Origin: an uncultured Candidatus Saccharibacteria bacterium
GTDB lineage: Bacteria; Patescibacteriota; Minisyncoccia; Phycocordibacterales; UBA918
Direction: 5' to 3'
Length of the DNA: 64,000 bases
NCBI GenBank assembly: GCA_964350645.1
Contig: CAYGJY010000002.1
Coordinates: forward strand, 97,538-161,537
The notes beneath the pieces are model-generated. The model did no database searches and had not been told where the DNA came from. It saw nothing but the letters and a program-made list of their open reading frames with translations. This document shows positions 1-64,000 of the stretch, piece by piece; positions within the stretch are counted from its first letter, which is position 1, and every line of letters begins with the position of its first letter. The position numbers were made by a program, and so were the translations under genes.

Positions 1-1
1 C

Positions 2-505
2 CTGATTGATCTTGGGGTTGACTCTCGGGTTATCGGCAGCACCTTTAACATTATTTTAGGGCAACGCTTAGTACGAAAACTCTGCCCAGACTGCAAAGTA
101 CCCCACACACCAACTCCGGCAGAAATAACCTTAATCAAAAATGTTTTAGCGGGCCATCCACACGCACCAACTTTTGCTGAGACTGATCAGATATATGAAC
201 CAGTTGGTTGTGAGGCATGCAACCACTCTGGGTATTCCGGTCGTCAAAGTATTGTTGAAGCAATCATGGTTGACGAAGCAGTTGAAGAAGCAGTGCTCCG
301 TGATCCGCGGGAGCATGTCATTATGGAAGCAGCCCGTCCCCAAGGTATTCCGACGATGGGTGAAGACGGCATCGACAAAGTACTCACTGGTATTACCTCA
401 CTTTCAGAACTACAACGCGTCGTCGACATTACTGACGTCCGCGGCGCTGCCCCAGCAAACGACGCCGGGTTAGCTGATACTGACTTCGCTGCACATATCG
501 TCTAA
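2..505 (+). CDS. Type II/IV secretion-family ATPase (PilB/GspE-like), C-terminal fragment running in from upstream of the window
   Basis: Frame 2 translation ...GQRLVRKLCPDCKVPH...CEACNHSGYSGRQSIVE...ELQRVV carries the C-terminal tetracysteine (CPDC...CEAC) zinc-binding motif typical of PilB/GspE ATPases. The ORF track shows only its tail (266..505). Confidence 0.7.
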   Translation: MIDLGVDSRVIGSTFNIILGQRLVRKLCPDCKVPHTPTPAEITLIKNVLAGHPHAPTFAETDQIYEPVGCEACNHSGYSGRQSIVEAIMVDEAVEEAVLRDPREHVIMEAARPQGIPTMGEDGIDKVLTGITSLSELQRVVDITDVRGAAPANDAGLADTDFAAHIV

Positions 506-511
506 GCACCA

Positions 512-548
512 AAAAGCGCGGCCTGTCGATAGACAGGCCGCGCTTTTT
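512..548 (+). terminator. Rho-independent terminator after the PilB-like gene
   Basis: Perfect inverted repeat gcgcggcctgtc-gata-gacaggccgcgc followed by ttttt. Confidence 0.7.
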
Positions 549-599
549 CCCTTCGGTCAAGAGTGTAAAAAATATTCTTGTGCTACACTCCGAGTACGT

Positions 600-795
600 T
601 GATCTTTGAGAGCTCCAGAGGATAATTCTCTAAGCAAGCTTTCCGCATAGAAAGTGAATGATACGCTAAGGAAATGCTACAGTGCTCTCACTCTAGGGTG
701 AGTACCACAACACCCTCGCAACATCACTCAGGTTGCTTAGAGAATTATCGTCTGGAGTGACACCAAAAAATTGGCACCGATACGGTGCTTTTTGG
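600..795 (+). ncRNA. Candidate structured small RNA (6S-like architecture), about 195 nt
   Basis: An extended -10 promoter (tgcTACACT, 585..593) lies upstream. A 23 nt segment at 611..633 (ccagaggataattctctaagcaa) is complementary, with one mismatch, to 734..756 (ttgcttagagaattatcgtctgg), enclosing about 100 nt. It ends with the hairpin gcaccg-ata-cggtgc plus ttttt at 773..793. No ORF of 60 aa or more covers it on the plus strand. Confidence 0.35.
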
Positions 796-1014
796 CTACC
801 CAAACTTTTATTTGATTGTAAGGAAGGTGCCAGTCAGTGACCGGCGGAACAAGTAATGACAAGATAGTAGCATAGATGAGATATTTGTCAAGTAAGTACC
901 TGCCTGCCACCCTATTATTATGAGCTTGTGCCAACATATGTCCTTGCCCTAAAGCATATCCTGGCCATCGCTACCACACTACTGAAGATTGACTGCCCCA
1001 CCCATTCGCAAAAT

Positions 1015-1023
1015 TGCTATACT
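1015..1023 (+). promoter_or_regulatory. Extended -10 promoter element (TGcTATACT) for ruvB, implying a leaderless or near-leaderless transcript
   Basis: TGnTATACT ends 7 nt before the ruvB ATG at 1030. No Shine-Dalgarno sequence is visible. Confidence 0.35.
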
Positions 1024-1029
1024 TAGATT

Positions 1030-2016
1030 ATGAGCGACACCTCTAAAAAAATCACCAAAGATCACGCTAGTAACCTTGACCAGACTCTCCGCCCCCAGAG
1101 CTGGGAGGAGTATGTCGGTCAGTCTAAGACTAAGGAAAACCTGCGGATTCTTTTAACTGCCGCGCGCGAGCGAGGGCACGCCGCTGAACACGTTCTTTTA
1201 TATGGGCCGCCTGGTTTAGGCAAAACCACACTGGCTCATTTGATCTCAAAAACCCTGGGGACCAACATGAAAACGACTTCCGGTCCGGCGATTGAACGCG
1301 TTGGCGACCTCGCTGCTATTCTCACCAACCTCTCTCCTGGGGATGTGCTGTTTATTGATGAGATTCATCGTCTCAGTAAAAGTATCGAAGAAGTCCTCTA
1401 TCCCGCCATGGAGTCGGGGGTGTTAGATATTATTATTGGTAAAGGCCCGTCAGCGCGCACCGTGCAACTTGAGTTGCCACCGTTTACCTTGGTAGCTGCT
1501 ACCACCCGGATTTCACTTTTATCTTCACCACTGCGTTCTCGTTTTTCCGGTGGAACCTTTCGCTTGGAGTTTTATTCGGAACCGGAAATCGCCCAAATCT
1601 TACAGCGCTCAGCCGGACTGCTCGACATGGCAATTGACGACTCAGTCTTGCATGACATTGCGTCGCGCTGCCGCGCGACGCCACGCACCGCCAACTACCT
1701 CCTCAAGCGCTGTCGTGATATGGCCCAACTCGAAAAAGATTCGCTTACCAAAGATGTCGTGCAACGCACCTTTGCTCTCTTAGAGATCGACACTCTTGGT
1801 CTGACTGCTCCCGACCGCGCCGTCCTTAAAGCTATTATTGGCAAGTTCAACGGCGGACCAGTTGGTTTAAATACTATCGCGGCCGCAACCGGCGAAGAGC
1901 AATCCACCATTGAAGACGTCATCGAGCCCTACCTCATCCGCCAAGGCCTCCTCGAACGCACCCCGCGGGGTCGGGTTGCTTCGGCTGACGCCTACTCACA
2001 TATTCAAAGTCTTTAA
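1030..2016 (+). CDS. ruvB: Holliday junction branch-migration helicase RuvB
   Basis: 328 aa; Walker [18 protein letters not shown], typical RuvB C-terminal winged-helix region. Confidence 0.95.
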
Positions 2017-2747
2017 TCCTCAGTCTGCTCCCACACTAGTTCCAAGAGGGTTCTCATTCCCTGAGCTACTTTTTCACTTTCAATTGACAACGCCATAGTC
2101 TCATCAGTTAATGACGTTATCAATGTAGTGCTGCCGATCACCTCTACATTGATCGGTATTTTTACTCCAGACAAAACTTTGGTGTGACGTCTATCACCAG
2201 CGTCTTTCTCTAGCCATTTTTTATTTCCAGGAGAATCTGTTAAGAGCACCCGCGCTTGCAGACCTTTACGTTCTCGTTTTTTAATATAAGCAGTGAGCCA
2301 CTCATCACCAAGCTTATCTGCAGTAGCGAGATCTGCAGTCCCAAGCGTATCTTCTTCGGCTGTCTTCAGTGCCGCCTCATACAACGACTGAATAGCCGGT
2401 AATGAATCTGCATAGGCCACTAGTGGTTTACCCGGAGATTGGGATGCCAATTTTTGCAATTCGGGAAAGGAATGTTCCAAGGCTGCTTCGCGTTCATTTT
2501 CGATCACTTTCAATTGATTGGGGTGAGCAAACACAAATCGTCGTTTCTTTCCCTTCAACGTCTCCTTTACTAATCCAAACTCAGTAAGCTCATCGAGTAC
2601 AGTGTATACGGTTGTGCGTTTAATCTTAGTTTTAATCGCCAACGCCTGCACAGAAGCAGTACCAAACTCTAATCCAGCCAAATACAACTCAGCTGCTTTA
2701 TCTGAAAGACCCAATTTTATGAGCATTTTTTGTAACTCCATTCCCAA
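2013..2747 (-). CDS. TrmB/MarR-like winged-helix transcriptional regulator
   Basis: 244 aa; N-terminal HTH ([49 protein letters not shown]) resembling TrmB-family sugar regulators. Its stop overlaps the ruvB stop by 4 bp. Confidence 0.5.
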
Positions 2748-2915
2748 ACTATAGCAAAATGCTCTAAAATGTCGACACTTTTGACAAAATAATCTACACC
2801 ATACTATCCTTGTTTTTAAATATATTTTTTATATAAATTAAAAAATGGACGTATTTTTCGACAAAAATTTAAATGTCTTTACTATTAAGATCAGAGTTCT
2901 ATAACAACCTAGCTA

Positions 2916-3362
2916 ATGGAGGCTGCGATGACACGAATCGAAACCTGTGAAGAACGGAATGCGCGTGTAGGAAAAGAGGAGCAGCTGTCATGTCTGACAT
3001 TCGCTTTTACTTTTCTTGCGTCAGCATCATATGCCGTAGCAGTTTGGCAAGTCTATATACCGTACAACCAGGAGATCGCTTCAGCTCTTGATATTGATAG
3101 CGGGAATGAACTTTCTCTTGTCTCTTTAGTATTTGTGGGAATTATTGGGCTATATGGCATAGGCTTTTTTTCCGCTGCGTACGTTGGTGGCTGGTTTTAT
3201 ATAAACAAAATTTTGTTCCTGGCTATTGTGATTATTGCTGGTGCACTGGCTTTCCCTGCAGCAGCAATAACCGTAGCTGGGATTTTGGGTGCCCTGCTTG
3301 CAGCCCTGCTATTTGGCATTTTCCAGGCGGTATGTTGCATCAAAAACTGGTTCTGTGAGTAA
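2916..3362 (+). CDS. Small hydrophobic membrane protein (hypothetical)
   Basis: 148 aa with about 4 predicted TM helices. The likely true start is the ATG at 2928, preceded by aatGGAGG. Terminator hairpin at 3375..3410. Confidence 0.5.
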   Translation: MEAAMTRIETCEERNARVGKEEQLSCLTFAFTFLASASYAVAVWQVYIPYNQEIASALDIDSGNELSLVSLVFVGIIGLYGIGFFSAAYVGGWFYINKILFLAIVIIAGALAFPAAAITVAGILGALLAALLFGIFQAVCCIKNWFCE

Positions 3363-3374
3363 CATCAGTGCTGG

Positions 3375-3410
3375 GGCAGCACCATGGTGCTGCCCTTTTC
3401 TTTTTTTACA
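3375..3410 (+). terminator. Rho-independent terminator
   Basis: gggcagcacc-atg-gtgctgccc followed by ttttcttttttt. Confidence 0.65.
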
Positions 3411-3596
3411 TGAAGTGGCGATGCTCTATCAACTATGTCAGCACACAATAAGTGGGGCGAAGTTAAACACAAAAAACCCTCCTCCGACGCAATGCGCCGG
3501 GGAGAATTTTAGATACCGACTTGAATATGCAAAGTCTCTAATATTTAAAATAATTAAAGCCCGCGGGGAAGTTTGTGATCACGCTGGATCACTCTC

Positions 3597-3652
3597 CTTC
3601 TCCGCGGGGTCGCGTTGCCAGCGCCGACGCCTACTCACACATACAGAAACTA
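3597..3652 (+). pseudogene. Orphan 3'-end fragment of a ruvB homolog (encodes ...[17 protein letters not shown]), GC-rich
   Basis: Directly after an in-frame TAA, the frame reads [33 protein letters not shown]. The last 16 residues match the native RuvB C-terminus ([18 protein letters not shown]) at 15/16, with almost exclusively synonymous, GC-raising third-position differences. It sits 1.6 kb downstream of the intact ruvB. Confidence 0.6.
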
Positions 3653-3699
3653 TAAATAAATGATGCCCGGCGCGAACAGGTCGCGCCGGACAGGTCCGG

Positions 3700-3880
3700 T
3701 CAGAGACGGGACGAACGGATCTGGGGCACCGGCTCCCCGGTGACCAGATCGCGACCGGTGTTGATGGTGACGGTTCCGTCGTCGTTGAACTTCTTGATCG
3801 GCCCTTGCGCTGAAGCGTGATCTCCCGCCAGGGGTATCGTCGCATACTGCTGCTGGTCCGGTTTGATTGGCTCAGTCATC
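3700..3880 (-). CDS. Small GC-rich ORF (59 aa, hypothetical) inside the GC-rich patch
   Basis: Minus-strand ATG with upstream gggagaagaag RBS. Translation: MTEPIKPDQQQYATIPLAGDHASAQGPIKKFNDDGTVTINTGRDLVTGEPVPQIRSSRL. GC3-rich codons. Below the 60 aa ORF-track cutoff. Confidence 0.35.
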
Positions 3881-3951
3881 TTCTTCTCCCTAGCTTGCCT
3901 CTATGGCACAATTAGTTAATACTATTCTGACTAATAAATCAATGGAAAACT

Positions 3952-4491
3952 ATGTCTGGACATAATAAATGGAGTAAAATTAAGCACAAAAAGGCGGCCA
4001 CTGACGCGCAGAAGAGTAAGATTTTCAGCAAGCACGCCTCACTGATCGCCATGGAATCCCGCAAGGCCAACGGGGATGTGAACTCTCCCGGGCTAGCGGC
4101 GGCGATTGATCGGGCGAAGAAAGACTCGATGCCAAAAGATAATATTGATCGGGCGGTGACGAAAGGGAGCGGCGCCTCCGGCGCCGCTCTCGAAGAAGTT
4201 ATGTACGAAGGCTATGGTCCTGGTGGCGTGGCGATGTTGATCGAAGCAGTGACCGATAACAACAACCGCACAGCTCCAGAAATCCGCCACATCTTTACTA
4301 AAGCCGGCCTGGAGCTGGGTACGCCCGGCTCTGCTGCGTGGGCCTTTTCTAAAACTGCCGATGGCTACGTCCCACAAAATCCAATGGAACTTGATGACGC
4401 CACGGGTGAGAAACTGGCTGACTTGATTGAAAAACTTGAAGAAAGTGAGGACGTGACCAACGTCTACACCGCCGCTGACACTCCTGAGTAA
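3952..4491 (+). CDS. yebC: YebC/PmpR-family transcriptional regulator (short form, 179 aa)
   Basis: N-terminus MSGHNKWSKIKHKKAATDAQKSKIFSK and ...YEGYGPGGVAMLIEAVTDNNNRTAPEIRHIFTKAGLELGTPGS match YebC, but the protein is about 60-70 aa shorter than canonical YebC (middle domain missing). Confidence 0.75.
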   Translation: MSGHNKWSKIKHKKAATDAQKSKIFSKHASLIAMESRKANGDVNSPGLAAAIDRAKKDSMPKDNIDRAVTKGSGASGAALEEVMYEGYGPGGVAMLIEAVTDNNNRTAPEIRHIFTKAGLELGTPGSAAWAFSKTADGYVPQNPMELDDATGEKLADLIEKLEESEDVTNVYTAADTPE

Positions 4492-4551
4492 TGTGGGACC
4501 ACATTACCACTAGACAGGCCGCTTCCGTGAAGCAGCCTTTCTTAGTACTAT

Positions 4552-5028
4552 GTGGTTATGCGTGTATTAGCAATTGACCCTGGATACGACCGACTCGGCG
4601 TGGCCGTCATGGAACATGACGGCCAGCGTGAAGTATTAGTGCATTCGGGTTGCATCGCTACTGACAAGACAGCCCCACTACCTGACCGACTATATGATCT
4701 GGGACAACAACTTGAGACCCTTTTTACTACGTACTCCCCCACCTGCGTTGCTGTTGAGACCCTCTTTTTTAATAAAAATGTGACCACTGCCCTTGGGGTA
4801 GCCCATGCACGGGGAATTATTATTTTTCTTGCCAAGCAAGCCAAGGCTGAGGTACGTGAATTTGGCCCCCAGGAAATAAAAGTAGCTGTAACGGGTTACG
4901 GGAAGAGTGACAAGGCAGCGGTAATCGATATGGTGAAGCGCTTAGTTCCAACTGCCCCCAACACCGCTCTTGATGACGAATACGACGCCATTGCTGTCGG
5001 CATCACGGCCCTTGCACATCATCGGTAA
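4552..5028 (+). CDS. ruvC: Crossover junction endodeoxyribonuclease RuvC
   Basis: 158 aa; RVLAIDPGYDRLGVAV..., catalytic acidic residues, C-terminal DDEYDAIAVGITA. Confidence 0.85.
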   Translation: MVMRVLAIDPGYDRLGVAVMEHDGQREVLVHSGCIATDKTAPLPDRLYDLGQQLETLFTTYSPTCVAVETLFFNKNVTTALGVAHARGIIIFLAKQAKAEVREFGPQEIKVAVTGYGKSDKAAVIDMVKRLVPTAPNTALDDEYDAIAVGITALAHHR

Positions 5029-5122
5029 GTAGCTATAATCTTGTCTCGTGCATAGCGCTAGTTGCTAATGTTTGCACTCTTTGATACAAAATTAGTACTA
5101 ACTTATTTAAATGTAAATCCGT

Positions 5123-5395
5123 ATGATCTTTTTTGCACACCTTCGGGACGATGACGAAGAACTTGAAGAAACTGAGGACACAGATGCCAGTCTTGATGAC
5201 GCTGTATTAGAGGAACTAGGTACTGATGACGATGAAGATGACACAACAGAAACAGAAGGCTTCGGACTAATTGATGAAACTGGTGAGGAAGAGGAAGAAG
5301 AAGAAAAAGATGACGAGGAAGATGAAGACGCTGCCCTTGAAGACGATGCTGAGGATGTCGACTACGATACCTTTGATGACATTGATGAAATGTAA
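5123..5395 (+). CDS. Extremely acidic small protein (about 55% D/E), hypothetical
   Basis: 90 aa, e.g. DDDEELEETEDTDASLDDAVLEELGTDDDEDDTTETEGFGLIDETGEEEEEEEKDDEEDEDAALEDDAEDVDYDTFDDIDEM. No clear RBS (possibly leaderless). Followed by a strong terminator. Confidence 0.4.
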   Translation: MIFFAHLRDDDEELEETEDTDASLDDAVLEELGTDDDEDDTTETEGFGLIDETGEEEEEEEKDDEEDEDAALEDDAEDVDYDTFDDIDEM

Positions 5396-5404
5396 GTTTG
5401 GAAA

Positions 5405-5452
5405 AACAAGAAAAGCAGCGGGGCCTTCGGCCCCGCTGCTTTTCTTGTTTTA
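5405..5452. terminator. Bidirectional terminator between the acidic-protein gene and tyrS
   Basis: aaaagcagcggggcc-ttcg-gccccgctgctttt, a perfect 15 bp stem flanked by T/A runs on both strands. Confidence 0.7.
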
Positions 5453-5459
5453 CGACCCC

Positions 5460-6704
5460 TTACGCCAGCACTAACACACAATACTGCTTCTTACCTCGAC
5501 GAAGTAAAGCGATACCAGCCTGCAAATTAACCTCACTAAACGTCATGTCAGTCTCAACTACCTTCTCTCCATTAAGGGATACTGCACCACTTTCAATAAA
5601 CGTTCGCGCTTCACGCTTACTCGAAGCCAAGCCACTTACAACCAGCACGTCCACTAACTGACCCCCTGCAGTAACCGGGCAGTGTGGTGCATTTTCAATC
5701 AAAATAGCTCGGGCTTCGTCTGAAATATCAACAATCGAAGAATCACCAAACAACACTTCGGTCACTGAAGTAACTAACTCAAGTTGCTCAGCCCCATGAA
5801 CAAAAGTAGTCACCTCATCAGCCAAACGCTTCTGTGCAACACGGGCACCCGGGTTAGCTGCAAAATCAGTTTCAATATGATCAATTTCTTCAAGTGATAC
5901 AAAAGTGAAACGTTTTAAAAAATCTATGACGTTTTCATCGGCCGTATTCAACCAAAATTGGTAAAACTGGTACGGACTCGTCTTGGTGGCATCGAGCCAA
6001 ACAGCGTTTCCTTCACTCTTGCCAAATTTCTTTCCAGTCGTTTTATCAATCACGAGCGCTTGCGTGAGGGCGTAGACTGTCTTTTGTTCAACACGCCGAA
6101 TAAGGTCAACTCCAGCAACAATATTTGCCCATTGATCTGAACCCCCTGTCTGAAGGTCACAGCCATACTGGCGGTGCAACATGAGGTAGTCATAGGCTTG
6201 CAATAATGGGTACGCAAACTCAGTGTATGAAATACCCACCTCCGATTCCATTCGGCGAGAAATGGCGTCTTTTTTAATAAGTTCGTTGATAGTGAAATGT
6301 TTTCCAATATCACGTAAGAAATCTATCAAGCCCACCTGTCCAAGCCAATCATTATTGTTTACAAACTCAATATCTGCTGAACCAAGTAGATGCTCCGCTT
6401 GGGCTTTTAGCTTCGTTACATTAACATCAATCACATCAGTCGCAGTTAGTGTACGCTCAGCATCGGGTTTTGGATCGCCAATCCGGCCAGTGCCACCACC
6501 AACCAAAAAAATTATTTTATGGCCGGCATTTGCGAGGTGTCGTAGTAAAATCCATTGTACGAAATTTCCCGCATGTGCTGAGTCTGCACTTGGATCTATC
6601 CCGTGATACACCACCCGTTTATCACCATCAATGATGGCCTCAATACTCTCTCCTGCAATCTGGTTAACGAAGCCTCGTGCTTGTAATTCTTCACTTAGTT
6701 TCAT
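5460..6704 (-). CDS. tyrS: Tyrosine--tRNA ligase
   Basis: 414 aa; class I motifs (HIGH-like AHAGN, KMSKS-like KFGKS), C-terminal S4-like domain. Confidence 0.9.
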   Translation of the reverse strand: MKLSEELQARGFVNQIAGESIEAIIDGDKRVVYHGIDPSADSAHAGNFVQWILLRHLANAGHKIIFLVGGGTGRIGDPKPDAERTLTATDVIDVNVTKLKAQAEHLLGSADIEFVNNNDWLGQVGLIDFLRDIGKHFTINELIKKDAISRRMESEVGISYTEFAYPLLQAYDYLMLHRQYGCDLQTGGSDQWANIVAGVDLIRRVEQKTVYALTQALVIDKTTGKKFGKSEGNAVWLDATKTSPYQFYQFWLNTADENVIDFLKRFTFVSLEEIDHIETDFAANPGARVAQKRLADEVTTFVHGAEQLELVTSVTEVLFGDSSIVDISDEARAILIENAPHCPVTAGGQLVDVLVVSGLASSKREARTFIESGAVSLNGEKVVETDMTFSEVNLQAGIALLRRGKKQYCVLVLA

Positions 6705-6779
6705 ATCGAAATAACTCTACCACACATGCGTAGAACCGAAATATAGACAAACAGTGGTAGAATTGCCATATATAGCTGC

Positions 6780-8990
6780 ATGAAACATAAAACCAAACTA
6801 AAAAAATGGCTCCGTCGCCACTATAAAGACATCTTAATTGACGGCTTTTTAGCTCTATTTGTGATTGGTTTGGTAGTTGCTAGTGGTTTATTTCTCTGGA
6901 TCTCATCTTTAGACATTCCTGATTTATCAGCTTTTGAAGAACGGCGAATTCTCCAATCAACCAAAATCTACGACCGCACGGGTGAGATTTTGCTCTATGA
7001 CCTCCATGAGGACGTCCGACGCACTATTATTCCTTATGAGGATATTAGTCGTAACATTAAAAATGCCACAGTAGCAATTGAGGATGATACTTTTTTTGAA
7101 CACATGGGTGTCCGACCGCTCGCAATTCTACGAGCAGCGTTAGCAAACCTACAAGGGGGTGATCTTCTTGGGGGCCAAGGTGGCTCTACCATCACTCAAC
7201 AAGTAGTTAAGAACTCAATCCTACAACGGGAAAAAACACTTACGCGAAAAGTAAAAGAAGCGATTTTATCAGTGCGTTTAGAGCAAGAACTCACTAAAGA
7301 AGAAATCTTGGGACACTACCTCAACGAATCCCCCTACGGCGGCACTATCTATGGGGTTGAAGAAGCAGCTCAAACTTTTTTTGGCAAATCAGCTACTGAT
7401 GTAACAATGGCTGAAGCCGCGTACCTGGCGGCTTTACCACAATCACCAACACGCTTTTCCCCCTATGGTAACAACGTAGACTTACTCAATGCTCGGCAAA
7501 AGCTCGTCCTTGAGCGGATGCTTGTGAATAATTTTATTAACCAGGAAGAGTATGAAGCTGCCCTTGCTGAAGAAGTAGTCTTTCAACCCCAGGCAGTTAG
7601 TGGTATCCGGGCTCCTCATTTTGTATTTTATGTCCGTGAACAACTTATTGAAAAATATGGCGAAGAAGCTATAGCCGAACGAGGTTTACGGGTTATTTCT
7701 ACCCTTGACTACGAACTCCAAGCTGAAGCAGAACGTATTGTGAAAGAACGAGCAACGTTTAATACTGAAACCTACAACGCTAGCAACGCTGGCTTAGTAG
7801 CTATTGACCCCCAAACCGGTGATGTTTTAGTGATGGTTGGTTCGCGTGATTATTTTGACGAAGAAATTGATGGTAATTTCAACATCACGCTTGCTTCCCG
7901 CCAACCAGGGTCTTCAATCAAACCGATGGTGTACGCTTCAGCTTTTACCAAGGGCTACACCCCAGAAACAATTGTTTATGACGTAAGAACACAGTTCAGC
8001 ACAGCATGTGAACCATGGGAACTTAGTTCTCAATCCCCTTGCTACTCACCAAACAACTACAATAATAAATTTAAAGGCCCCATTACACTCCGCAACGCCC
8101 TTGCACAATCACTTAATATTCCAGCCGTTAAGGTTTTGTACCTAACGAGTTTGCGTGATGCCATCAAACTAACGGGTGACCTTGGTATTACCACGTTAAA
8201 TGATCCAGATCGACTTGGTCTTACCTTAGTACTCGGGGGTGGTGAAGTGAAACTACTCGAACATACTGGTGCTTATGGTGTGTTTGCTAACGAAGGAGTC
8301 CGGGCTGAGCGACGAAGCATTCTTCGAATTGAAGACGCTAAAGGTAATATCCTCGAAGAACCTGAAGTAATTGAAAATCGTGTATTAGATCGTGATGTCG
8401 CCCTCATGATCACTGACATCCTGTCTGACAACGTCGCTCGTACTCCGTTATGGGGAGCTAATTCATTAGTTAATTTCCCTAACCGAGACGTAGCTGCTAA
8501 ATCTGGTAGTACTAATGACCTGCGCGACGCTTGGATTATGGGTTACGCGCCCAACCTAGCTGTCGGTGCCTGGGTAGGTAACAACGACAATAGCCGTATG
8601 GGTGGCGGGCTCTCTGGTTTAATCACAACCCCAATGTGGCGTGAATTTATGGACTTTGCATTAACTAAAATTGAAGTGGAAAATTTTGCTGAAGCACCGG
8701 CAATTGATCAATCAATCAAACCGATCCTACGAGGACAAGTATTTGACACTAGTCGGTTAGTCGAGGAGATGCTCTCTGGCAGCACCACAGCCGATCTAGC
8801 AGGATTAAAAGACAACGTGCATTCTATCCTCTACTACGTCAACAAAAGTACTCCTCGTGGTCCATATCCAAGCAACCCAGAGCAAGATGGGCAATATGAA
8901 AACTGGGAGTATGCTGTTTCAAAATGGAAAGATGAAGAATTTGGAACCCTTCTGCAAGGAATTAATATACCTGGTAGCACTACCCCATAA
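6780..8990 (+). CDS. Class A penicillin-binding protein (bifunctional glycosyltransferase/transpeptidase, PBP1A-type)
   Basis: 736 aa; N-terminal TM. GT51 motifs EDDTFFEHMG, GGSTITQQ, RKVKE. Transpeptidase SSIKP, SLN, KSGST. Confidence 0.9.
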   Translation: MKHKTKLKKWLRRHYKDILIDGFLALFVIGLVVASGLFLWISSLDIPDLSAFEERRILQSTKIYDRTGEILLYDLHEDVRRTIIPYEDISRNIKNATVAIEDDTFFEHMGVRPLAILRAALANLQGGDLLGGQGGSTITQQVVKNSILQREKTLTRKVKEAILSVRLEQELTKEEILGHYLNESPYGGTIYGVEEAAQTFFGKSATDVTMAEAAYLAALPQSPTRFSPYGNNVDLLNARQKLVLERMLVNNFINQEEYEAALAEEVVFQPQAVSGIRAPHFVFYVREQLIEKYGEEAIAERGLRVISTLDYELQAEAERIVKERATFNTETYNASNAGLVAIDPQTGDVLVMVGSRDYFDEEIDGNFNITLASRQPGSSIKPMVYASAFTKGYTPETIVYDVRTQFSTACEPWELSSQSPCYSPNNYNNKFKGPITLRNALAQSLNIPAVKVLYLTSLRDAIKLTGDLGITTLNDPDRLGLTLVLGGGEVKLLEHTGAYGVFANEGVRAERRSILRIEDAKGNILEEPEVIENRVLDRDVALMITDILSDNVARTPLWGANSLVNFPNRDVAAKSGSTNDLRDAWIMGYAPNLAVGAWVGNNDNSRMGGGLSGLITTPMWREFMDFALTKIEVENFAEAPAIDQSIKPILRGQVFDTSRLVEEMLSGSTTADLAGLKDNVHSILYYVNKSTPRGPYPSNPEQDGQYENWEYAVSKWKDEEFGTLLQGINIPGSTTP

Positions 8991-8991
8991 A

Positions 8992-9279
8992 CTACAGTAT
9001 CTCTTTAGGGGCACTCTGTTCACCTAAGCGACCTTTGAGGTGGGTAAGAATTTCTTCTTTATTAAGAGTTATTTCACTTTTTAACGGACCACCACCCTGA
9101 ACCACTAATGTACGCGAACTGGTTGAATAACGAATTGCCTCTTTTTTGATAGTAATACCTAAGACGTCATAGACAACCTCAATAAAAGCGGTAATAACAC
9201 TACCCTGAGGTGCTTTTAGAGTATGTTTATATTTATCAAATAATGAGTTGAGTTTTTTGATTCCTTCACCACGAGACAT
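8992..9279 (-). CDS. DUF721-like small protein downstream of dnaN (hypothetical)
   Basis: 95 aa. Position after dnaA-dnaN and the sequence (FIEVVYDVLGITIKKEAIRYSTSSRTLVVQGGGPLKSEI) are consistent with DUF721, commonly found after dnaN/recF. Confidence 0.4.
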   Translation of the reverse strand: MSRGEGIKKLNSLFDKYKHTLKAPQGSVITAFIEVVYDVLGITIKKEAIRYSTSSRTLVVQGGGPLKSEITLNKEEILTHLKGRLGEQSAPKEIL

Positions 9280-9323
9280 ACGAGTAATTTATTTTAAATG
9301 AATAAATAATTACTTATGAGTGA

Positions 9324-10418
9324 TTATTTATTCATTGGCATCACAAGATAGCGAAGTGTATGGTCATCAACCCCTTCCATCACCATCGGTTTACCAATAC
9401 CTGCAAAGTGTAAAACTAGACTATCACTAGCGATATGTGGCAATGCCTCAGCGACATATCGTTGATTAAAATTAAGTGTTAAATCATCACCCTCAGTTGT
9501 AGCAGTAATGGAGTTGGTAGTAGTTCCAACTTCCCCACTTGTAGCATTAATAGTGACTGATTTTTCTGTCACGTGCATTCCAACTTGGAAAAACTTATTT
9601 AAAAAGATATTAGTTTTTTTCAACGCGTGTACTAAATCGTTTTTAACTAACGTCGAATGTGTAACATATTCCTTAGGAATTATTTGTACATAATCAGGAA
9701 ACGAGCCGGTTGTAAGTCGTGAAGTAACATAGACCCCATCATCAAATTCTAATGAAAATTGATTTTCATTTACTCTCATTACTGGATCAGTATTTTTTAA
9801 ATCACAAATTCGTGATAACTCAATAGCGTTCTTTTGAGGAATTAAAATTGATTCATCAAAGGTAAGGTTTTTTTGAGGGACAGTTTTTTCCATTAAACGA
9901 AATGAGTCTGTTGCCACAAAAGTAAGAGAATGTTCTTTTTTTTGAAAAATATATACACTCCCTAATTCTGGTTTAATCGATGATTGAGAAGCAGCAAATG
10001 CTGCAGTTTTAATTCCTAAAGAAAAAAGTGAATTTGAAACAGTTTGACCAGTCCCAGTTATTTTTGGAATGGTTGGAAACTCATCATGAGGAATACTTTT
10101 TATTTGTGTCTCAGAACCATCAACCTCAACAATCAATGACCCTTCCTCAGCCCGGAGAGTAATAGTTTGTTGTTTAATTAAATTAATTGTCTGTGACAAT
10201 GTTTGGACTGGTACCGCAATCACTCCTTCTTCTTCAATTGTTGCCGTGAGTGCAACTTCAATCCCAAGTTCTAAATTAGTTGCTTTTAATAAAACCTTAC
10301 CCTGTTCAACCACTAATACACCACATTGTAAAACTGGTAGTGTCACATGTTTAGTGCTAATTCTAGAAATTAATTCTAGTTTTGTTTGTAACTCAGTTGT
10401 TTCTAAAGTGATGTGCAT
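9324..10418 (-). CDS. dnaN: DNA polymerase III beta sliding clamp
   Basis: 364 aa, three-domain clamp, located immediately downstream of dnaA. Confidence 0.9.
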   Translation of the reverse strand: MHITLETTELQTKLELISRISTKHVTLPVLQCGVLVVEQGKVLLKATNLELGIEVALTATIEEEGVIAVPVQTLSQTINLIKQQTITLRAEEGSLIVEVDGSETQIKSIPHDEFPTIPKITGTGQTVSNSLFSLGIKTAAFAASQSSIKPELGSVYIFQKKEHSLTFVATDSFRLMEKTVPQKNLTFDESILIPQKNAIELSRICDLKNTDPVMRVNENQFSLEFDDGVYVTSRLTTGSFPDYVQIIPKEYVTHSTLVKNDLVHALKKTNIFLNKFFQVGMHVTEKSVTINATSGEVGTTTNSITATTEGDDLTLNFNQRYVAEALPHIASDSLVLHFAGIGKPMVMEGVDDHTLRYLVMPMNK

Positions 10419-10419
10419 A

Positions 10420-10760
10420 AGTCAGTAGTTCTTTTTTATATTTTAATTATAGCTCTTCTTATTAGCTCTGTGGAACTGTGTAAATCTTAAATCCATGGCT
10501 TAGTACGGGATCTTTTTCGACCTAAAAAATTTAATAACCCGGGGATAGTACAATTTTTATCAGTAATAACGTGGGTACAACTATAACAAATTACTTAAAC
10601 AGTTGATAACTCAAGTATTTGTATGATCTTTTCCACAGACTTTGTATAAAAAATAGCTTTTTATACACAAATAATTCTCACTCATACACTTGTAATTAGT
10701 GCTTTTCCCCAACAAAATAAGTACAAAAAAAATCTAGCATCGCTAGATTTTTTTTGTACT
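10420..10760. promoter_or_regulatory. Candidate oriC segment (dnaA-dnaN intergenic): AT-rich unwinding region plus DnaA-box-like 9-mers
   Basis: AT-rich run 10425..10460. ttttccaca (10629..10637) matches TTATCCACA at 8/9. A weaker tgtggaact is at 10469..10477. The perfect 18 bp inverted repeat gtacaaaaaaaatctagc/gctagattttttttgtac sits at the dnaA 3' end. Confidence 0.35.
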
Positions 10761-12157
10761 TATTTCAAGAGCATTCGTACTTGTGTTACTTCTTCTTCTA
10801 GTTCTGGACTACTCTTAAGTTCATTTTTAATTTTTTCACAAGAGTGGATGACGGTTGTGTGGTCTCGCCCCCCTAGTTTTTGACCAATTGCAGGGTATGA
10901 AACTTGGAAATCCTCTCGCAAGATATACATGATGAGTTGCCGGGGTTTCACGACTTCTTTACGGCGGGTTTTCTCATAAATTGATGATGGGTCTATATCA
11001 AAGTAGCGGGCTACTTTATCTACCACATCTGAAACAGCAAGAGTTTTGCGTGGTCGCGTGCTGTTTTTAATAATTAATTTTACTTCTTCAATTGACAGCG
11101 TGCGTCCTAATAGTTGGGACTGACACATAATGGTATTTAACGCTCCTTCAAGTTCACGTATGTTACCTTCAATCGTATTAGCTAGATGGTCGATGACATC
11201 TTCAGTTAAGGTGATGCTATTTTGAGCGGCTTTAGCACGTAAGATAGCGGCTCGTGATTCCATATCTGGCGCTGGGATATCAACGATCATACCTTGAGCA
11301 AAACGTGATTGGAGTCGTTCCTCGAGACCGGCCAACAGTGCCGGGTGCACGTCACTTGAAAATACAATTTGTTTGTTGTTGTCGTGTAAGGCATTGAACA
11401 GATGAAATAGCTCCTCCTGAGTCTTTTCTTTCTTGGCTAAGAATTGTACATCGTCCATGATAAGAACATCATATTGACGGTATTTGTCTTTAAAATTATT
11501 AGCGGTACCGTTTTGAAGCGAATTAAAATAATCTACCGTGAAGCGCTCACTAGTCACATAGAATACTTTTTTCCCAGTTCGTTTTAACTGATTGCCGACA
11601 GCTTGGATTAAGTGGGTTTTACCATGTCCAGTCTTTCCGTAAATAAATAATGGGTTATACGAGATACCTGGTTTTTCACTCACAGTCTTTGAAGCAGCGT
11701 GAGCTAAGGCATTGAATGGTCCGATCACAAAGTTTTCAAAGGTATATTTTGGATTGAGGTTGTCACTTTTATTAATATAGTACTCCTCAAGTGGTAAAGC
11801 AGCGTTGACAGTTTGTGGTCGGGTATCTTGACGTTTGTCGTTTCGTTGGACTACAGCATATTCGATACTTCGCACGTGGGGTGTGAGGTCGCGGAGTACT
11901 TTTAAGATCATTGATTGGAATTTATCGTTTAACCAATCGCGCACAAAAACACTTGGTACACCAAGAGTAATAGTGCCATCCTCTAGAGATGCAATATGGG
12001 TGTCTTTGAACCAGGTTTTGAAATTGGCAGGAGTAATTGACAGTTCGATGGTAACCAAGGCGTCATCCCATAACTTTTTCACATCGACATGTTCTGTCTG
12101 AACGATGCTGTTTGTGGTAAGAGATGTTTGTGACAATGGATTCATAGAAGTAATCAA
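10760..12157 (-). CDS. dnaA: Chromosomal replication initiator DnaA
   Basis: 465 aa; AAA+ Walker A GKTGHGKTHL, C-terminal DnaA-box-binding domain. Confidence 0.95.
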   Translation of the reverse strand: MITSMNPLSQTSLTTNSIVQTEHVDVKKLWDDALVTIELSITPANFKTWFKDTHIASLEDGTITLGVPSVFVRDWLNDKFQSMILKVLRDLTPHVRSIEYAVVQRNDKRQDTRPQTVNAALPLEEYYINKSDNLNPKYTFENFVIGPFNALAHAASKTVSEKPGISYNPLFIYGKTGHGKTHLIQAVGNQLKRTGKKVFYVTSERFTVDYFNSLQNGTANNFKDKYRQYDVLIMDDVQFLAKKEKTQEELFHLFNALHDNNKQIVFSSDVHPALLAGLEERLQSRFAQGMIVDIPAPDMESRAAILRAKAAQNSITLTEDVIDHLANTIEGNIRELEGALNTIMCQSQLLGRTLSIEEVKLIIKNSTRPRKTLAVSDVVDKVARYFDIDPSSIYEKTRRKEVVKPRQLIMYILREDFQVSYPAIGQKLGGRDHTTVIHSCEKIKNELKSSPELEEEVTQVRMLLK

Positions 12158-12159
12158 TC

Positions 12160-12376
12160 AAGAGGTAGCAAGCATTATACCCTCCCCAGAGTAACTGTAA
12201 ACTTTTTGATAAAAAAATTGAACGACGTGGTATTTTTTGTGTGCAGTCCTGTCAACTGTGTATAACCTGTGCAGAACTTTTTGCGGCTGCTGTAGGTTAG
12301 TCAGAATCTTTGACAGGATTGAAAAAATAACGCAATAGTGTATAGTTGTGCCCACCAATCAACCAATACGTATTTT
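12160..12376. promoter_or_regulatory. dnaA upstream region with a DnaA-box-like site, and the rpmH promoter
   Basis: tgtgtataa at 12257..12265 matches TGTGGATAA at 8/9. Confidence 0.3.
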
Positions 12377-12526
12377 ATGCCAAAACGAACCTATCAACCA
12401 AGTCAAAAGAAGCGTATGACTACGCACGGGTTTCTCGTGCGGGCCGCTTCAAAGGCTGGTGCGAAGATTCTGAAGAATCGACGCCGCAAAGGCCGTGCTG
12501 AACTTGCAGTTCAAAAAAGTAAGTAA
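12377..12526 (+). CDS. rpmH: 50S ribosomal protein L34
   Basis: [49 protein letters not shown]. The ORF-track entry starts 13 codons upstream at a non-plausible Met. Terminator hairpin at 12531..12557. Confidence 0.9.
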
Positions 12527-12587
12527 TAAAAGAGCCGCGCCTGCGGCTCTTTTATTTAGGTATACTTAGTAAGAATCTGTAGCTGAT

Positions 12588-12911
12588 ATGCTTAAAAAAA
12601 ATCAACGATTAACCACTGAAGCGTTTGACCAGTTTTTCAAAACTGGACGACGTTACCATACTCCCCACCTCCAACTTATCTATACTCCCCACCCAGTCTT
12701 TCATGGCTCAGTGGTCGTCGGTAAGAAGGTGTGTAAACGAGCCGTTGACCGCAACCGTTGGCGCCGACGTGCGTATAATGCTCTCTATCAACTAACAAAA
12801 CAAACCAATCAATCTGGTGTCTATATTGTTGTCTTGAAACCAACTGCCATTACCCTCTCATTTGCAGCGCTACGGCAAGAAATAGCTACAGTGGTTGGCC
12901 GGACGCAGTAA
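12588..12911 (+). CDS. rnpA: RNase P protein component
   Basis: 107 aa basic protein in the conserved rpmH-rnpA-yidC arrangement. Confidence 0.85.
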   Translation: MLKKNQRLTTEAFDQFFKTGRRYHTPHLQLIYTPHPVFHGSVVVGKKVCKRAVDRNRWRRRAYNALYQLTKQTNQSGVYIVVLKPTAITLSFAALRQEIATVVGRTQ

Positions 12912-12955
12912 TCAGGGTAGAATGACCCAACTTATTTTTAAGCTTTCATTCAGGC

Positions 12956-13684
12956 ATGTTTAGTTATATTTGGCATTCATTTTTCTTTGACCCGGTGTAT
13001 AACGGTCTCGTATTTTTTATTGATGTGGTTCCTGGTGGCGATGTCGGGATTGCCATAATTCTCATTACGGTGCTAGTAAAAGTTCTCCTCCTCCCGCTTT
13101 CATTAAAGGCAGCTCGAACGCAGCGTTTGATGCGTGAACTTGAGCCAAAACTTAAAGAGATTAAGGAAAAATTCAAAGATAAGCGCGAAGAACAAGCGCG
13201 TGCCATGATGGATTTATATAAAGAAGCCGGCCTGAATCCGTTTGCCAGTATTCTCCTCATTTTTATTCAAATTCCAATTATCATTGCCCTCTACTTGGCG
13301 GTGTATCGTGGTGGGGGTGTACCACTGCCGGATATAAATGTTGATTTACTCTACGCTTTTATTCCGAGTCCTGAGACTGTTAATATGATGTTTGTTGGTC
13401 TCATTGATATGGCTGGCAAAAGTCTGCCGTTGGCGCTACTCGCTGGGGCGACACAATTTGTCCACGCACAACTTTCATTCCCGAAACCAGAACCAAAAAA
13501 AGAAGGGGCTGAAGCTAGCTTTAAAGATGATTTTGCCCGTAGCATGCAAATGCAGATGCGCTATGTTATGCCGCTCATTATTACGGTTGTTGCCTACACT
13601 ATTTCAGCAGCGATCGGTTTGTACTTTGTGGTCAGTAACTTAGTAGCGATTGCTCAAGAGGTGCTGGTAAAGAAGGAAAAATAA
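12956..13684 (+). CDS. yidC: Membrane protein insertase YidC (short monoderm-type)
   Basis: 242 aa; YidC/Oxa1 core helices (PLSLKAARTQRLMRELEPKLKEIKEKF...NPFASILLIFIQIPIIIALY). Confidence 0.8.
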   Translation: MFSYIWHSFFFDPVYNGLVFFIDVVPGGDVGIAIILITVLVKVLLLPLSLKAARTQRLMRELEPKLKEIKEKFKDKREEQARAMMDLYKEAGLNPFASILLIFIQIPIIIALYLAVYRGGGVPLPDINVDLLYAFIPSPETVNMMFVGLIDMAGKSLPLALLAGATQFVHAQLSFPKPEPKKEGAEASFKDDFARSMQMQMRYVMPLIITVVAYTISAAIGLYFVVSNLVAIAQEVLVKKEK

Positions 13685-14587
13685 TTATTCAGGGGTACAA
13701 ACTAGTACTTTATTTCTTTTTGATCCATTTTTAAGTTCAACAATCTCTGGTACACCCGCTTCACCACTGGGCAATAAATCGCCATCTTCACAATCGTCTT
13801 CTTCTTGTCCGCAGACTGATCTGCCACCAAAACTTACTTGGATTTCACATGTCACAGCAATAGTTTCTTCTGTAACGGTGACAGAATCAGGTAATATGCT
13901 TTTTATAGCATCAGAGGTTATTTTTAGTTCTGCCAGTTCAGATGCATCGTCGTCCACTGGATAATAGCATTTTCCACTGTCAAAAATTCCCTTGCCCACC
14001 ATTATGCCACCTCGATTTTCACAAATTGTTTCGCAAATAGCATATGCACCTTCTAGAACAATCGGTATATCAAAACCAGAGCACTCCTCGAGCGCACAAT
14101 TACCAGCTTCAGAAGCACAATATTCAACGAAAGACCGTCTTTCAGTACTATCTAGGTCAATCTCAGTTTCTCTGGTAAGATCCTCAAAAGAAGGTGCGTT
14201 TGGCAAAATACCAAATGAAGTTAGGTCTTTATTAATAGTATTCAGTATAACTACCGCTAAGATAATGATCATGAGGCCAAGAATTGCAGCGTAGATGTCT
14301 TTTTTAGCGTCGGCCTTGTCAGTTACGATGCCACTTAAGACATACTGCACCCCAGCCATGATGAGTTTCACTACTGCTATAAGCGCACCAGCAATAATAG
14401 CCAGACGCAGTAGGGCGTTTAAATAGTCATTAAAACTGAGTTTGTTTATCTCTTCGGTTTTTTCGAGACCTGGTAAACCGACGAGTGGAATAAATCCTTG
14501 AGCTGAGGCGACTGCTGGCAGGATTGTTATCAGCACTATCAGTACGGGTAGAACAGTCGCGCACAATGTTTTAAAGTGTTGTGTCAT
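13685..14587 (-). CDS. Secreted/membrane pilin-like protein with Cys-rich C-terminal domain (hypothetical; possible VirB2/TrbC-like)
   Basis: Likely start at MTQHFKTL (14587; the ORF track extends to 14713). It has a signal peptide, two hydrophobic helices, then a roughly 200 aa tail containing 14 cysteines. First gene (3' end) of the T4SS-like cluster. Confidence 0.4.
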   Translation of the reverse strand: MTQHFKTLCATVLPVLIVLITILPAVASAQGFIPLVGLPGLEKTEEINKLSFNDYLNALLRLAIIAGALIAVVKLIMAGVQYVLSGIVTDKADAKKDIYAAILGLMIIILAVVILNTINKDLTSFGILPNAPSFEDLTRETEIDLDSTERRSFVEYCASEAGNCALEECSGFDIPIVLEGAYAICETICENRGGIMVGKGIFDSGKCYYPVDDDASELAELKITSDAIKSILPDSVTVTEETIAVTCEIQVSFGGRSVCGQEEDDCEDGDLLPSGEAGVPEIVELKNGSKRNKVLVCTPE

Positions 14588-15758
14588 AGAGCCAGAGCGT
14601 ATTATCATTTTTATTACTAAACAAGATTTTTTCACCATTTTGACTAGTTGTGATGCTGAAAACATCGATAGCTCGACCAGCTGTCTGTTGTAGATTAGAA
14701 ACAGATAGTGCACTCATATTATTTAGGTCAATTTTCCATAAAATATCTTCCGATTGACGAGTACCTTGATACCAATCTACTAGTGCATCGCCCCCGTCTG
14801 ACAAGAGTGGTGCAGCACACCACATAATCGAAATGTCGGCATTTGAAACAGTACATTTTTCGGGAATAAATTGAATCGGTAGTGTTTCGCGGGCGTCAGT
14901 TGTCAGACTGGTTATAGTTGAAATACTGTCGCCAGCTCCAGTGTTTGCGGTGGAAAAGACTCGCCCATTATTCACCGTTGCAACCAAGCCATAGGCACTA
15001 GGGATAACTGGCCGCAGCGTGTCACTCACTATTTTATACAATGATCCGGTCATTTGGTCACTCACTCGGTTATACACATAGGGTGTATTTAGAGTGTCAG
15101 CAGAACTGGTGTCCCAGATTGTCCGAACACTTCGAAGAGGAATAGAAAATACTTTAGTGGGTTGGCCGCTGAGGAGATTATAGGTATATCCGTCAGTTCC
15201 CCCGTCCGTCAGTACTGTGTACGCAAGCTGTGAATCAGATACAAAGTTAGTTTCAGTGGTTTGTTGGGGTAGATTAATAAGAGGTGTGTCACTCGCTGAG
15301 CCATCTGCTAAAGACAATAACAGTGTGGCACGGGATCCATCAGTGTCAGTTGTCAGTGTCAGATGTTCAGCATTGGGTGAAAAAGTCGCCTCAAAAACTC
15401 GGGCAACAGTTGTGTTATTGATTTTTGTTTCGGGGGCTGTCGTGGTTGTATCCAATTCATAGACATGGCCCACCCCCCGCTCAACAAACCGTAGTATCGT
15501 GTCGTCGTTACCAATAAAACTGAAACCAGCAACTGGTTTTGTAGTTAGCTGTCTGAGTGCTTTCGTGGGGGCATCGTTTGGTAGCGTTTGGGGTGTAGGC
15601 AAAGTGGGTTCGTTGTTGATAGGACTACTTTCAAATCCGAGGTTTGCAAAGACGTCGTCAGTTTGTTTAGGTGTTCCAAACAATAATAAGTAGACCCAAA
15701 CAGCAATAACGCTGAGGATAACGATGACGCCAATACTAATGATGAGGGTTTTCTTCAC
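14571..15758 (-). CDS. Membrane-anchored extracellular protein, Thr/Ser-rich, beta-rich (hypothetical)
   Basis: 395 aa; N-terminal TM (IISIGVIVILSVIAVWVYLLLF) then a large extracytoplasmic domain. Overlaps the downstream gene by 17 bp (operon-like). Confidence 0.5.
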   Translation of the reverse strand: MKKTLIISIGVIVILSVIAVWVYLLLFGTPKQTDDVFANLGFESSPINNEPTLPTPQTLPNDAPTKALRQLTTKPVAGFSFIGNDDTILRFVERGVGHVYELDTTTTAPETKINNTTVARVFEATFSPNAEHLTLTTDTDGSRATLLLSLADGSASDTPLINLPQQTTETNFVSDSQLAYTVLTDGGTDGYTYNLLSGQPTKVFSIPLRSVRTIWDTSSADTLNTPYVYNRVSDQMTGSLYKIVSDTLRPVIPSAYGLVATVNNGRVFSTANTGAGDSISTITSLTTDARETLPIQFIPEKCTVSNADISIMWCAAPLLSDGGDALVDWYQGTRQSEDILWKIDLNNMSALSVSNLQQTAGRAIDVFSITTSQNGEKILFSNKNDNTLWLYDTTL

Positions 15759-15816
15759 AAATTAATTATAGCAGCAAGCTAGGATTTGAGAGGTACGAAC
15801 TTCCCCAGACAATCAA

Positions 15817-16779
15817 TTAGAAATTAAGGGTAAAGTCAGCTTTACTACCCTGTAATAAATTTTCTAGATTTCTAATGTGTAGTTCGGCCTTAACTGATCC
15901 AGAATTTGCCGTTCGACGGAGAGTAATTTCACGAGGATCTGTCGACGGATTGGTAATGGTCTGATTATTTAATTTCCACTCAATGAGAGGGTCATTTGAA
16001 AAAATAGTACTATCGAGATAATAGGGTTCACCACGAACAGTTATTTCGCTGCTGATTAATAATGTTGGGTTTCGTAGCGTCATGTTTGATAGGCCACGGA
16101 GAGGATTGTTTTCGTAGAATAATATCTCCGGCTCGGCAATTTCAATTTCAGTTAATTTACGAGCTACTGTGCGACCAGAACTATCTGAAACGTTTACACG
16201 CACCAGTACACGAGGTTTTTTGGGTGTCTCAAATGTGGCCACGTTTTTTCCGACTATTGGCCCCCCATAGAGAGGTTTATTATCAACTTGCCAACTATAG
16301 GTTAATTCATTGGGATTAAGGTTAGTGTCGGGGATGGCTATGATGCGCATCATGCTGCCAGCACTTGGGAGCGGCCTCCCCTGATAGTGGTTGGGTACAG
16401 ATGTATCTGCTTCAACAATTATATCCACTCGACTTGGAGCTATTGTTTCAGTTAGGTTAAGGGTTTGACCATTTTTCAAATTAGCCACAACCCGAAGAGT
16501 AATAACCTCTCCCTTACTGCCAGCTAAAAAAGTAAAGGTGCGGGCATTTTTTGCTTCGGGTTGTTCAATTTCATCAAGGTACCAAGTAATGGTAGCGCCA
16601 GTGGTATCGAGGGAGTAAGCATTTAATGAGGCTTTAATTTCCTGGTTGGGTTCTGGATATTGAGGAGAGAGTTCAATTGAAACTGAATCAGGAATTACCC
16701 CCAGTTGAGCATTTATTTGCACAGGGAACAGGATCAGCATTCCAGTAAATAGGCCACTGAAAATAAGCTTTAAATACAT
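15817..16779 (-). CDS. Secreted hypothetical protein
   Basis: 320 aa with an N-terminal signal peptide (LFTGMLILFPVQINAQ). Confidence 0.5.
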   Translation of the reverse strand: MYLKLIFSGLFTGMLILFPVQINAQLGVIPDSVSIELSPQYPEPNQEIKASLNAYSLDTTGATITWYLDEIEQPEAKNARTFTFLAGSKGEVITLRVVANLKNGQTLNLTETIAPSRVDIIVEADTSVPNHYQGRPLPSAGSMMRIIAIPDTNLNPNELTYSWQVDNKPLYGGPIVGKNVATFETPKKPRVLVRVNVSDSSGRTVARKLTEIEIAEPEILFYENNPLRGLSNMTLRNPTLLISSEITVRGEPYYLDSTIFSNDPLIEWKLNNQTITNPSTDPREITLRRTANSGSVKAELHIRNLENLLQGSKADFTLNF

Positions 16780-16834
16780 ATATACCAGTATAAGCTACAG
16801 CTGCTAAGTCCTGCTCTGCAATTGTTCATAATAT

Positions 16835-17581
16835 TTAAGTTTGACTGTCATGATTGATGACATCGATCATCACCACGCCTACCCACGGCGCAATACCGCC
16901 AACAAATGGTATCCAATACCAGGCGGCCATGGCAAAAAATGAGCTACTCAAGTTGCCACCGAAAGGATTAACCCGGTACACGACTGCTGCTGTAACCAAT
17001 TGAGCCCAGCCAAGTAAAGCAGCCATAATAATACCGAACATCGCGATTGATTGGCCAGGAATAAATTCGGCCACTACGACTGCAGCGCCTTCACCAACCA
17101 CTTCCCCAGCAACACTGCCTAGGCTGAAGGCTGTAAGCTCAATAGTAATCCCAGATATTGAAATGAGCCAAAATAAAAATTGGGCAATATATAAGTAGGT
17201 ACAAATTTCAATGATGAGCAGTGTTTCTCGACGGCGGGTAACAATGTTGGCTGGGTTATTTATTCTGGCCGTAAAAAATCCACCAAGTGATTGCGCAGCG
17301 CCTTTTTGCTGGGCTTCTTGGTCGTACCAGGTAGAGTCTGAAAAAGTTTGGTTGTCATTAGCGGCTTCCAGTTTTTCATCAGGATTACCAAATGGATAGC
17401 GATAGCGCTGACTAAAATCCTCATCTATAGTGCTCGGTGAACCGTCCACGCGCTTAGCGGGGGACTGTTTTTGTTGCTGCCGAGCAACATGATTGCGATT
17501 GCGCTGACGTCGGTCGTCAGTATCAGCGCGACGCTTTACACGTACATTTTGAGGTGACGACTGTTGGGCTACTGCTGCCAT
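16835..17581 (-). CDS. Membrane protein with basic/Gln-rich N-terminus and 3-4 C-terminal TM helices (hypothetical T4SS-associated)
   Basis: 248 aa, immediately downstream of the VirB4-like ATPase in the same orientation. Confidence 0.45.
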   Translation of the reverse strand: MAAVAQQSSPQNVRVKRRADTDDRRQRNRNHVARQQQKQSPAKRVDGSPSTIDEDFSQRYRYPFGNPDEKLEAANDNQTFSDSTWYDQEAQQKGAAQSLGGFFTARINNPANIVTRRRETLLIIEICTYLYIAQFLFWLISISGITIELTAFSLGSVAGEVVGEGAAVVVAEFIPGQSIAMFGIIMAALLGWAQLVTAAVVYRVNPFGGNLSSSFFAMAAWYWIPFVGGIAPWVGVVMIDVINHDSQT

Positions 17582-17599
17582 GCAGTAAGTATATCACTG

Positions 17600-19438
17600 C
17601 TATCCCTGGGCAGCCTTGAGGTCGGCTTTAGCGCGCTTAATTTGCAGAATTTGTGATGGATCGGAGGTGATAATTTGGTCTTCAGTGTATGAAGCGATGA
17701 CTTTGATAGCTACGTGTTTGAGGCCAGCAAAGAAGATCCCTTCTCCAACGTTTGATTCTAAGAGCAGTAATTTTTCTTCATCGGTCAGGTTGAATGTTCT
17801 TTGGATGTTGTCGACGGCTGTTGGTGATTGTTTCATCAGTAATTGCAAACTTGAGTTGGTGATCATCGGTACACCATATGGACTCCGTAAAAAGTCGTCT
17901 ACGTCTTGAGTGATGGTCGAAAGGCCAAGGTAGTATTTTCGACCACGCTTAGCGAGCATAAACAGGAATGATGCTGTATCTTCACTTTTCATCATCCACC
18001 AGGCTTCGTCGATAACTAGAAGACGTTTGGTAAGGCGCCGTCGAATTGCACTCCAGATGTGGTTGGTAATAATGTACATGGCGATAGTTTTCAATTCGTC
18101 CTCCATGTCACGAAGAGAAAAGACAATGAACTTCTGGTTGATATCAACGTTAGTTGGCTCATTCATAAAACCAGACCAGGTCCCAGATGTATATTTTTGT
18201 AAACGAGCAATCAATGAAGCGCTACCTTCCATGCCGGCTAAAACCATTTCAAAATCTGACAGTAATGGAGGCTCAAGTTCAGCAAAGTTACTTGCGCCAG
18301 TGATGTCTTTCAAGGCATAGGTTTCGCGAATTGCTTCATCGACGACAGTCTCTTCTTCTGGTGATAGTCCACCAAGCATGAGACGAAATAGTCCCGTCAT
18401 TTCAATAATATGAGAACGCAGCACATCATTAGGGTCCTCATCTTCAAGTGGTGCGGGTAAGTCAAACGGATTAATGTGGTGACTTGAAGACAGTGAGATA
18501 TTAAAGAATCTACCCCCCGTTGCTTCAGCCAGGTATTCGTATTCTCGCTCGGGGTCAATAACGATTACTTCAGTCCCAAACATCAGTGAACGAAGGATTT
18601 CTAATTTTGTTGTATAGGACTTCCCTGCCCCCGAGGTGGCGAATGTTACCGAGTTGTAATTAGTGAGTTGGAAGCGGTCAAATAGTACTAAACTTGAATT
18701 GTGACGGTTAATACCGTAGAGAATCCCTGAGTCAGAAGTTAGGTCAAATGAGGTAAACGGAAAAAAACTTGAGAGAGGTGAAGAATTAAACTTGCTATGT
18801 ACAAAGAGTTCATCGCTCATTGTTGGAATGATGCTTTTGAGCCCCTGTTCTTGCTGAAATAACGCCGGTTTAATATAAATAAGACGCGAATCGAGAATAC
18901 CCTTAATTTCTGTTTCGGATTTATCAAGCTCTTCCTCACTGTCACCATAAATTGAAAGGTATAGACCAACATCAAATAATTTTTCCTCAGCTTGCTGAAG
19001 TTTGTCGCGCAGATCTTCCAGGTTGCGGTAGGCAGACTCAAGTTGTGGATCACGCACCATCCCCTTCTCGGCGTTAATACTCATTTGACTTTGTACCTCG
19101 GCTACCTTCTTTTGGAATTTTTTTAAGGTCTCAGCTGTGTCAATTGGGTGAATCACGATTGAAATATCCATTTCCCGCTCCAGATTCAAAATTGGTTCGA
19201 GCCAACCATCGTTCAGATAGCGTGGATAGGATACAGCGAAAAATACTCGTGAGATTTTGCCGCTGATGTTTACGCTGCGGGGATTGATATTGATTGCTGA
19301 CGGTGAGATAACATCGGCTAAGGTTAGTAACGAGTTCTCAATTGCTGCCTCGTCAGCATCGGTTGGAGTTTTATTTGGTTGTAAGAAATCTAAAAGACCC
19401 ATATTAGTTAGCACCTGGAGCGGAGGTTCCCACTTCAC
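17600..19438 (-). CDS. VirB4/TrbE/CagE-family T4SS ATPase, C-terminal ATPase portion
   Basis: 612 aa; Walker A FATSGAGKSYTTK, DPEREY, Walker B LLVIDEAWWMM, RKYYLGLSTITQ. Overlaps the upstream ORF by 35 bp in a different frame. Confidence 0.8.
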   Translation of the reverse strand: MKWEPPLQVLTNMGLLDFLQPNKTPTDADEAAIENSLLTLADVISPSAININPRSVNISGKISRVFFAVSYPRYLNDGWLEPILNLEREMDISIVIHPIDTAETLKKFQKKVAEVQSQMSINAEKGMVRDPQLESAYRNLEDLRDKLQQAEEKLFDVGLYLSIYGDSEEELDKSETEIKGILDSRLIYIKPALFQQEQGLKSIIPTMSDELFVHSKFNSSPLSSFFPFTSFDLTSDSGILYGINRHNSSLVLFDRFQLTNYNSVTFATSGAGKSYTTKLEILRSLMFGTEVIVIDPEREYEYLAEATGGRFFNISLSSSHHINPFDLPAPLEDEDPNDVLRSHIIEMTGLFRLMLGGLSPEEETVVDEAIRETYALKDITGASNFAELEPPLLSDFEMVLAGMEGSASLIARLQKYTSGTWSGFMNEPTNVDINQKFIVFSLRDMEDELKTIAMYIITNHIWSAIRRRLTKRLLVIDEAWWMMKSEDTASFLFMLAKRGRKYYLGLSTITQDVDDFLRSPYGVPMITNSSLQLLMKQSPTAVDNIQRTFNLTDEEKLLLLESNVGEGIFFAGLKHVAIKVIASYTEDQIITSDPSQILQIKRAKADLKAAQG

Positions 19439-20066
19439 CAGGATTAAAGATGTGATAATACAATTCTACCAGTTCATCATTTTGCAGTTTAGCTGTGCGA
19501 ACACCGATACGGTTAAGACCCTGTTCAACGACGGCCGCCCGCTGCTCAAGTTGTAGGCGGTGCTCTGCAAATTTCTCGTCACTTGGTGGTGTTGATTGGC
19601 TGCCACCAAGGAAACTTGAAAAATTTGACTTGAGGTCAACTCCGATGGGGATATACGGGATGACCACAAAGAAGTTTTTGGTCATGACGTCGACTTCAGT
19701 TGTAAATGTTTTTACAAACGACATGTATTCCCGTAGTTGAATTTGCATGAGATCGTTGTCTTGCTCAGTTTCCCGAGCGGCCAATTTTTGTAAGTATGGG
19801 TTGATGTCCAGTCGACGCGATTGAATGTAGATCTGCAGTGAAAAATCAATGGTATTTAAAAACGACTGAAATTGGTGCAAAATTGCTGTTTGTTCGTCGG
19901 AAGATTTGAGGGCAAAGTTGATTGAAGAAGCGAGCATGACAATATTCATTTGGCCATTTTTAAGAATGACCACGCCGTCTTTGATGTCACGAATGGGAAC
20001 AAAATTTTGGGTTGAAAGATTAGTTTTAGGCATACTATTTTTGTTCTTGGATGGCCTTGAGCTCAA
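19404..20066 (-). CDS. VirB4-family N-terminal domain protein (likely the N-terminal part of the split VirB4)
   Basis: 220 aa. Combined with the downstream 612 aa ORF this gives about 830 aa, the size of an intact VirB4. Positioned directly upstream with a 35 bp frame overlap. Confidence 0.5.
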   Translation of the reverse strand: MSSRPSKNKNSMPKTNLSTQNFVPIRDIKDGVVILKNGQMNIVMLASSINFALKSSDEQTAILHQFQSFLNTIDFSLQIYIQSRRLDINPYLQKLAARETEQDNDLMQIQLREYMSFVKTFTTEVDVMTKNFFVVIPYIPIGVDLKSNFSSFLGGSQSTPPSDEKFAEHRLQLEQRAAVVEQGLNRIGVRTAKLQNDELVELYYHIFNPGEVGTSAPGAN

Positions 20067-20463
20067 GCTGGCGTGAGAGTGAGTTTAAGTTACTTTTACC
20101 CGCTTGAGGTACATGGCTGGCTGCCTCTAGTTGTTCAGGTTGGCCGTGATAAATACCAGAGCCAGTCTTGCGCCATAAATAGAGTTTTGATTTACGAAAA
20201 TAATTTACCATTGACTCAAGATAGATTGAGAAAGGTCGGTTGTTCACTTGGTAGAACGCGAGCAGCACTCCAAGACCCCCAAGAGGGATACCAATAATAG
20301 CAAAGATGAAAATATTGGTAGTCAGAAACAAAACCGCTGCAAATCCAAGTCCGCCACCCAAGAATAAAAATTGCTTCCAGGTAAACGGACCAAAAATTTT
20401 ATCTTCAATCTCAATAAACTGCGGTACTTCAAATCGCATAGTCACATTATACATTGAACCCAC
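20035..20463 (-). CDS. VirB3-like two-TM small membrane protein
   Basis: 142 aa; hydrophobic hairpin FLFLGGGLGFAAVLFLTTNIFIFAIIGIPLGGLGVLLAF; located immediately upstream of the VirB4-like genes, as in monoderm T4SS loci. Confidence 0.45.
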   Translation of the reverse strand: MGSMYNVTMRFEVPQFIEIEDKIFGPFTWKQFLFLGGGLGFAAVLFLTTNIFIFAIIGIPLGGLGVLLAFYQVNNRPFSIYLESMVNYFRKSKLYLWRKTGSGIYHGQPEQLEAASHVPQAGKSNLNSLSRQLELKAIQEQK

Positions 20464-20466
20464 GCA

Positions 20467-21030
20467 CTACTCAGTGGCATGGTTCGATTTATCCCCGCCT
20501 TCGGGGGCTTGGTAGTTTGGTAGACCACTAAGTAAGGGTCGTTTTTCTAGAGTGTCAGCTTGAGAAGTAGCCCTAATGACATGCTCTTCTTCAGATGTGA
20601 AGTGTTCACTGTCCCTGGTGTACCCCACTTGAGGAGTAACTCGAGCTTTTTCAGCGTCAGTCTGCATAGTGCGGACTGGCACTGGAGTACTCATTGGTAA
20701 TTCTGGCTCTGCCCCTCCGGCTGCAGTCGTTATTTGTTGTTGGTCTAAGAATTTTTTAATTTCAATGACTAACTTATCGCTCGCTTCTTTTGGAAGTTTC
20801 AAATCAGTTTCGAGCGTATCAATAATGTCGGCTAGCGAATATAAACGCAGAGCCAAATCTGACACGACTAAAACTAAATCGCGAAATAAGTTTTCAGGCA
20901 AAGCATTGGTTTCAAGAAAGTTAGTCACAAAGGTTGTGATAGTATCGGAATCAATCAGCTGCTTCAGCTCTGGCGGAGCAGCTTTGTAGGCCACGTCAAA
21001 TTCTTCCCACGAGGTGATTTTTTTTATCAT
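20467..21030 (-). CDS. Hypothetical cytoplasmic protein in the T4SS-like cluster
   Basis: Start taken at MIKKITSW to avoid a 61 bp overlap (ORF track 20467..21093); no recognisable motifs. Confidence 0.4.
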   Translation of the reverse strand: MIKKITSWEEFDVAYKAAPPELKQLIDSDTITTFVTNFLETNALPENLFRDLVLVVSDLALRLYSLADIIDTLETDLKLPKEASDKLVIEIKKFLDQQQITTAAGGAEPELPMSTPVPVRTMQTDAEKARVTPQVGYTRDSEHFTSEEEHVIRATSQADTLEKRPLLSGLPNYQAPEGGDKSNHATE

Positions 21031-21032
21031 AG

Positions 21033-23063
21033 TTAGGTATTTTGTAGGTTCAAGCGAGCTGCTAGTGGTGTATGCTTCTCCCAGCTTTGCCATTGTTTCG
21101 TGTAGGCACCAGGACCACTTGGGCTCAATCGATCCAGAAGAATTTGATTGTCAATATTTTTCGACATAGTCTGGAGGTCTGGATCAGCGATTTTACCGTC
21201 TTTCATCTTAGCTTCGACCATAGTTGGCGTGAGATGAGGGGCCATGGCCGCATCAGTGAATACTTCGTCAGGCATTTTGGCAAACTCTTTGCTACCACGT
21301 TGAGCTAAGAGCTGGCGTTGGGTTTGGGTACCCACCATCTGGTTGCCACGCGTGCCCGTAGTGGCTACTTGTTTCATAGCTTTTTTCTTGGCAGTTTTGA
21401 TGTCACCAATTTGTTGGTCAGAGTATTTGCCAGTTTTTTCGAGATCATCAATTTGATCAGCAGAGAGATGCAGGGCTACCTCTTCTTTGGTCAGGATATT
21501 GATATCCATGTCTTTCATTTGTTCGGTTGTTAAGTCACCGATTGCGCTGACCATATCTTTTAGTTGGTCAGCTGTCGGAGTTGTCCCACCAGTAGGATTA
21601 ATAACAGTATCAATGTCAGTCAAGCGTTTATTTTCTGCTGCTTTTTGAGTGGTACGTTTTTGTCGTTCTTCTCTAAAGTTGTCGATATCACCCAAAGAAC
21701 GGTGTAGACCCTCTGGCTTCCAATTTTCCCACATATCGGTATGTTCGAGTACGAGGTGATCAGCCTCTGTGGCTTTAACAGCAGAACGTGCAAAATCCCC
21801 GATTTTACTTCCCGTTCCAGCTGCACTACTACGTGATTGCCAATTTTTGAGACCTTTCCCAACTGCCCCGGCGGTACGTCCAACTGCCCAACGCCGTATT
21901 CCTCGGTCTGGGAAGCGGGCCATATAACTCGCTTGACGCATGATCCGGTCCCCGCCGTTTTTGGTCATGGTGTAGGCGGCGTTGGCACCATAGGCACCCA
22001 TCATTTGAGCGACCTTGAGTGAAGCAACCAGGAAACCAGTTACTAAAAAGAAGTACAAGATGATCATGAATGCTCCATTTGAAGCTGCGTTTTGTTCATA
22101 TGCTTCTGCAAATGTGCCGTTTACTCCAATTCCACTGAGAGCCCAGAGTGAGAGATAGAGCATAAATAAATAGGCCGGCGCTACAAACGCGTATTTTAAA
22201 AATTTTGTCCACCACTCCTTACCCTGCTTGGCGGCCAAAGGAGACATCAGCCCCAAAAACATCATGGGCGAGAGAATCATAAATATAATTAGGGCAATAA
22301 AGCGACCAATCAAAATCACCGCCCCAGAAGCAAAGACAAAGCCAGCAAAAATCATAAAAAACATCATGAGAATACCAAACATGATAAAGCGACCAGAAAT
22401 GAAATCTGTTTCACCGCGGATATTTTCGAGCAATGAGCCGTCGGCGAAAGACGGTAGTTTGGTGGCATTCATAAAAGCGGCGGTCACACTTTTTTGGTCA
22501 GCGCCACCAAACGTGACTGTTGTCGCTCCGCCTTCATCACCACCTGAAACAGTGATAGTGCTGGTATCAGCGGCGACGTTGGCCATCATTGCCGTGTGGA
22601 TTTGAAAAGCAGCAATATTTGAGAAATCGATGATGGCTTTGGTGATGAACAAGCTAAAGTTGATCATCAGCGCGGCAATGATCAGATATCCGAGAGCTTT
22701 TTTGGTACTTGTGTCATTTGAAAATAAAATAGTACGAAAACCGATGTAGATTAAACCAAAAATGAAGAAGATATTAAATAAATCCCTCACTACTACCCAG
22801 AGCTCGTCTACTACTACTCCTAGATTTGCTTCTAGATAATTCCCCATGCCAATGACTAAGTAGATCACCGTGTAATCAAGCAGGCTACCTCCTACCCATA
22901 AAAATAGTCCTCCAAAACCAACACAGATTGTGTACAGAAAAGAACCTACTGATGTGGGAATACTATCTGCATATACAGGTGTGGTGCAGCCGATAATAAG
23001 CACACAACAAAACAGTAGTTTAAGTAGTAGTCGAGTAGTTTTTTTAGAAACAGAAATACGCAT
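21033..23063 (-). CDS. VirB6/TrbL-like polytopic membrane protein with long hydrophilic C-terminal domain
   Basis: 676 aa; signal/TM N-terminus, at least 6 TM helices in the first ~370 aa, then a charged coiled-coil-like tail. This architecture resembles monoderm VirB6 homologs. Confidence 0.55.
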   Translation of the reverse strand: MRISVSKKTTRLLLKLLFCCVLIIGCTTPVYADSIPTSVGSFLYTICVGFGGLFLWVGGSLLDYTVIYLVIGMGNYLEANLGVVVDELWVVVRDLFNIFFIFGLIYIGFRTILFSNDTSTKKALGYLIIAALMINFSLFITKAIIDFSNIAAFQIHTAMMANVAADTSTITVSGGDEGGATTVTFGGADQKSVTAAFMNATKLPSFADGSLLENIRGETDFISGRFIMFGILMMFFMIFAGFVFASGAVILIGRFIALIIFMILSPMMFLGLMSPLAAKQGKEWWTKFLKYAFVAPAYLFMLYLSLWALSGIGVNGTFAEAYEQNAASNGAFMIILYFFLVTGFLVASLKVAQMMGAYGANAAYTMTKNGGDRIMRQASYMARFPDRGIRRWAVGRTAGAVGKGLKNWQSRSSAAGTGSKIGDFARSAVKATEADHLVLEHTDMWENWKPEGLHRSLGDIDNFREERQKRTTQKAAENKRLTDIDTVINPTGGTTPTADQLKDMVSAIGDLTTEQMKDMDINILTKEEVALHLSADQIDDLEKTGKYSDQQIGDIKTAKKKAMKQVATTGTRGNQMVGTQTQRQLLAQRGSKEFAKMPDEVFTDAAMAPHLTPTMVEAKMKDGKIADPDLQTMSKNIDNQILLDRLSPSGPGAYTKQWQSWEKHTPLAARLNLQNT

Positions 23064-23065
23064 AA

Positions 23066-24547
23066 CTAAATTCCATTAAGTAACCGGTCACATCGCGATT
23101 CTTCATTTTGAAGAGCTTCATCAAAATCTCGTAGTTCTACGTCCATGAGAATTATTTCTAAATTGACTTCTGCTTGAGCCACCTCAACTTGCGAAGCAGC
23201 GGCAGTGTCAAACTGAATTTGACGGGCAGCTAGCGTGAGATCGAGTTGAGCTTGCGTCGTCGTCGCTTGATTGTATGCTCGCTGGACCCGCCGTAGGTCG
23301 ACGATTACTTGGTTGATTAGAGGGATGATCTCGACCGCTTCAGTACGGGCATCGGTATAGACAGGTGGTAATTCGGCGTTGAAGCAAACAGGGTACTGCT
23401 CTTCTAGGTCTTCTATGCGAGTTTCTTGGCGATCAACAAAGGCAATGGTTTGGTTCATGACTCGTCGGTAGTTTTGCTGGGTAGTAATTGCATCTTGAAT
23501 CGGGTCGCCACCAGTTGCGACAGCACCGCTTGTTTCAGTCTGCGTTCGTTCAAGGAGGGTCGGTCCGGCGCCACTTTCTCCGCGGTAGGCGTAGGCTGAG
23601 TTTCCGCCAGCGCCAAGTAGACCTCCAACCCCAGTAATCAGCGTACTACCAAATTGTGCCAAGACCGCACCGACAAGTTCATTAAATTCATCAGCAAAGG
23701 CCAATTTCTGACCAGGGATACCTAAATATTGATTAAATTGTGTTTCGACTAAGCCTCCCGGAGTGGTGACTGTACAATTATTGATTGAGCCACTAAGAGA
23801 GACACCTTCCTCACAGATCTGAATATTTTTGAAAAACTTATTGGCTTTGAGAATTTCAAATTCACCATCTCGTGTGCGTAGAACAATCGCGTCACGCTCA
23901 GCACTTGCATTTAAGAAAGCTTTGTTAGGGTCATTGTTAGCCCCTTGGGTTAGTTCAAACCAACCAGCCCAACCGCCTTCAGCAAAGTTTCCGTTAAGGA
24001 AGTTTTCCATATTGCCAACAACATCAGATAAGGTACATTGCGGCTCATAGCCATCTGCACCATAGTATTGCAAGCTGAGCGCGATGCGAATGTCGAGCTC
24101 AAAGGGACTACACAAAAATCCAAGTTCACTACCATTAATAAATCGTCCAACAGCTTCGTCGACAACATCAGTAAGGAAGCCTTCAATGTTGGTGACAAAT
24201 GCCGGACTACCTTGGAAGCCTGAGTTGACCCAGGCAGTCAGCGAGGTCAGCATGTTGGAAATCAAGGCGTTCGCTAGACCCCAGAAGAGTGGGTCTAAAA
24301 TATTTTCTTTAACCCACTCGTCGTATTCGTATATTTGGATAGCCACGTCAGCAATGGCTGAGATAGTTGATTCAACCGAAGTTTTAACGTTGTTAGCAAA
24401 GTTGAGGACATCTTTAACCGTGAAAGCTTCGGCTGGTTCCACGTATACTACTTTGGTATGCGATAAAGGTGAGGCAGCCACCATAATAGCTACCACCAAA
24501 ACTGAAGCAATGTAGGAGGTGACGTTTTTGTAGTGGAAGAGATTCAT
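23066..24547 (-). CDS. Secreted hypothetical protein (signal peptide, C-terminal coiled coil)
   Basis: 493 aa, N-terminal hydrophobic signal VLVVAIMVAASPLS. Confidence 0.5.
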   Translation of the reverse strand: MNLFHYKNVTSYIASVLVVAIMVAASPLSHTKVVYVEPAEAFTVKDVLNFANNVKTSVESTISAIADVAIQIYEYDEWVKENILDPLFWGLANALISNMLTSLTAWVNSGFQGSPAFVTNIEGFLTDVVDEAVGRFINGSELGFLCSPFELDIRIALSLQYYGADGYEPQCTLSDVVGNMENFLNGNFAEGGWAGWFELTQGANNDPNKAFLNASAERDAIVLRTRDGEFEILKANKFFKNIQICEEGVSLSGSINNCTVTTPGGLVETQFNQYLGIPGQKLAFADEFNELVGAVLAQFGSTLITGVGGLLGAGGNSAYAYRGESGAGPTLLERTQTETSGAVATGGDPIQDAITTQQNYRRVMNQTIAFVDRQETRIEDLEEQYPVCFNAELPPVYTDARTEAVEIIPLINQVIVDLRRVQRAYNQATTTQAQLDLTLAARQIQFDTAAASQVEVAQAEVNLEIILMDVELRDFDEALQNEESRCDRLLNGI

Positions 24548-24552
24548 ATGTA

Positions 24553-25461
24553 TTACCAGAGATTAATGAACCCAAAAACTTGGCGGGCTAGGTCATTTTC
24601 TTTATAGGAAATACCCTCCCCTTCGAGGTTGGTGTAGAGATTAACGAGGGCATAGTAGAGACCCTTGGTGTCATCTTGATAGCGTTTCAGTCGTGTCATG
24701 GTGTAAAGCGGATCAGTAAATGATGCTTCCATAGCTGCGATGTCGATCGCTAGCGCATTGTAAGCATTAAGGAGGTAGACGTGATCGTCAGCTAGTGAGC
24801 GAGGAACCTCTAAGGTCAGCATATCGCCAAGCATCCCTTCGTATGATTTTTTAATAGGAGCAAGCTTGGCTAAGGTTTCAGGGTTGTTGCGTTCGACTGC
24901 CTGTTTTGTAATCAGCGCCTCATTCTCAGTTTCAACTGGGACAGCGTGTACCAAAGCAATTTCAGCGACTTTATTGCCGTAAGCAAAGAGTGCTTCGCGG
25001 TTGGTGTCATCAATGACGGCTATGTCCCTAAACGTATATAGGTCGTCAACAGCCGCAGCTTGGATTTGCTTCTCAAAATTATCAACAATCTGACCTTGTT
25101 GTTCATCAAACACACCATACTGCTTAGCTTCGACGGTATCTTTGAAAAGAGCGATTGCCATTTGTCCCGTCAGTGTGTCTGGTGGAGTGTAGGTACCGGC
25201 TGTCGTTGTGCCTGAATCAAGAGAAATTGTTTGCACCGTACGCAGTGTTTCTCGCCAATCAGCAATGCCATTGTTATTTGCGTCAGCGATGGCGATATAA
25301 CTCCGCTCTGGGGCAGCCGCCACTATTACAGCAGCTGATGCCGGAGTACTTTTTTCTGTGACGACACCATAAAGTGAGGCTGAGATCAGACCAGCTCCAA
25401 TAACAAATGCACCTAAAATCTTGGCGTTCATAAACGGTAGTCTCAGTATAACAGTCGCCAC
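24553..25461 (-). CDS. Membrane-anchored extracytoplasmic protein (hypothetical; positional VirB8-like candidate)
   Basis: 302 aa (or start at MNAKILGAF, 25431); one N-terminal TM then a roughly 270 aa soluble domain; first gene of the cluster. Confidence 0.4.
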   Translation of the reverse strand: MATVILRLPFMNAKILGAFVIGAGLISASLYGVVTEKSTPASAAVIVAAAPERSYIAIADANNNGIADWRETLRTVQTISLDSGTTTAGTYTPPDTLTGQMAIALFKDTVEAKQYGVFDEQQGQIVDNFEKQIQAAAVDDLYTFRDIAVIDDTNREALFAYGNKVAEIALVHAVPVETENEALITKQAVERNNPETLAKLAPIKKSYEGMLGDMLTLEVPRSLADDHVYLLNAYNALAIDIAAMEASFTDPLYTMTRLKRYQDDTKGLYYALVNLYTNLEGEGISYKENDLARQVFGFINLW

Positions 25462-25537
25462 TATACATATATATGTATAAAGGTAATAACCTGTGATTAA
25501 CCGTGGGGACAGCTATGTATAGTCTGGGGAACAGCTG

Positions 25538-26347
25538 TTAGGTATTGATCGATTGAAGCTCTTGTACTAACTGTAGCCATATTTCAAGGGATAGGTCTTC
25601 GGCTCGGACATCAAGCGGTAGTGCTAGTGTGGAAAAGATGTGGGTAAGTTGGTTTCGCTCAAAGTGGGCTGCTAAATTACCAAGGAGCTGTTTTCGTTTT
25701 TGGCCAAAACCAAGGTGGAGCATTTCAAAAAAGAAGGTTGGAGAAAGCGATATAAAGTGTTCCTGATTGATATGTTCAATAGAAATGATAGCTGAGTCAA
25801 TCTTTGGCGGGGGTGTGAAGTGCCCTCTCAAAACCGTCGTAACGTAGTGTGGCTGCCCAAATGCCTCAATGGAAAGAGAGAGGAGGGAACTTTTTGTGTC
25901 ACGGGCAATGCGTTTGGCAACCTCTTTCTGAATTAGAAAGACAATTTGGCTTGGTTGTACTTTGTGCTCGAGTAAGGTGCGAAACAGGTATCCGGTTAGG
26001 TAGTATGGGATATTGGCGACTACTTTAAAGTTGTGATTGGTGAAGCTATAGTTAGTTATATCGAGCTCACGGGCGTCACCGTGATGTAGTTCAAGCAATC
26101 CGTCCGCAAGCTCAGTAGGAAATGTTTCTTTGAGAACAGTGATAGCTCGTTCGTCTGCTTCAAGTGCCACGACTTTTGCCCCACGTTGCAAGAGTTCGCG
26201 GGTCAGAGCACCAGTGCCGGGTCCGATTTCGAAAATAGTCTCACCAGTGATGATGTGGGCAGCATCACACATCCAGCCAGGGACAACTGGACTGGTGAGG
26301 AAGTTTTGTCCAAGGCTTTTCTTTTTGTGAAACGTCGATTCAGTCAT
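25538..26347 (-). CDS. rsmA: 16S rRNA (adenine1518/1519-N6)-dimethyltransferase
   Basis: 269 aa; LGQNFL and SAM motif FEIGPGTGALT. Confidence 0.9.
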   Translation of the reverse strand: MTESTFHKKKSLGQNFLTSPVVPGWMCDAAHIITGETIFEIGPGTGALTRELLQRGAKVVALEADERAITVLKETFPTELADGLLELHHGDARELDITNYSFTNHNFKVVANIPYYLTGYLFRTLLEHKVQPSQIVFLIQKEVAKRIARDTKSSLLSLSIEAFGQPHYVTTVLRGHFTPPPKIDSAIISIEHINQEHFISLSPTFFFEMLHLGFGQKRKQLLGNLAAHFERNQLTHIFSTLALPLDVRAEDLSLEIWLQLVQELQSINT

Positions 26348-26448
26348 AAATGAAGCCTACGGTTTTGCAGGTGACTTGGCAAGGGTCTGTATATGAGCAG
26401 CCGACAGAACATTTTGTCACTTTGGCTGCTGCGCATCTTTATGTCCCC

Positions 26449-28413
26449 TCAGTCAATTTCAATAATTGTTTCGTACCCAGAGTTGTTTTCATTACCTCCG
26501 CGTCTGGCATCGTCCCCGTCGATGTAGTCACTATCAAGATCATGCAAAAATGATGAGGGTACGTTAATACGTTGGCTACCGAAAATTGTTCGCATGTGTG
26601 CGTAGGTTAAAAATATTTTTTTCTCAGCTCGAGTTAAGGCGACGTAAAACAGTCGGCGCTCTTCTTCGTGATCGACGCCGCGATCGTCGAGACGTTCATG
26701 CGGAAAGAGACCCTCTTCAAGTCCGGTGATAAACACATAGGGAAACTCGAGTCCTTTGGCAGCGTGGATGGTCATGAGTCTAACGGCATCTTGCTCTTCT
26801 TTAGCTTTGAGTTCATCTTGATCAGACTGCAGCGCAGCGTCTTCAAGAAGGGTGTCGACTGCTTCTTCCGGGTCAAGTTCATCGTAGCGCACTGCAAGGG
26901 TGACAAGCTCACGTAAGTTTTCCAGTCGTTCCATATCCTCTTCAGTTCCAGATTTCCGATAGTCAGCTTCGATGCCAGTGCGCTTCATAATAAACTTCAG
27001 GGTTTCGGAAATGTTACTGGTCCGTGCACTGTCAGCAATATCACTCATCATCTCATCAAAGCGTTCTACTTTTTGTAATGCTGCTCCTGACAAATCTTCT
27101 CGTCTTCCTTCGACTACTTTGAGCATAGTGACTTTACCAATGCCGCGCGTCGGGGTGTTGATGATGCGTGTCAGGTCACTCGTACTGCCTGGGTTTAAGG
27201 CCAGACGCAAAAAAGACAATACATCTTTCACTTCTTTTCGTTCAAAAAATTTAGTGCCTAAGAGTTGGTACGGGACGCCAAAATTTAAAAATGCTTCTTC
27301 GAGAGAGCGTGACTGAAAGTTGGTCCGGTATAGCACAGCAACTCCAGATGGCGCAGCTCCATCAGCGATTAAGCTCTTGGCGGTCATTGCAATGTACTCT
27401 GCTTCGTCTGAACCAGTCATTGCGGCAAACACTGTAATGTTCTCCCCGTCTTGGTTATTGGTGAAAACTGTTTTTTCAACGCGGTTGTGATTCTTCTTGA
27501 TGATGTCGTTACTAGCGGCGATAATCGTTTTTGTTGAACGATAATTTTCTTCCAGCAAGACTGTGTGGGCACCAGGAAATTGTCGTTCAAACTGCAGCAC
27601 GTTTTGGATGTCAGCCCCTCTCCACGAGTAAATGTTTTGATCAATGTCGCCAACAACACAGATATTTTTTTGGTCGCTGGTTAGTTGTTTTGCAATTTCA
27701 AATTGTACCTTGTTAGTGTCTTGGTATTCGTCAACGTGAATATATTTAAATCGTTCACGAAGTGTCGCAGCTACCTGTGGGTGTGCTTCAATCAACCGTA
27801 GAGTTTTTAAAAGGAGATCGTCAAAATCAAGCGCGTGATCGTCCTTCATAATTTTTTCATAGTGCTCCCAGACTTCCCCAGCGACGCGTTCTGGGTAGCT
27901 TGAAGCGTCATCAAGGAATGTAGTACGACTGAGTGCGTCGCCTTTAGCACGCGAAATAATACTGAGCATCTTCCGGGGCTCGAATTGCTTTGGACTGTAG
28001 CCGGCTAGCTCAAGCGATTTTTTAATGGCTCGTACTGAATCACTACGATCGTAAATGACAAAGTGGCGCCGCAAGCCAAGGAGCTCATGGAATTCACGTA
28101 AGGTGCGTACACCAAAAGAGTGGAAGGTAGTGACCACTGGTAATGAGTCAATGAGCGCCCGATCACTCGGAGGATATTTTTTAATCAGAGCTAAAACCCG
28201 CTCACGCATTTCTTTAGCGGCTTTGTTAGTAAAGGTGACGGCAAGAATATTATGGGGAGCGGTGCCCTGGTGAATTAGATGGACGATGCGGTGCGTGATG
28301 ACGCGGGTCTTTCCTGAACCAGCGCCAGCGAGCACAAGCAAAGGGCCGTTAGTGTGGACTACAGCTTCAGTTTGTTTAGCGTTCAGACCTTCGATGTACC
28401 TGGGTGTCTCCAT
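26449..28413 (-). CDS. ATP-dependent DNA helicase, UvrD/PcrA family
   Basis: Walker A AGAGSGKTRVITHRI, helicase motifs throughout. Probable start at METPRYIEGLNAKQTEAV (the ORF track extends to 28512). Confidence 0.85.
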   Translation of the reverse strand: METPRYIEGLNAKQTEAVVHTNGPLLVLAGAGSGKTRVITHRIVHLIHQGTAPHNILAVTFTNKAAKEMRERVLALIKKYPPSDRALIDSLPVVTTFHSFGVRTLREFHELLGLRRHFVIYDRSDSVRAIKKSLELAGYSPKQFEPRKMLSIISRAKGDALSRTTFLDDASSYPERVAGEVWEHYEKIMKDDHALDFDDLLLKTLRLIEAHPQVAATLRERFKYIHVDEYQDTNKVQFEIAKQLTSDQKNICVVGDIDQNIYSWRGADIQNVLQFERQFPGAHTVLLEENYRSTKTIIAASNDIIKKNHNRVEKTVFTNNQDGENITVFAAMTGSDEAEYIAMTAKSLIADGAAPSGVAVLYRTNFQSRSLEEAFLNFGVPYQLLGTKFFERKEVKDVLSFLRLALNPGSTSDLTRIINTPTRGIGKVTMLKVVEGRREDLSGAALQKVERFDEMMSDIADSARTSNISETLKFIMKRTGIEADYRKSGTEEDMERLENLRELVTLAVRYDELDPEEAVDTLLEDAALQSDQDELKAKEEQDAVRLMTIHAAKGLEFPYVFITGLEEGLFPHERLDDRGVDHEEERRLFYVALTRAEKKIFLTYAHMRTIFGSQRINVPSSFLHDLDSDYIDGDDARRGGNENNSGYETIIEID

Positions 28414-28817
28414 ATGCTCGCGCATACTACCGCACTGATTTATATATGTATAGATAAATAAACCGTATAAGTCTGAAGTAGGTATTACAAAACAAGATAT
28501 ATCTTGCGTCAATGGCCCAAAACCGAAGGTTTTGGGCCACCAAAATAGCTTTTTTTCTTTAACGCTGAAAAGTGCACTACGTCAATTGACCGACTCCTTT
28601 GCTCTAGTAGAATTATGCGCATGCCAAAAGATGACCTCGCTTGGAGGTTCGGCCAAATAGATGATTGACCTAATTCCGTAATGCTGATCGGCGGTGAGAC
28701 CATAACCTAAAACGTATTTTATCTACACAAGAGGACACTGACGGATCTAGTATCCCGGAGTTTGTAACTACAAACTCCACCCCGCAGTCGACATATATAC
28801 CTGCTCCATCGTCAAAA

Positions 28818-29813
28818 ATGGTTCGCTTTTTCGTTGAAGCCCTACCGGCACTATTACTGGTAGCAGTGCCGTTCTCTGTTCACGCTGGAGTGTTCAGCTC
28901 GCTTGTTGAAATGTTGCAAGATGATGTGGTGATATACCAGGCTGATCGTCATCATCAATCGGTTGTGGATGTTGCCCTCATGAGTGCTACCGCTAATCCA
29001 GATCCGATCGGTGCGATCGGTGGCGGTGATGTGATAGTTGATGAGGGAGCTTTGGTCGCTGGAGGTACGCTTGGGGCTGACGACATGGCTGCCGCCAAAA
29101 CCTTTACTGGCGAGATTAGTGTCTATGTCGTGCGCGAGGGTGATACCCTCTCACAGATTGCCGAGATGTTTCAGGTCACTACTAACACAATCCGGTGGGC
29201 CAACGAGATTCCTGGGGGCGTGATTCAGCCAGGTGACTCACTTGTAATCTTGCCGATTGCTGGTGTTCGTCATGTCATCAAGTCGGGAGATACAATGAGC
29301 ACGATTGCCAAGAAGTATGATGCTAATATCGAAGAAATTGTAGAGTACAACCAACTGACCGAAGGAGTTGCGCTCGTAGTTGGTGAAACTATTGTGGTAC
29401 CCGGTGGACAAATGGCTGCACCGGTCCGTAGTGCTTCGCCGGTGAAGACATCAGGTTCAGCTGTTGCATCAGTTGGATTTACGCATCCAGCTCCAGGCGC
29501 TATCCGAACTCAAGGAATCCACGGCTACAACGGTGTTGACCTTGGTGGGAGTTACGGTGCACCAATTAAGGCAGCTGCTTCGGGAGAGGTAATTGTCTCA
29601 AAGAGTAGTGGATGGAATGGCGGCTACGGAAACTACATTGTGATTAAACATCCAAACGGTACGCAGACATTATATGCTCACCTGAGCAGCACTGCAGTTG
29701 GTGTCGGCGCGTATGTTGGTGCTGGAGAAGTTATCGGAGGAATGGGAAGTACCGGGAGATCAACGGGAGTGCACCTACACTTCGAAGTTCGAGGAGCCAG
29801 AAACCCTTTCTAA
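28818..29813 (+). CDS. Secreted peptidoglycan hydrolase: 2x LysM domains plus M23 metallopeptidase
   Basis: Signal peptide; two LysM repeats (YVVREGDTLSQIAEMF..., HVIKSGDTMSTIAKKY...); C-terminal M23 motifs HxxxD...HLHFEVR. Confidence 0.85.
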   Translation: MVRFFVEALPALLLVAVPFSVHAGVFSSLVEMLQDDVVIYQADRHHQSVVDVALMSATANPDPIGAIGGGDVIVDEGALVAGGTLGADDMAAAKTFTGEISVYVVREGDTLSQIAEMFQVTTNTIRWANEIPGGVIQPGDSLVILPIAGVRHVIKSGDTMSTIAKKYDANIEEIVEYNQLTEGVALVVGETIVVPGGQMAAPVRSASPVKTSGSAVASVGFTHPAPGAIRTQGIHGYNGVDLGGSYGAPIKAAASGEVIVSKSSGWNGGYGNYIVIKHPNGTQTLYAHLSSTAVGVGAYVGAGEVIGGMGSTGRSTGVHLHFEVRGARNPF

Positions 29814-29821
29814 AGTAAACA

Positions 29822-29858
29822 AAAAACCGGCGGGCACCTTTGGTGCCCGCCGGTTTTT
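29822..29858. terminator. Bidirectional terminator
   Basis: aaaaaaccggcgggcacc-tttg-gtgcccgccggttttttg, perfect stem. Confidence 0.75.
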
Positions 29859-29861
29859 TGA

Positions 29862-30296
29862 TCATAAATCTTGCCAATACGCAGTGTAATTTTTTCCCTT
29901 TGTAAAACCAATATCTACATATCTTTTTTCTAATTCAATGTGATCTATAGGAGCGTACACTAAGACTTGGATATGACCTCGGTTTTGCATTTCTATTTTG
30001 GCTGCGGACCACAGAGCTGTTACTATTTTTGATTGAGATGTTTCTGGTATTGTTGTGCTCACTGCGAAACGATAGAGCCACGCCGCTCGCCCGTCTTCAA
30101 AGAGAGTAACTGTCCCAATAATTTGTCCATTAAGCTCTGCTACTAAAATACTTCCCGGTTTCTCTGTCTCCAATTCAGCTAATTTTTCTTTAGTGTCACG
30201 CGCTGCGTCAAACTGTCCTCCGAAAGTACCGCTGTCTCGATACAACGCTTCGACTCCCGGATAATCAAACTCTGGGTTGTAGTTTCGAATAATCAT
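29862..30296 (-). CDS. GNAT-family N-acetyltransferase
   Basis: 144 aa; GNAT-like beta-strand core (ILVAELNGQIIGTVTL...AWLYRFAV). ATGA start/stop overlap with the upstream gene. Confidence 0.55.
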   Translation of the reverse strand: MIIRNYNPEFDYPGVEALYRDSGTFGGQFDAARDTKEKLAELETEKPGSILVAELNGQIIGTVTLFEDGRAAWLYRFAVSTTIPETSQSKIVTALWSAAKIEMQNRGHIQVLVYAPIDHIELEKRYVDIGFTKGKNYTAYWQDL

Positions 30297-30835
30297 GATG
30301 GTGAATGTGAAGTTTTGGTATGACGGATCTCCTCGCGCACTTGTTTGTCACTGATATAACTGAGCACGTCAGAGTCGGGATTATAAAGCTCAATCATGTC
30401 GAGCCGTGCTTCTGGAAAAATGCGCGCGTCAGGACACTGACCGGTGGCAACAGATTGTTTCAGTTCTGAATACTCTGCCTTAGGTAAATAGAAATCAATA
30501 TCCCCTACGTGGTGTCGGTACGGGTCAGGTTTCCGGATATAGAGGTATTCATACCTAGCAGCTGGAGTAGCTTCTTCCTGGGGAATCACGATTGGCTCAT
30601 GCAATTTAAAATATTTCTGATTCCAGTTGTTAGCGGTATCAGTTAGCTCCTCTCGCAGTCTGGTAAGAAATTCATATTCATCTTGATAATGACAAAAGAT
30701 ACCAATATTTCCTGGTACTGGTAAGTAGCGACCCAGGCTGGTGTAGCATTGTTGGTGCGCTTCACGATGTAGATGATGAATTGCCTGCAGCAATTCATCA
30801 TGTGACTCTATGGGGCTAAAGCGGTAGAGTTTCAT
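30293..30835 (-). CDS. Hypothetical protein (180 aa), translationally coupled to the GNAT gene
   Basis: No recognisable motif; His-rich N-terminus. Confidence 0.4.
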   Translation of the reverse strand: MKLYRFSPIESHDELLQAIHHLHREAHQQCYTSLGRYLPVPGNIGIFCHYQDEYEFLTRLREELTDTANNWNQKYFKLHEPIVIPQEEATPAARYEYLYIRKPDPYRHHVGDIDFYLPKAEYSELKQSVATGQCPDARIFPEARLDMIELYNPDSDVLSYISDKQVREEIRHTKTSHSPS

Positions 30836-30870
30836 TTTTTACTCTGCAGTTAATTAATCATAACAGAAAA

Positions 30871-32388
30871 TTATACCTTCACGCGGTACTGGAGGGCCTC
30901 AAAAACATGTGCTGGTTCGATGGTTTCTTTTTGGTCGAGGTCAGCAATCGTGCGGGCAACTTTGATGAGCCGATGATAGCTGCGTGGTGAGAGATTAAGT
31001 TTTTGTGAGGAAGTTTTTAGAAGATCTTTAACATCATCACTGAGATCGATAGTTTCTTCTAAGTCGCGGGCAGACATTTCGGCGTTGGTGTTGGCACCGC
31101 GCTTAGCGAGGCGCGCAAGCTGCTGCGCACGCGCTGCAGCGATCTGCGTTCGGGCAGTTTCTGTTTCCCCAGTCTTCTTTTCTAAGTTAGTTAGCGTGTC
31201 ATAGTCAACGTGTGGTACTTCAAGCCAGAGGTCAATCCGGTCGAGGATTGGTCCAGAAACTTTTTGTTTGTAGGTATCAGCCATGGCGCCAGCGTAGTCG
31301 CTTGTACCATCTTCACTGCCTCGGTATGGATTCATGGCCGCAATTAAAATAAAATCTGCTGGGAACAAAGCACTTCCCTGCACACGCGAGATCGCCACCA
31401 CTCGATCTTCAAGTGGCTGGCGGAGCGCATCAATCGAGCGGCGTTCAAATTCTGGAAATTCATCCATGAACAATACTCCTTTATGTGCGAGGGTGACTTC
31501 ACCTGGTTTTGGATGGGCGCCGCCACCGACTAAGCTGGTGTGACTTGCGGTATGGTGTGGTGCTCGAAACGGTGGGCAAGAAGAAATCTCTTCTGAGAGA
31601 GCTCCGGCAATTGAATGAATCGCCGTGACTGCCAAAGCTTCATCGTGGGTAAGGGGTGGCAATATTCCTTGAAAAGCCCGCGCCAGCATGGTCTTGCCGG
31701 TACCGGGTGGGCCAACCAAGATAACATTATGTCGCCCAGCTGCTGCGATTAAAAGTCCGCGCTTAGCACTCTCCTGCCCCTTAATATCTTCTAATGATAT
31801 GTGGGTGTCGACCCAAGTGTGTGGAATGGTAGTAACTGCTTCTGCTGTTAACGCAGCGTGATCTTCACGGGTGCTATCAACATGCTGGACAACTTCGAGT
31901 AAGTTTTTTGCCCCAAAGACAGTAATGTCAGACACCAACGCTGCTTCTTTTGTATTTTCAGTAGGTACAACTACGTAAGCAAAACCAGCATCTCGGGCTG
32001 CGGTCACTGAGGCTAAGACACCGCGCACTGGCTGAAGGCTGCCATCAAGGGCGAGTTCACCCAGAAAAATAGTGTCAGTTGGATTGGTTTTTAGTTCAGC
32101 CGCTGCGTATAGGTACGCAATGGCGATCGGGAGATCAAACAGCGGCCCCTCTTTCTTTACATCAGCCGGGGCGAGCGAGATGACAATTTTGTGGTTTTTA
32201 CTTTTAGGCGACGGAAACCCAGAATTTTTAATAGCTGCACTCACTCGATCTTTTGATTCTTCAACGGCTTTTCCGGCTAAGCCAACAAGCGAAAAAGAAT
32301 GCAGACCTCGTGAAAGGTCAGCTTCAATCGTCACGATCGTACCGGTCAAAACTCCTGGTTGGGCAGTGAAGATACGAGCGACGGCCAT
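30871..32388 (-). CDS. comM: Mg-chelatase-like AAA+ ATPase YifB/ComM
   Basis: 505 aa; N-terminal Lon-like domain, Walker A VGPPGTGKTMLA, C-terminal ComM helix-rich domain. Confidence 0.85.
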   Translation of the reverse strand: MAVARIFTAQPGVLTGTIVTIEADLSRGLHSFSLVGLAGKAVEESKDRVSAAIKNSGFPSPKSKNHKIVISLAPADVKKEGPLFDLPIAIAYLYAAAELKTNPTDTIFLGELALDGSLQPVRGVLASVTAARDAGFAYVVVPTENTKEAALVSDITVFGAKNLLEVVQHVDSTREDHAALTAEAVTTIPHTWVDTHISLEDIKGQESAKRGLLIAAAGRHNVILVGPPGTGKTMLARAFQGILPPLTHDEALAVTAIHSIAGALSEEISSCPPFRAPHHTASHTSLVGGGAHPKPGEVTLAHKGVLFMDEFPEFERRSIDALRQPLEDRVVAISRVQGSALFPADFILIAAMNPYRGSEDGTSDYAGAMADTYKQKVSGPILDRIDLWLEVPHVDYDTLTNLEKKTGETETARTQIAAARAQQLARLAKRGANTNAEMSARDLEETIDLSDDVKDLLKTSSQKLNLSPRSYHRLIKVARTIADLDQKETIEPAHVFEALQYRVKV

Positions 32389-32391
32389 AGG

Positions 32392-32790
32392 CTAGATATT
32401 TAAGTCCGATTCGTCGTTGATGTGCTCCTTGCAAGTGCGCGCCGCTGGATTAGCTTCAAGTCGATCAGCTTCGATTTCTTTCTGACACAGTTCGCATCTT
32501 CCGAAGGTGCCGATAGTGATTTTTTCGAGAGCTCGGTTGAGGTTGGTGTAGCGTGCTTCGAGCACATCGAGTGTGCCGCGGCGTTCTTGCCATTCTTCTG
32601 AACGATCAGCTAGATCATTAGGGTCGGACTCAGCGTGCGCTGCATTAAGTGGTGTAGGAATCCAGTCGCCTGGGGCAGTGGGATTTTCAACACCGAGTGA
32701 CTGAAGCTCATTGGTTACCAGATCAAGTTCTGTTTCAAGCTTGGTTTTGAATATGTCGAGCTGTGTGATCATAGAATTGTATTGTAGCAC
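32392..32790 (-). CDS. DksA/TraR-family C4 zinc-finger protein
   Basis: C-terminal CELCQKEI...ARTCKEH CxxC-x17-CxxC, preceded by a coiled-coil region. Confidence 0.6.
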   Translation of the reverse strand: MLQYNSMITQLDIFKTKLETELDLVTNELQSLGVENPTAPGDWIPTPLNAAHAESDPNDLADRSEEWQERRGTLDVLEARYTNLNRALEKITIGTFGRCELCQKEIEADRLEANPAARTCKEHINDESDLNI

Positions 32791-32809
32791 GCAGCCAACG
32801 AGAGTGACT

Positions 32810-34699
32810 TTAGCGCACTAATGGAGCAACGGCTGAAAAGGTATTGCGATTAGGGGCAATCAGTAGCGTGTTTCTGGTAATGAATCCGTACACTAACACG
32901 TCTTCGTTTTGTGGGTTTGATAAAACACGAACATCGCGATTATTAACTCTTGAATCGAGGGTGGTGGTGATAGTTGCCGGTCCAAACAATGGTGCTAGAT
33001 CGCTACTCATACTATTCTCCCATGCGAGCATACCGGCAAACATCGTGTCAAAAGAGGTGAAGCGCATGACAATTACTGGATCAGTTGCATCATAGCCGCC
33101 AAAGCTAATTGACGTCACAGCTCGCTGCATACTCCCTGGAGCATTAATTGCCATAGTACTTAAAACTAATTCGGCTGTGGCGGTGCCTTCACCTATAGTT
33201 GGATAAAATTCTGATAGTCCACTTGAACCACCCTGTAGAGCAGTTTCGACTGCGTTGTACAGTAATGTGCGGTTTCCGGGTAGGGGTAGTGGAGTTGCCT
33301 TTGGAGATTCAAGGAGTGTGTCAGTTGGGACAGTAGATGTCACAATGGTTGGCTCGATGGTGCGTGTGAAGAACCAGACTGACACACCGGTACCCAGAAT
33401 AATCGCTACAATGATAACTGCCGCTAGCGTGAGGTACGGTGTCCCTTGTTTTTTTGGTACTGGGCGACCAAGTTTGTTGAGACGATATTCTGGGATAGGA
33501 TTTCGATTGAATCGAGGATTTGACTCACTAGTATTTTGTTCAGCTGTACTGAGGATTCTTGTTTGCTGTGGGGGAACGACTTCTGGGACTGGGACTTCAG
33601 GTTTTTCGTCAACTTCTAAATCGGTCGGCTCAACTATGGGAACAACTTCTTCTGACTTTGGTGGAGCAGTTTCAGGTAGTGTTGTGGGTGAAGGGATTTC
33701 CAGCTTATCGGCCTCTTCGTCACCGACGTAATGTTGCCAGCCAGTTAGTTGTGCCGGGGTTTGTACAGGCTTTGGCTCTAGTTCAGGTGTAGCTGGTTCA
33801 GGTTCTGGTGGCACGTCAGGTTCAGCCAGAGGTTCAGGAATTTCTGGGGCAAGGACTTCTGCAGGCAGTTCAACTTCAGGGGTCAAAGTATTTTCTGGAT
33901 CATTTGAAGGACTCCAGGTCGGTGTTTGCTCGGGTAAGGGCTCAGTTATTGAAATTGTATCTGTTGTGGATGTTTCTCGTTCCTGAGTTTTGAGTCGCTT
34001 GGTAGTACTTTCGTAATCATCTTCAGGGACAAGTTTTGCGTTGGCTGCGGCGGCTTGGATGACTGACTCACGTTGGTCGATGTTTGTGACTGTGGGTGAG
34101 GTCTTTTGTTGATGTTGTAGTTTATCTTTAGTTTCGGTAAACCAGTTTTTGATTGATTGAACAATTGCCGGTACTAATTTAAAGCGGTTTCGTTTTTGGT
34201 CAGTTACAATCATGCCTTCTTCGAGTTCTTGGATACTGTCCTCGCTGTTGAAGGTTTCTTTCTTCTTGTTTTTTAAAGAAGCTGGTTGTGGGATATACGG
34301 CTTTATACTCTCAGACTTAATATCCAATGTTGGTTCCTGGATAGGAGGTGCTTTGGTAGGCTGCTTTAGCGTGTGGGCATCGTCCAACATTACTTTTTCA
34401 TCAGTGTAATCGGACGCAATTGCACTCGTTTCTCGTAAATAGTGGAATGGAGGAATTTCTGCGTCAGCTGTTGCAGCATCAAGTTCAGCTTCGAGTGAGT
34501 CAATTTTTTCAGCTGCTGTTTCAGAACGTAGGCCCGTCTGTTCAACTGCAATCGGAGTTGTTGTTTGCGGTGGTCTAGGTGGTGTTTGAGGGAGATCAGT
34601 TGCTTGTGCTTTTGCCAGGTTTTGTTCAGCTCGGGCACGATTAACATCATCAGCAAAAGTGCGTAAACGTTGTAGGGGGGCTGGTTTATGATCGGCCAT
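32810..34699 (-). CDS. Pro/Glu/Thr-rich bitopic membrane protein (hypothetical)
   Basis: 629 aa. A roughly 420 aa low-complexity N-terminal region with PE/PEP repeats (PEIPEPLAEPDVPPEPEPATPELEPKP), a single TM (LTLAAVIIVAIILGTGVSVWFF), and a roughly 190 aa C-terminal domain. Confidence 0.5.
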   Translation of the reverse strand: MADHKPAPLQRLRTFADDVNRARAEQNLAKAQATDLPQTPPRPPQTTTPIAVEQTGLRSETAAEKIDSLEAELDAATADAEIPPFHYLRETSAIASDYTDEKVMLDDAHTLKQPTKAPPIQEPTLDIKSESIKPYIPQPASLKNKKKETFNSEDSIQELEEGMIVTDQKRNRFKLVPAIVQSIKNWFTETKDKLQHQQKTSPTVTNIDQRESVIQAAAANAKLVPEDDYESTTKRLKTQERETSTTDTISITEPLPEQTPTWSPSNDPENTLTPEVELPAEVLAPEIPEPLAEPDVPPEPEPATPELEPKPVQTPAQLTGWQHYVGDEEADKLEIPSPTTLPETAPPKSEEVVPIVEPTDLEVDEKPEVPVPEVVPPQQTRILSTAEQNTSESNPRFNRNPIPEYRLNKLGRPVPKKQGTPYLTLAAVIIVAIILGTGVSVWFFTRTIEPTIVTSTVPTDTLLESPKATPLPLPGNRTLLYNAVETALQGGSSGLSEFYPTIGEGTATAELVLSTMAINAPGSMQRAVTSISFGGYDATDPVIVMRFTSFDTMFAGMLAWENSMSSDLAPLFGPATITTTLDSRVNNRDVRVLSNPQNEDVLVYGFITRNTLLIAPNRNTFSAVAPLVR

Positions 34700-34800
34700 G
34701 AATACTCATAGTATCTCATGTTTTTGAGCTTTGTTTCTAGTTCAGTACACAGGAAAACAGGCGGCACACACTAAGTGAGTGCCGCCTGTTTTTCAACTCC

Positions 34801-36936
34801 CTACTCTTTTATGGTTGGCGCTTTGAGTCCTTTGTTCGCTGCCCACTCACTGTCGGCTTGTTTGATAGATAGACCAATCTTTCCTTCTGCTACTTTGCTA
34901 ATAATGACCGGTACCTGGTCGCCTTCCTTTAGTATCCCGTCCATGCTCTCAATTCGAAACGGCGCAATTTCAGAGATATGGATTAGACCTTCGTTTAAAT
35001 CATCAATTCGCGCAAATGCTCCAAAGTCTGCAATGCGAGTTACGGTAGCGGTCAATCGTTCACCAACGGTATAGACTTTTGTGAGGGCAGCGATTCGTGC
35101 TTCAGCTGCCTCAGCAGTGCCATTCTTTCCCGAGATAAAGACAGTACCGTCATCTTCAATAGAGATTTCCTCAACTCCGGTGTCGTCTTTAATGCCGTTG
35201 ATAGTTTTACCCCCACCACCGATGACGAGACCAATTTGTTCCGGCATGATTTTCATCACAATAATCTTCGGTGCTCGTGGTGAAATATCTGCCCGCGGAG
35301 TAGCAATTTCCGCTTCCATCACATCCAGAATCTGTAAGCGGGCGGCTTTGGCCTTTTCAAGCGCTGCGGTCAAAATTTCAACCGAAACGCCGTCTACTTT
35401 TACATCCATCTGAATCGCCGTAATCCCCTCTCGTGTTCCAGCTACCTTAAAGTCCATGTCGCCATGTTCATCTTCAGGACCTTGAATGTCAGTCAAGAGG
35501 GCGTGTTGATCACCAACGATCATTACACCTGAAGCAATCCCGGCTACAGGCCGCTTGATCGGGACGCCGCCATCCATCAACGCTAAGGTTGAGCCACAGA
35601 CCGATCCCATTGAACTTGAACCATTACTCGACATCGTTTCCGATACCAAACGAATGGTGTAAGGAAATTCTTCTTTACTCGGTATCACTGGTAACACTGC
35701 TTTTTCTGCCAGCGCACCATGGCCAATCATACGGCGATTGAATCCACCCACGCGACCAGTTTCGCCAACTGAAAACGGCGGAAAGTTGTAATGATGAATA
35801 TAGCGTTTCTTAGCTTCTTGTTCTTCCATGGTGTCGATAAGTTGCGCTGCTTCAGGGCCACCAAGCGTCAGCGCCGTGAAGATATGCGTACCACCACGAT
35901 AAAAAATCCCCGAGCCGTGCAAGACTGGTGAAATACCGCCAGCTTGCGCGTAGAGCTCTCGCACGTCATCCATGCCGCGGCCGTCGGCTCGCTTGCCGTC
36001 TTCAATAGCTCCACGATGGAGTTCTTTGTCGACCTCATGTTCGAAGAAGTCACCGGCATGAGCGAGGTTGAGGTCTTCGATCACTTCTTTGGCGGCTGTT
36101 AGGAATTCATCTTTTAGATCATGAATGTGATCTTTTCCGGCCTTGCCAGAAAATATAACGTCGGTAAGTTTGTTTTGAAATTTCTCAGCGAAAAATGTTG
36201 CTAGCTCTGGTGGTAATTCGCGGACACCCGCTGCTCGCTTTGTTTTGCCAATCTGAGCGATGATCTCAGCTTGAAACGATTCAATTTGTTGATGGACGTT
36301 GAGACTCGCCTCGAGAATAGTGGTAACGGTTTTTTCGTCAATTTCATTCGCGGCGGTTTCAACCATGTTAATCTTGCCGTCTTTACCACAAGCGAGTACT
36401 TCGAAGGTGAGTAGATCAGTTTCTCGTTGGCTGTAGGTTGGGTTAATGAGAATCTCACCGCTGGCTTTGTCTTGTCCAATGCGGACGGCCCCGACGGGGC
36501 CGTCCCATGGAATATCCGATACACCCAGTGCAAGACTGGCTCCAATAATACCCAGTACATCTGGATCGTCCTCCCCCATCGCCAAGACGGTGATGACTAC
36601 CTGGATGTCATTACGGATGTGATGATTAAACAATGGTCGAATGGTGCGGTCGACAATACGTGCTGACAAGACCGCCTCGTCACTTGGGCGTCCTTCGCGA
36701 CGCATAAATCGACTGCCGAGGATTTGTCCCGCCGCATAAAACTTCTCTTCAAATTCAACCGACAAGGGGAAAAATGGCAAGGCTGCATTTTCTCGACTGC
36801 TCATCACAGCCGTGACTAAGATTGCAGTTTCGCCATAACGAAGAATAACTGAGCCATTGGCTTGGCTGGTGAGGTCGGTGAAGTCGGCGGTCAGGGTTTT
36901 GCCCGCGAGCTCCATCGAAAATGATTGTTTTTGCAT
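34801..36936 (-). CDS. pnp: Polyribonucleotide nucleotidyltransferase (PNPase)
   Basis: 711 aa; two RNase PH domains, KH and S1 domains. Confidence 0.95.
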   Translation of the reverse strand: MQKQSFSMELAGKTLTADFTDLTSQANGSVILRYGETAILVTAVMSSRENAALPFFPLSVEFEEKFYAAGQILGSRFMRREGRPSDEAVLSARIVDRTIRPLFNHHIRNDIQVVITVLAMGEDDPDVLGIIGASLALGVSDIPWDGPVGAVRIGQDKASGEILINPTYSQRETDLLTFEVLACGKDGKINMVETAANEIDEKTVTTILEASLNVHQQIESFQAEIIAQIGKTKRAAGVRELPPELATFFAEKFQNKLTDVIFSGKAGKDHIHDLKDEFLTAAKEVIEDLNLAHAGDFFEHEVDKELHRGAIEDGKRADGRGMDDVRELYAQAGGISPVLHGSGIFYRGGTHIFTALTLGGPEAAQLIDTMEEQEAKKRYIHHYNFPPFSVGETGRVGGFNRRMIGHGALAEKAVLPVIPSKEEFPYTIRLVSETMSSNGSSSMGSVCGSTLALMDGGVPIKRPVAGIASGVMIVGDQHALLTDIQGPEDEHGDMDFKVAGTREGITAIQMDVKVDGVSVEILTAALEKAKAARLQILDVMEAEIATPRADISPRAPKIIVMKIMPEQIGLVIGGGGKTINGIKDDTGVEEISIEDDGTVFISGKNGTAEAAEARIAALTKVYTVGERLTATVTRIADFGAFARIDDLNEGLIHISEIAPFRIESMDGILKEGDQVPVIISKVAEGKIGLSIKQADSEWAANKGLKAPTIKE

Positions 36937-37153
36937 TAAGAAATTGTCTTATGAGAGACAAACAGTACAGATTTCAATTCATATTTTGAAATCTTTGGCT
37001 GTGTGCCCCTCGCTAGTATGTTAGAAGAATACCCCACCACGCAGGGCGGACGCAAGCACCCGCCCTACTCCACCATACTTAACACAAAAAATTGATTTTT
37101 AAGTAAATATGTGTTATAATAATAAATAGAAAACTTTTGTATTTGGGGGTTGT

Positions 37154-37345
37154 ATGTCTCGACGAGAAATGAAAGCACGGCGACGGTCCAATCGCCTGGC
37201 AGTGGTACTTATAAGTATTTGTACCATTCTGCTCGCGGTATTCATTCTTTACTGGATCAGGGATCTTCTCATTGAAAGTCCGATCAGTGAAATGAATAGC
37301 ACATTTGAGAGCATTGGCCAGCTCTCGGTCCCGCAGCGACCTTAA
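37154..37345 (+). CDS. Small single-TM protein (hypothetical)
   Basis: 63 aa; RBS-like ttGGGGGttgt before the ATG; basic N-terminus then a TM helix; GC-rich hairpin plus T-run downstream. Confidence 0.3.
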   Translation: MSRREMKARRRSNRLAVVLISICTILLAVFILYWIRDLLIESPISEMNSTFESIGQLSVPQRP

Positions 37346-37416
37346 ACACTGCACTAAAAAGCGCCCCTCCGGGATCTAATCTCGGGCGGGCGTTCTTTCT
37401 TTACATACTCGCGTGC

Positions 37417-38043
37417 TCACATTTCGTCTGTGTCAGTCCCGACTACTTTTTTGATTTGGTCGAGGAGGCCACCATCAGATTTTTTTTGATTGGTTTTCTG
37501 ATGATTTTGTTTTTTATTGCGAGCAGTGCGTCCACCACGGTATCCGATCAAGAAAGTATTTGGGTCTTCGTCCATGTCAATGAAGTCATCAACGGCTGCC
37601 TTCAGGCCTGAGCTAGCGCTCCGTCCAAACGTAATCGCTTCTACCTGGCAACCCTGACTTTTAATGTATTCAACAGCTGGGATGAAGTCCCCGTCACCAG
37701 TTGCGAACACAATCGCATCAACTTTGTGTGAGAGCTTGATAGCGTCGACTACCATCCCAACGTCCCAGTCGGCTTTCTTGGCACCACCGTAGAAAATTTG
37801 CAGGTCTTTGGTTTTGATTTCAATGCCAACCTTTTCGAGAGCTTCAAAGAAAGGTTGTTCTTCCCCGCTTTCGGTGTTGACTACGTAGGAAATGGCGCGA
37901 ATAAGTTTACGGTCGCCAAGCGCCGCGGCAACCACTTCCGCAAAGTTTACTTTTGACTTGTAGAGATTTTTGGCACTGTGATATAGGTTTTGTGTGTCGA
38001 TAATCATCGCCACACGTTGTTCTTCGTGTCGTATAACTGACAT
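37417..38043 (-). CDS. NYN/LabA-like (PIN-fold) domain protein
   Basis: 208 aa; MIIDTQNLY..., DWDVGMVVDAI, FATGDGDF typical of NYN/LabA family; basic C-terminal tail. Confidence 0.6.
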   Translation of the reverse strand: MSVIRHEEQRVAMIIDTQNLYHSAKNLYKSKVNFAEVVAAALGDRKLIRAISYVVNTESGEEQPFFEALEKVGIEIKTKDLQIFYGGAKKADWDVGMVVDAIKLSHKVDAIVFATGDGDFIPAVEYIKSQGCQVEAITFGRSASSGLKAAVDDFIDMDEDPNTFLIGYRGGRTARNKKQNHQKTNQKKSDGGLLDQIKKVVGTDTDEM

Positions 38044-38136
38044 ATTTTATATTAAAATTAGGTACTAAAGTAACTAGGGAGCACTATGAAAAAAGTGGAA
38101 AATAAGTAGCCCGCGCCAAAGGCGCGGGCAGACTAC

Positions 38137-38403
38137 TTATTTCTTCAAACCAAGCTTCTTAAGCAGTGCAGCGTATGACTTGTCGTCTTTGCGCTGAAGA
38201 TACTTCAAGTGCTTGCGGCGGTCGGCTACCATCTGGAGAAGTCCGCGTCGTGAGTGAAAATCTTTAGCGTTCTTCTTGAGGTGAGAGGCCAGTTCGTTGA
38301 TACGTCGGGTCAAGAGCGCTACTTGCGCTTCTGGTGATCCGGTATCAGCGTCGTGACGTTTCACGTCGGTGATAGCGTTGGCTTTTTGTCGTTTGCTTAA
38401 CAT
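38137..38403 (-). CDS. rpsO: 30S ribosomal protein S15
   Basis: 88 aa; ...AQVALLTRRINELASHLKKNAKDFHSRRGLLQMVADRRKHLKYL... Confidence 0.9.
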   Translation of the reverse strand: MLSKRQKANAITDVKRHDADTGSPEAQVALLTRRINELASHLKKNAKDFHSRRGLLQMVADRRKHLKYLQRKDDKSYAALLKKLGLKK

Positions 38404-38617
38404 AACGGCAATCTAGTTAAAAATGTGAGTTTGTCGCGGTAGATACTACTTTCTATATGAAAATATCCGTCTCAAACTCAACTGGTAATCTGCGAAGATT
38501 GTTACAACTATAGCATAAAAATTCAATTTTGCAAGTTCTACGATAGAGATGGCTGGTTGTCAAAAGTACGAACGGCCGGCCACGAGCAAAAGCTCTATGC
38601 GGCCGGCCGGGTTCTAC

Positions 38618-38977
38618 TCAGTCTTCGACTGCCCCATAGATTGCCTCACGCTCCTCTTTAAATGCAAAGAGGATGAGTAGTCTTGTTTTTTTCTCAAAGT
38701 GAAATCCTCGCTTGTAGAAAAAGCCTGGCGGTGCAGTAACTGGAGTAGTGAAAAATACTCGGCCATAGCACTGGGCCTGCTCGGCGCCTTGGACGGGTAG
38801 ATGGTACCCGTCCATCCGCATCTCTCCAAATGAGTCACCTCCGCATTGCCGCTGACCTTCGGCGATTGCGGCGTTTAGGTGTTTCATGCCGATCGCCATG
38901 AACTCGGGGGGCTCAGCGGCTACTTGAGCAACTGATGACATGACTGTCACCAGCATCATCGCACCAAAAATTTTCAT
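38618..38977 (-). CDS. Small secreted protein (hypothetical)
   Basis: 119 aa; signal peptide MKIFGAMMLVTVMSSVAQVAA; 2 Cys; GC-rich hairpin (ggccggcc-containing) terminator at 38564..38610. Confidence 0.45.
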   Translation of the reverse strand: MKIFGAMMLVTVMSSVAQVAAEPPEFMAIGMKHLNAAIAEGQRQCGGDSFGEMRMDGYHLPVQGAEQAQCYGRVFFTTPVTAPPGFFYKRGFHFEKKTRLLILFAFKEEREAIYGAVED

Positions 38978-39088
38978 CGTTCCTTCTCTCCTGTTTGAGT
39001 GCCTCTTTAACCCGTCTTCCGCGGGTTCTACTTTCTACAATGCCACAACTATATAAAAAATCAATAGCTTCACTCTTTAAATATGAAA

Positions 39089-39133
39089 GTGACGACCCGA
39101 TCTGTTGTTACACAGATACTAGTGGGTCGCCAC
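39089..39133. other. Imperfect 45 bp palindrome immediately upstream of the lone Xer recombinase gene; candidate dif-like site
   Basis: gtgacgaccc gatctgt tgttac acagata ctagt gggtcgccac: outer 10 bp arms (1 mismatch) plus inner 7 bp arms around a 6 bp spacer. Confidence 0.25.
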
Positions 39134-39325
39134 GTTGTTGATGGGTCGATGTCGCAGATGGTGCTTTTCATTAGACCGTCTGCCCGGCAGTGTTGACCCC
39201 TTGAGCAACTTCCTCAACCGCTTCAGAGGCGTAGACTCTTGGATCGTAGAACACTGCCCAAAATTCCACTACCGTATCCGCCGGCCTTTGTTTTGCGACT
39301 CATGTAAAGTGCTACAATTATTACG

Positions 39326-40240
39326 ATGAAACTCAGTCAGTTACAACGCCAATTTATGGAGTACTTGGAGATTGAACGAGGTCGGAGCCTTAAGACTGTT
39401 GAGAACTATGATCGGTATTTGACGAAGTTTCTACAGTTTGCCAAGACTGATGATCCGAAGAAACTAACTGAAGATATGGTGCGCGAGTTTCGACTGTGGC
39501 TCAATCGACAAGATGGTACGAAGGTGGGCTCACGGATGGAACCAATGAAACGCCGTACGCAGAACTACTACTTGATTGCACTACGCGCTTTTTTGAAGTA
39601 TCTGCGTAAGCGTGACGTTGAGTCACTCAACCCTGAGCGGATTGAACTGGCGAAAGTCCCCGAACGTTCGCTTGATCTTATCTCTCCCCAAGAACTCGAT
39701 CGTCTCATGAAAGCGCCTGACCTTGGAACAATTCAAGGCTTGCGTGATCGAGCAATTTTGGAATTACTCTTTTCGACTGGCCTGCGTATCTCTGAGCTGA
39801 CTAACCTGTCAACTGATGATGTCGATTTGAGTCGCGACGAGTTCTCGGTGCGAGGGAAAGGAGACAAAATTCGGGTGGTGTTTCTTTCAGACACAGCTAA
39901 GGCAGCTATCAAAGCGTATCTCAAAGAGCGGAAGGATATGAGTGATGCACTTTTCGTGCAGTATGGGAAAAATGCCAAAGGGGCGAAAGACTTACGTCTT
40001 TCGCCCCGGGCGGTACAGCGTATGTTGAAAGCCTGTGCGATTCAAGCCGGTATCACCCGTAAGGTCACGCCACATGTGATTCGTCACAGCTTCGCCACTG
40101 ACTTACTCAGTAATGGCGCAGACTTGCGTTCGGTACAGGCTTTGCTTGGCCATGCCAATATCGGCACCACACAAGTCTACACCCACGTAACCGACAAGCA
40201 TTTGCGCGATGTCCATAAAAAATTCCACGGGAAGAAATAA
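39326..40240 (+). CDS. Tyrosine site-specific recombinase XerC/XerD family
   Basis: 304 aa; N-terminal core-binding domain; catalytic region ...VTPHVIRHSFATDLLSNGADLRSVQALLGHANIGTTQVYTHV. Extended -10 TGcTACAAT at 39310..39318 suggests a leaderless start. Confidence 0.85.
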   Translation: MKLSQLQRQFMEYLEIERGRSLKTVENYDRYLTKFLQFAKTDDPKKLTEDMVREFRLWLNRQDGTKVGSRMEPMKRRTQNYYLIALRAFLKYLRKRDVESLNPERIELAKVPERSLDLISPQELDRLMKAPDLGTIQGLRDRAILELLFSTGLRISELTNLSTDDVDLSRDEFSVRGKGDKIRVVFLSDTAKAAIKAYLKERKDMSDALFVQYGKNAKGAKDLRLSPRAVQRMLKACAIQAGITRKVTPHVIRHSFATDLLSNGADLRSVQALLGHANIGTTQVYTHVTDKHLRDVHKKFHGKK

Positions 40241-40248
40241 GAAAATCT

Positions 40249-41121
40249 ATGACGGGAACTATCTTTTTAATTGCGCTGATTCCGTTACTGTTGTTTGGGA
40301 TTGGTGACGCCATCGCTGCTATTCCAGGCCGACGTCTCTCACCCATCACCATGACATTTATCATGGACTGCTGTAGTTTTGTTCTGTTTGGTGTTTTGGG
40401 ATTTTTCTTTTGGCATCTGTATATCTTTGATCAGACGCTACTGTTTGCATTTCTGGCCGGTGTGGCTGGGTACACTGGATTTTTGATGTATGTGTACTCC
40501 CTACGTCTCGGTGATGTTGGAGTGACGGCAGCAATTGCAAACTCCTACCCACTGCTAACCCTCGTCTATGGGTATGTAGTATTACAGGAAGTGATCGCGC
40601 CCGGGCAACTAGTGGCTGTAGCTTTGATATTACTGGGTATCTTTGGCATCTCTACTCAATTTTCTCTACAAAGTTTTACGGATAACCGAATTAGGAACAC
40701 CAGTATTATTTTAGCTTTTGGTGCTGCACTGATGTGGGCAGCACACGTACTCTTAAGTAGTATTGCACTCGCAACTTTGCCTCCAATCCAAACTATTCAT
40801 TTTTCAGCTATTGGGTCATTTGTACTGGGGCTTGTGGTATTTAGTTTTAAACGAGGGCGACTGAACGAGCTATTGCAAGCCAGTAAAATCGATGTTGGCA
40901 CATCGATATTGACCAGCTTGCTGTATTTTAGCGGCATGTTTGCCCTGTACAGTGCTCTAAAATTTGGATCGGTGGGACTTGTGTCGACAGTAGCGGCGGC
41001 ATCACCATTTGTCTCTGCAGTGTTTGCGTATTGTTTTTTCAAGGAACAACTGTTGCGGGCTGAGTGGTTGGCGATTGCGATTGTAGTACTTGGACTGGTG
41101 GGGCTTGGAGTATCATTCTGA
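40249..41121 (+). CDS. EamA/DMT-family transporter
   Basis: 290 aa, 10 TM with two EamA-like repeats. Confidence 0.6.
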   Translation: MTGTIFLIALIPLLLFGIGDAIAAIPGRRLSPITMTFIMDCCSFVLFGVLGFFFWHLYIFDQTLLFAFLAGVAGYTGFLMYVYSLRLGDVGVTAAIANSYPLLTLVYGYVVLQEVIAPGQLVAVALILLGIFGISTQFSLQSFTDNRIRNTSIILAFGAALMWAAHVLLSSIALATLPPIQTIHFSAIGSFVLGLVVFSFKRGRLNELLQASKIDVGTSILTSLLYFSGMFALYSALKFGSVGLVSTVAAASPFVSAVFAYCFFKEQLLRAEWLAIAIVVLGLVGLGVSF

Positions 41122-41127
41122 AAGTAA

Positions 41128-41175
41128 AAACACAAAAGGCCGGCGAACAGAGCTCGCCGGCCTTTTGTGTTTTGA
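41128..41175. terminator. Bidirectional terminator
   Basis: aaaacacaaaaggccggcga-acagagc-tcgccggccttttgtgtttt, a 20 bp perfect stem. Confidence 0.75.
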
Positions 41176-41181
41176 GTAGTA

Positions 41182-42087
41182 CTACTCCCCTGCTTTGTAT
41201 TGTTCTAAGATTGCCATCGTACCAGCTAGGTTTCTCCCCCACTCGATACTGGCTGCAGCTTCCAACTCAACCGTGACAGCCGGGATACCGATTGACGCGA
41301 GCCATCCTTCTGCATCACCAGTGACTGGATAGGCAGTCCACAGTCCAGCTGCCTCATACCCAGAGGCTCCGGCATAGGTGTTCATAAGTACCGTTGTGCC
41401 CGGAAGAACTCCCTCACCGCACTCACTTTCAAATACAGCATTACCAATACTGTGCCAAAAGACAGCAGCAGTTGGTTGGTTTACAGCAACCCAGTCACGT
41501 AAGGCAGCTGCCTCTGGTTCAGAGAAAGCAGCGCTTCCCGCTGACACAACCGCGCCACGCCAAGTACTTTCTGGTGCCCATCTACAATCAAAGTTGCGGT
41601 TGAGGTCGACACCATTGGCGTTAAAGCGACCGTCGGCCAGTCGGGTGCTTGGGTCGGTGATGTCACTGATAGTGAATACACCATCTTTGCCAGTCACCAA
41701 AGCGGTTCCGTCTGGATTTAGGTTGGGAATAATCGTGACAGTTTGGTTGTCTGGAATTAATTCAGGATTTGTGATCAGATGGTCAATCATTTCGTAAGCG
41801 AGCAATGACGTGTTCCATTCATAGCCACCGTGTATTCCGCCGACAAAGAGAAGTGTCGTATCGCCGTCGCCAAATGAGTACGCCTCAATTGGTCGGCCAG
41901 TAACTGAGTTGCCGATAGTCGTGCTACTCATTGCGTAGACGACTAGCTCTGGCTCAGCTTCGACCTCTGGTTCAATAATCGCTGCAGGCTCGGGCACGGG
42001 CCAAAAGATCAAGGCTGTAATCAGACCGATGATGATGGCCGCACCACCAAAGACAATCGCTGCTTGGATTGTGGTGAAACGAAGCAT
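41182..42087 (-). CDS. M14-family zinc carboxypeptidase (MpaA/gamma-D-Glu-DAP peptidase-like), membrane-anchored
   Basis: 301 aa; N-terminal TM; FVGGIHGGYEWNT (HxxE Zn site), DLNRNFDC, VTVELE. Confidence 0.7.
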   Translation of the reverse strand: MLRFTTIQAAIVFGGAAIIIGLITALIFWPVPEPAAIIEPEVEAEPELVVYAMSSTTIGNSVTGRPIEAYSFGDGDTTLLFVGGIHGGYEWNTSLLAYEMIDHLITNPELIPDNQTVTIIPNLNPDGTALVTGKDGVFTISDITDPSTRLADGRFNANGVDLNRNFDCRWAPESTWRGAVVSAGSAAFSEPEAAALRDWVAVNQPTAAVFWHSIGNAVFESECGEGVLPGTTVLMNTYAGASGYEAAGLWTAYPVTGDAEGWLASIGIPAVTVELEAAASIEWGRNLAGTMAILEQYKAGE

Positions 42088-42093
42088 GGGTAA

Positions 42094-42978
42094 CTATTCA
42101 GCTGAAACAGATTGCAATACCGCTTCGAGGCCGGCTTTATTTTTGGCAAACTCACTACCGGTGTAGTCAGACAAGAGAACTCCGATGGCTGGTACGCCAA
42201 CTTTAGCCATCCAGTTGGTTGCGTCACCGCTGATCTTGTATGAATCAAACTCTTCATTAGCAGTGTAGCCAGACGCATCGGCATAGATACTAGTGAGAGC
42301 AGCTACATCAGCATCAAGTGCACCGCCACAGTTTGAGGCGTACACACCACCGTCTGCAGCGTAATACACTACAGCTGCAGCAATGGAATTAGCAGTTGCG
42401 TAGTCGCGCAGCGCTGCAGCTTCTGGTTCTGAGAAGGCCGCTGTCCCGCCGCTGACTGGGGTTGATCGCCAGACGCCTTCTGCGTCCCATTCACAATCAA
42501 AGTTACGGTTGAGGTCAACGTCGTCAGCATTCAAGCGAGCTGCTAAGGTATTGGCAGTGCCACGTGCGTCAGGGTTGAGGTTTGGGATAATGGTCACTTT
42601 TACATTCTCGGGTACGGTAATACTTCCAGCATCAAGAGCGGCCATGAGTTCTTCAGCGACAGTAACAGTGTTGGGAGCAAAAGCGCTATGGATTCCTCCG
42701 ACAACTAGGACTTCCCTGTCACCAGTACCAAAGTGATAGGCTGTGATGGTAGCTCCGTCAACTGATTGGCCAATGGCTACTTCAGTTTGTCGTTCGAGGA
42801 CTGAGAATGGGGTTGGCGGCTCAGCACCGTCACCAATGCCATTGTCTGGTTCTACTGGCATACGTTCAGTGTTTTCAGTATCGGTCGGGGTTGGCGCTTC
42901 TGCTTGGTCTGATAAGAGAAAGAATGCACCCGCACCAACGGCGAGGAGAGCGATGATTCCAATGATAATATTTTTCAT
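42094..42978 (-). CDS. M14-family zinc carboxypeptidase, tandem paralog
   Basis: 294 aa; VVGGIHSAFAPNT, DLNRNFDCEW, AFSEPEAAALRDY shared with its neighbour. Confidence 0.7.
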   Translation of the reverse strand: MKNIIIGIIALLAVGAGAFFLLSDQAEAPTPTDTENTERMPVEPDNGIGDGAEPPTPFSVLERQTEVAIGQSVDGATITAYHFGTGDREVLVVGGIHSAFAPNTVTVAEELMAALDAGSITVPENVKVTIIPNLNPDARGTANTLAARLNADDVDLNRNFDCEWDAEGVWRSTPVSGGTAAFSEPEAAALRDYATANSIAAAVVYYAADGGVYASNCGGALDADVAALTSIYADASGYTANEEFDSYKISGDATNWMAKVGVPAIGVLLSDYTGSEFAKNKAGLEAVLQSVSAE

Positions 42979-43068
42979 GGGTATAGATTTGTTACGGACA
43001 ATAATACTCCTAGTATATCTGACTAATGAAGGTTTGATAATTATGGCTTACTTGAGAGGTCTCTCAGC

Positions 43069-46000
43069 CTATTCTTGGGTTAAATATTCCTTATGATGTT
43101 TAGGAATGAAGTGTTTGAGACCGCCGATGTGTTGTGAGTATTCGATGGCATCGATGAAAGCGCGTGCTAGTTTTATGTCATTAATAAGAGTGATGCCCGC
43201 ATCGACTGATTTGCGACGGATGGCAAAGCCATCCGTCTTTTCCTTCCGATTACGCTTGTTATGAGTATTGATGACCAAATCAATCGTGCCGGATTCAATT
43301 AGTGAAATGGTGTGGGGCTCCCCTTCAGATAATTTGTTGATGCAAAGTGCTTGCACAGCATGCTCACCAAGGACACGACAAGTGCCGTGAGTTGCGTAGA
43401 TTGGAAGTTTAAGCGTGTTTAGTTTTTTGGCGTATTTTACAAACTCAAGTTTTTCTTCATCTTCCCCGAGTGAAATAAGAACTCCTTTTTTAGGTAGCGG
43501 ATTGCCGGCTGCGACAAAGGCGTGCAAAAAAGCTTCTTGTTTGGTGTCACCAAAAGCAGCGACTTCACCAGTTGAGGCCATCTCAACTCCTAAGGTTGGG
43601 TCAGCTCCTTTCAAACGAGAGAAAGAGAACTGTGGCACTTTGATCCCAACGTGATCGAGATCGATTGTGTGGTAACGGCCTGAGATATCGATCCCCAGAA
43701 AAGCCTGTGTCGCCAGGTCGATAAAGTTGTAACCGGTTACCTTGCTGACAAAGGGAAAAGAGCGACTGGCACGTAAGTTACACTCAATCACTTTGATGTT
43801 GTTATCTCGAGCGAGAAACTGAATATTGAATGGTCCGGTGATATTGAGTTCTTTGACGATTTTCTTAGCAGCCGTTTTTATTTGACGCATGGTTTCAACG
43901 TAGATTTGCTGGGGTGGCAACATCACTGAAGCATCGCCCGAGTGTACGCCAGCATTTTGAATGTGTTCACTGATAGCGTAAATCTGCAACTTGCCATTTT
44001 GGGCGACGCCGTCGATTTCAATTTCCTTGGCACCGTCTTCAAACTTAGAAACTACCACTGGGTGCTCTTTTGAAACATCGCCAGCTTTCTCAAGAAAGCC
44101 TTGAAGTTCACTTTCTGAATAACAAATGCGCATAGCAGCACCAGAGAGTACGTAGGAGGGTCGGACAATTACTGGATACCCTACTCGTTTAGCAAAATCG
44201 AAAGATGTTTTGGTTGAGGTTGACTCAGCCCAAAGTGGTTGATCGATCTCGAGTGTATCTAAGAGGGCTGAGAATTTATTGCGGTTCTCAGCACGGTCAA
44301 TGTCATCAGCATCAGTTCCCATGATCGGAATACCGGCCGCCTTAAGCTTGGTAGCGATATTGTTGGCCACTTGTCCACCCATGCTGATGACGACGCCGTC
44401 TGGTTTTTCAGCTTCGCAAATATCTCGGATGCGCTCGACACTAATCTCATCAAAATACAGGGAGTCGCACATGTCGTAGTCAGTTGAGACGGTCTCAGGG
44501 TTGTAGTTGAGCATGATGGTGCTATGGCCGAGTCGCGTCAGGGTTTTGACGACGTTCACACATGACCAGTCAAACTCAACTGATGAACCAATACAGTAGG
44601 GTCCCGAACCAATTACCATGATTTTTTGCTTCCCTTTTTTGGGGCTAGTCGGAGTGATATCGTGTTCGCTCGCTTGATAGGTGCTGTAGAGGTAGTTGGT
44701 TTTAGCTGGGAATTCAGCAGCGAGGGTGTCGATTTGTTTGATGGCTGGTAGTAGGTTTTGCTTGCGTCGCTTTTGGTAGACTTGCTCTTCAGTATGGCTA
44801 GTCAGTTCACTGATGCGGCGGTCAGAAAAACCAGTTTGTTTGGCTTCTAGTAAAAGTGTTGCTGAAAGTGTCTTAGCATTGGCTAACTTTTCCTTCACGA
44901 CATATATATGATGCAGTTTTTCCAAAAACCACCGATCAATCTTCGTGAGCTTATAAATATCTTCTACACTCATTCCTTCTTCAAATCCACGAGCAATCGC
45001 AAACATCCGTTTGTGGGTTGGTTCAGACAAAGCTTTTTTGAGGTTAGGTGCATTGTAGGTGAGATCGGTAAAGCCATCGGCACCAATCTGGAGACAGCGG
45101 ATTGCTTTTTGGATGGCTTCTTCGAAGTTACGACCAATCGCCATTACCTCTCCGACTGATTTCATTTCGGTGCCGATGCGCGCATCAACCGCGTCAAATT
45201 TTTCTAAGTCCCAACGTGGGTACTTCACTACTAAATAGTCGAGTGATGGTTCGAAAAAAGAATTGGTTTCTTTGGTGATGGCGTTTGGGATGTCTTTCAT
45301 CAGATAGCCAAGCCCGATCTTCGCTGCGACAAACGCGAGTGGATAGCCGGTGGCTTTTGAGGCCAAGGCTGAAGAGCGTGAGAGACGGGCATTGAGCTCG
45401 ATTACTTTGTATTGGCGTGAATGAGGATCTAAGGTGAACTGTACATTACACTCCCCGACAATCCCAAAGTGCCGCACGATTTTGAGTGCAGCAGAACGCA
45501 ACATGTGATACTCGTGGTTGTCTAAGGTTTGTGATGGTGAGACAACGATACTCTCGCCAGTGTGAATGCCGAGCGGGTCAAAGTTTTCCATGTTACAGAC
45601 CGCGATCGCGTTGTCGTCTTTATCACGCACGAGTTCATATTCAAGTTCTTTCCAGCCAGTCAGGTTTTCTTCGACCAACACTTGCGGTGAGTGAGAAAAC
45701 GCTTTATCTAAAATTGCTCCGAGTTCAGTCTCATTGTCTGCCCGACCAGAACCAAGTCCGCCAAGTGCAAAGGCAGCGCGGATCAAGACTGGATACCCCA
45801 TTTTCTCCACTGCCTTCATGGCAGCCGCTTTGTTACGACACGGAATACTCTTTGGAAATGGAATGCCGATCTTCTTTAGCTCAGCATTAAATTTCTTCCG
45901 ATCTTCCGTCGCGTCAATTACAGCGACTGGCGTGCCTAAGACAGTGACGTTATATTTTTTGAGAATACCCTTCTTCTCGAGTTCAATGCCACAATTGAGG

Positions 46001-46299
46001 GCGGTTTGTCCACCAAAAGAGAGAAAAATTCCTTCTGGTCTTTCTCGTTCAATAACCTTCGTTACATACTCAAGCGTGACCGGAAGAAAGTACACTTTGT
46101 CGGCGAAGTCGGGGTCAGTCTGGACGGTCGCGATGTTCGGGTTGATGACGACCCCTTCAATGCCTTCTTCTTTTAAGGCTTTGAGAGCTTGGCTACCCGA
46201 GTAATCAAACTCCCCCGCTTGGCCGATCCGTAAACCACCTGATCCCAAGACGAGCACTTTCTTGATGTTTTTTGGAATCGTGTAGGCGGTCTTTTGCAT
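43069..46299 (-). CDS. carB: Carbamoyl-phosphate synthase large subunit
   Basis: 1076 aa, duplicated ATP-grasp halves, MGS-like C-terminus. Confidence 0.95.
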   Translation of the reverse strand: MQKTAYTIPKNIKKVLVLGSGGLRIGQAGEFDYSGSQALKALKEEGIEGVVINPNIATVQTDPDFADKVYFLPVTLEYVTKVIERERPEGIFLSFGGQTALNCGIELEKKGILKKYNVTVLGTPVAVIDATEDRKKFNAELKKIGIPFPKSIPCRNKAAAMKAVEKMGYPVLIRAAFALGGLGSGRADNETELGAILDKAFSHSPQVLVEENLTGWKELEYELVRDKDDNAIAVCNMENFDPLGIHTGESIVVSPSQTLDNHEYHMLRSAALKIVRHFGIVGECNVQFTLDPHSRQYKVIELNARLSRSSALASKATGYPLAFVAAKIGLGYLMKDIPNAITKETNSFFEPSLDYLVVKYPRWDLEKFDAVDARIGTEMKSVGEVMAIGRNFEEAIQKAIRCLQIGADGFTDLTYNAPNLKKALSEPTHKRMFAIARGFEEGMSVEDIYKLTKIDRWFLEKLHHIYVVKEKLANAKTLSATLLLEAKQTGFSDRRISELTSHTEEQVYQKRRKQNLLPAIKQIDTLAAEFPAKTNYLYSTYQASEHDITPTSPKKGKQKIMVIGSGPYCIGSSVEFDWSCVNVVKTLTRLGHSTIMLNYNPETVSTDYDMCDSLYFDEISVERIRDICEAEKPDGVVISMGGQVANNIATKLKAAGIPIMGTDADDIDRAENRNKFSALLDTLEIDQPLWAESTSTKTSFDFAKRVGYPVIVRPSYVLSGAAMRICYSESELQGFLEKAGDVSKEHPVVVSKFEDGAKEIEIDGVAQNGKLQIYAISEHIQNAGVHSGDASVMLPPQQIYVETMRQIKTAAKKIVKELNITGPFNIQFLARDNNIKVIECNLRASRSFPFVSKVTGYNFIDLATQAFLGIDISGRYHTIDLDHVGIKVPQFSFSRLKGADPTLGVEMASTGEVAAFGDTKQEAFLHAFVAAGNPLPKKGVLISLGEDEEKLEFVKYAKKLNTLKLPIYATHGTCRVLGEHAVQALCINKLSEGEPHTISLIESGTIDLVINTHNKRNRKEKTDGFAIRRKSVDAGITLINDIKLARAFIDAIEYSQHIGGLKHFIPKHHKEYLTQE

Positions 46300-46303
46300 A
46301 AAA

Positions 46304-47443
46304 TTATTTGGCTAAGGAATCAATAAATGTTTGGAATAAATACTGAGCATCTTCTGGACCAGGGAAACTTTCTGGATGAAACTGCACAGCGCGAGCTGGT
46401 CGGTCAGTAAACTGCACGCCCTCGATTGATTCATCATGTAAATTGATGAACCACGGTTTGATGTTTTTCGGTAAGGTTTTTTCTTGCACCGCAAAACCGT
46501 GGTTTTGTGAGGTGATGATGCAGTGCTTGGTGTCGACATCCATGCAGGGCTGGTTTTGCCCGCGGTGTCCGTATGGTAGCTTGGCGGTTTTAGCACCACC
46601 GGCGAGTGAGAGGATTTGGTTCCCAAGGCAAATGCCAAAGATTGGTAGCTTCGCTTCAAGTGCTTTAGCTACTTCTTTGATCAGCGGTGTGTTCATCGCT
46701 GGGTTCCCTGGTCCGTTCGGGAGAAAGAGGGCGTCGAACCGGAGCACACCTGATTGTCGCTCCTCCATAAAGTGATAATCAGACGGCACACGGATGATGG
46801 TTGTATCAAACTTTAGCAGGTTACGGATGATATTGAGCTTCACGCCGGTGTCAGGGAGACAGATTCTAATGTTGCCGCTGCCGTACTCAGTCACTTCTTT
46901 GATTGAGACTTGGCTAACCAAATCTTCAGTGTCAGTATTGCGTACCCATTTTTGTTGAACGGTTTTACTTGGTAGTTTCCCCACATAGATTTTCCCTGGC
47001 ATTGCCCCAGTCTCCCGAATCTTTTGCACAATCGTTCGGGTATCAATCCCGCTGATGGCGGGTACCTGGTGTTCTTTGAGCCAGTCGCCAAGAGATTGTT
47101 CTTCAGTAAAGTGACTAGGGGTGTTTTGGTATTCGCTCACTACCAGTCCAGTGACATGAATCTCGTCTGATTCAAAGTATTCGCGGAGGCCAAACGCAGA
47201 AACGGCATTCCAATCAGGAATGCCGTAGGTGCCTTGGAGTGGATACGTCGTGACGAGGATTTGCCCACGGTACGACGGGTCGGTCAGTGTCTCTGGGTAA
47301 CCGGCCATGCCAGTGTTGAAAACTACCTCCCCCTCCACGCCATCCTTTGGAGAATAACCAAAGCTAGTACCCTCATAGGTTGTTCCGTCTTTCAGTACCA
47401 GCCAAGCGCGACTCATTAAGTCCCAAGTATAGCGTAGGGGCAA
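46304..47443 (-). CDS. carA: Carbamoyl-phosphate synthase small subunit (glutamine amidotransferase)
   Basis: 379 aa; GATase GICLGNQ, HPE. Confidence 0.9.
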   Translation of the reverse strand: MPLRYTWDLMSRAWLVLKDGTTYEGTSFGYSPKDGVEGEVVFNTGMAGYPETLTDPSYRGQILVTTYPLQGTYGIPDWNAVSAFGLREYFESDEIHVTGLVVSEYQNTPSHFTEEQSLGDWLKEHQVPAISGIDTRTIVQKIRETGAMPGKIYVGKLPSKTVQQKWVRNTDTEDLVSQVSIKEVTEYGSGNIRICLPDTGVKLNIIRNLLKFDTTIIRVPSDYHFMEERQSGVLRFDALFLPNGPGNPAMNTPLIKEVAKALEAKLPIFGICLGNQILSLAGGAKTAKLPYGHRGQNQPCMDVDTKHCIITSQNHGFAVQEKTLPKNIKPWFINLHDESIEGVQFTDRPARAVQFHPESFPGPEDAQYLFQTFIDSLAK

Positions 47444-47458
47444 AAAGATGCAAAATAT

Positions 47459-48847
47459 TTAATCTATATTCGGTAGGTGTACTGATATTACTGATGGTAC
47501 TGGCCTTCCCTTGCGCGACCACAAGTATTGGTGTTCACCCTCAGCGTCTAAAAGCCCCTGACCACTTTTATGTCGCTCATGTAAACGTAAATACTGGGTA
47601 TTTCCATTAGCTCCAATATCACCAGTTTTCGGGTCATTAACATAGGTGATACGGGAAGATTGACCTCCATCAAGGAACACAGCCCACTTTACATTTTTTG
47701 GTATATTTTTAGCTGCCTCATGAGGCGTGACCCCCTTCATATATTGAGATCGAGGTACTGCATCAAAAACAACAAAATGAAAAAAGCCATCGGTGTCCTC
47801 ATAAGCAATTGATCGAGCGTAGCGTTGGTTTGGTGAAAATGGTGGAAATGTACCTAATGATTGGTCATGGTTAATGTCATGGTCACTATTCTCCAAAAAA
47901 TGATGCACTGAAGGACCAACAGTAATAGCTGATGCTACGTCACTGAGTCTAACGTCATCAATAAATGTTGGTTCAACTACCGATCCAACTTTCACTAAAT
48001 GAGAATTTTGTTTGTTTGTCTGTAAAATAAATGTTCCCTTAAAAAAATCCGTTCCACCACCTTCATTAATTTCTGAAATGTAGAGTTCGCCGTTATCTGG
48101 GTTGACGCTTACTACAAGGTCGTCCACCCCTTCTCGAATAGGTGTTTGATTTAAGTCTTTGCGCAGGCGCCGAAGGCTCTTTTTATCCTTAGGATCATCA
48201 TAGGCAATAGTGCAGCAAGCTGAGTTAAAAAGAATTGTTGTATTACTGTCTGCATATTCCGAAATGTCTGTCCGTCTATGTGCAACAGCTTCCCCGCCAA
48301 CCCAGTCGATGTCATTGTTACATATTTGGATACTGCCTCTGGCAAGTAATTTTTTTGCTTGCAGTTTCCCGTCCAAATTAACCATGATCGCTTCGCGAGA
48401 AGCCGATGGTAGGCCAATAACTTTACCGTTTCTAATATTTAGGTTGTACATCAATTCTTGGGGAGCGTTTTCAGTTTTTTCATCTTCTAAATAAAAGAAA
48501 GGTCCGTTGATGACTGCTGCAGGCGTTCCGTACTGGATAGAGTTTCTGTTTTTTGGATGAAAAAGTCGATGCTGGTAGAAAAAATCAGTACCGGTAATAA
48601 TGTTTGCACGAGAATCGACCCCAAATTTGAGATCATATTTGTTGGCGAAATGGCCTTCGCCAAGTTCAATAGTCTCTTGGGTAAGTTCCAACCCAGGTTG
48701 TAATTCACGACTTTCGGCCTCAATTCTTTTTGCAAATGTTTCAGGATCCTTAATTAATTTTTCAGCTTCATCGTAACTTACCGCCTCACCTTCAGTGAGA
48801 TGTTTCATTGCCATTGTTAAGTTGGCGTCTTTGAGTATTTTCTCCAT
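47459..48847 (-). CDS. Hypothetical protein with C-terminal phosphodiester-glycosidase-like (DUF2233/NAGPA-like) region
   Basis: 462 aa; C-terminal ...AVFLDGGQSSRITYV... resembles the LDGGGSS motif of the NAGPA/DUF2233 family. A weak call. Confidence 0.3.
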   Translation of the reverse strand: MEKILKDANLTMAMKHLTEGEAVSYDEAEKLIKDPETFAKRIEAESRELQPGLELTQETIELGEGHFANKYDLKFGVDSRANIITGTDFFYQHRLFHPKNRNSIQYGTPAAVINGPFFYLEDEKTENAPQELMYNLNIRNGKVIGLPSASREAIMVNLDGKLQAKKLLARGSIQICNNDIDWVGGEAVAHRRTDISEYADSNTTILFNSACCTIAYDDPKDKKSLRRLRKDLNQTPIREGVDDLVVSVNPDNGELYISEINEGGGTDFFKGTFILQTNKQNSHLVKVGSVVEPTFIDDVRLSDVASAITVGPSVHHFLENSDHDINHDQSLGTFPPFSPNQRYARSIAYEDTDGFFHFVVFDAVPRSQYMKGVTPHEAAKNIPKNVKWAVFLDGGQSSRITYVNDPKTGDIGANGNTQYLRLHERHKSGQGLLDAEGEHQYLWSRKGRPVPSVISVHLPNID

Positions 48848-48974
48848 GTTTACATATATAGCACAGATTAAATGTTTACCTAAATAGGATTTGTTATCAG
48901 TATAGTTTATAAAACCGGTACCTCATGAGGAATGATTTCCTGAAACGTCATCAAACTTCTGTTATAGTATTTTA

Positions 48975-49781
48975 ATGAAAATCTACTCGTGGAACGTGAA
49001 TGGGATTCGGGCGGTGCAGAAGAAGGGTTTGTTTGAGCCGTTTATAGCTAAACATCAACCTGATGTGCTCTGTATTCAGGAAACCAAGGCGCAGCCAGAG
49101 CAGGTGGAGGAAGAAATGGCTGAATTATTCCCCGAATATGAGCAACATTGGCACTCAGCAGAGAAAAAAGGCTACTCTAGTACGGCGATTTTCACTAAAA
49201 TAGCCCCAGAAGACGTCATGGTTGGTCTACCAGAAGACGTGAAACAGGCCTATAAACTCGAGGATTCTTATGGGGATACCACGAAAGAAGGTCGGGTAAT
49301 GGTGGCTGAATACGAGCATTTTTATATTTCTACTGTCTATACACCTAATGCCAAAGATGATTTGAGTCGTATACCCATGCGTCAAGCCTGGGATCCGGCG
49401 TACTTGGAATACATGAAACAGCTCCAGAGTAAGAAACCGGTCATCTTCTGCGGCGACTTCAACGTGGCACACACGGAACTGGACCTTGCGAGACCAAAAG
49501 AGAACCGTGGGAAGAAGGGATTTACCGATGAAGAGCGAGCGGGCTTCGATGCCATGCTTGCAGCTGGGTTTGTGGACACACTTCGAGTGAAACATCCAGA
49601 CACACCGGATCTCTATACGTGGTGGAGCCACTGGGGTGGTGCGCGTGAGAGAAATGTTGGTTGGCGGATCGACTATGTGATGGTCAGCGAATCACTCCAG
49701 AGTGTTCTTACGGATGCAAAAATTCACCCAGAAGTACTAGGTAGTGATCACTGCCCTGTTTCGGTAGATTTGGCAATTTAA
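48975..49781 (+). CDS. xth: Exodeoxyribonuclease III (AP endonuclease)
   Basis: 268 aa; MKIYSWNVNGIRA..., QETK, ...DHCPV. Confidence 0.9.
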   Translation: MKIYSWNVNGIRAVQKKGLFEPFIAKHQPDVLCIQETKAQPEQVEEEMAELFPEYEQHWHSAEKKGYSSTAIFTKIAPEDVMVGLPEDVKQAYKLEDSYGDTTKEGRVMVAEYEHFYISTVYTPNAKDDLSRIPMRQAWDPAYLEYMKQLQSKKPVIFCGDFNVAHTELDLARPKENRGKKGFTDEERAGFDAMLAAGFVDTLRVKHPDTPDLYTWWSHWGGARERNVGWRIDYVMVSESLQSVLTDAKIHPEVLGSDHCPVSVDLAI

Positions 49782-49815
49782 ACAATCACACGAAAGCTAT
49801 TTATGTCAAGACATT

Positions 49816-49840
49816 AAAACGGCTCTACAGAGCCGTTTTA
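49816..49840. terminator. Terminator after xth
   Basis: aaaacggctct-ac-agagccgtttt. Confidence 0.6.
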
Positions 49841-49843
49841 ATG

Positions 49844-49861
49844 TGTCTTTTATAAAGGACA
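49844..49861. repeat. Copy 1 of 18 bp palindromic motif TGTCyTTTATAAAGGACA
   Basis: tgtcttttataaaggaca. Confidence 0.5.
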
Positions 49862-49895
49862 ATAACAAAAAGTTTTCCCCAGTTATACACACGTC

Positions 49896-49923
49896 TGTCC
49901 TTTACACTACCCTATAAAGGACA
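49896..49923. promoter_or_regulatory. Split copy of the palindromic motif (tgtccttta-N10-tataaaggaca) overlapping a consensus-like sigma70 promoter
   Basis: -35 TTTACA (49901..49906), 17 bp spacer, -10 TACTAT (49924..49929). The palindrome halves bracket the -35 and spacer, an operator-like arrangement. Confidence 0.45.
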
Positions 49924-49936
49924 TACTATATTGGTA

Positions 49937-50385
49937 GGCCCAGCAAGGGCGAGCACAGTACTCCAGAGTTTTGCCAAGAAGAACGTTCGAAGCAAAACTC
50001 TGGAGGAATGTCTTAAAGAGCACATTCAAAATAATAGAGGACGAAAGTCCTCACAGAGATAATACCTCCATCTCTAAAAGTTCATAACATTCCCACCTAA
50101 TTGACTCGACTTACCTATGAGTCGCGAAGAGGACCGAAGTGTAGAGCCTTCGATTCTCCTCACGACTCATAGATAAGAAGTTAAGTTAAAACTTATCTAA
50201 ACGAGTCACAAAAGAGTAAAAATAGCGGAATCCTCGTCAACAACCTTCCACAGTTGAAGACAAGAAAAGGAGACCACTGAGGCAATTGCCTCTCTACTCT
50301 ATATCAAAGACCTGTCGGGGTCTCGGCAGTTAATCACCTTCACCACTGATTGACTTCCAAGATCCCCGCGGGTCTTTTTTTATGG
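49937..50385 (+). ncRNA. Candidate novel structured ncRNA (about 450 nt) running from the promoter to an intrinsic terminator
   Basis: No ORF of 60 aa or more on the plus strand. Consecutive perfect hairpins: ccagagtttt/aaaactctgg (49955..49995), gaggac-GAAA-gtcctc, gagat/atctc, and ctatgagtcg...cgactcatag (50115..50171) with nested cgaag/cttcg. Ends at tccccgcgggtcttttttt (50362..50385). Confidence 0.35.
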
Positions 50386-50590
50386 AATTAAGAAGCAGCA
50401 AAGCTGCGACTATATTTCCATTATGCAAACACCCAGTAGTTTCGACCCTCATAGGGAGAAAATACGCGGTGTCTTGCCTAGTAGTTCAAACTTATCTAAA
50501 CTCTCTATACGCAGTGATCAAGCCATCAAAAGGCGAATACGCACTAGTGTCTTGCCAGGTAATCCGTATTTTTTATATTCAAGTTACATA

Positions 50591-50640
50591 CCCGCCTAAA
50601 AGGGCAGAAATACTTTGTATTTCTGCCCTTTTAGCGTCCA
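50591..50640. terminator. Bidirectional terminator at the cca 3' end
   Basis: aaaagggcagaaata-ctttg-tatttctgcccttttag, perfect 15 bp stem. Confidence 0.7.
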
Positions 50641-50649
50641 CATGATCGT

Positions 50650-52128
50650 TTAGCCTACCTTATGTTCCCATTCGATCGCTTTGATAGCGGCCGCTTCTTC
50701 TTCGGCTTGTTTAGCACGGCCTTTTTGTGCCAAAGCTTCAAGCTCTGAAATATCCATAGCTAGCAAGGCTTTTGTACGGTTATCCAGGTATTCTTCAGTG
50801 TTTTTCCCTGGGTCTTCCAACACCTCTTCCAACAGTGCATGCAGTAGATATCCTAGCTTTTTCCCCGGCTTTTCCCCATACTTATCCATAATTCTATCCC
50901 CATTGGTCTTTAAGAGCTTCACGGAGATTGGGTCACGCAGCGCCTGATCAACCATCGCCTTGTATTTGCGGAAGCGAAAGGGTTGTTCTTTTGGTCTCCC
51001 GGTCCCAATCCGGTCACAGACGCGTAAATTGAGTAAATCTTCAATGTTTTCTTCGCCAATGCGAACAATGGTACGCCGGACCGCTGAGAGGGTGATTTCG
51101 TCTGGGTCTGAAAAAAACATGTGCCAGCGTACCAGTTTTTCGACTTTTTCGCTCATTTCACGCGGCATTTTCAGGCGTTTCATGATTTTCCGGGCCATTT
51201 TGGCACCCACTACCTCATGACCAAAGAAGGTATAGCGTTTGTTTTTGCCGCCTTCCCTACGAGTGGCTGGTTTGCCGATGTCGTGCAACAAGGCGGCATA
51301 GCGCATCTCAAGTGAGAAATCTTTGTCAGCCGCTGCTTGGCAAGTACGTAACAAGTGTTCGAATACATCATACGCGTGAATGCCGCCTTGTTCGCAGCCT
51401 TTGCTTGGGAGAATTTCGGGCAGGACATATTCAAGCATCTCCAGGCGATCCAAGAAGGCAATACCTTGCATTGGGGCGGCTGAAGCCATAATCTTAGAGA
51501 ACTCCTCAGCGATTCGTTCGATCGATATATGGCCCAAACGTTCACTATTTTTAACAATAGAACTCATGGTTTCGGCATCAATGGCAAAGTTGAGCTCAGT
51601 AGCTAGCCTCACAGCACGCATCATGCGGAGGGCGTCTTCGCCAAAGCGTTCATCTGGTTCGCCGACAGTTTTAAGGCGTTTTTTCTTAATATCCTCTTGT
51701 CCAGTAAATAAATCAACTACTTTCTCATCTTTTAAACGAAAGGCGATGGCATTGACGGTAAAATCACGACGCTTGAGGTCTTCTTCTAATGAAACACCAA
51801 ACGAGACTGAATCTGGTCGGCGACTGTCTGAGTAGCCACTTTCGCTACGGTATGGAGTCACTTCCACCACTTTCAAACGTTCATCATCGGTTGCTTCGTT
51901 CACAACCCCGACAGTGCCATAGTCGTTATTGCAGAATGTTTCTTCTTCGGTCCATAGCGCTCGGATCTGTTCAGGGTGGGCGTTGGTGGTAAGGTCCCAG
52001 TCCTTCGGGGTTTTGCCTATTAAAAGATCGCGTACACAGCCACCCACTAAGTAGGCTTCAAAACCGGCTTTTTCTAAGGTGTCAGCTACCTGTTGAACTT
52101 CGACTGGAACGTCAGAGCGAGTAATCAT
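50650..52128 (-). CDS. cca: CCA-adding enzyme / tRNA nucleotidyltransferase with HD domain
   Basis: 492 aa; GGCVRDLLIGKTPKDWDLTT polymerase-beta head; HDIGK HD motif. Confidence 0.85.
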   Translation of the reverse strand: MITRSDVPVEVQQVADTLEKAGFEAYLVGGCVRDLLIGKTPKDWDLTTNAHPEQIRALWTEEETFCNNDYGTVGVVNEATDDERLKVVEVTPYRSESGYSDSRRPDSVSFGVSLEEDLKRRDFTVNAIAFRLKDEKVVDLFTGQEDIKKKRLKTVGEPDERFGEDALRMMRAVRLATELNFAIDAETMSSIVKNSERLGHISIERIAEEFSKIMASAAPMQGIAFLDRLEMLEYVLPEILPSKGCEQGGIHAYDVFEHLLRTCQAAADKDFSLEMRYAALLHDIGKPATRREGGKNKRYTFFGHEVVGAKMARKIMKRLKMPREMSEKVEKLVRWHMFFSDPDEITLSAVRRTIVRIGEENIEDLLNLRVCDRIGTGRPKEQPFRFRKYKAMVDQALRDPISVKLLKTNGDRIMDKYGEKPGKKLGYLLHALLEEVLEDPGKNTEEYLDNRTKALLAMDISELEALAQKGRAKQAEEEAAAIKAIEWEHKVG

Positions 52129-52300
52129 TGAGGTAATTGTATACCATCTAATCTATATTTACTTGCAGATTTATGCGATAAAAACATTGCGTTTTGTCTG
52201 ATTGCGACGTATAGTATTTGCCACTAGCGCTGTATGCAAAGCATACAGACGCTCGTTAGAAAAAAATATAAGTGCTAGCATTTCTATTATTTTCTCAATC

Positions 52301-52372
52301 GCGCCTGTAGTGAAATGGATATCACAACTGACTTCGGATCAGTTATTCTGGGTTCGAGTCCTGGCAGGCGCA
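52301..52372 (+). tRNA. tRNA-Arg (anticodon TCG)
   Basis: Manual fold: acceptor GCGCCTG/CAGGCGC, D-stem GTGA/TCAC, anticodon stem ACTGA/TCAGT with loop CTTCGGA, T-arm CTGGG-TTCGAGT-CCTGG, discriminator A; CCA not encoded. Confidence 0.7.
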
Positions 52373-52379
52373 CAGCCGC

Positions 52380-52418
52380 AAAAGCCCCAAATGAAGAAGT
52401 CTTTTGGGGCTTTTGTTA
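52380..52418 (+). terminator. Terminator after tRNA-Arg
   Basis: aaaagccccaaa-tgaagaagtc-ttttggggctttt. Confidence 0.6.
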
Positions 52419-52431
52419 TACTATTTCCATC

Positions 52432-52716
52432 ATGGAATTATCTGAACGATATTTACAGCAGTTAGAAAAAGAAGGCTTTGCCCGAGTCTATGACGATAGT
52501 GATGAACCCGGGACCGCCTATAAGCCGCATAGTCATCGAGGTAAGGTAACGCTGTGGCTGACTGACGGTGAGCTCGAGATAACTATCGCTGGTGAAACCA
52601 AGCATTATAAAGCTGGTGATCGAATCAATATCCCAGCGGGTGTAGAGCATAGTACCGTGGTGGGCAGTCAATCGCTTAACTATGTGGTCGCTGAGGAGAT
52701 TGTTGGTGATGCCTAG
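52432..52716 (+). CDS. Cupin-domain small protein
   Basis: About 95 aa from MELSERYLQQ...; cupin_2-like HSH...G...E...H pattern (PHSHRGKVTLWLTDGELEITIAGETKHYKAGDRINIPAGVEHS). The ORF track extends upstream across the tRNA. Confidence 0.55.
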   Translation: MELSERYLQQLEKEGFARVYDDSDEPGTAYKPHSHRGKVTLWLTDGELEITIAGETKHYKAGDRINIPAGVEHSTVVGSQSLNYVVAEEIVGDA

Positions 52717-52937
52717 TGGTATACTATCTGCATATGAAATCATATAAATCATTGGGCCTGGTCATGTTTTCACTGTTGGTGTTAATTGCAGCGATGCTGG
52801 GGCTATTGCTTATTCTTAAGGCTATCTCTTGGGCGGATGTGCTAGCTGCTACAGTGAGTATTTTTGCCGTCTTGGCACTCATCACTGCGGTGTCAGCAGC
52901 GTTTATTTTCATTAGTAAATCTTCCAAATCTGAGTAA
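52716..52937 (+). CDS. Small two-TM membrane protein (hypothetical)
   Basis: 73 aa, hydrophobic; possible later start at 52734. Confidence 0.3.
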   Translation: MVYYLHMKSYKSLGLVMFSLLVLIAAMLGLLLILKAISWADVLAATVSIFAVLALITAVSAAFIFISKSSKSE

Positions 52938-53041
52938 GCTCTGGTTGGGGTAATAAAAAGCTGGTCTGAGTGATTGGACTGGCTTTTTACATTGATAACT
53001 TTCATTCTGAACACTATTATAGTATATAATATACATACAAT

Positions 53042-53704
53042 ATGGTTCGAGATGAAGAAAAGTACCAGTTAGCAACGTATTATCGCAAACGCGGTTTTAC
53101 CTATGCTGAGATAGCTAAAATATGTAACGTATCTAAAGGAACCGTGAGTACCTGGTTGGCTAAAAAAGCTTTTTCTAAGAAAGTAAAAAAAGATAATCTT
53201 GTTCGTGCGGGTAAAGATAATGCTAAGCGGGTTAGCCTTCTCAATAAAGCACGCCAAACCGAACGCGCTGCCCGCTATAAAGAAGCAGAGCGATCAGCAG
53301 TGACAGAATACCGACACTATAAGAGTGACCCCTTTTTCATGGCGGCCTTGATGATTTACGACTTGTCAGGCGATACAAGAGATCTCTCGCGGATTCGTCT
53401 GACTTGTAAATCAATGTCAGCTCATCGCATTTTTATAAAGTTTCTACACCAATATCTTGGGGTAGAAAAAAATTTGGTTACGTGCTGGTTGATCATTCCG
53501 GCTAATGTGTCAGAGAAAACTGCATTATTTGCTTGGCAGAAGGTTACTAAGTTACCAGCCAGTCAGTTTGGTAAAACACAAATTTTGAAACAGACTGCCA
53601 ATACGTTGCACAATGGCACGGGAAATACTATAATCGGCAACACTGTTTTGAAGCGCAAGCTAGTAACATGGCTTGAATTAGCGACAAAAGAGCTCAGTAA
53701 ATAA
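53042..53704 (+). CDS. HTH-domain DNA-binding protein (hypothetical)
   Basis: 220 aa; N-terminal HTH YYRKRGFTYAEIAKICNVSKGTVSTWL; ends 2 bp before tRNA-Gly. Confidence 0.45.
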   Translation: MVRDEEKYQLATYYRKRGFTYAEIAKICNVSKGTVSTWLAKKAFSKKVKKDNLVRAGKDNAKRVSLLNKARQTERAARYKEAERSAVTEYRHYKSDPFFMAALMIYDLSGDTRDLSRIRLTCKSMSAHRIFIKFLHQYLGVEKNLVTCWLIIPANVSEKTALFAWQKVTKLPASQFGKTQILKQTANTLHNGTGNTIIGNTVLKRKLVTWLELATKELSK

Positions 53705-53706
53705 AC

Positions 53707-53777
53707 GCGGCCATGGTTAAGTGGTATAACGGGTCCTTGCCAAGGATCAGTCGGGGTTTCGATTACCCCTGGCCGCA
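53707..53777 (+). tRNA. tRNA-Gly (anticodon GCC)
   Basis: Manual fold: acceptor GCGGCCA/TGGCCGC, D-stem GTTA/TAAC, anticodon loop TTGCCAA, T-arm GGGGT-TTCGATT-ACCCC; terminator hairpin at 53788..53815. Confidence 0.7.
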
Positions 53778-53887
53778 CACATTGAAAAAGATCAGGATTT
53801 GTCCTGGTCTTTTTCATTTCTGGCCGGCAATCGAAAATTAAACATAATGTAACCATCTGTAAGTAGATCTGGTATTATGATACGACT

Positions 53888-55039
53888 ATGGCTCGAGTTG
53901 CAATTACGGAGTATGCCGCCAAAAAATTGATATTTGGTGATGATTATCACGGGCTGACAGTTACCCCGAACACCGCTGATGATCTTAAGGTACCAACCGG
54001 AAAATACATTGTAAAAATCGATGTTGGGATCAAAAAACGCGGAAAACAAGGCTTAGTTCGACTTAACGTAGCTGCAGAAGATGTGCCTTCAGCAGCTAAT
54101 GAGCTTTTTGCGCTTGGCTACGATCGTTGTGTCGTGGAGGTGATGGTGCCACATGAAACAGATGAGGAGCGATATCTTTCGCTTGATGTGCACCGGACTG
54201 GCTTGCAGTTGATCCACTCTGAAAAAGGCGGGGTTGAGATTGAGGCGGCGGCTGAAGCTGATATCAAGCGGACGCTCGTGGCTTTGCAGGAATTTTTGAG
54301 CGGCACACCGTCGATCTCGATCGACGGTGTGCCGCTCCCCTACTTACTCGAAAAAATGGCAGAGCATCATTTTTCTTTTTTAGAGATAAATCCCTACCTG
54401 GTTGTAGAAGACAAGCTGGTAGCGCTTGATATGGCGGTTGAGATTGATTCAACTAAAGAAAACAAGCTGCCAGCGTGGGTGCATGAACATATTTTGCATA
54501 AAAAAGCGGCGAGTGAACAAGAAGCGCGCGTACTCGAACAAGATGCGCGCACCCAAGCCGCCCTTAATTTACATACCCTTAATCCAAATGGTTCGATTTT
54601 AACGTTACTCTCTGGCGGTGGCGCGAGCTTAGTTGGGCTCGATTCTCTCGTCACTGCTGGTCTGCAAGATCAGGTGATCAATTACAGTGAGTATAGTGGC
54701 GCTCCAACCCGGGATGAAACCGCTGTATACGTTGCTACGTTACTTGAAGTACTTTTCAATTCTACCTCTAAAAATAAGGTTATTTTGGTCGCCGGCGGGG
54801 TCGCAAACTTTACCGATGTACTTGCGACCTTCCAGGGAATTGTCGATGCGTTTACTGACAATCTTGAACAATTACAGGCGCAAAACGTGTACGTCTGTGT
54901 CCGACGTGGTGGTCCAAATCAAGAGAATGGCCTGGCTCATCTACGCGACTGGCTTGATCAGCATGATATTCCTAATGATGTCCACGACCCTTCCCTCTCG
55001 CTCGGTGAAGTCGGTAATTTAGTAACAAAACATCTATGA
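53888..55039 (+). CDS. aclB: ATP-citrate lyase beta (small, ATP-grasp) subunit
   Basis: 383 aa; matches ACL/SucC-like N-terminal half of ACLY: YLEINPYLVV, LLSGGGASLV, NYSEYSGAP, VAGGVANFTDVLATFQGI, VRRGGPNQENGL. Confidence 0.8.
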   Translation: MARVAITEYAAKKLIFGDDYHGLTVTPNTADDLKVPTGKYIVKIDVGIKKRGKQGLVRLNVAAEDVPSAANELFALGYDRCVVEVMVPHETDEERYLSLDVHRTGLQLIHSEKGGVEIEAAAEADIKRTLVALQEFLSGTPSISIDGVPLPYLLEKMAEHHFSFLEINPYLVVEDKLVALDMAVEIDSTKENKLPAWVHEHILHKKAASEQEARVLEQDARTQAALNLHTLNPNGSILTLLSGGGASLVGLDSLVTAGLQDQVINYSEYSGAPTRDETAVYVATLLEVLFNSTSKNKVILVAGGVANFTDVLATFQGIVDAFTDNLEQLQAQNVYVCVRRGGPNQENGLAHLRDWLDQHDIPNDVHDPSLSLGEVGNLVTKHL

Positions 55040-56760
55040 TCAACGACATTCGCACTAGTGAGCCGAAGATTTTAGTAGCCGGTAATCACGTCAAGATCAT
55101 TCAATCGATGCTGGATTTTGACTACGCTGCAGGGAAAGAATCACCGAGTGTGGTGGGGATTATTTCGGCCGGCCGTAAAACTCAAAAGTTTTTCTGGGGC
55201 GATGGTGAGATCTTGGTGCCGGTAGTGCCCGACGTTGAGGCAGCAAAAAAGGCTTCATTTGAGCCAGATTTCCTGCTTTGTATCACTTCGGCTTCGAGTA
55301 CACCACGGATGGTCGAGGCATTTTTTGCTGCGTTCCCAGCAGCTGTCGGCGCCCATCTCTTCGCTGAAGGGGTGGCCGAGCGCGATGCGCTTCAGTTGAT
55401 CGAAGCGTATGGCGAAGAGAAGCTTATTCTCGGTGCTTCGGGGGTTGGTCTTTGTGTACCAGGCAGCCTTAAACTAGGCGCTATTGGCGGTATTCTGGGT
55501 CCACGACTGGCTGAACTAGGTCGAACTCGTGGTCACACGGCGGTGATTTGCAGTTCTGGTGGTATGGTCAACGAACTTATGTACCAGGTCGTTGCTGCCG
55601 GCAGTGGGATTAGTTTTGCGGCTTGTTACGGAGGCGACCGTTTCCCTGTCACTTCCCCGCTACAGTGGCTTACACAAGCTCAAAACGACCCGGAGACCAA
55701 AGATATTGTCTACTTTGGGGAATTGGGTGGTGACGATGAGTATACGCTTCGAGACGCCATTAAGGCTGGCAATATCACTAAGCCAGTCTATGCCTATATT
55801 GCTGGCCGCTACGAAAGTCAGGATGAAACAATCCAGTTTGGCCATGCTAAAGCCCTCGCTAAAGCAGAATCAGAGACAGCGGCGGCTAAAATGGCTGCTT
55901 TGGCTGCTGTCGGAGTGAACGTCAGCGATACATTTAATGATTTTATGGCTACGTTCGCCTCGCTTTCACGTGAAACTAGCGTTGGCGAGTCAGTTCGGGA
56001 CTGGAATGAACGCCCGGCTCATCTACAGCCGACTGTCTATTCTGCCCCGGCGTATACTGGCGCCCATGCGGCCAGCTTTACCGAAGGTATTTTGGCTCGC
56101 ATTCTCGGTCGCAGCAGTGTTTCACGGGAAACCGCTGACTTTGCTGACTTGATCTTTGCGCAGTTGATCGACCATGGACCACATGTGTCTGGAGCGGTAA
56201 ATACTATGATTACTACTCGAGCTGGCCGTGACCTAAGCTCGGCCCTGGCTACGGGTGTCCTGACAGTTGGTGATCGCTTTGGTGGCGCTATCAATGGTGC
56301 CGCTCAGATTTGGCACGATGCTGTTTCACGTGGCATCACTGCCGATGAGCTGGTGGCAGACTACAGCCAGCAGCGCCAGTATATTTTAGGCATTGGACAC
56401 CGAAAATACTCAGTGTATAAGCCAGATCCGCGCGTACAAGCCTTGATTGAGCATGGTAAAAATGTTCTACGTGAAACACCTCACCTTGATTTTGCCCTGT
56501 CAGTGGAGACAATCACCGCTAAAAAGCGCGCTAACCTGATTTTAAATGTAGATGGTGTTATTTCAGCTCTATTTACGGACTATTTGATTGCCAAAGAAGA
56601 CTTTACTGCTGAAGACATTGCTGAACTTATCGATATTGAGTTTTATAATGCTCTGTTCCTCATTCCTCGTTCGGTGGGGTTTGTCGGAAATTATCTCGAT
56701 CAAAAACGCATTGACGAAGGATTGTTTCGTTTGGGCGACAAAGATAGCTATAATTTTTAG
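55036..56760 (+). CDS. aclA: ATP-citrate lyase alpha (large) subunit: CoA-binding/phospho-His domain plus citrate-synthase-like domain
   Basis: 574 aa; catalytic-His loop ETIQFGHAKALAKAESETAAAKMAAL (cf. ACLY [25 protein letters not shown]); C-terminal LGIGHRKYSVYKPDPRVQAL (cf. GFGHRVKSINNPDMRVQIL). ATGA overlap with aclB. Confidence 0.8.
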   Translation: MINDIRTSEPKILVAGNHVKIIQSMLDFDYAAGKESPSVVGIISAGRKTQKFFWGDGEILVPVVPDVEAAKKASFEPDFLLCITSASSTPRMVEAFFAAFPAAVGAHLFAEGVAERDALQLIEAYGEEKLILGASGVGLCVPGSLKLGAIGGILGPRLAELGRTRGHTAVICSSGGMVNELMYQVVAAGSGISFAACYGGDRFPVTSPLQWLTQAQNDPETKDIVYFGELGGDDEYTLRDAIKAGNITKPVYAYIAGRYESQDETIQFGHAKALAKAESETAAAKMAALAAVGVNVSDTFNDFMATFASLSRETSVGESVRDWNERPAHLQPTVYSAPAYTGAHAASFTEGILARILGRSSVSRETADFADLIFAQLIDHGPHVSGAVNTMITTRAGRDLSSALATGVLTVGDRFGGAINGAAQIWHDAVSRGITADELVADYSQQRQYILGIGHRKYSVYKPDPRVQALIEHGKNVLRETPHLDFALSVETITAKKRANLILNVDGVISALFTDYLIAKEDFTAEDIAELIDIEFYNALFLIPRSVGFVGNYLDQKRIDEGLFRLGDKDSYNF

Positions 56761-56779
56761 TTCGGTACTAGCAATACTG

Positions 56780-56823
56780 CCACGTGAAATGGCCGGAAGC
56801 TTTGCTTCCGGCCATTTCACGTG
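56780..56823. terminator. Long perfect hairpin between convergent aclA and def. Its arms are parS half-site-like (CACGTGAAAT/ATTTCACGTG).
   Basis: ccacgtgaaatggccggaagc-ttt-gcttccggccatttcacgtgg. Confidence 0.6.
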
Positions 56824-56831
56824 TAACTCCC

Positions 56832-57353
56832 CTATTTCCCCCGCACGTGCTTAAGGTAGTATTCACGACTTACTAAACTCTGTGGATCAGCTAAGTCAGT
56901 AAAAAGAATTCCATTGAGGTGATTAACTTCATGTTGGATTACTCGAGCGAGCAAACCAGTAGCAGACATTTCACGTGAAACGCCTTTTTGGTCTAAATAT
57001 TTCAAAGTAATAGCAATGGATCGCTCAACTTTTCCAAATAAGCCAGGAATTGAGCCACATCCTTCCCAGTCAAGCGTTGTTTCACGTGAAAAGTCGGTAA
57101 TTTCTGGATTTATATACACCCGAAGTTCGTCAGTTATTCCCTTGCGAAACTTAGTTTCACGAATTTCTGTGACAATAATCTGCTTCGATACATTAAGCTG
57201 GGGCGCAGACAGTCCGATCAACTCTTCTCCTCGCATCGTATCAACAAGATCAGTAATGTAAGACTGAATTTTATCGGAATCTTGATTTGAAACTTCCTTA
57301 GCTGTTTCACGTAGAACCGCTTCACCAATTAGAACGCTAGGTTTAATAGACAT
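56832..57353 (-). CDS. def: Peptide deformylase
   Basis: 173 aa; GLSAPQ, EGCGSIPG, QHEVNHLNG (HExxH). Confidence 0.85.
   Translation of the reverse strand: MSIKPSVLIGEAVLRETAKEVSNQDSDKIQSYITDLVDTMRGEELIGLSAPQLNVSKQIIVTEIRETKFRKGITDELRVYINPEITDFSRETTLDWEGCGSIPGLFGKVERSIAITLKYLDQKGVSREMSATGLLARVIQHEVNHLNGILFTDLADPQSLVSREYYLKHVRGK
56967..56982. promoter_or_regulatory. parS-like site (13/16 to TGTTTCACGTGAAACA), inside def
   Basis: cattTCACGTGAAACg. Confidence 0.6.
57078..57093. promoter_or_regulatory. parS-like site (14/16), inside def
   Basis: TGTTTCACGTGAAAag. Confidence 0.65.
57303..57318. promoter_or_regulatory. parS-like site (13/16), inside the def 5' region
   Basis: TGTTTCACGTagAACc. 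Confidence 0.55.
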
Positions 57354-57406
57354 ATTCGGAGTATAACAAACTTTCTATCTTGATGTTTCCCGTGTAACAT
57401 AAGGAT

Positions 57407-58081
57407 ATGCTGAGCTTGTTAGCGGTAGTAATCATATATACGTTTGTCTTTGGTGTTGATTATTTGCGCTACCGGTCCAACCCGCTGACCTACCAGTATG
57501 TTTCACGTAGAACATACCTACTGTTTTTAGTCGGTATTCTCCCGATCATATACCTATTTTATACTGATTTTGAATCTTTTTTTGAGCATATTTATACTGA
57601 AATAGCCTTAATATCGCTATTACTAGCAATGATGTTGTTATTTAGCTATCTACTCAGCCGTGAGAGACTGCTTGTGTGTCATACATCGTCACGTACAGAA
57701 CGATGCTTAACGGCAGGTTATGTCCTTACTAAAGGTAAAGAGATTATGTTTCAACAGTTTTGTTACGCTGGGGTAGCCTTTTCTTTGGTTACTCTACTCG
57801 GGAGTGGTTTTTGGACCTACGTAGGCTATATAGTAATACTACTTATCATGCACACTCCTGTTATTTTGAGCATGAATGTTTCGGCAGCTAGTCGCCTAAC
57901 ATTAGGGATTCTAGTAATGGCCGCCCCACTTTTCTATATATTTATAGAGGTCCAACACTTTTGGCCCTCTATGTATTTACACGCATTGCTGTACGTATTT
58001 CTGTGGTTAACCTTTGCCGACTGGGAAGGAAAAATCATTCATGTTTCACATGAAACTAATAAAGTGGATAAGTGGGGATAA
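57407..58081 (+). CDS. Polytopic membrane protein (hypothetical)
   Basis: 224 aa, about 6 TM helices; contains two parS-like sites in its coding sequence. Confidence 0.5.
   Translation: MLSLLAVVIIYTFVFGVDYLRYRSNPLTYQYVSRRTYLLFLVGILPIIYLFYTDFESFFEHIYTEIALISLLLAMMLLFSYLLSRERLLVCHTSSRTERCLTAGYVLTKGKEIMFQQFCYAGVAFSLVTLLGSGFWTYVGYIVILLIMHTPVILSMNVSAASRLTLGILVMAAPLFYIFIEVQHFWPSMYLHALLYVFLWLTFADWEGKIIHVSHETNKVDKWG
57499..57514. promoter_or_regulatory. parS-like site (14/16)
   Basis: TGTTTCACGTagAACA. Confidence 0.6.
58043..58058. promoter_or_regulatory. parS-like site (14/16)
   Basis: TGTTTCACaTGAAACt. Confidence 0.6.
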
Positions 58082-58191
58082 CTGCGGGGATAGGTGGATA
58101 AAGGACAGTACTTAACAATACGAGTATTATACAAATACGCTTTAAAATATAGGTTTTAGTTATTTAATTCAGTCTTTTTAACAAAAACATA

Positions 58192-58207
58192 CGTTTCACG
58201 TGAAACA
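58192..58207. promoter_or_regulatory. parS site (15/16), intergenic upstream of yraN
   Basis: cGTTTCACGTGAAACA. Confidence 0.7.
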
Positions 58208-58254
58208 TCTATAATCAAGCCAGAGTTGATAAAATATGGCTAATAATATAGCTT

Positions 58255-58659
58255 ATGAGTAAAAAAGAACAAAATAAACAGATTGGGGATTATGGTGAGA
58301 AAATTACCCAAAACTACCTTAAAAGGCAAGGTTTTCAGATATTAGACACAAACTATCTTAAAAAGTGGGGAGAACTCGATATTGTGGCTAAAAATAAGGG
58401 TATTATACACTTTATTGAGGTTAAAACCTTAGCATATGATACAAAACTGGCTCTTGATAGGGCAGTAGGCACTGATTCTTGGCGTCCAGAAGAACAGGTG
58501 CATCAGTTTAAACTTAAACAGATATATAAAGCATTGGAATCGTGGTTGTTGGAGCATCACTATGAAGGAGAGTGGCAGATTGATGTGGCAGCTGTACGCT
58601 TAGTGGTGAGTGAAAAGTACGCTACTGTAAAACTTATCCAAAATGTCATCGAGGGCTAG
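58255..58659 (+). CDS. yraN: YraN-family (UPF0102) endonuclease-like protein
   Basis: 134 aa; GEKITQNYLKRQGFQIL...WGELDIVAKNKGIIHFIEVKT. Confidence 0.7.
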   Translation: MSKKEQNKQIGDYGEKITQNYLKRQGFQILDTNYLKKWGELDIVAKNKGIIHFIEVKTLAYDTKLALDRAVGTDSWRPEEQVHQFKLKQIYKALESWLLEHHYEGEWQIDVAAVRLVVSEKYATVKLIQNVIEG

Positions 58660-58670
58660 AAATATAGATA

Positions 58671-58707
58671 TGTCCTTTATAAAGGACTCTGTCTTTTATA
58701 TGAGACA
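58671..58707. repeat. Copy 3 of the TGTCCTTTATAAAGGAC palindrome plus an adjacent half-copy (tgtcttttata...gagacag)
   Basis: tgtcctttataaaggact ctgtcttttatatgagacag, directly after the yraN stop. Confidence 0.5.
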
Positions 58708-58828
58708 GGGTTGAGATTAGTTTTAGTAGTTATCGGCACAGTACAGTTTATTTGTTAGTTTGCCAGGTACAGTGTGAACAAAAGATGACGCCAACCTTAG
58801 AAGGTTGGCGTCATCTTTTGTATGAATG

Positions 58829-58899
58829 TCGGGGAGCCGGGAATCGAACCCGGACCACACGGTCCCAAACCGCGTACACTACCACTATGCTACACCCCG
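58829..58899 (-). tRNA. tRNA-Pro (anticodon TGG)
   Basis: Manual fold on the minus strand: acceptor CGGGGTG/CTCCCCG (one T-T mismatch), D-arm GCAT/GTGT (two G-U), anticodon stem CGCGG/CCGTG with loop TTTGGGA, T-arm CCGGG-TTCGATT-CCCGG. Confidence 0.6.
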
Positions 58900-58928
58900 A
58901 GGCAGTGAGGGTCGTGGTGTGCTAGGCC

Positions 58929-58986
58929 AACAAAATAATGAGCAGAAAATCAAAGATTTCTTTTATTTTCTGCTCATTGTTTTGTT
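58929..58986. other. 22 bp-stem hairpin between tRNA-Pro and the GC-rich island
   Basis: aacaaaataatgagcagaaaat-caaagatttctttt-attttctgctcattgttttgtt (1 mismatch). Confidence 0.5.
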
Positions 58987-59217
58987 GGTGCAAGTGAAGC
59001 TTGCGGCAGACCGTGACCGAACAACGAGAGGGTGCAAGCTTCGCTTACAGCCGTCAACCTAACTTAATTAGGTAATTGAATGTGAATCCAATTTCGCGTG
59101 CCAAATAATACCATAGCAGTATAAAATTGCGAGTCTATCTATTGTGTTATGTAAAAGTAATGGTATTGTTCGTTCGACGCTCAGAGTGGGCGTTGAACAA
59201 CGATTAGGAGACTAACT

Positions 59218-59637
59218 ATGAATTACCGAGGTTTTAACTTCACCACCGACGGCGAGAATCCGGCGGTGGTCCCCAACAGCGAGGCGGCCGCCTCGCAGTT
59301 GGGCTACAGCGGTGTAGAGGAGGTCTGCATCGCGGGTATCACCATCACCGTCGGAGACGGTGAATCGACCTGGTTCGAGAAAGTCGGGGATGGCAAGTAT
59401 CGCTCTGCAGTCTTCGTCGAGGCAATGCTAGCCTACCGCGGACATTCGCGTGGGTTAATGTCCAAGATCGTCGTCGACGAAGTCTTCATGTTGGCCCTTC
59501 GGGGCTACATGGGCGAACGAGTCTGGGCAGAAGCCACGGACTCGAATGGCGAAAAGCACGGCTTTATCCGCGCGCTTCTGCGCGGGCAGGGTAAGGACGT
59601 CACCATCGACGTTACTTGGAAGAAACCGGCCGCGTAG
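59218..59637 (+). CDS. Hypothetical protein (139 aa) in the GC-rich (about 60%) island
   Basis: Strong RBS tAGGAGactaact-ATG. GC3-rich codon usage unlike the surrounding genes. No recognisable motif. Confidence 0.5.
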   Translation: MNYRGFNFTTDGENPAVVPNSEAAASQLGYSGVEEVCIAGITITVGDGESTWFEKVGDGKYRSAVFVEAMLAYRGHSRGLMSKIVVDEVFMLALRGYMGERVWAEATDSNGEKHGFIRALLRGQGKDVTIDVTWKKPAA

Positions 59638-59679
59638 CGGCCAGCAACCGCCCTGAATAGGGCAGAGAGGAAGGTCATC

Positions 59680-60516
59680 ATGGCCGATAAACAACGTGCG
59701 GCTCTGGAAGCCGCCATCGAAGCTGCATGGGAAGCCCGCGATACGATCACCCCCGCCACAAGGGGCGATCAGCGCGACGCCATCGAGGCAACGCTGGAGG
59801 CGCTGGACAAGGGCGCGCTGCGTGTCGCGGAACGTCAGGCGGACGGCACATGGCATGTGAACCAGTGGGCCAAGAAGGCCGTTCTGCTGGGGTTCCGGAT
59901 CAAGGACATGGAAATGCAGTCCGGCGGCCCGCAGGGCGGCGGCTGGTGGGACAAGGTCGACAGCAAGTTTGCCGGATGGGGCGATGCGCAGTGGAAATCC
60001 GCCGGGTTCCGTGCCGTTCCCAACTGCATCGTGCGCAAGTCCGCCTATATCGCCAAGGGCGTGGTTCTGATGCCGTCTTTCGTCAATCTCGGCGCCCATG
60101 TCGGCGAGGGGACGATGGTCGACACCTGGGCCACGGTCGGGTCTTGCGCGCAGATCGGCAAGAATGTGCATCTGTCCGGCGGTGTCGGCATCGGCGGGGT
60201 GCTGGAGCCGATGCAGGCCGGGCCGACGATCATCGAGGACAACTGTTTCATCGGTGCGCGGTCCGAGGTTGTCGAAGGCTGCATCGTGCGCGAGGGATCG
60301 GTGCTCGGCATGGGCGTCTATATCGGCCAGTCCACCAAGATCGTTGACCGGGAAACCGGCAAATTCACTTATGGCGAGGTGCCCGCCGGGTCTGTCGTCG
60401 TGTCCGGCTCACTGCCGTCCAAGAACGGTGTGAACCTTTATTGCGCGGTGATCGTGAAGCGGGTGGATGCGCAGACCCGGTCGAAAACTTCGATCAACGA
60501 GCTACTGCGCGACTGA
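59680..60516 (+). CDS. dapD: 2,3,4,5-tetrahydropyridine-2,6-dicarboxylate N-succinyltransferase, alphaproteobacterial type
   Basis: 278 aa; about 65% GC. N-terminus [21 protein letters not shown]...[23 protein letters not shown]... and hexapeptide-repeat left-handed beta-helix region. Strongly resembles Rhodobacterales-type DapD. Confidence 0.8.
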
Positions 60517-60574
60517 GCGCAGGAGCGGTGGCCGAGCGATAGCGAGGCCACCCATGTTCTTCCGTTCTTTGGAG

Positions 60575-60612
60575 GATCCTTCCGCCCGCCCTTGCGATAG
60601 CTTGGGCGGGCG
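60575..60612 (+). terminator. GC-rich terminator at the 3' boundary of the GC-rich island
   Basis: ccgcccgccc-ttgcgatagctt-gggcgggcgg followed by cttctattttt. Confidence 0.6.
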
Positions 60613-60616
60613 GCTT

Positions 60617-61015
60617 CTATTTTTCTAAACTATCTAAAATCTCTTCAATAGAATCAACCCAGATAGCTGCTGGGTGGTAGTTGAACATAGCACAATCTTT
60701 TTGGTCGCCGAGGATAAAGATTTTCGGACTGCCGGTTTTGAGGTAGGTAGCGACTGCTGCGCCATACTCGACATACATGCCAGTACCCTCAGGGTGGGGC
60801 AGGAGGACAAAGAAATCGGCTTCAATAGCACCGTTGAAGGCACGTTCGGCGGTGTGAGCCGTCTTGGTTGGATCTGCATCGTAGGGCTTTACGTCTTCAC
60901 CATTCATCCAGTCAAAGGTCATGGTGTGACCAGCAGCTTCGAATTCAGCTTTTAAGGCTAAGGCTTTTTGGCGCAAGGGTTCGTCACTAAAACGAGTAGC
61001 CAGGTAGAATTTCAT
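60617..61015 (-). CDS. Nucleoside 2-deoxyribosyltransferase-like protein
   Basis: 132 aa; YLATRFSDE...FDW...ADFFVLLPHPEGTGMYVEYGAAVA... typical of the NDT family. Confidence 0.5.
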   Translation of the reverse strand: MKFYLATRFSDEPLRQKALALKAEFEAAGHTMTFDWMNGEDVKPYDADPTKTAHTAERAFNGAIEADFFVLLPHPEGTGMYVEYGAAVATYLKTGSPKIFILGDQKDCAMFNYHPAAIWVDSIEEILDSLEK

Positions 61016-61082
61016 AGCGTCATAATACTAAATCATAGCAACTAGTCCATATGTGTAATAAATTTGGTATGATAGCGGCATT

Positions 61083-62006
61083 ATGATTACTCATTATTTC
61101 CGGACCCTTAAAGATAGTGAGCTGAAGCAAGTCGAGGCGGTGCGTAGTGGTGTTTGGACACACGTAGTAGAACCGACTGAGGCTGAACTCGCTCAGGTGG
61201 TGAAAGACTTTGTGCTTGATGAGGCGATTGTTGAGGATATTCAAGACTTTTTTGAGGTGCCACGTATGGAACGCTCACATGGCGCCAGCTATTTCTTTAC
61301 TCGATACCCGTTTGGACAAAGTAAAGAGGATATTGAAACAGCGCCACTCTTGATTGTTATGGGGGAGTCCTTTGTACTAACAATCGCGCAGCGTGAAGTA
61401 CCTGGCTTTAAGCCGTTTATCGATGGGCGTGAAGAAATTTTTACTACGCAAAAAACCAAGTTGTTTATTACTATCATGGCGACGGTGACCAAAGCCTATG
61501 AACGACAGCTGGTTCGCACGAGGCGGGCAGTACAGAAGGATCGAACCCAGCTGCGTTCAATTGGACCAAAAGAAATCGCTCGACTTGTGCAATACGAACA
61601 TGAGCTCAATGATCTTTTGGCGGCGGTAGTGCCGACGAATGCTTGGTTGCAGCAGGTGACCAAGAGCAATAGCATGCAGCTCTTCAATGAAGATGTTGAA
61701 CTGATGGAGGACTTGATGATTGCAAATGCCCAGTTGATCGAATCATCACGCTCAGTTTTGCGGACAATCCAAAATGTACGCAGTGCAACTGAAGCGATTC
61801 TCACGAGTAACTTGAACGTCACAATTAAAACCCTTACTGTCATCACGATTTTGCTTACCATTCCAACCTTAGTGTCTTCGCTCTTTGGGATGAATGTGGT
61901 GGTACCACTTGGTGAACATATGCATGCCTTTTGGTTAATCATTACGCTAATTTTGGCTTCGGTCTCAATGTTGGTCTGGTACTTTAAAAGAATTAATTGG
62001 CTCTAG
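61083..62006 (+). CDS. corA: CorA-family Mg2+/Co2+ transporter
   Basis: 307 aa; two C-terminal TM helices with the LFGMNVV signature. Confidence 0.75.
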   Translation: MITHYFRTLKDSELKQVEAVRSGVWTHVVEPTEAELAQVVKDFVLDEAIVEDIQDFFEVPRMERSHGASYFFTRYPFGQSKEDIETAPLLIVMGESFVLTIAQREVPGFKPFIDGREEIFTTQKTKLFITIMATVTKAYERQLVRTRRAVQKDRTQLRSIGPKEIARLVQYEHELNDLLAAVVPTNAWLQQVTKSNSMQLFNEDVELMEDLMIANAQLIESSRSVLRTIQNVRSATEAILTSNLNVTIKTLTVITILLTIPTLVSSLFGMNVVVPLGEHMHAFWLIITLILASVSMLVWYFKRINWL

Positions 62007-62016
62007 GCACACAGGT

Positions 62017-62961
62017 ATGTATACTCCAAAACCATTTCATGAAGGTTATTTACCAGAACAAGACGGTCATAAAGTGTATTTTGCGCAGTATGGTAACCCT
62101 GATGGGGAGGTGATTGTGAGTTTGCATGGTGGGCCAGGATCTGCGAGTAAATCATCGCACCCAACTCGGTTTGACTTAGAGACATACCAAGTAGTAGTGT
62201 TTGACCAGCGGGGCGCTGGCAAAAGTGAACCGACTGGCTTACTCGAGCACAATACAACTGACGCGTTGATTACAGACATTGAACGACTTCGTGAACAACT
62301 GGGGATAGAAAGCTGGTTTGTGTCGGGTACCAGCTGGGGTTCAACATTGTCGTTATTATATGCTGAAGCCTATCCTGAGCGGGTGAAAGGATTATTGCTT
62401 TCAGCGATCTTTTTGGCTGATACTGCATCATGGGAATGGATGTCGACGACGCCTGATGGCGCAGGGCAGCTGTATACTGATCTCTGGGCAGAGCGTATGC
62501 GGGTGTTTGAAAAGTATGGTGCAACCGCAGAAAATGCCGCCCAGATTTTCTATGACAAACTACTCGGTGCTACACCAGAGGAAGCGCAGGAGATCACCGC
62601 TGACTACCTCAATTGGGAGAAGAATTTACTGGTGGCAGACAATCTCTCTTTGATGAATCCGTCAGAGGTGAGCGATAACCACATCACGTACGTCAAGATA
62701 TTTTTACACTACGAAGTTAATAATTGTTTTATTGAAGATAATCAGATACTCAAGAATGTTTCTAAGATAACAGATATTCCAGTGGTTTTGATACATGGAC
62801 GACACGATGTGGTTTGTCCATTTGACGGTGCGTGGCGGTTGCACCGGGCTTTGCCACAATCAAAACTTGTAGCTTTGCCGCAGAGTAACCATGCGTTCAC
62901 TCCAGATGGAGAAATGGCGCGGTATTGGGCCTATAAAGCGTTTTTGGCTGGATTGCAGTAG
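62017..62961 (+). CDS. pip: Proline iminopeptidase (alpha/beta hydrolase, S33)
   Basis: 314 aa; HGGPG, nucleophile elbow GTSWGS, catalytic-triad spacing. Confidence 0.8.
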   Translation: MYTPKPFHEGYLPEQDGHKVYFAQYGNPDGEVIVSLHGGPGSASKSSHPTRFDLETYQVVVFDQRGAGKSEPTGLLEHNTTDALITDIERLREQLGIESWFVSGTSWGSTLSLLYAEAYPERVKGLLLSAIFLADTASWEWMSTTPDGAGQLYTDLWAERMRVFEKYGATAENAAQIFYDKLLGATPEEAQEITADYLNWEKNLLVADNLSLMNPSEVSDNHITYVKIFLHYEVNNCFIEDNQILKNVSKITDIPVVLIHGRHDVVCPFDGAWRLHRALPQSKLVALPQSNHAFTPDGEMARYWAYKAFLAGLQ

Positions 62962-63054
62962 GGGAGTGAGATGGGGCGCAAAAGGGTCGGAAAAGCTTCG
63001 CTTTTCCGACCCTTTTGCCAATTTCAGTATTATATTGCCAAATCCTAACTAGCT

Positions 63055-63696
63055 GTGAAAGAAAAGGCTAATTCGCCCGTCTTCACGTATAATGGTTCTT
63101 GCATGGCAGGTCCGAAACAGACAGGCAATATACGCGAGAGCCACGAACAGCGTTTCCTAGCAGCGTTTGAAGAGTACGGTGATGCTCTTTTTCGCCACGC
63201 GACGTTACGTGTAAGTGATCGAGAACGAGCCATTGATATCGTGCACGACACGTATGCCAAAGTATGGACATACGTGCGTAACGGTCACGAAATCGAGCAG
63301 TTTCGCCCTTTTTTATACAAGGTACTCAATAATTTGATTATTGATGAATACCGGAAGCATAAAGAAACGTCGCTCGATGCGCTCTTTGAAAAAGACGGCG
63401 TGGATGATGGCTCATTTGATGAGTTGTCAGAAAACACCGTTGATTCCCTCGCTGCGACTATCGACGGTCGCAAGGCCTTCGCAGTGGTCGACAAGCTTCC
63501 CGATGTCTATCGAGAAGTTATTATCCTCCGCTTTATCGATGAGCTTGGACCAAAGGAGATTAGTGAGCTGATTGAAGAGTCAGAAAACGTCGTTTCGGTT
63601 CGCTTGCATCGTGGTCTTAAATTACTTCGCGATACCATGGCGGCCGAAGAAAAAGCCCTTACTGCTCAAAAAACAACCACCAAAAACACCACATAA
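63055..63696 (+). CDS. ECF-type RNA polymerase sigma-70 factor
   Basis: Region 2 (FLAAFEEYGDALFRHATLRVSDRERAIDIVHDTYAKVW) and region 4 HTH (PKEISELIEESENVVSVRLHRGLKLLRD). True start may be MAGPKQ at 63103. Confidence 0.75.
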   Translation: MKEKANSPVFTYNGSCMAGPKQTGNIRESHEQRFLAAFEEYGDALFRHATLRVSDRERAIDIVHDTYAKVWTYVRNGHEIEQFRPFLYKVLNNLIIDEYRKHKETSLDALFEKDGVDDGSFDELSENTVDSLAATIDGRKAFAVVDKLPDVYREVIILRFIDELGPKEISELIEESENVVSVRLHRGLKLLRDTMAAEEKALTAQKTTTKNTT

Positions 63697-63701
63697 ACCA
63701 C

Positions 63702-64000
63702 ATGAAACGCTTTGCCGAACAACTAAAGAAACAATCAGCCACCGTACGATTACGGGCGGCTGAAAAACGTGAACTCAAAGAGCGTCTTGTAGCGTATATG
63801 GAGTATCATCCGTTGCCGCAAACTATGGCTGTGCCACCTGCAACCGAACGTCTTCAGTCTGAACCATTCTCACTGTTGAATTTAAATACGTTTGAGATTC
63901 GTTCGCTCTTGGGTACCTTTGCAGTATTGTTACTCATCTTTGTGCCTGTGGTAGCAGAACGTTCAGTGCCGGGTGATGTGCTCTATCCAGTGAAGGTTAA
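63702..64000 (+). CDS. Putative anti-sigma factor / single-TM protein, partial (runs off the window end)
   Basis: ATG 6 bp after the sigma gene stop. MKRFAEQLKKQSATVRLRAAEKRELKERLVAYMEYHP... then TM LLGTFAVLLLIFVPVVA. Not in the ORF track because no stop codon lies within the window. Confidence 0.45.
   Translation, partial: MKRFAEQLKKQSATVRLRAAEKRELKERLVAYMEYHPLPQTMAVPPATERLQSEPFSLLNLNTFEIRSLLGTFAVLLLIFVPVVAERSVPGDVLYPVKV

Follow-up and report, generated by a model that had tools for sequence, protein, structure and literature searches.

A compact two-subunit ATP-citrate lyase, predicted to supply acetyl-CoA, encoded in a Candidatus Saccharibacteria genome

Several enzymes of known structure are built from related modules. 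The ATP-citrate lyase (ACL) of Methanothrix soehngenii/Methanosaeta concilii (6hxi, 6znw) and human ACLY (6hxh, 6qfb, 3mwd) have their domains in the order ATP-grasp, citrate-binding, CoA-binding, CoA-ligase with phospho-His, and citryl-CoA-lyase, the human enzyme as a single fused chain. In Chlorobium limicola/Chlorobiaceae (6hxj) the domains and the reaction are the same, the enzyme has two subunits arranged as aclB-aclA, and it acts within a complete reductive TCA (rTCA) cycle. In Hydrogenobacter thermophilus the same overall chemistry is carried out in two steps by the homologous modules of CCS and CCL (6hxq, 6hxp), with CCL as a free-standing chain of about 260 aa. SucCD belongs to the same superfamily, with an ATP-grasp beta subunit and a CoA-ligase alpha subunit that carries a phospho-His loop, but has neither a lyase domain nor the citrate-binding domain of ACL. 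ACL has also been found in the reduced-metabolism genomes of CPR/Patescibacteria: a two-subunit enzyme was described in a Gracilibacterium and proposed to convert external citrate to acetyl-CoA and oxaloacetate (Sieber et al. 2019, PMC6851277), and aclAB genes are enriched in groundwater Saccharimonadia MAGs (2025, PMC12577380). As ACL genes in these bacteria have already been reported, the aclBA pair described here is a solid find and not a new one. Neither of these two papers describes the signatures shared across the clade, the compactness of the subunits, the linkage to GNAT, pta and glmS genes or the overlap with parS-like sites.

The window analyzed is a stretch of 64,000 nucleotides from a contig of an uncultured Candidatus Saccharibacteria bacterium; the analysis, too, assigned it to Patescibacteria, probably to Saccharibacteria. 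Both ORFs proposed by the first-pass annotation were found on the + strand where it had placed them: aclB, encoding the small (beta) subunit of 383 aa, at 53888..55039, and aclA, encoding the large (alpha) subunit of 574 aa, at 55036..56760. The ATGA overlap that it had claimed was read from the sequence at 55036..55039 (+ strand), with the aclA start codon at 55036-55038 and the aclB stop codon TGA at 55037-55039, and translational coupling is implied by this overlap. The sucC and sucD genes of E. coli are likewise adjacent and overlapping. All 78 related loci with upstream sequence have aclB upstream of aclA on the same strand, and the -4 junction is the commonest arrangement among them (34 of 78). 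Antisense ORFs within aclBA were regarded as shadow ORFs, which recur across loci only because the acl genes are conserved. A pseudogene or decaying gene was ruled out by the intact ORFs, by orthologues in hundreds of species and by dN/dS values of 0.06-0.13 (0.13 for aclB versus the L002 orthologue, 0.06 for aclA) indicating purifying selection. A binning or contamination artefact was ruled out as well, since aclBA lies in one contiguous window together with CPR-type genes (dnaA, dnaN, a T4SS-like cluster and PBP). The exact protein is recorded in a protein database on a 449,760-bp contig, which is further evidence against contamination, and the window has the synteny of CCA enzyme, HTH ORF, UPF0102 and CorA in common with a 408-kb Saccharibacteria contig.

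The pair had been placed between a tRNA gene and a parS cluster, which holds for its upstream side only. A tRNA-Gly(GCC) gene (53707-53778) is directly upstream of aclBA and is followed by a terminator-like hairpin at about 53785-53816 (terminator scan, reported on the - strand). The intergenic stretch 5' of aclB (53785..53887, + strand) contains this hairpin and, between the hairpin and aclB, the presumed aclBA promoter region. The scan listed no full -35/-10 pair 5' of aclB; by reading the sequence, a TGnTATTAT extended -10-like element was seen at 53870-53878, and no obvious Shine-Dalgarno sequence was seen before aclB. On the downstream side the array does not begin beyond aclA but overlaps it. 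Ten parS-like sites, identified as matches to TGTTTCACGTGAAACA with at most three mismatches, span 55962-58207, compared with 0.39 expected, and none of 100 shuffles reached ten. Three of these 16-mers (starts 55962, 56118 and 56463) are within the aclA coding sequence, at 55962..56478, and each encodes an in-frame [LV][SL]RET peptide. This arrangement is conserved in the related loci L002-L009.

The AclB protein is made up of a compact ATP-grasp domain and a citrate-binding domain. It matches the Pfam family Citrate_bind (PF16114) at 2e-46 and 158 bits against a cut-off of 26.8, and scores 74 bits with the Pfam ATP-grasp model Citrate_synth_N (PF24948), slightly under the gathering cut-off of 83. 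The best PDB matches by phmmer were Methanothrix ACLY-A (6hxi_A, 2.4e-44) and human ACLY (1.3e-43), both at 153-155 bits; the Chlorobium ACL beta chain scored 109 bits and the CCS large subunit 48 bits (1e-11). In an alignment to human 3mwd_A the positions that we take to be ATP/Mg ligands in ACLY are kept (K43=K58, R51=R66, E94=E118, N168=N203, D181=D216), as are those presumed to bind citrate (G243-G245=G281-G283, S270-G271=S308-G309, N307-F308-T309=N346-F347-T348, R340=R379), and most of these are invariant in 33 clade members. The AlphaFold model of AclB, with a pLDDT of 93.4, predicts the full ATP-grasp fold, and its best Foldseek matches are human ACLY 5tdm_A (2.6e-34) and Methanothrix 6hxi_C (1.3e-33). 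The sub-threshold PF24948 score, and a length some 40 aa below that of known ACL small subunits, raised the possibility of a degenerate ATP-grasp domain. This was ruled out, as the N-terminus and all nucleotide and Mg ligand positions align; loop deletions that explain the shortening, the constant length within the clade and the confident model also speak against it.

The AclA protein comprises a CoA-binding/CoA-ligase module with the phospho-His loop, a short linker and a citryl-CoA-lyase (citrate-synthase-homology) domain. Its 574-aa ORF contains the Pfam domains Ligase_CoA, Succ_CoA_lig and Citrate_synt, with PF00549 and PF13607 over residues 165-307 and PF00285 over residues 344-557. The motifs that had been named for it are present, QFGHAKA at residues 267-273 and GIGHRKYSVYKPDPRVQAL at residues 452-470. 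In PDB searches with phmmer, AclA matched human ACLY at 1.8e-98 (334 bits), in two domains covering residues 497-806 and 871-1086, Methanothrix ACLY-B at 8e-89 (302 bits) and Chlorobium AclA at 4e-53 (184 bits). The matches to SucD chains reached 9e-21 at best, and those to the CCS small subunit and CCL were 4e-16 (62 bits) and 1.5e-15 (60 bits), respectively. At the ligase site, E111 corresponds to human E599 and H270, within QFGHAKA, to human H760, presumably the catalytic Glu and the phospho-histidine. In the lyase domain, where the alignment has no gaps and the offset is 520, H380, H455, R456, D506, R545 and R565 pair with human H900, H975, R976, D1026, R1065 and R1085, which we take to be the lyase catalytic residues. 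Position 456 is variable in the clade (R, K or L), and E111, H270, H380, H455, D506, R545 and R565 are invariant in 17 clade members. Hence the phospho-His is kept and the citrate-synthase-like domain retains its catalytic residues. The model of AclA, like that of AclB, is confident and ACL-like; its best Foldseek matches were human ACLY 7rig_A (2.4e-43) and Methanothrix 6znw_B (1.2e-42). Global TM-scores were only about 0.5 because the inter-domain orientation differs in monomer models; the matches per module were good, the ligase module superposing with an rmsd of about 3 Å across some 305 residues. The monomer model is of low confidence in loops that belong to the tetramer interface in solved ACLs.

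Taken by sequence and structure, the human and Methanothrix enzymes are the best matches of AclBA, with a sequence similarity that greatly exceeds chance, and have the same domain order, although they are only about 31-35% identical to it. AclBA is the more compact, with 383 versus 421-425 aa and 574 versus 631 aa, and with a ligase-lyase linker of about 35 residues versus about 65 in human ACLY. It consists of two polypeptides from ATGA-overlapping genes, as opposed to the single chain of human ACLY, and has GHAKA in the phospho-His loop where the human and Methanothrix enzymes have GHAGA. The Chlorobium enzyme, for all its likeness in gene arrangement, is the weaker match for both subunits.

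Since ACL, SucCD and CCS/CCL share one superfamily, and some source databases label members of this clade as 'succinyl-CoA synthetase alpha/beta subunit' or 'citrate/2-methylcitrate synthase', the pair might be a relative of SucCD or CCS/CCL mis-called as ACL. We regard this as extremely improbable. The scores with the NCBIfam equivalogs are far below the cut-offs, at 61 bits versus 370 for SucC (NF001913) and 104.5 versus 336 for SucD (NF004230), and the citryl-CoA lyase models gave 46-75 bits versus cut-offs of 193-409. These values, the presence of the C-terminal lyase domain and a SucD-rooted tree rule out SucCD. The first-pass annotation had allowed for a citryl-CoA synthetase/lyase relative; this was rejected, because alpha subunit and lyase domain form one polypeptide here, unlike the free-standing CCL of Hydrogenobacter, and because the similarity to CCS and CCL is low (48-62 bits, against 300-334 for ACL alpha and 153-155 for ACL beta). 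The beta subunit, moreover, carries the ACL-specific PF16114. The tree, built by neighbor joining from 65 sequences over 540 columns, had E. coli SucD as its root, contained no CCS/CCL sequences and was bootstrapped 100 times; it shows ACL as monophyletic and separated from SucD at 100% bootstrap, so the pair falls outside succinyl-CoA synthetase. Judged from its sequence, aclBA was thus confirmed as a genuine compact two-subunit ATP-citrate lyase with predicted EC 2.3.3.8 activity.

Within the ACL family the window protein groups with Patescibacteria, in a clade that has 100% bootstrap support. Support for the deep branches of the ACL tree is below 35%; Chlorobium ACL branches at the base, away from the Patescibacteria clade, and one neighbor of the CPR clade is a DPANN (Norongarragalinales) archaeon. 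Relatives of aclBA are present in 404 GTDB species, the best 80 related loci being nearly all from Patescibacteria. The earlier statement that few bacteria other than some autotrophic lineages have ACL is therefore due for an update. The clade is marked by the GHAKA loop, a clade-specific change of Gly to Lys two residues past the His; every other ACL sampled has GHAG[A/S], and SucD also has Gly at this position. Further signatures of the clade are GIGH[RK]KY and DEGLFRL, and compact subunits are a feature of it as well. The Lys is a point against reading AclBA as a functional ACL; more speculatively, it might mark a phosphotransfer step that has changed to fit the compact enzyme. The Gracilibacterium ACL, described as canonical GHAGA and archaeal-like (PMC6851277), probably lies outside the GHAKA clade, to judge from this description.

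ACL is the classical marker of the rTCA cycle and the enzyme appears catalytically intact from its sequence, so that AclBA might be the citrate-cleaving step of autotrophic CO2 fixation, as in Chlorobium, Campylobacterota and Nitrospira. Patescibacteria genomes are only about 1 Mb in size. Published reconstructions of such genomes contain no TCA cycle (PMC6031116), and no other enzyme of the TCA or rTCA cycle was found here. A tblastn search with E. coli references for sdhAB, sucAB, acnB, icd, fumA/C and mdh found none of them in the 64-kb window, which is part of a contig of at least 450 kb, and in 81 related loci (1.26 Mb in total). TCA/rTCA genes were also missing from the roughly 60 annotated ORFs of the window, as the first-pass annotation had noted, and from the recurrent neighbors of related acl loci, which are housekeeping, pilus, cell-wall and acetyltransferase genes. 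In addition, AclA is much closer to the non-autotrophic eukaryote/Methanothrix type (334/302 bits) than to that of Chlorobium (184 bits), whose complete rTCA cycle has no sign of a counterpart around aclBA. A role in carbon fixation is therefore very unlikely.

We consider it likely, instead, that aclBA encodes a functional heteromeric ACL supplying acetyl-CoA, with oxaloacetate, from external citrate. The reaction chemistry follows from homology to the solved ACL enzymes: the ATP-grasp domain of AclB would phosphorylate His270 on a mobile loop of AclA, the phosphoryl group would be passed to citrate in the citrate-binding domain of AclB to give citryl-phosphate, attack by CoA would yield citryl-CoA, and the AclA lyase domain (His380, His455, Asp506) would split this into acetyl-CoA and oxaloacetate. 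That AclBA is active, which way it runs in vivo, where its citrate comes from and where its products go are all predicted: citrate would come from the host or environment, oxaloacetate would be a by-product, and acetyl-CoA would go to N-acetyltransferases, to acetylation of cell-wall amino sugars and, in some lineages, to Pta. Such a role would mirror the cytosolic role of eukaryotic ACLY. In published reconstructions Saccharibacteria, like many other Patescibacteria, have neither PDH nor PFOR, and for Saccharibacteria 'acetyl-CoA metabolism appears to be lacking' (PMC6031116). In about 36 of 78 loci the gene immediately upstream of aclBA, in the same orientation, encodes a GNAT acetyltransferase of one of two different families (c6, 23 loci; c7, 13 loci), glmS is within about 2 kb in 9-10 loci, and pta abuts aclB in 2 of 78 (L017 and L041). 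The window's own subclade has none of these linkages, having an HTH protein and tRNA-Gly upstream, so the guilt-by-association argument rests on more distant relatives. A search of the window and related flanks with E. coli references found neither citrate transporters nor oxaloacetate consumers, and annotation gave no citrate transporter either, which counts against the citrate-supply reading. The only transporters seen were of the DMT/EamA and CorA types and, elsewhere, of the AI-2E family.

Running in reverse, AclBA could act as an ATP-yielding citrate synthase, forming citrate, ATP and CoA from acetyl-CoA, oxaloacetate, ADP and Pi. Substrate-level phosphorylation of this kind by reversed ACL has been described for Desulfobacter postgatei. 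In principle the reaction can go either way, these organisms rely on substrate-level phosphorylation, and the pta genes adjoining aclB in two loci show that acetyl-CoA/acetyl-P chemistry is present in some lineages. However, acetyl-CoA and oxaloacetate would both be needed in stoichiometric amounts, and neither has a known source in these organisms. Enzymes that would use citrate downstream were not seen in the window and 81 loci, and the operon link to acetyl-CoA-consuming GNATs fits a producer of acetyl-CoA better. We therefore hold the reverse direction to be improbable. Somewhat less so, yet still rather unlikely, is catabolism of citrate for energy and carbon, in which acetyl-CoA would be converted via acetyl-P to acetate and ATP, and oxaloacetate via pyruvate or malate to fermentation products. 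It overlaps with the acetyl-supply reading, since the same reaction would run in the same direction and the two part ways only over what becomes of the products. Against it, ACL followed by Pta-AckA would be ATP-neutral, whereas citrate fermentation in bacteria relies on the ATP-independent CitDEF lyase. Neither ackA nor mdh, pck or other oxaloacetate-converting enzymes were seen in 1.26 Mb, and the direct pta-aclB linkage that favors catabolism is limited to the two loci, compared with about 36 for GNAT. Catabolism had been put forward by the first-pass annotation and, for a Gracilibacterium, by Sieber et al. (PMC6851277). Architecture, residues, structure prediction, phylogeny and neighborhood all support the core of that annotation, namely a coupled two-subunit ACL that lacks rTCA context and probably cleaves external citrate.

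Even so, Patescibacteria must have acetyl groups to make peptidoglycan precursors and to acetylate proteins or small molecules. ACL acting on scavenged citrate would, if true, close the acetyl-CoA gap of Saccharibacteria, and citrate would be a concrete metabolite that the episymbiont must get from its host, which could be tested in existing Saccharibacteria-host co-cultures. For metagenomics there is a warning, in that aclAB matches in Patescibacteria bins should not be taken to show rTCA carbon fixation. The compact GHAKA enzyme is also a natural minimal ACL to set beside the human drug target ACLY. More tentatively, and with the odds rather against it, a large share of Saccharimonadia and Paceibacteria may obtain acetyl-CoA mainly, perhaps solely, from the ACL of the GHAKA clade, which would work on host citrate and be wired through operons to GNATs. 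If so, this ACL would parallel in prokaryotes the ACLY-to-acetylation axis of eukaryotes, and host citrate would be a key currency of the episymbiosis.

In AclB an ATP-grasp domain precedes the citrate-binding domain specific to ACL (PF16114, 2e-46); the ATP-grasp model PF24948 scored 74 bits, slightly below its cut-off of 83. In AclA the CoA-ligase domains PF00549 and PF13607 are followed by a citrate-synthase-type domain, PF00285. Against solved structures, the human ACLY chain was matched at 1.8e-98 (334 bits) by AclA and 1.3e-43 by AclB, the Methanothrix/Methanosaeta ACL at 8e-89 and 2.4e-44, and the Chlorobium ACL at 4e-53 and 2.5e-30, respectively. The first-pass annotation had allowed that the pair might be a citryl-CoA synthetase/lyase relative. 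This was not borne out, as the scores were far under those for ACL: AclA matched the CCS small subunit at 4e-16 and CCL at 1.5e-15, and AclB matched the CCS large subunit at 1e-11. SucD was matched by AclA at best at 9e-21. The NCBIfam equivalogs for SucC, SucD and citryl-CoA lyase were also tried, and all fell far under their cut-offs. AlphaFold models had a pLDDT of 93.4 for AclB and 76.7 for AclA, the low confidence in AclA being limited to the mobile phospho-His loop, the linker and the loops found at subunit interfaces in solved ACLs. The top structural matches of both models were human and Methanothrix ACL, ahead of Chlorobium ACL, CCS and SucCD. Domains, scores and models, together with the residues and tree described below, confirm that the two-subunit ACL of the first-pass annotation is real and was correctly interpreted; beyond homology, we infer the function of AclBA from its sequence.

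Residues were mapped by aligning AclA and AclB to human ACLY, with functional roles taken as those assigned to the human residues in the ACLY structure papers. The AclA equivalents are E111 (E599), the phospho-histidine H270 (H760), H380 (H900), H455 (H975), R456 (R976), D506 (D1026), R545 (R1065) and R565 (R1085). All were invariant in a 17-member clade alignment, the catalytic His singled out for checking at first pass included, except R456, where clade members have R, K or L. AclB has equivalents of the ATP/Mg site (K43=K58, R51=R66, E94=E118, N168=N203, D181=D216) and of the citrate site (G243-245=G281-283, S270-G271=S308-G309, N307-F308-T309=N346-F347-T348, R340=R379), all of them invariant among 33 clade members. 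Both subunits are compact. AclB is about 40 residues below known small subunits owing to loop deletions, its N-terminus aligning from residue 1, and AclA is about 50 residues shorter, mainly in the linker between the ligase and lyase modules (about 35 residues versus about 65 in human ACLY). Compared with the 94%-identical orthologue at related locus L002, dN/dS was 0.13 for aclB and 0.06 for aclA, indicating strong purifying selection on both.

An exhaustive representative search returned only 117 clusters at E<=1e-30. A neighbour-joining tree was built from 64 full-length alpha-type sequences with E. coli SucD as outgroup (540 columns, Kimura distances, 100 bootstraps). On this distance-based tree, which has SucD but neither CCS nor CCL sequences in it, SucD was split from all ACLs with 100% support, which answers the first-pass call for a phylogeny against SucCD in favor of ACL. 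Below the early-branching sequence P0339, a Chlorobiaceae pair was the first to branch (99%). The window AclA lies deep within a 16-member clade (100% support) whose named members are Patescibacteria: Dojkabacteria, Pacebacteria and Nomurabacteria. Among the nearest neighbours of the clade are a further lineage of Saccharibacteria and an archaeon of the DPANN (Norongarragalinales), at nodes with less than 35% support. The phospho-His loop of the window protein reads QFGHAKA (AclA residues 267-273, window 55834-55854). GHAKA, with Lys two residues past the catalytic His, occurs in 14 of the 16 clade members. In the other sampled ACLs and in SucD the motif is GHAG[A/S], with Gly in place of this Lys, or a close variant that likewise has no Lys there. 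Among related proteins P0001-P0120 and P0241-P0247, the loop Lys was nearly fixed in the Patescibacteria clade. Further clade signatures are GIGH[RK]KY, a C-terminal DEGLFRL and the compact subunits.

The two genes are on the forward strand, aclB at 53888..55039 (383 aa) and aclA at 55036..56760 (574 aa), exactly as first annotated, and the ATGA overlap reported at first pass was read from the sequence on the same strand, with the ATG at 55036-55038 and the TGA at 55037-55039. The remaining ORFs of this region, on both strands, are short shadow ORFs, whose counterparts in related loci recur solely because the acl genes that they lie antisense to are conserved. Between the upstream tRNA-Gly(GCC) (53707-53778) and the aclB start codon lie a terminator-like hairpin and then an A+T-rich spacer of about 70 nt; on reading the sequence, a TGnTATTAT extended -10-like element (53870-53878, in the stretch 53870-53887) was noted, its end 9 nt 5' of the ATG. 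No Shine-Dalgarno sequence was evident ahead of aclB and none was obvious for aclA. The aclBA transcript may have little or no leader, and translation of aclA probably relies on the ATGA coupling. Upstream of both tRNA-Gly and aclB there is a 220-aa ORF (53042-53704, +) with an N-terminal HTH (HTH_23/sigma-70 region 4-like). It is kept throughout the subclade of the window (L002-L008) at 52-70% identity and has weak similarity to IS3/IS21 transposase N-termini; it could be a regulator or, given this similarity, a mobile-element remnant.

The next gene after aclA is a convergent peptide deformylase gene, def (56832-57353, -). The first-pass placement of aclBA between a tRNA gene and a parS cluster holds for the tRNA-Gly upstream, but the array begins inside aclA. 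It comprises 10 parS-like sites (TGTTTCACGTGAAACA, <=3 mismatches) at 55962-58207, against a chance expectation of 0.39: three in the aclA coding sequence, three in def, two in a membrane ORF and two intergenic. Each of the three aclA sites encodes an in-frame [LV][SL]RET peptide. The layout, with 2-4 sites within aclA plus downstream sites, is kept in L002-L009 and not in more distant loci; dnaA is about 44 kb from the array. ParB loading over this metabolic operon could affect its expression.

The gene content of the window is typical of a Patescibacteria genome, with ruvB, ruvC, tyrS, a class A PBP, dnaN, dnaA, yidC, ksgA, pcrA/uvrD, PNPase, xerC, carAB, CCA enzyme, def, dapD, corA and a T4SS-like pilin/TraG cluster with many family-less ORFs. 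In this long same-strand cluster (13685-25461, -), adjoined by yidC, dnaA and dnaN, a P-loop ATPase resembling TraG/VirB4 (17600-19438) and a T4SS-pilin-like protein are encoded along with some eight large ORFs (220-676 aa) that have no Pfam match; the cluster may encode machinery of a conjugation-like kind or for interaction with a host. The protein database places an identical AclA on an NCBI contig of 449,760 bp. The nearest genome match (94%) was to an uncultured Candidatus Saccharibacteria bacterium, on a contig of 408 kb that is syntenic with the window over the CCA enzyme, HTH ORF, UPF0102 and CorA.

Scanning one genome for each GTDB species gave 404 loci that encode relatives; nearly all of the top 80 carry, as deposited, the labels Saccharibacteria/Saccharimonadales, Paceibacterota, Kaiserbacteria, Parcubacteria or 'Patescibacteria group'. 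Several contigs with Patescibacteria-type ACL (L004, L030, L039, L057, L060, L063) were deposited as 'Gammaproteobacteria' or 'Candidatus Azotimanducaceae'; they probably belong to Patescibacteria and were binned or labelled wrongly, and could inflate the apparent rTCA potential of those groups. The subunits are compact throughout (AclB about 376-390 aa, AclA 570-605 aa). In all 78 related loci with upstream sequence aclB lies 5' of aclA on the same strand, with a gap of <=100 nt in 76 and -4 as the commonest junction (34/78). ACL of the aclBA type is already known in Patescibacteria, and the window pair adds a member. A groundwater study of 2025 listed aclAB, in one sentence, among genes enriched in Saccharimonadia MAGs (PMC12577380), and other work has discussed the ACL of DPANN archaea and how it relates to the eukaryotic enzyme (PMC11976288, PMC8091004). 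No account of a Patescibacteria-wide GHAKA clade, of the compact size or of linkage to GNAT, pta or glmS genes was found in the literature searched.

The recurrent neighbours of aclBA belong to acetyl-CoA chemistry. In 23 loci the gene immediately 5' of aclB, on its strand and mostly within 13 nt, encodes a Pfam-recognised GNAT acetyltransferase of about 146 aa (family c6). The same slot is occupied in 13 loci by c7 (about 207 aa), which has no Pfam or NCBIfam match. Since c7 matched c6 by hhalign (95% probability, E 1.9e-8) and its PDB profile matches were all N-acetyltransferases, c7 is a divergent GNAT. The two families, which at first sight look unrelated, account for about 36 of 78 loci, within L014-L081 (e.g. 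L026:1907-2347, L019:4983-5612), an apparent GNAT-aclB-aclA operon. Adjoining aclB in two Patescibacteria loci is a homologue of the phosphate acetyltransferase gene pta (L041:5910-6719 and L017:5851-6711, both -), with 34-36% identity to the C-terminal domain of E. coli Pta (E ~1e-40), and glmS lies about 0.1-1.9 kb from aclBA in 9-10 loci. None of these linkages was found in the window's own subclade (L001-L009), where the upstream slot holds the HTH protein and tRNA-Gly.

As noted at first pass for the window, no other rTCA genes were found in its 64 kb, nor in the 81 related loci (1.26 Mb): tblastn over this sequence with verified E. coli SdhAB, SucAB, AcnB, Icd, FumA/C and Mdh gave no match, nor did E. 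coli Pck, AspC, AckA, GlmU, CitT and CitEF, and GltA and SucC matched only the ACL genes themselves. DapD (tetrahydrodipicolinate N-succinyltransferase) is encoded at 59680-60516 (+; 420 bits to equivalog TIGR00965, cut-off 375). This enzyme requires succinyl-CoA, and despite its presence neither succinyl-CoA synthetase nor 2-oxoglutarate dehydrogenase was seen in the sequence examined.

Saccharibacteria genomes have been described as having neither PDH nor PFOR, and of them it is said that 'acetyl-CoA metabolism appears to be lacking' (PMC6031116). The role of ACL is explained most economically as acetyl-CoA supply: exogenous citrate would be cleaved to acetyl-CoA, with oxaloacetate as the co-product, the same role as Sieber et al. 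proposed for a Gracilibacterium ACL (PMC6851277). Eukaryotic cytosolic ACLY likewise makes acetyl-CoA from citrate. A purely energetic role of the enzyme is unlikely, since the route through ACL and then Pta-AckA is ATP-neutral, and operation in reverse, which would require supplies of both acetyl-CoA and oxaloacetate, is improbable. The window also has complete carB (1076 aa) and carA (379 aa) genes for carbamoyl-phosphate synthetase (43069-47443, -), a biosynthetic ability worth noting in a reduced genome; more speculatively, their product and aspartate derived from oxaloacetate might feed pyrimidine synthesis. With citrate cleavage as a probable acetyl-CoA supply, the finding touches on the physiological question of how ACL-carrying Saccharibacteria-type bacteria get their acetyl-CoA.

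Follow-up and report, generated by a model that had tools for sequence, protein, structure and literature searches.

Chromosomal and plasmid centromeres

In the ParABS systems of bacteria, ParB dimers on parS close into CTP-bound sliding clamps. Plasmid centromere arrays (sopC of F, parS of P1 and parC of R1) consist of regular tandem iterons beside a parAB operon. Noc-binding sites (NBS) are a related palindrome that is bound by a ParB paralogue and is dispersed, not clustered. Clusters of DnaA boxes are also found outside oriC, as in the DnaA-box clusters (DBCs) of B. subtilis and datA and DARS of E. coli, and Mera, Kalogeraki and Shapiro reportedly described DnaA binding at the Caulobacter centromere in 2014. 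The canonical parS of Bacillus subtilis, Caulobacter crescentus and others has the consensus TGTTNCACGTGAAACA and is origin-proximal; most species carry one to four copies, or up to ten over tens to hundreds of kb (Livny 2007; Kawalek 2020, PMC7022226). In Myxococcus xanthus, 22–24 parS are packed into about 3 kb, a stretch that lies 4 kb upstream of parA (Iniesta 2014, PMC3899335). NBS (ATTTCCCGGGAAAT) differ from parS in having A in place of G and C in place of A (PMC7383237).

The locus described here lies in a 64-kb stretch of DNA from an uncultured Saccharibacteria bacterium (the window). Positions 55962–58207 very probably constitute a chromosomal parS centromere array of this lineage, with at least ten degenerate sites plus half-sites. 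Most likely it is where chromosome segregation in the lineage is centred; the element belongs to a known kind and is unusually compact. Like the Myxococcus cluster it packs many degenerate 16-bp parS palindromes, irregularly spaced, into 2–3 kb located tens of kb from oriC. Unlike that cluster it has about half the sites, which fall largely within the coding sequence of unrelated genes, it is not beside parAB (none within at least 10 kb or in the 64-kb window), and it encloses a conserved triplet of DnaA boxes; binding by ParB is here predicted from the sequence. With canonical parS it shares the 16-bp consensus, the tolerance for variation at positions 1, 5 and 16 and at the central CG, origin proximity and frequent intragenic placement, but it holds at least ten sites in 2.25 kb. 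Plasmid arrays likewise pack many sites into a short stretch, and the nucleation of a partition complex, a feature of those arrays, is predicted here. In contrast to them the array repeats nothing longer than the 16-mer and lacks regular spacing and adjacent par genes, and its sites are of the chromosomal parS sequence. It shares predicted consensus DnaA boxes away from oriC with the B. subtilis DBCs, E. coli datA/DARS and the Caulobacter centromere, where the boxes also lie inside the parS region; unlike in all of these, the three to four predicted boxes stand in tandem and in one orientation beside a promoter-like block upstream of yraN.

The sites and their sequence

Ten 16-mers with at most three mismatches to TGTTTCACGTGAAACA occur in the 64-kb window, and every one is inside 55962–58207, a span of 2.25 kb, which corresponds to a local enrichment of about 700-fold. 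Shuffled windows (100 shuffles) contain a mean of 0.39 such sites and at most two, and none of the 100 attains ten. Outside the array, sites of this quality are missing: none occurs across the ~62 kb that make up the rest of the window, nor in ~130 kb that flank the arrays of relatives. The sequence covered amounts to about 7% of the ~1-Mb genome, and the array may be the only or main parS locus of that genome. Two 4-mismatch sites (56322 and 56813) and a half-site GTTTCACG (57154) come in addition to the ten. The majority of the array sites deviate from the consensus at two or three positions, and in one variant that recurs, TGTTTCACGTAGAACA, the right half is disrupted. Some sites, such as those of the TGTTTCACGTAGAACA type, may be weak binders or bound at a half-site. 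Site-to-site spacing is irregular (76–543 bp, without a period), with no sign of helical phasing or regular spacing within the array. This, together with the lack of par genes within reach, sets it apart from iteron centromeres of the sopC or parC type. The repeat families in the array are only 14–23 nt long and their shared unit ends at a 16–19-nt core; without any repeat unit longer than ~19 nt, the array is not a mobile element.

The logo of 64 sites from six lineages reads nGTT[T/c/a]CA[C/t][G/a]TG[A/t/g]AAC[A], with variation at positions 1, 5, 8/9, 12 and 16. The bases that discriminate parS from NBS, as defined in PMC7383237, are kept in about 95% of the half-sites (G at position 2 in 121/128, A at position 7 in 122/128), as in the parS palindrome TGTTNCACGTGAAACA. 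The NBS bases are rare, with 3/128 half-sites having A at position 2 and 5/128 having C at position 7, and the sites, unlike NBS, are clustered.

The original prediction was of a cluster of six 16-mers matching the consensus at 13–15 of 16 positions. All six are present, at 56967 (13/16), 57078 (14/16), 57303 (13/16), 57499 (14/16), 58042 (14/16) and 58192 (15/16), one of them having been placed a single position off, at 58043 instead of 58042. The cluster is real, but larger than was proposed: with further sites at 55962, 56118, 56463 and 57384 it numbers at least ten, and it begins ~0.8 kb upstream of the range first given. Four of the six had been taken to be coding, which has to be amended to five, three in def and two in the membrane-protein gene, with 58192 intergenic.

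The host genes

From the left, the array begins in the gene for an ACL-like subunit B (ACL-B; 55036–56760, plus strand), which holds three to four sites in its 3′ 800 bp. The first, GCTTTCACGTGAAACT (55962–55977, three mismatches, encoding L-S-R-E-T), is kept in one of two closer relatives, L017, and lost from the other, L018. It is followed by TGTTTCACGGGAAACC (56118–56133, two mismatches, V-S-R-E-T) and the weak site TGTTTCACGTGGCATC (56322–56337), which has four mismatches and a perfect left half, and whose orthologous spot in L017 and L018 is the better site GGTTTCACGTGAAATG. The last, TGTTCTACGTGAAACA (56463–56478, two mismatches, V-L-R-E-T), is kept in both relatives. Between the convergent ACL-B and def genes lies a hairpin with a perfect 20-bp stem (56781–56823; dG −39.9 kcal/mol, z = −10.7). 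Each of its arms contains a parS half (CACGTGAAAT and ATTTCACGTG), in agreement with the hairpin of half-site-like arms noted originally. The same spot in L017 has a GC-rich hairpin flanked by two full parS-like sites.

The peptide deformylase gene def (56832–57353, minus strand), which is missing from most related loci, accommodates three full sites and two half-sites. The full sites are CATTTCACGTGAAACG (56967–56982, three mismatches, V-S-R-E-M), TGTTTCACGTGAAAAG (57078–57093, two mismatches, F-S-R-E-T) and TGTTTCACGTAGAACC (57303–57318, three mismatches, V-L-R-E-T), and the half-site at 57154–57161 is read as E-I-R-E-T. The array is centred on the 5′ end of the next gene (57407–58081, plus strand), which encodes a 224-aa polytopic membrane protein of a small family; it has no Pfam match, and its confident structure model has no significant match in the PDB. 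The site TGTTTCCCGTGTAACA (57384–57399, two mismatches) ends 7 nt before the ATG of this gene, and its position (−23) is fixed in 6/6 distant lineages aligned and in both closer relatives. Within the gene are the TGTTTCACGTAGAACA site (57499–57514, two mismatches, codons Y-V-S-R-R-T) and, in the poorly conserved C-terminal tail, TGTTTCACATGAAACT (58042–58057, two mismatches, V-S-H-E-T). The best site of all, CGTTTCACGTGAAACA (58192–58207, one mismatch), is intergenic, 48 nt upstream of yraN (UPF0102; 58255–58659, plus strand). In the window yraN has no site within the gene, while in other lineages it carries two to three further sites. A search of 55800–59200 against Rfam returned no RNA family besides tRNA-Pro.

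The coding sites all fall in one reading frame, GTT TCA CGT GAA ACA (V-S-R-E-T), whichever strand codes. V-S-R-E-like peptides number 10 in 974 aa of host proteins versus 3 in 11,762 aa of background, a ~40-fold excess. The Y-V-S-R-R-T codons of the TGTTTCACGTAGAACA site are identical in four lineages whose membrane proteins are only 43–50% identical, and the in-site codon runs GTT TCA CGT AGA AC and TTG TTC TAC GTG AAA CA are invariant across lineages. Outside the sites, invariant residues use three to four different codons and synonymous positions are saturated. Synonymous resampling of the host genes destroys the sites (P = 0.0005–0.0025 per gene), so that their conservation in relatives exceeds what coding constraint requires. 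The proposal that embedded sites are under DNA-level selection is thus borne out by the frozen synonymous positions within them. Selection at the DNA level keeps the array in its place, and its host proteins are bent toward V-S-R-E-T or F-Y-V-K peptides.

Conservation and evolution of the array

A scan of genome contigs yielded five loci, and a metagenome scan with GTGGATAAAGGACAGT gave at least 120, of which ~110 are chance matches. The array is found in 8/8 lineages with the membrane-protein gene, whose products are as little as 43% identical, always in the same place and with 8–12 sites per ~1.5–2.4 kb. Six of these lineages are distant (membrane protein 43–50% identical) and have 9–12 sites each within 1.75–2.4 kb. 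Together they contribute 64 sites in 143.5 kb, all within the arrays and none in the remainder of the 8–20-kb loci. Turnover of sites is seen in the two closer relatives, with 11 in L017 and 8 in L018. Counted from the membrane gene's start, orthologous sites occur repeatedly at −23, +58, +92 and about +775. Individual sites have been gained and lost among lineages, yet 8–12 persist at the same position. The genes upstream have been swapped: ACL-B and def in the window lineage are replaced elsewhere, where annotated, by a PTA_PTB-family (phosphate acetyltransferase) gene, which in one relative is accompanied by a DCC1-like gene. A check of conservation in relatives, suggested at the outset, finds the array in all those examined while the host genes change.

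Site number forms a graded series, from 1–2 (L023, L037) through 4–6 (L081, L119) to the 8–12 of the window clade. The distant relatives with one or two sites have their parS just 5′ of or within yraN, which suggests that the array expanded from one ancestral parS, flanked on one side by the DnaA-box triplet and its promoter region and on the other by yraN. The site at 58192, which is found even in these relatives, would be the ancestral one.

The replication origin and the DnaA boxes

Plus-strand GC3 skew places oriC at dnaA/dnaN. It switches at ~10.5 kb between dnaN (9324–10418) and dnaA (10760–12157), in an intergenic region of 71% A+T. The array lies ~45 kb (44–48 kb) to the right of dnaA and of this skew-defined origin, a few percent of the ~1-Mb genome, and has the origin-proximal location typical of parS. 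The distance of ~45 kb from dnaA given in the original prediction agrees with the 44–46 kb measured.

A conserved triplet of consensus DnaA boxes in mid-array had been overlooked. Three to four tandem DnaA-box-like repeats (GTGGATAA GTGGGGATAA .. GGGGATAG GTGGATAA, followed by AGGACAGT; 58060–58109, plus strand) precede a spacer of 78% A+T (about 58110–58191) with a conserved TAcAAT..GGCT..TAAATA block that is the probable promoter region of yraN. The whole (58060–58191) is an oriC-type DnaA-box cluster with an adjacent AT-rich region, and its arrangement is conserved. Every lineage, the distant ones included, has between two and four boxes arranged in tandem and with the same orientation, then AGGACAGT and an AT-rich spacer. 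DnaA is predicted to bind these boxes. The conserved boxes and the promoter-like block show that the locus has other cis functions too.

The boxes also speak for a different view, in which the locus serves mainly in replication control, either as a second or true origin or by titrating or reactivating DnaA in the manner of datA, DARS or the DnaA-box clusters of B. subtilis, and parS is accessory to this. The boxes and the 78% A+T stretch would recruit DnaA, and parS would couple it to ParA/ParB, a scheme that is compatible with the centromere reading. In its favor, the window has just two exact GTGGATAA 8-mers, both in the box cluster (58064 and 58094), the arrangement of boxes, AGGACAGT and spacer recurs in every lineage, and the boxes around dnaA are all imperfect. 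The skew evidence runs the other way. It flips sharply between dnaN and dnaA, all genes from 10.8 to 52 kb have the GC3 skew of the right side of an origin, and across the array in the window it is mainly positive, near zero at 52–58 kb and without a reversal, so that no switch coincides with the array. In four relatives (L005, L013, L014, L016) it is positive or near zero on each side. Moreover, the box triplet abuts the promoter-like block upstream of yraN, and ordinary DnaA-dependent transcriptional control would therefore suffice. Replication control as the main role is thus unlikely.

A composite reading, in which the array and the triplet form one conserved cis-element with DnaA binding within the centromere, is possible but doubtful. 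In its extreme version the array locus, not dnaA–dnaN, would be the firing origin. An oriC at 58 kb is rejected on the strength of the GC3 skew, with its switch at ~10.5 kb and no reversal at the array.

Partition genes and candidate binding proteins

A canonical ParB of the host organism would be expected to bind the sites. As had been stated for the window, it contains no parA or parB: a Pfam scan of its 50 ORFs of at least 120 aa found no ParA or ParB domain, and tblastn with B. subtilis Spo0J and Soj sequences gave nothing meaningful in any frame of the window or in the fetched related loci. Neither gene is present in ~10 kb past the right end or in any related locus obtained; the ruvB-bearing contig begins only 0.5 kb left of ruvB. 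The cultivated Saccharibacterium Southlakia epibionticum has a ParA (SEML1_0183) and a ParB (SEML1_0184), both scored essential, whose genes are 180 kb into the genome and therefore away from the start of the record (PMC10633639 supplement). A ParB in the window's lineage may be presumed from this phylum-level record.

The sites could instead serve as operators to which a lineage-specific protein, not ParB, binds and so regulates or structures the locus. The conserved gene for a 220-aa HTH protein (53042–53704), 2–5 kb upstream of the array, is an example, being syntenic with the array or the yraN–parS core wherever the upstream sequence suffices, and the sequence examined holds no ParB gene. 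The modelled fold of this protein combines a three-helix HTH at the N terminus with a helix of 50 residues and an alpha/beta domain. The model is confident and has no significant match in the PDB, none ParB-like, and the protein is unsupported as a ParB-like binder; for neither it nor the membrane protein, likewise modelled confidently and without significant PDB matches, was a tie to segregation found. Against the operator idea, the family of the HTH protein is large and highly conserved (>313 proteins), the sites fit the pan-bacterial parS consensus including the specificity bases, and ParAB is known in the phylum, all of which makes this explanation quite improbable.

It is hardly credible that the cluster arose by chance or from codon bias, or that it reflects a recurring protein motif or a dispersed repeat such as a DNA-uptake sequence or MITE: several sites do encode similar peptides, and uptake sequences are conceivable because Saccharibacteria are naturally competent (PMC10633639), but no shuffle comes near the observed count, the sites occur in unrelated proteins, in both stop-free coding frames and in intergenic DNA, are absent from the rest of the window and the relatives' flanks, and, for the window and related loci, their loss on synonymous resampling and the short repeat core rule out the mobile-repeat, uptake-sequence and protein-motif readings.

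The centromere reading agrees with the ParB-loading centre proposed originally, and as a prediction it is backed by the conserved array, the retained parS-specific bases, the restriction of the motif to the array in the window and relatives' flanks, and the position ~45 kb from the origin. ParB dimers would bind the array sites, close into CTP-bound clamps and slide outward, building near the origin a partition complex that ParA would move and that could load SMC.

Implications

To our knowledge the chromosome biology of Saccharibacteria, members of the candidate phyla radiation, is almost unstudied, and the array provides the likely location of the centromere in one of their uncultured lineages. 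It is also a clean natural case of DNA selection overriding protein sequence, as unrelated genes (def, the ACL-like subunit, the membrane protein, yraN and the PTA_PTB-family gene) have each been recoded for parS when inside the array. How site number evolves becomes tractable through the series among relatives, which runs from one ancestral site up to twelve, and the conserved predicted DnaA-box triplet within the array offers a concrete, testable link between the initiator and the centromere. Southlakia and TM7x are Saccharibacteria amenable to genetics. If the composite element is real, replication initiation or DnaA activity would be coupled to ParB–parS segregation in these reduced-genome epibionts, and strongly enough to recode whichever genes adjoin it.

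The parS-like array and its chromosomal setting

The window contains ten matches (at most three mismatches) to the 16-mer TGTTTCACGTGAAACA, all of them within 55962-58207; dinucleotide-preserving shuffles of the window give a mean of 0.39 sites and a maximum of 2. Two sites with four mismatches (56322 and 56813) and a half-site GTTTCACG at 57154 are also present. The original prediction listed six sites and all six are recovered, although the one placed at 58043 lies one base away at 58042. The cluster it described is real and was drawn too small, since a site at 57384 was missed inside its range and three others (55962, 56118 and 56463) upstream. The array spans 2.25 kb and its left end lies about 0.8 kb before that range. 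Five of the six listed sites, rather than four, are in coding sequence, and the proposed in-frame V-S-R-E/T reading is correct: all coding sites are read as GTT TCA CGT GAA ACA (V-S-R-E-T or near variants), whichever strand codes, and one of the remaining two frames of the 16-mer has a stop codon. The array is not a mobile repeat, since a repeat search finds no unit longer than about 19 nt.

The sites are of the parS type. The logo of 64 sites from the window and five distant lineages reads nGTT[T/c/a]CA[C/t][G/a]TG[A/t/g]AAC[A], and its variable positions (1, 5, 16 and the central CG) are those of the chromosomal parS consensus TGTTNCACGTGAAACA (Table 1, PMC7022226). Two bases per half-site, G and A, separate parS from the Noc-binding site (PMC7383237); the parS-type G is kept in 121/128 half-sites and the parS-type A in 122/128.

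The window is a bacterial chromosome segment of low GC (~45%). Its left end carries ruvB, ruvC, tyrS and a class A PBP gene in that order, then dnaN (9324-10418, minus strand) and dnaA (10760-12157, minus strand), with rpmH, rnpA and yidC next after dnaA. A type IV secretion-like cluster, carAB and genes for tRNA-Arg and tRNA-Gly lie between yidC and a conserved 220-aa HTH protein gene (53042-53704). Two ATP-citrate-lyase (ACL)-like subunit genes (53888-56760), def (56832-57353, minus strand), a 224-aa membrane protein gene (57407-58081) and yraN (58255-58659) follow, with tRNA-Pro and corA to the right of yraN. On the plus strand, most genes up to dnaN, including every longer one, have negative GC3 skew. 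From dnaA to ~52 kb nearly every gene has positive skew, on either coding strand, and the skew fades to near zero over the array genes. This switch and the 71% A+T of the dnaN-dnaA intergenic region place the origin at ~10.5 kb, which puts the array 45-48 kb away, in keeping with the origin-proximal position some 45 kb from dnaA first proposed.

A 38-kb segment (13685-52128: type IV secretion-like cluster, uvrD, pnp, carAB and others) is nearly all on the minus strand, and by its GC3 skew lies to the right of the origin. Replication would thus meet the transcription of these genes head-on, an unusual arrangement over such a length adjoining an origin. A YebC/TACO1-family ORF (3952-4491) of just 179 aa matches the second and third Pfam domains partially and may be truncated or frameshifted.

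Selection on the embedded sites

DNA-level selection on the sites embedded in def, as originally proposed, is supported by synonymous resampling, in which codons were redrawn according to the window's own usage and sites recounted per gene. In def three sites are observed vs 0.32 expected (P = 0.0005), in the ACL-like subunit B gene three vs 0.45 (P = 0.0025) and in the membrane gene two vs 0.16 (P = 0.002). Synonymous positions are saturated in a six-lineage codon alignment of the membrane gene, where three to four different codons serve for the invariant Leu, Val, Thr and Pro; the codons within its two N-terminal sites are identical in all lineages that have the site. The proteins of the array genes are themselves bent towards the motif: matches to the pattern [VLIF][SL][RH][ER] number 10 in the 974 residues encoded by the three array genes and 3 in a background of 25 other window proteins (11,762 residues).

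The 20-bp-stem hairpin first described lies at 56781-56823 between the convergent ACL-B and def genes, and its stem is perfect (dG -39.9 kcal/mol, z = -10.7). At the equivalent intergenic spot of L017, a closer relative, two full parS-like sites, TGTTCCATGTGAAACG and CGTTTCACATGGAACT, form an outer stem enclosing a GC-rich terminator-like hairpin. This comparison explains the window hairpin, which keeps half of each of these two sites.

Conservation and apparent growth of the array

The membrane protein family is small (21 proteins, as clusters). Neighbourhoods were compared in a 96.5%-identical strain (L005-L007), in the closer relatives L017 and L018, and in five distant lineages (L012, L013, L014 = L008, L015, L016 = L009; membrane protein identity 43-50%). 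The array is kept in every membrane-gene lineage compared, with 8-12 sites. L017 has 11 and L018 has 8; the distant lineages have 9-12 each (at most three mismatches) within 1.75-2.4 kb surrounding the membrane gene 5′ end and yraN, and none outside the arrays in loci of 8-20 kb. In the window and the five distant lineages together, 64/64 sites in 143.5 kb are inside arrays. The upstream genes vary, and unrelated ones carry sites in each lineage type: ACL-B, with or without def, in the window, L017 and L018; where annotated elsewhere (L008 and L009/L010), a phosphate acetyltransferase-family gene (PTA_PTB), with a DCC1-like gene also in L008. Four sites are orthologous throughout (membrane gene coordinates): -23, just before the start codon; +58, TTG TTC TAC GTG AAA CA (L-F-Y-V-K-Q, the second stop-free frame); +92, TAT GTT TCA CGT AGA AC (Y-V-S-R-R-T); and ~+775, intergenic before yraN. 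The remaining sites are gained or lost even between 96.5%-identical strains; the maintained property is the array as a whole and not single sites.

Three to four tandem consensus DnaA boxes in a single orientation (58060-58101) lie mid-array, running from the 3′ end of the membrane ORF into the spacer that precedes yraN, directly upstream of the putative ancestral parS and yraN. Two exact GTGGATAA 8-mers are among them, and the window has no others. On their 3′ side come AGGACAGT, an AT-rich stretch (78% A+T) that includes a promoter-like block, and the best parS of the array (58192). The arrangement of boxes, AGGACAGT and AT-rich spacer is kept in every lineage examined (window 58060-58109; L012-L016, L017, L018, L023, L037, L073, L081, L096, L115, L119, L128 and L134). 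Most loci from a metagenome scan with GTGGATAAAGGACAGT were chance matches; the scan also gave ten further relatives. Distant L023 and L037 (yraN 35-40% identical) have the box triplet and one or two parS only, just upstream of or within yraN; L081 and L119, without the membrane gene, have 4-6 sites, and the window clade 8-12. Because of this graded series, the array seems to have grown out of a single ancestral parS upstream of yraN.

An oriC at the array is rejected, as GC3 skew does not place the origin there. The predicted boxes could be a DnaA-dependent promoter element. datA and DARS are DnaA sites, and Caulobacter has a DnaA site at its centromere; by analogy, the boxes could be datA/DARS-like or a Caulobacter-like DnaA site at a centromere.

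Other features near the array

The ACL-like pair (53888-56760; L017 347-3689) comprises ATP-grasp/citrate-binding and CoA-ligase/citrate-synthase subunits in a Saccharibacterium; it is confined to the window's sub-clade, and in L017 the two genes are separated by one for a GNAT acetyltransferase. The membrane protein has invariant C91, R96, R99, C100, H149 and H192 and a confident AF2 model of about seven helices (pLDDT 84.7), with no Pfam hit or PDB fold match. The disordered tail at its C-terminus is apparently a chance extension of the reading frame into the DnaA-box element. Directly beside tRNA-Pro (58828-58899), a long hairpin or inverted repeat (58909-59013) sits at the left edge of a GC-rich segment; Rfam gave only sub-threshold microRNA-precursor-like matches, and it could be an integration scar. 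A 139-aa ORF (59218-59637; 59% GC), also GC-rich, is common to L005. After it comes a 958-bp insertion near tRNA-Pro (59681-60638; 64% G+C) with a single proteobacteria-like dapD gene (tetrahydrodipicolinate N-succinyltransferase), replaced by 59 bp in L005; it reflects either recent horizontal transfer or a chimeric assembly.

ParB and known systems

As first noted, the 64 kb encode neither a ParA nor a ParB domain; parB is also absent from ~10 kb to the right of the window (in L005) and from the related loci. By its Tn-seq table, Southlakia epibionticum has a ParA-type ATPase, SEML1_0183 (K03496), and a ParB/RepB/Spo0J protein, SEML1_0184 (PF02195 and PF17762), at 180 kb in its genome, both scored essential (PMC10633639 supplement). 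ParAB thus exist in Saccharibacteria and need not adjoin dnaA or parS. The HTH protein (53042-53704) was considered as an alternative binder of the sites and gained no support: it has neither a ParB-like match nor any significant match in the PDB. It belongs to a large, highly conserved family of >313 proteins (clusters; 50-70% identity), its gene is syntenic with the yraN/parS locus, and its confident predicted model (pLDDT 92.7) has an N-terminal HTH (HTH_23), a 50-residue helix and an alpha/beta domain.

The array is probably a functional ParB-binding centromere. In Myxococcus xanthus, a 3-kb stretch that lies 4 kb from parA and ~35 kb from oriC contains 22 parS, and ParB binds this fragment (PMC3899335). 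Unlike that cluster, the array lies apart from parAB (none in the window or the related loci). Three further traits distinguish it: most of its sites fall in coding sequence, in host genes that are interchangeable; site number forms a graded series in evolution; and a conserved DnaA-box triplet is embedded in it. Chromosomal parS clusters of high density are already known, and this array adds one from a candidate-phyla-radiation lineage.

Follow-up and report, generated by a model that had tools for sequence, protein, structure and literature searches.

A recently acquired Paracoccaceae-type dapD that probably fills a conserved slot behind a native partner gene in a reduced CPR-like genome

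The analyzed window, 64 kb of DNA from a Saccharibacteria-like (CPR/Patescibacteria) bacterium, has an overall GC content of 0.456 and contains a GC-rich stretch that begins at 59218 and reaches values between 0.59 and 0.66 across 59250-60600 (300-nt windows), while the adjoining genes range from 0.38 to 0.50. The GC-rich stretch carries two genes on the plus strand, a gene encoding 139 aa (59218-59637) and, after a spacer of 42 nt (59638-59679), a dapD gene encoding 278 aa (59680-60516). Both have a high GC content at third codon positions (GC3): the 139-aa gene reaches 0.74 and dapD 0.80, versus 0.21-0.54 in 19 other genes of the window. The 3′ tail of dapD (60517-60581, plus strand), containing a hairpin (hairpin A), is followed by a terminator hairpin on the same strand (hairpin B, 60582-60613; inverted repeat with 100% complementarity), which ends 3 nt before the stop codon (at 60617) of a convergent 132-aa gene on the minus strand. 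Upstream of the two genes are a tRNA-Pro(TGG) gene (58828-58899, minus strand) and a further hairpin (58927-58988), and genes for YraN (UPF0102) and CorA flank the GC-rich region. An earlier, sequence-only reading of this DNA had reported the jump in GC content, the two ORFs, the upstream tRNA-Pro, the GC-rich terminator abutting a minus-strand gene and the flanking YraN and CorA genes, all of which we found again. It was right on the presence of the upstream hairpin but not on its size, since the arms are 30 nt long and 93% complementary instead of forming a 22-bp stem. The label ‘ndt’ given to the 132-aa gene found no support, this protein having no Pfam match at E <= 0.1 and no PDB sequence match.

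The 278-aa ORF is uninterrupted, without frameshift, and encodes a complete short-form THDP N-succinyltransferase. It is a full-length member of the short-form DapDs (the type of E. coli and alphaproteobacteria) and scores above both equivalog cut-offs, with 419.9 bits against TIGR00965 (cut-off 375.4) and 380.2 bits against NF008808 (cut-off 204), residues 10-277 being covered. The protein contains a THDPS_N_2 domain (PF14805) and hexapeptide repeats (PF00132, PF14602), and it is predicted to N-succinylate tetrahydrodipicolinate or a 2-aminopimelate-like substrate in the canonical, succinyl-CoA-dependent manner. Unlike the usual short-form dapD, the gene stands alone in a foreign and reduced genome, where it is presumably transcribed together with a small gene specific to CPR. 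The search for further dap genes that the sequence-only reading had proposed yielded no dapA, dapB, dapC, dapE, dapF or any other dap gene among the 38 ORFs scanned in the window, which covers 64 kb of a contig of at least 450 kb.

The best database matches of the protein are found in the Paracoccaceae (Rhodobacterales), with 88-98% aa identity (88-93% for named Paracoccaceae), in line with the Rhodobacterales affinity noted earlier, and in a neighbour-joining tree the window dapD nests inside this family. A protein from a Paracoccaceae MAG (P0001) is 98% identical. It is encoded on a proteobacterial contig, where a Peptidase_M20 (DapE-type) gene follows three genes downstream. The five residues at which the window DapD departs from P0001 all have states that occur naturally in other DapDs. 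At the nucleotide level, dapD is 93.3% identical to a Paracoccaceae MAG gene (L001) over its coding sequence only (59704-60519), and the flanks of L001 do not match the window. The codon differences from the donor-like gene comprise 48 synonymous and five nonsynonymous ones, the substitutions show no AT-ward drift (20 versus 20) and the GC3 of dapD is close to that of the donor-like Paracoccaceae gene (0.83); there is thus no amelioration. We considered the replacements D142G and Y140H as possible inactivation or post-transfer adaptation and rejected both readings, since G is seen in 9 of 120 Paracoccaceae-like DapDs and in 45 of 120 others; H was found in 22 of 120. Among plasmids, the search for a closer donor gave only matches of 79%, to dapD of Sinorhizobium and Ralstonia. 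The tree position, the nucleotide identity, the donor-like GC3 and the lack of AT-ward drift support the view, one of two proposed in the sequence-only reading, that dapD was acquired horizontally, and very recently, from a proteobacterial, more specifically a Paracoccaceae, donor.

In four relatives (L002-L005) of about 96% nucleotide identity, collinearity with the window holds as far as 59686 and resumes at 60639; the 952 nt between these points correspond to 53 nt in the relatives (blastn). The strain-specific segment thus spans at most 59687-60638, whether it arose by insertion or by replacement; hairpin B and the end of the 132-aa gene, which make up its last ~60 nt, align to L002 in a global alignment only. 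The 139-aa gene is present at the same locus in these dapD-less relatives (88% aa identity) and is as GC-rich there (GC3 0.73). In the comparison of codon usage, also proposed in the sequence-only reading, dapD is donor-like in GC3. Because both the 139-aa gene and the stems of hairpin B have counterparts in dapD-less relatives, only dapD and about 60-120 nt of 3′ sequence are new. The GC-rich stretch is made up of two parts of different age, a native 139-aa gene and a recently added dapD.

On the evidence of these genome comparisons, the 139-aa gene is native and not part of the dapD transfer. Homologs at ~50% aa identity are encoded in more distant Saccharibacteria-like genomes, and in other Saccharibacteria-like contigs they adjoin corA and a sigma-factor gene. 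The sequence-only reading had treated the whole stretch as one island. A rival explanation along this line is that the 1.4 kb were imported in one piece from a GC-rich donor at tRNA-Pro, as a small genomic island; the adjacency of two GC-rich genes and the tRNA gene and long hairpins just upstream fit this idea. It is already contradicted by the presence of the 139-aa gene, the tRNA and the hairpins in relatives without dapD, which also detaches the tRNA and the hairpin from the insertion. Moreover, all family members with an examined genomic context reside in a CPR-like setting and none was found near a Paracoccaceae dapD among these contexts. We give an import in one piece next to no credence. 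A tRNA-linked island or integrative element was likewise rejected, since the arrangement from the tRNA to the 139-aa gene is identical in dapD-less relatives and the nearest integrase-family gene (39326-40240) is 19 kb away.

Other routes of entry with a recognizable signature were also examined. There are no convincing direct repeats flanking the strain-specific segment; the only candidate for a target-site duplication (GGAAGGTCATCA / GGAGGATCCTTC) agrees at just 7 of 12 positions and was discarded. An integron gene cassette would be bounded by an attC carrying the core sites R''/R' (RYYYAAC ... GTTRRRY) and accompanied by an integron integrase, but neither junction contains GTTRRRY and no intI-like gene is present in the window.

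The left junction is located within about 59675-59689 and is seen only in the source assembly. Junction resolution is ~10 nt on the left and ~65 nt on the right, and host sequence resumes on both flanks within an 80-nt intergenic spacer. The dapD gene follows the stop codon of the 139-aa gene and precedes a terminator hairpin that the relatives also carry. A Logan assembly of ERR3534981 (contig ERR3534981_28173; L006) is 100% identical to the window over 60174-62500 and therefore crosses the right junction, reaching 343 nt into dapD. The surrounding block (59018-61038) is 88-95.5% identical to L002 (200-nt windows); several other blocks are as low, while neighbouring genes are 99-100% identical.

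These junctions bear on the second proposal of the sequence-only reading, an assembly chimera or contamination in which the assembler would have spliced the dapD of a Paracoccaceae bacterium from the same sample into the contig, the gene being absent from the cell. A donor-like composition without amelioration is compatible with such an artifact, as is the left junction, which has no independent assembly support. In addition, L006 ends at 60174 in the most conserved part of dapD, as expected if a Paracoccaceae bacterium in the same sample shares 31-mers with it. A chimera nevertheless requires that the assembler made two exact false joins, 950 nt apart, within the 80-nt spacer, where there is no long shared sequence, and an independent assembly by a different assembler gave the right junction with 100% identity, which makes a chimera unlikely. 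Among public Paracoccaceae genes, the closest has no more than 93% nucleotide identity and flanks unlike the window. Furthermore, the insert starts at the start codon behind a host ribosome binding site (RBS), in a slot where related genomes carry dapD; we estimate the chance of a random misjoin into this slot at ~1e-3, roughly one per number of intergenic regions. A chimeric join is thus very improbable in our judgement.

A candidate promoter of the two-gene unit (59098-59127, plus strand; GTGCCA-18 nt-TAAAAT, 9/12 matches in a consensus scan) is situated upstream of the 139-aa gene in a region that is conserved in L002. The spacer between the two genes aligns to L002 (positions 10421-10462) with few mismatches, and this host-origin spacer contains a Shine-Dalgarno-like (SD-like) sequence, GAGAGGAAGG, at 59665-59674, 5 nt before the ATG of dapD. 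No terminator was found between the 139-aa gene and dapD, the spacer folding into a weak 5-bp hairpin only (z = -1.4). The 3′ tail behind dapD matches neither L001 nor L002 and is probably a donor 3′ UTR. Its hairpin A (60527-60552, GGTGGCC...GGCCACC) has a loop octamer, GCGATAGC, that recurs in hairpin B, and both hairpins together fold strongly (-65.8 kcal/mol, z = -6.3). Hairpin B consists of a perfect 10-bp G+C stem and a 12-nt loop, followed by a T-rich run (CTTCTATTTTTCT); its stems are homologous to the hairpin in the intergenic spacer of L002, with a different loop. This hairpin would end the transcript of the partner gene and dapD. The placement of dapD after the stop codon of the 139-aa gene, behind a host SD-like sequence and before a terminator, suggests that both genes form one transcript, and we infer that they are co-transcribed.

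The same arrangement recurs in four other CPR-like lineages. Members of the 139-aa family (41-50% aa identity) are encoded 12-39 nt upstream of a CPR-type dapD in L016, L021/L022 and L023, and the remote homolog found in L024 has a 4-nt overlap with dapD. The pairs in L016 and L021-L024 resemble the window in gene order, orientation and a short or overlapping spacer, and in their neighbourhood (corA, an ECF sigma factor and DUF5667). L016, L021 and L023 may share the pair by descent and may therefore count as a single event. Their dapD differs from the window dapD, which is of a different clade (Paracoccaceae-type), about 61-66% identical, with a different C-terminal domain and much younger in its genome, as reflected by a GC3 of 0.80 versus 0.51-0.59 in L016, L021 and L023. 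Since the slot behind the small gene carries dapD in related genomes, the window more plausibly represents a real refilling of a two-gene module than an assembly error. The slot beside the small gene is empty in five lineages (L002-5, the L007 group, L015, L017 and L020), so that the partner would either have a dapD-independent role or work with a dapD encoded elsewhere in these lineages. One CPR-like lineage has its dapD module inside the ribosomal-protein S10 operon. The view that dapD on its own makes no metabolic sense in a reduced genome is thus not borne out, as a dapD paired with a small protein, or extended N-terminally by fusion, recurs in CPR-like genomes. We found no description of this pair or of its fused forms in the literature searched.

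Three CPR-clade DapDs contain extra N-terminal domains, namely P0138 and P0140 (383 aa each) and P0155, the last with a HopJ domain (PF08888, E = 1.9e-19). When 287 proteins were searched with the profile of the 139-aa family (HMMER filters off), these three were the only DapDs matched, each non-significantly (E 0.5-1.4). The weak matches are co-linear and located within the N-terminal extensions, for which hhalign gives 50-55% probability against the family. The genomic contexts of P0140 were uninformative. Membership of the family in HopJ (PF08888) was rejected, as there is no Pfam match and the similarity to the HopJ part of P0155 is a local motif only (28 columns, hhalign probability 55%).

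The 139-aa family itself is rare, with 35 clusters among 1.84e9 representatives in a profile search, and a metagenome scan with the family alignment found two loci only, one of them new. The 139-aa protein has no Pfam or NCBIfam match, 12 family members gave no match at E <= 10 to DapD- or HopJ-related Pfam families, and neither PF14790, PF08888 nor any PDB chain resembles the family significantly in sequence (profile search of PDB sequences). The dN/dS of the 139-aa gene relative to L002 is 0.33, the highest locally; as it stays below 1, positive selection was rejected.

A first AF2 model of the 139-aa protein, built with five sequences, had a pLDDT of 62, and the model rebuilt with 35 sequences reached 89.9. 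Its top Foldseek match, and sole notable match in the PDB, is the long-form DapD of C. jejuni (2rij, probability 0.97). The match is moderate, with a TM-score of 0.48 normalised to the query and E = 1.4e-2 over 142 columns, the aligned part of 2rij not being reported. Chains of P. aeruginosa DapD (3r5a, 3r5d) are found among the top 50 with weak TM-scores of 0.34-0.37. The distal N-terminal subdomain of P. aeruginosa DapD comprises residues 1-133, with a four-stranded antiparallel sheet and 3+1 helices, and is located outside the active site (PMC3281039). The model of the 139-aa protein, with four strands and about five helices, resembles this subdomain in size and secondary structure (PMC3281039), while no sequence similarity is detectable between the two. 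In long-form DapDs (C. jejuni Cj1605c, 2RIJ; P. aeruginosa PA3666, 3R5A/3R5D) the subdomain is part of the same polypeptide, whereas in the window its putative counterpart has a gene of its own, which ends 42 nt before a short-form dapD. The predicted structure thus suggests a resemblance of the 139-aa protein to the distal N-terminal subdomain of long-form DapDs, and we provisionally assign it to a rare family of small proteins in CPR that are associated with DapD and have a predicted alpha/beta fold.

In xenologous gene displacement, a foreign ortholog takes the position, and presumably the role, of the resident version in related genomes. The most likely explanation of the locus, in which we place reasonable confidence, is of this kind: a xenologous dapD filled a conserved partner-dapD slot in situ, by regain or replacement, and is co-transcribed with the partner, instead of being part of a random island. 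The native alpha/beta protein of 139 aa would act as an accessory partner of DapD, a physical interaction that we infer. A complete, promoterless dapD of Paracoccaceae would have arrived recently, along with some 60 nt from its 3′ side; it most likely entered as free DNA and was integrated by illegitimate or microhomology-mediated recombination. It would have been retained at the only site where it could function, after the stop codon of the partner, behind the host SD-like sequence and before the terminator hairpin. The insertion would thereby recreate the partner-dapD operon that other lineages possess with an older CPR-type dapD and that some CPR seem to have as one fused protein. This assumes that CPR-type and Paracoccaceae DapDs can replace each other. 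Compared with xenologous displacement in general, the event in the window took place in situ and is resolved to a single gene, with the donor gene starting from its own ATG behind a host RBS. As the slot of the closest relatives is empty, it may represent a regain after loss and not a direct swap.

Two other readings accept that the insertion is real. The first holds that it is functionally meaningless, a chance landing of a neutral or silent dapD that will decay. The closest relatives manage without dapD, no other dap gene accompanies it among the ORFs scanned in the window, and the transfer is too recent to measure selection in the recipient, the ratio of 48:5 mostly reflecting evolution within the Paracoccaceae. 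This reading leaves unexplained why the same small-gene family precedes dapD in L016, L021/22 and L023, with a remote homolog in L024, why three DapDs of the same clade have an extra N-terminal domain and why the sole notable fold match of the small protein is a DapD. Moreover, the ORF is intact, its five differences from P0001 are all natural variants, and dapD is placed with a host RBS and terminator. We consider a meaningless insertion rather unlikely.

The second reading differs from our preferred explanation only in timing and direction. Either the Paracoccaceae-type dapD or a CPR-type dapD that it replaced would already have existed in the common ancestor of the window strain and L002-L005, and these relatives would then have deleted it. 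Losses clearly occur, since some lineages have a filled slot and others an empty one, and the divergence of the block 59018-61038 from L002 suggests a divergent allele, possibly imported by recombination. Such a history requires two events versus one, and it is at odds with a dapD without any amelioration and with the spacer of L002, which is clean (53 nt, hairpin intact) and contains no dapD remnant. An older acquisition followed by loss is, in our opinion, improbable.

Beyond the window, CPR/Patescibacteria may, as a tentative and rather less certain extension, possess a hitherto undescribed two-component and sometimes fused DapD system, consisting of a short-form enzyme and a stand-alone counterpart of the distal subdomain, outside a complete lysine/DAP pathway. 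A possible role would be succinylation of an imported or host-derived amino-dicarboxylate for salvage of cell-wall precursors or for detoxification. The location in the S10 operon in one lineage and the refilling of the slot by a captured dapD in the window suggest that the DapD module matters. The preferred explanation connects the orphan CPR DapDs, a new small-protein family and the enigmatic N-terminal subdomain of long-form DapDs, for which we found no earlier connection in the literature, and the 139-aa protein offers a natural split version of this subdomain for experiments.

What had been flagged as suspected contamination becomes a documented case in which a single alphaproteobacterial gene moved into a reduced CPR-like genome, and transfers with resolved junctions help to calibrate how CPR-like bacteria acquire DNA. 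The recipient site does not appear random, as the foreign dapD is found behind a member of a small-protein family that is paired with dapD elsewhere and whose predicted fold matches a DapD domain. The Paracoccaceae donor might point to a physical association of the window bacterium with Paracoccaceae. We also observed that the gene caller of a public protein collection called an antisense ORF in place of the window dapD, so that annotation-based surveys will miss this gene.

The GC content, calculated in 300-nt windows, rises from 0.31-0.48 upstream to 0.59-0.66 over positions 59250-60600 and returns to 0.44-0.50 thereafter, whereas the mean of the whole window is 0.456 and no other kilobase exceeds 0.53. 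GC3 amounts to 0.80 for dapD and 0.74 for the 139-aa gene versus 0.21-0.54 for 19 other genes in the window. The GC jump described in the sequence-only reading is thus real, and the surroundings it listed are present as well. The 139-aa ORF (59218-59637) and the dapD ORF of 278 aa (59680-60516) lie on the same strand. Upstream, a tRNA-Pro gene (58828-58899, minus strand) is bracketed by a perfect hairpin with 21-nt arms (58778-58821) and a long hairpin with 30-nt arms (58927-58988), both conserved in the closely related, dapD-less strain L002. Logan contigs also carry a predicted 78-aa ‘gene’ (58826-59062), which overlaps this tRNA and is probably spurious. Downstream, a G+C-rich hairpin with a T-run (60582-60613) abuts the stop codon of a convergent 132-aa gene (60617-61015, minus strand). 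The latter, previously read as ndt, is conserved adjoining corA in the CPR-like locus L016 (131 aa) and has no Pfam match and no PDB sequence match.

The identification of the second ORF as DapD is unambiguous. Its product exceeds the TIGR00965 cut-off of 375.4 with 419.9 bits, reaches 380.2 bits on NF008808, and contains a THDPS_N_2 domain and hexapeptide repeats. DapD is a well-known family of which the window copy is an ordinary member, and CPR genomes are known to acquire genes horizontally. The Rhodobacterales origin proposed earlier also holds. The top protein match (P0001, 98% identity) is encoded on contig CAYGRU010000036.1 of a Paracoccaceae MAG (GCA_964352385.1), in a proteobacterial context with a Peptidase_M20 (DapE-type) gene three genes downstream of dapD. 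Every named match at 88-93% belongs to the Paracoccaceae (Pseudogemmobacter, Xinfangfangia, Rhodobacter, Thioclava, and Ruegeria, among others), and in a neighbor-joining tree the window DapD is sister to P0001 within this family. The DNA match to the MAG (93.3%) is limited to 59704-60519, i.e., the coding sequence alone. The first eight codons (MADKQRAA) are unlike P0001 and resemble other Paracoccaceae N-termini (e.g., MTAFDRAALE, MTIDKAALE). The codon differences (48 synonymous, 5 nonsynonymous) are evenly spread, substitutions are balanced in direction (20 GC-to-AT, 20 AT-to-GC), and all five replaced residues are states found in natural DapDs; the gene is thus intact, unameliorated, and of recent acquisition. 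The true donor is a relative of GCA_964352385.1 and not that MAG itself; a plasmid search found no closer donor. The public protein collection contains an antisense 238-aa ORF (P0288, window 59455-60171, minus strand) from a 449,760-bp NCBI contig, to which the neighboring proteins are also assigned, and no DapD. The gene caller evidently took the wrong strand in the foreign GC-rich stretch, and dapD is therefore invisible in the predicted proteome.

The earlier view of one island comprising both genes is not borne out, since the 139-aa gene occupies the same position in dapD-less relatives. Four sibling runs (ERR3534996, -78, -77, and -61) have Logan assemblies that encode a protein 88% identical to the 139-aa protein, in the same gene order as in the window (ACL-like genes, def, 224-aa gene, yraN, tRNA-Pro, 139-aa gene, convergent 132-aa gene, corA, proline-iminopeptidase-like hydrolase, sigma factor), and dapD is absent from that locus in all four. 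By blastn, these relatives align to the window over 58001-59686 (96.1% identity) and again starting at 60639 (96.6%), and the 952 nt between the matches correspond to 53 nt in the relatives. Their 139-aa gene is equally GC-rich (GC 0.59, GC3 0.73), a 52%-identical homolog from a more distant lineage has a GC content of 0.55 against a background of 0.455, and the homologs sit in syntenic contigs. The shared locus and GC richness indicate that the 139-aa gene is resident and that only dapD and its 3′ tail are new. The relatives can be aligned to the spacer that follows the 139-aa gene, including a Shine-Dalgarno-like GAGAGGAAGG located 5 nt upstream of the dapD start codon, and to the stems of the terminal hairpin. 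The foreign dapD is thus placed between the stop codon of the resident gene and the resident terminator.

This position recurs as a dapD slot in other CPR-like lineages. When species-representative genomes were scanned with the 139-aa family alignment, four loci were obtained. One of them is L016 (MAG GFS_12610), in which a dapD 63% identical to that of the window lies 14 nt downstream of a homologous 141-aa gene. Among the homologs of the L016 dapD is a small clade of CPR-type enzymes. In the loci of this clade, the small gene upstream of dapD encodes 136 aa in L021 (39 nt to dapD), 137 aa in L023 (12 nt), and 121 aa in L024 (4-nt overlap), while the end of the contig truncates the upstream ORF in L022. 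Identity to the small protein of the window is 41-50% for L016, L021, and L023, and the protein of L024 is a remote homolog (17% identity in the alignment). In L007, L015, L017, and L020, the family gene is found in the same neighborhood (corA, NUDIX or sigma factor, DUF5667) with an empty slot; overall, five lineages retain the partner gene without an adjacent dapD. The slot after the family gene is therefore repeatedly filled with dapD or empty. CPR-type DapDs form their own branch in the neighbor-joining tree, ~61-66% identical to the window DapD, and score above the NF008808 cut-off and just under that of TIGR00965. Raised GC is not restricted to the window: CPR-type dapD and the small-protein gene lie 4-11 points above the genome background in nearly every lineage (L002, L007, L015, L016, L017, L020, L021, L023). 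Amino-acid composition accounts for only part of this, because GC3 is raised too in several lineages.

A chimeric assembly joining dapD to the host contig, as considered in the sequence-only reading, is very improbable. The exact 132-aa neighbor is also encoded on a 12,780-bp Logan contig (ERR3534981_28173) that is 100% identical to window 60174-62500, running from host DNA through the terminator and 3′ tail 343 nt into dapD, so that a different assembler reproduced the right junction. This independent support reaches the right junction only and not the left; the contig ends within the most conserved stretch of dapD, where a branch in the de Bruijn graph would be expected if Paracoccaceae were present in the same sample. 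A chimera would moreover need two false joins inside an 80-nt spacer that offers no long shared sequence, the nearest foreign sequence is merely 93% identical, and the insertion hits the functionally specific dapD slot. The flanks of the insert also represent a distinct allele, with 88-95.5% identity to L002 in 200-nt windows versus 99-100% for neighboring genes. Over window 49218-64000, identity to L002 is mosaic (87-100% per 200 nt), with yraN and the 224-aa gene nearly identical and def, the 139-aa gene, and the 132-aa gene 7-9% diverged, which suggests frequent recombination among strains.

The 139-aa family is rare, with 35 clusters (50% identity) found by profile search among 1.84 billion representatives. 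Nearly all members are stand-alone proteins of 127-164 aa and none has a Pfam match. A confident AlphaFold model built from 35 sequences (pLDDT 89.9, pTM 0.86) comprises four beta strands plus roughly five helices. Its sole notable PDB match, a moderate one, is 2RIJ, the long-form DapD of C. jejuni (381 aa; Foldseek probability 0.97, E = 1.4e-2, TM 0.48 on the query, 142 columns), which had also ranked first for an earlier, poor model. The long-form DapD of P. aeruginosa follows lower in the list with two chains, and all other matches have probabilities of at most 0.15. 2RIJ served as molecular-replacement model for the P. aeruginosa structure, in which residues 1-133 form an extra ‘distal subdomain’ (PMC3281039). 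Our model resembles this subdomain in size and secondary-structure content; Foldseek gives no aligned range, and we infer that the match falls in this part.

Three CPR-clade DapDs carry N-terminal extensions of 105-118 residues, namely P0138 and P0140 (383 aa) and P0155 (380 aa), whose extension is a HopJ domain (PF08888, E = 1.9e-19). With HMMER filters off, these were the only DapDs matched by the family profile among 287 proteins, co-linearly and inside the extensions but with non-significant E-values of 0.5-1.4. Using hhalign, the family showed 50% probability over 54 columns with the P0138/P0140 extensions and 55% over a 28-column motif (DPxGxxHPxIRAxL) with the HopJ part of P0155, a weak sequence similarity. 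Four independent lines (gene order, DapDs with extra N-terminal domains, the predicted fold, and the weak sequence signal) agree, and the 139-aa protein seems to represent an accessory domain of DapD that is encoded in trans. The pair may have been inherited from a common ancestor in L016, L021, and L023, leaving about three to five independent associations (window, CPR pair, L024, 383-aa forms, HopJ fusion). The P0155-type fusion is located within the S10 operon of ribosomal proteins, flanked by rplB and rpsS (L025 4001-5143, L026 1971-3113, L027 324-1466), in 16 groundwater contigs measuring up to 673 kb, an unusual site for a ‘lysine biosynthesis’ gene.

In the window, a complete, promoterless Paracoccaceae dapD stands behind a host ribosome-binding site, 42 nt after the partner gene. 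There is no terminator between the two (spacer fold z = -1.4), a very stable hairpin pair with a T-run follows dapD (-65.8 kcal/mol, z = -6.3), and a promoter-like site is present at 59098-59127, upstream of the 139-aa gene. Partner and dapD would be co-transcribed from a promoter upstream of 59218, their products may associate, and DapD presumably performs canonical succinyl-CoA-dependent N-succinylation. No other DAP-pathway genes were found within the 64-kb window. The donor DNA may have entered by uptake and illegitimate recombination; neither an integrase nor an attC site nor a convincing target duplication accompanies the insert, and its position could reflect selection for expression beside the partner. 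As to timing, dapD may have been regained after a loss, or a direct replacement may have been followed by later loss in L002-type strains. We favor a gain after the split, because it takes one event instead of two. The two hairpins after dapD (60527-60552 and 60582-60613; 58 nt apart) have different stems but a common loop octamer, GCGATAGC, of which the window contains just three copies; in L002, the loop of the homologous hairpin is different. Three points appear to be new, in that the literature searched had nothing on them: the small-protein family with its dapD association in CPR, the modeled likeness of this family to the distal subdomain of long-form DapD, and the capture of a xenologous dapD in situ, in the slot behind the family gene.

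The window further encodes dnaA, dnaN, ruvB, tyrS, a class A PBP, carAB, pnp, uvrD, a VirB4/TraG-like ATPase, and an ECF sigma factor adjoining DUF5667, with very few tRNAs. From this gene content and the syntenic contigs that carry homologs of the 139-aa gene, we take the host to be a probable Saccharibacteria-like member of the CPR/Patescibacteria. Two adjacent genes at 53888-56760 (4671-7543 in L002 and L003) resemble subunits of ATP-citrate lyase or citryl-CoA synthetase, the first with Citrate_bind and ATP-grasp domains and the second with CoA-ligase and citrate-synthase C-terminal domains, a pair unexpected for a reduced Saccharibacteria-like genome. The genes dnaN and dnaA (9324-12157) lie in the part of the window with the lowest GC content (0.34), which probably contains the origin of replication. 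Between 13685 and 25461, the minus strand carries a long series of ORFs, mostly without Pfam match, that surrounds the VirB4/TraG-like ATPase (17600-19438) and may constitute a cluster for type IV secretion or a pilus-like structure.
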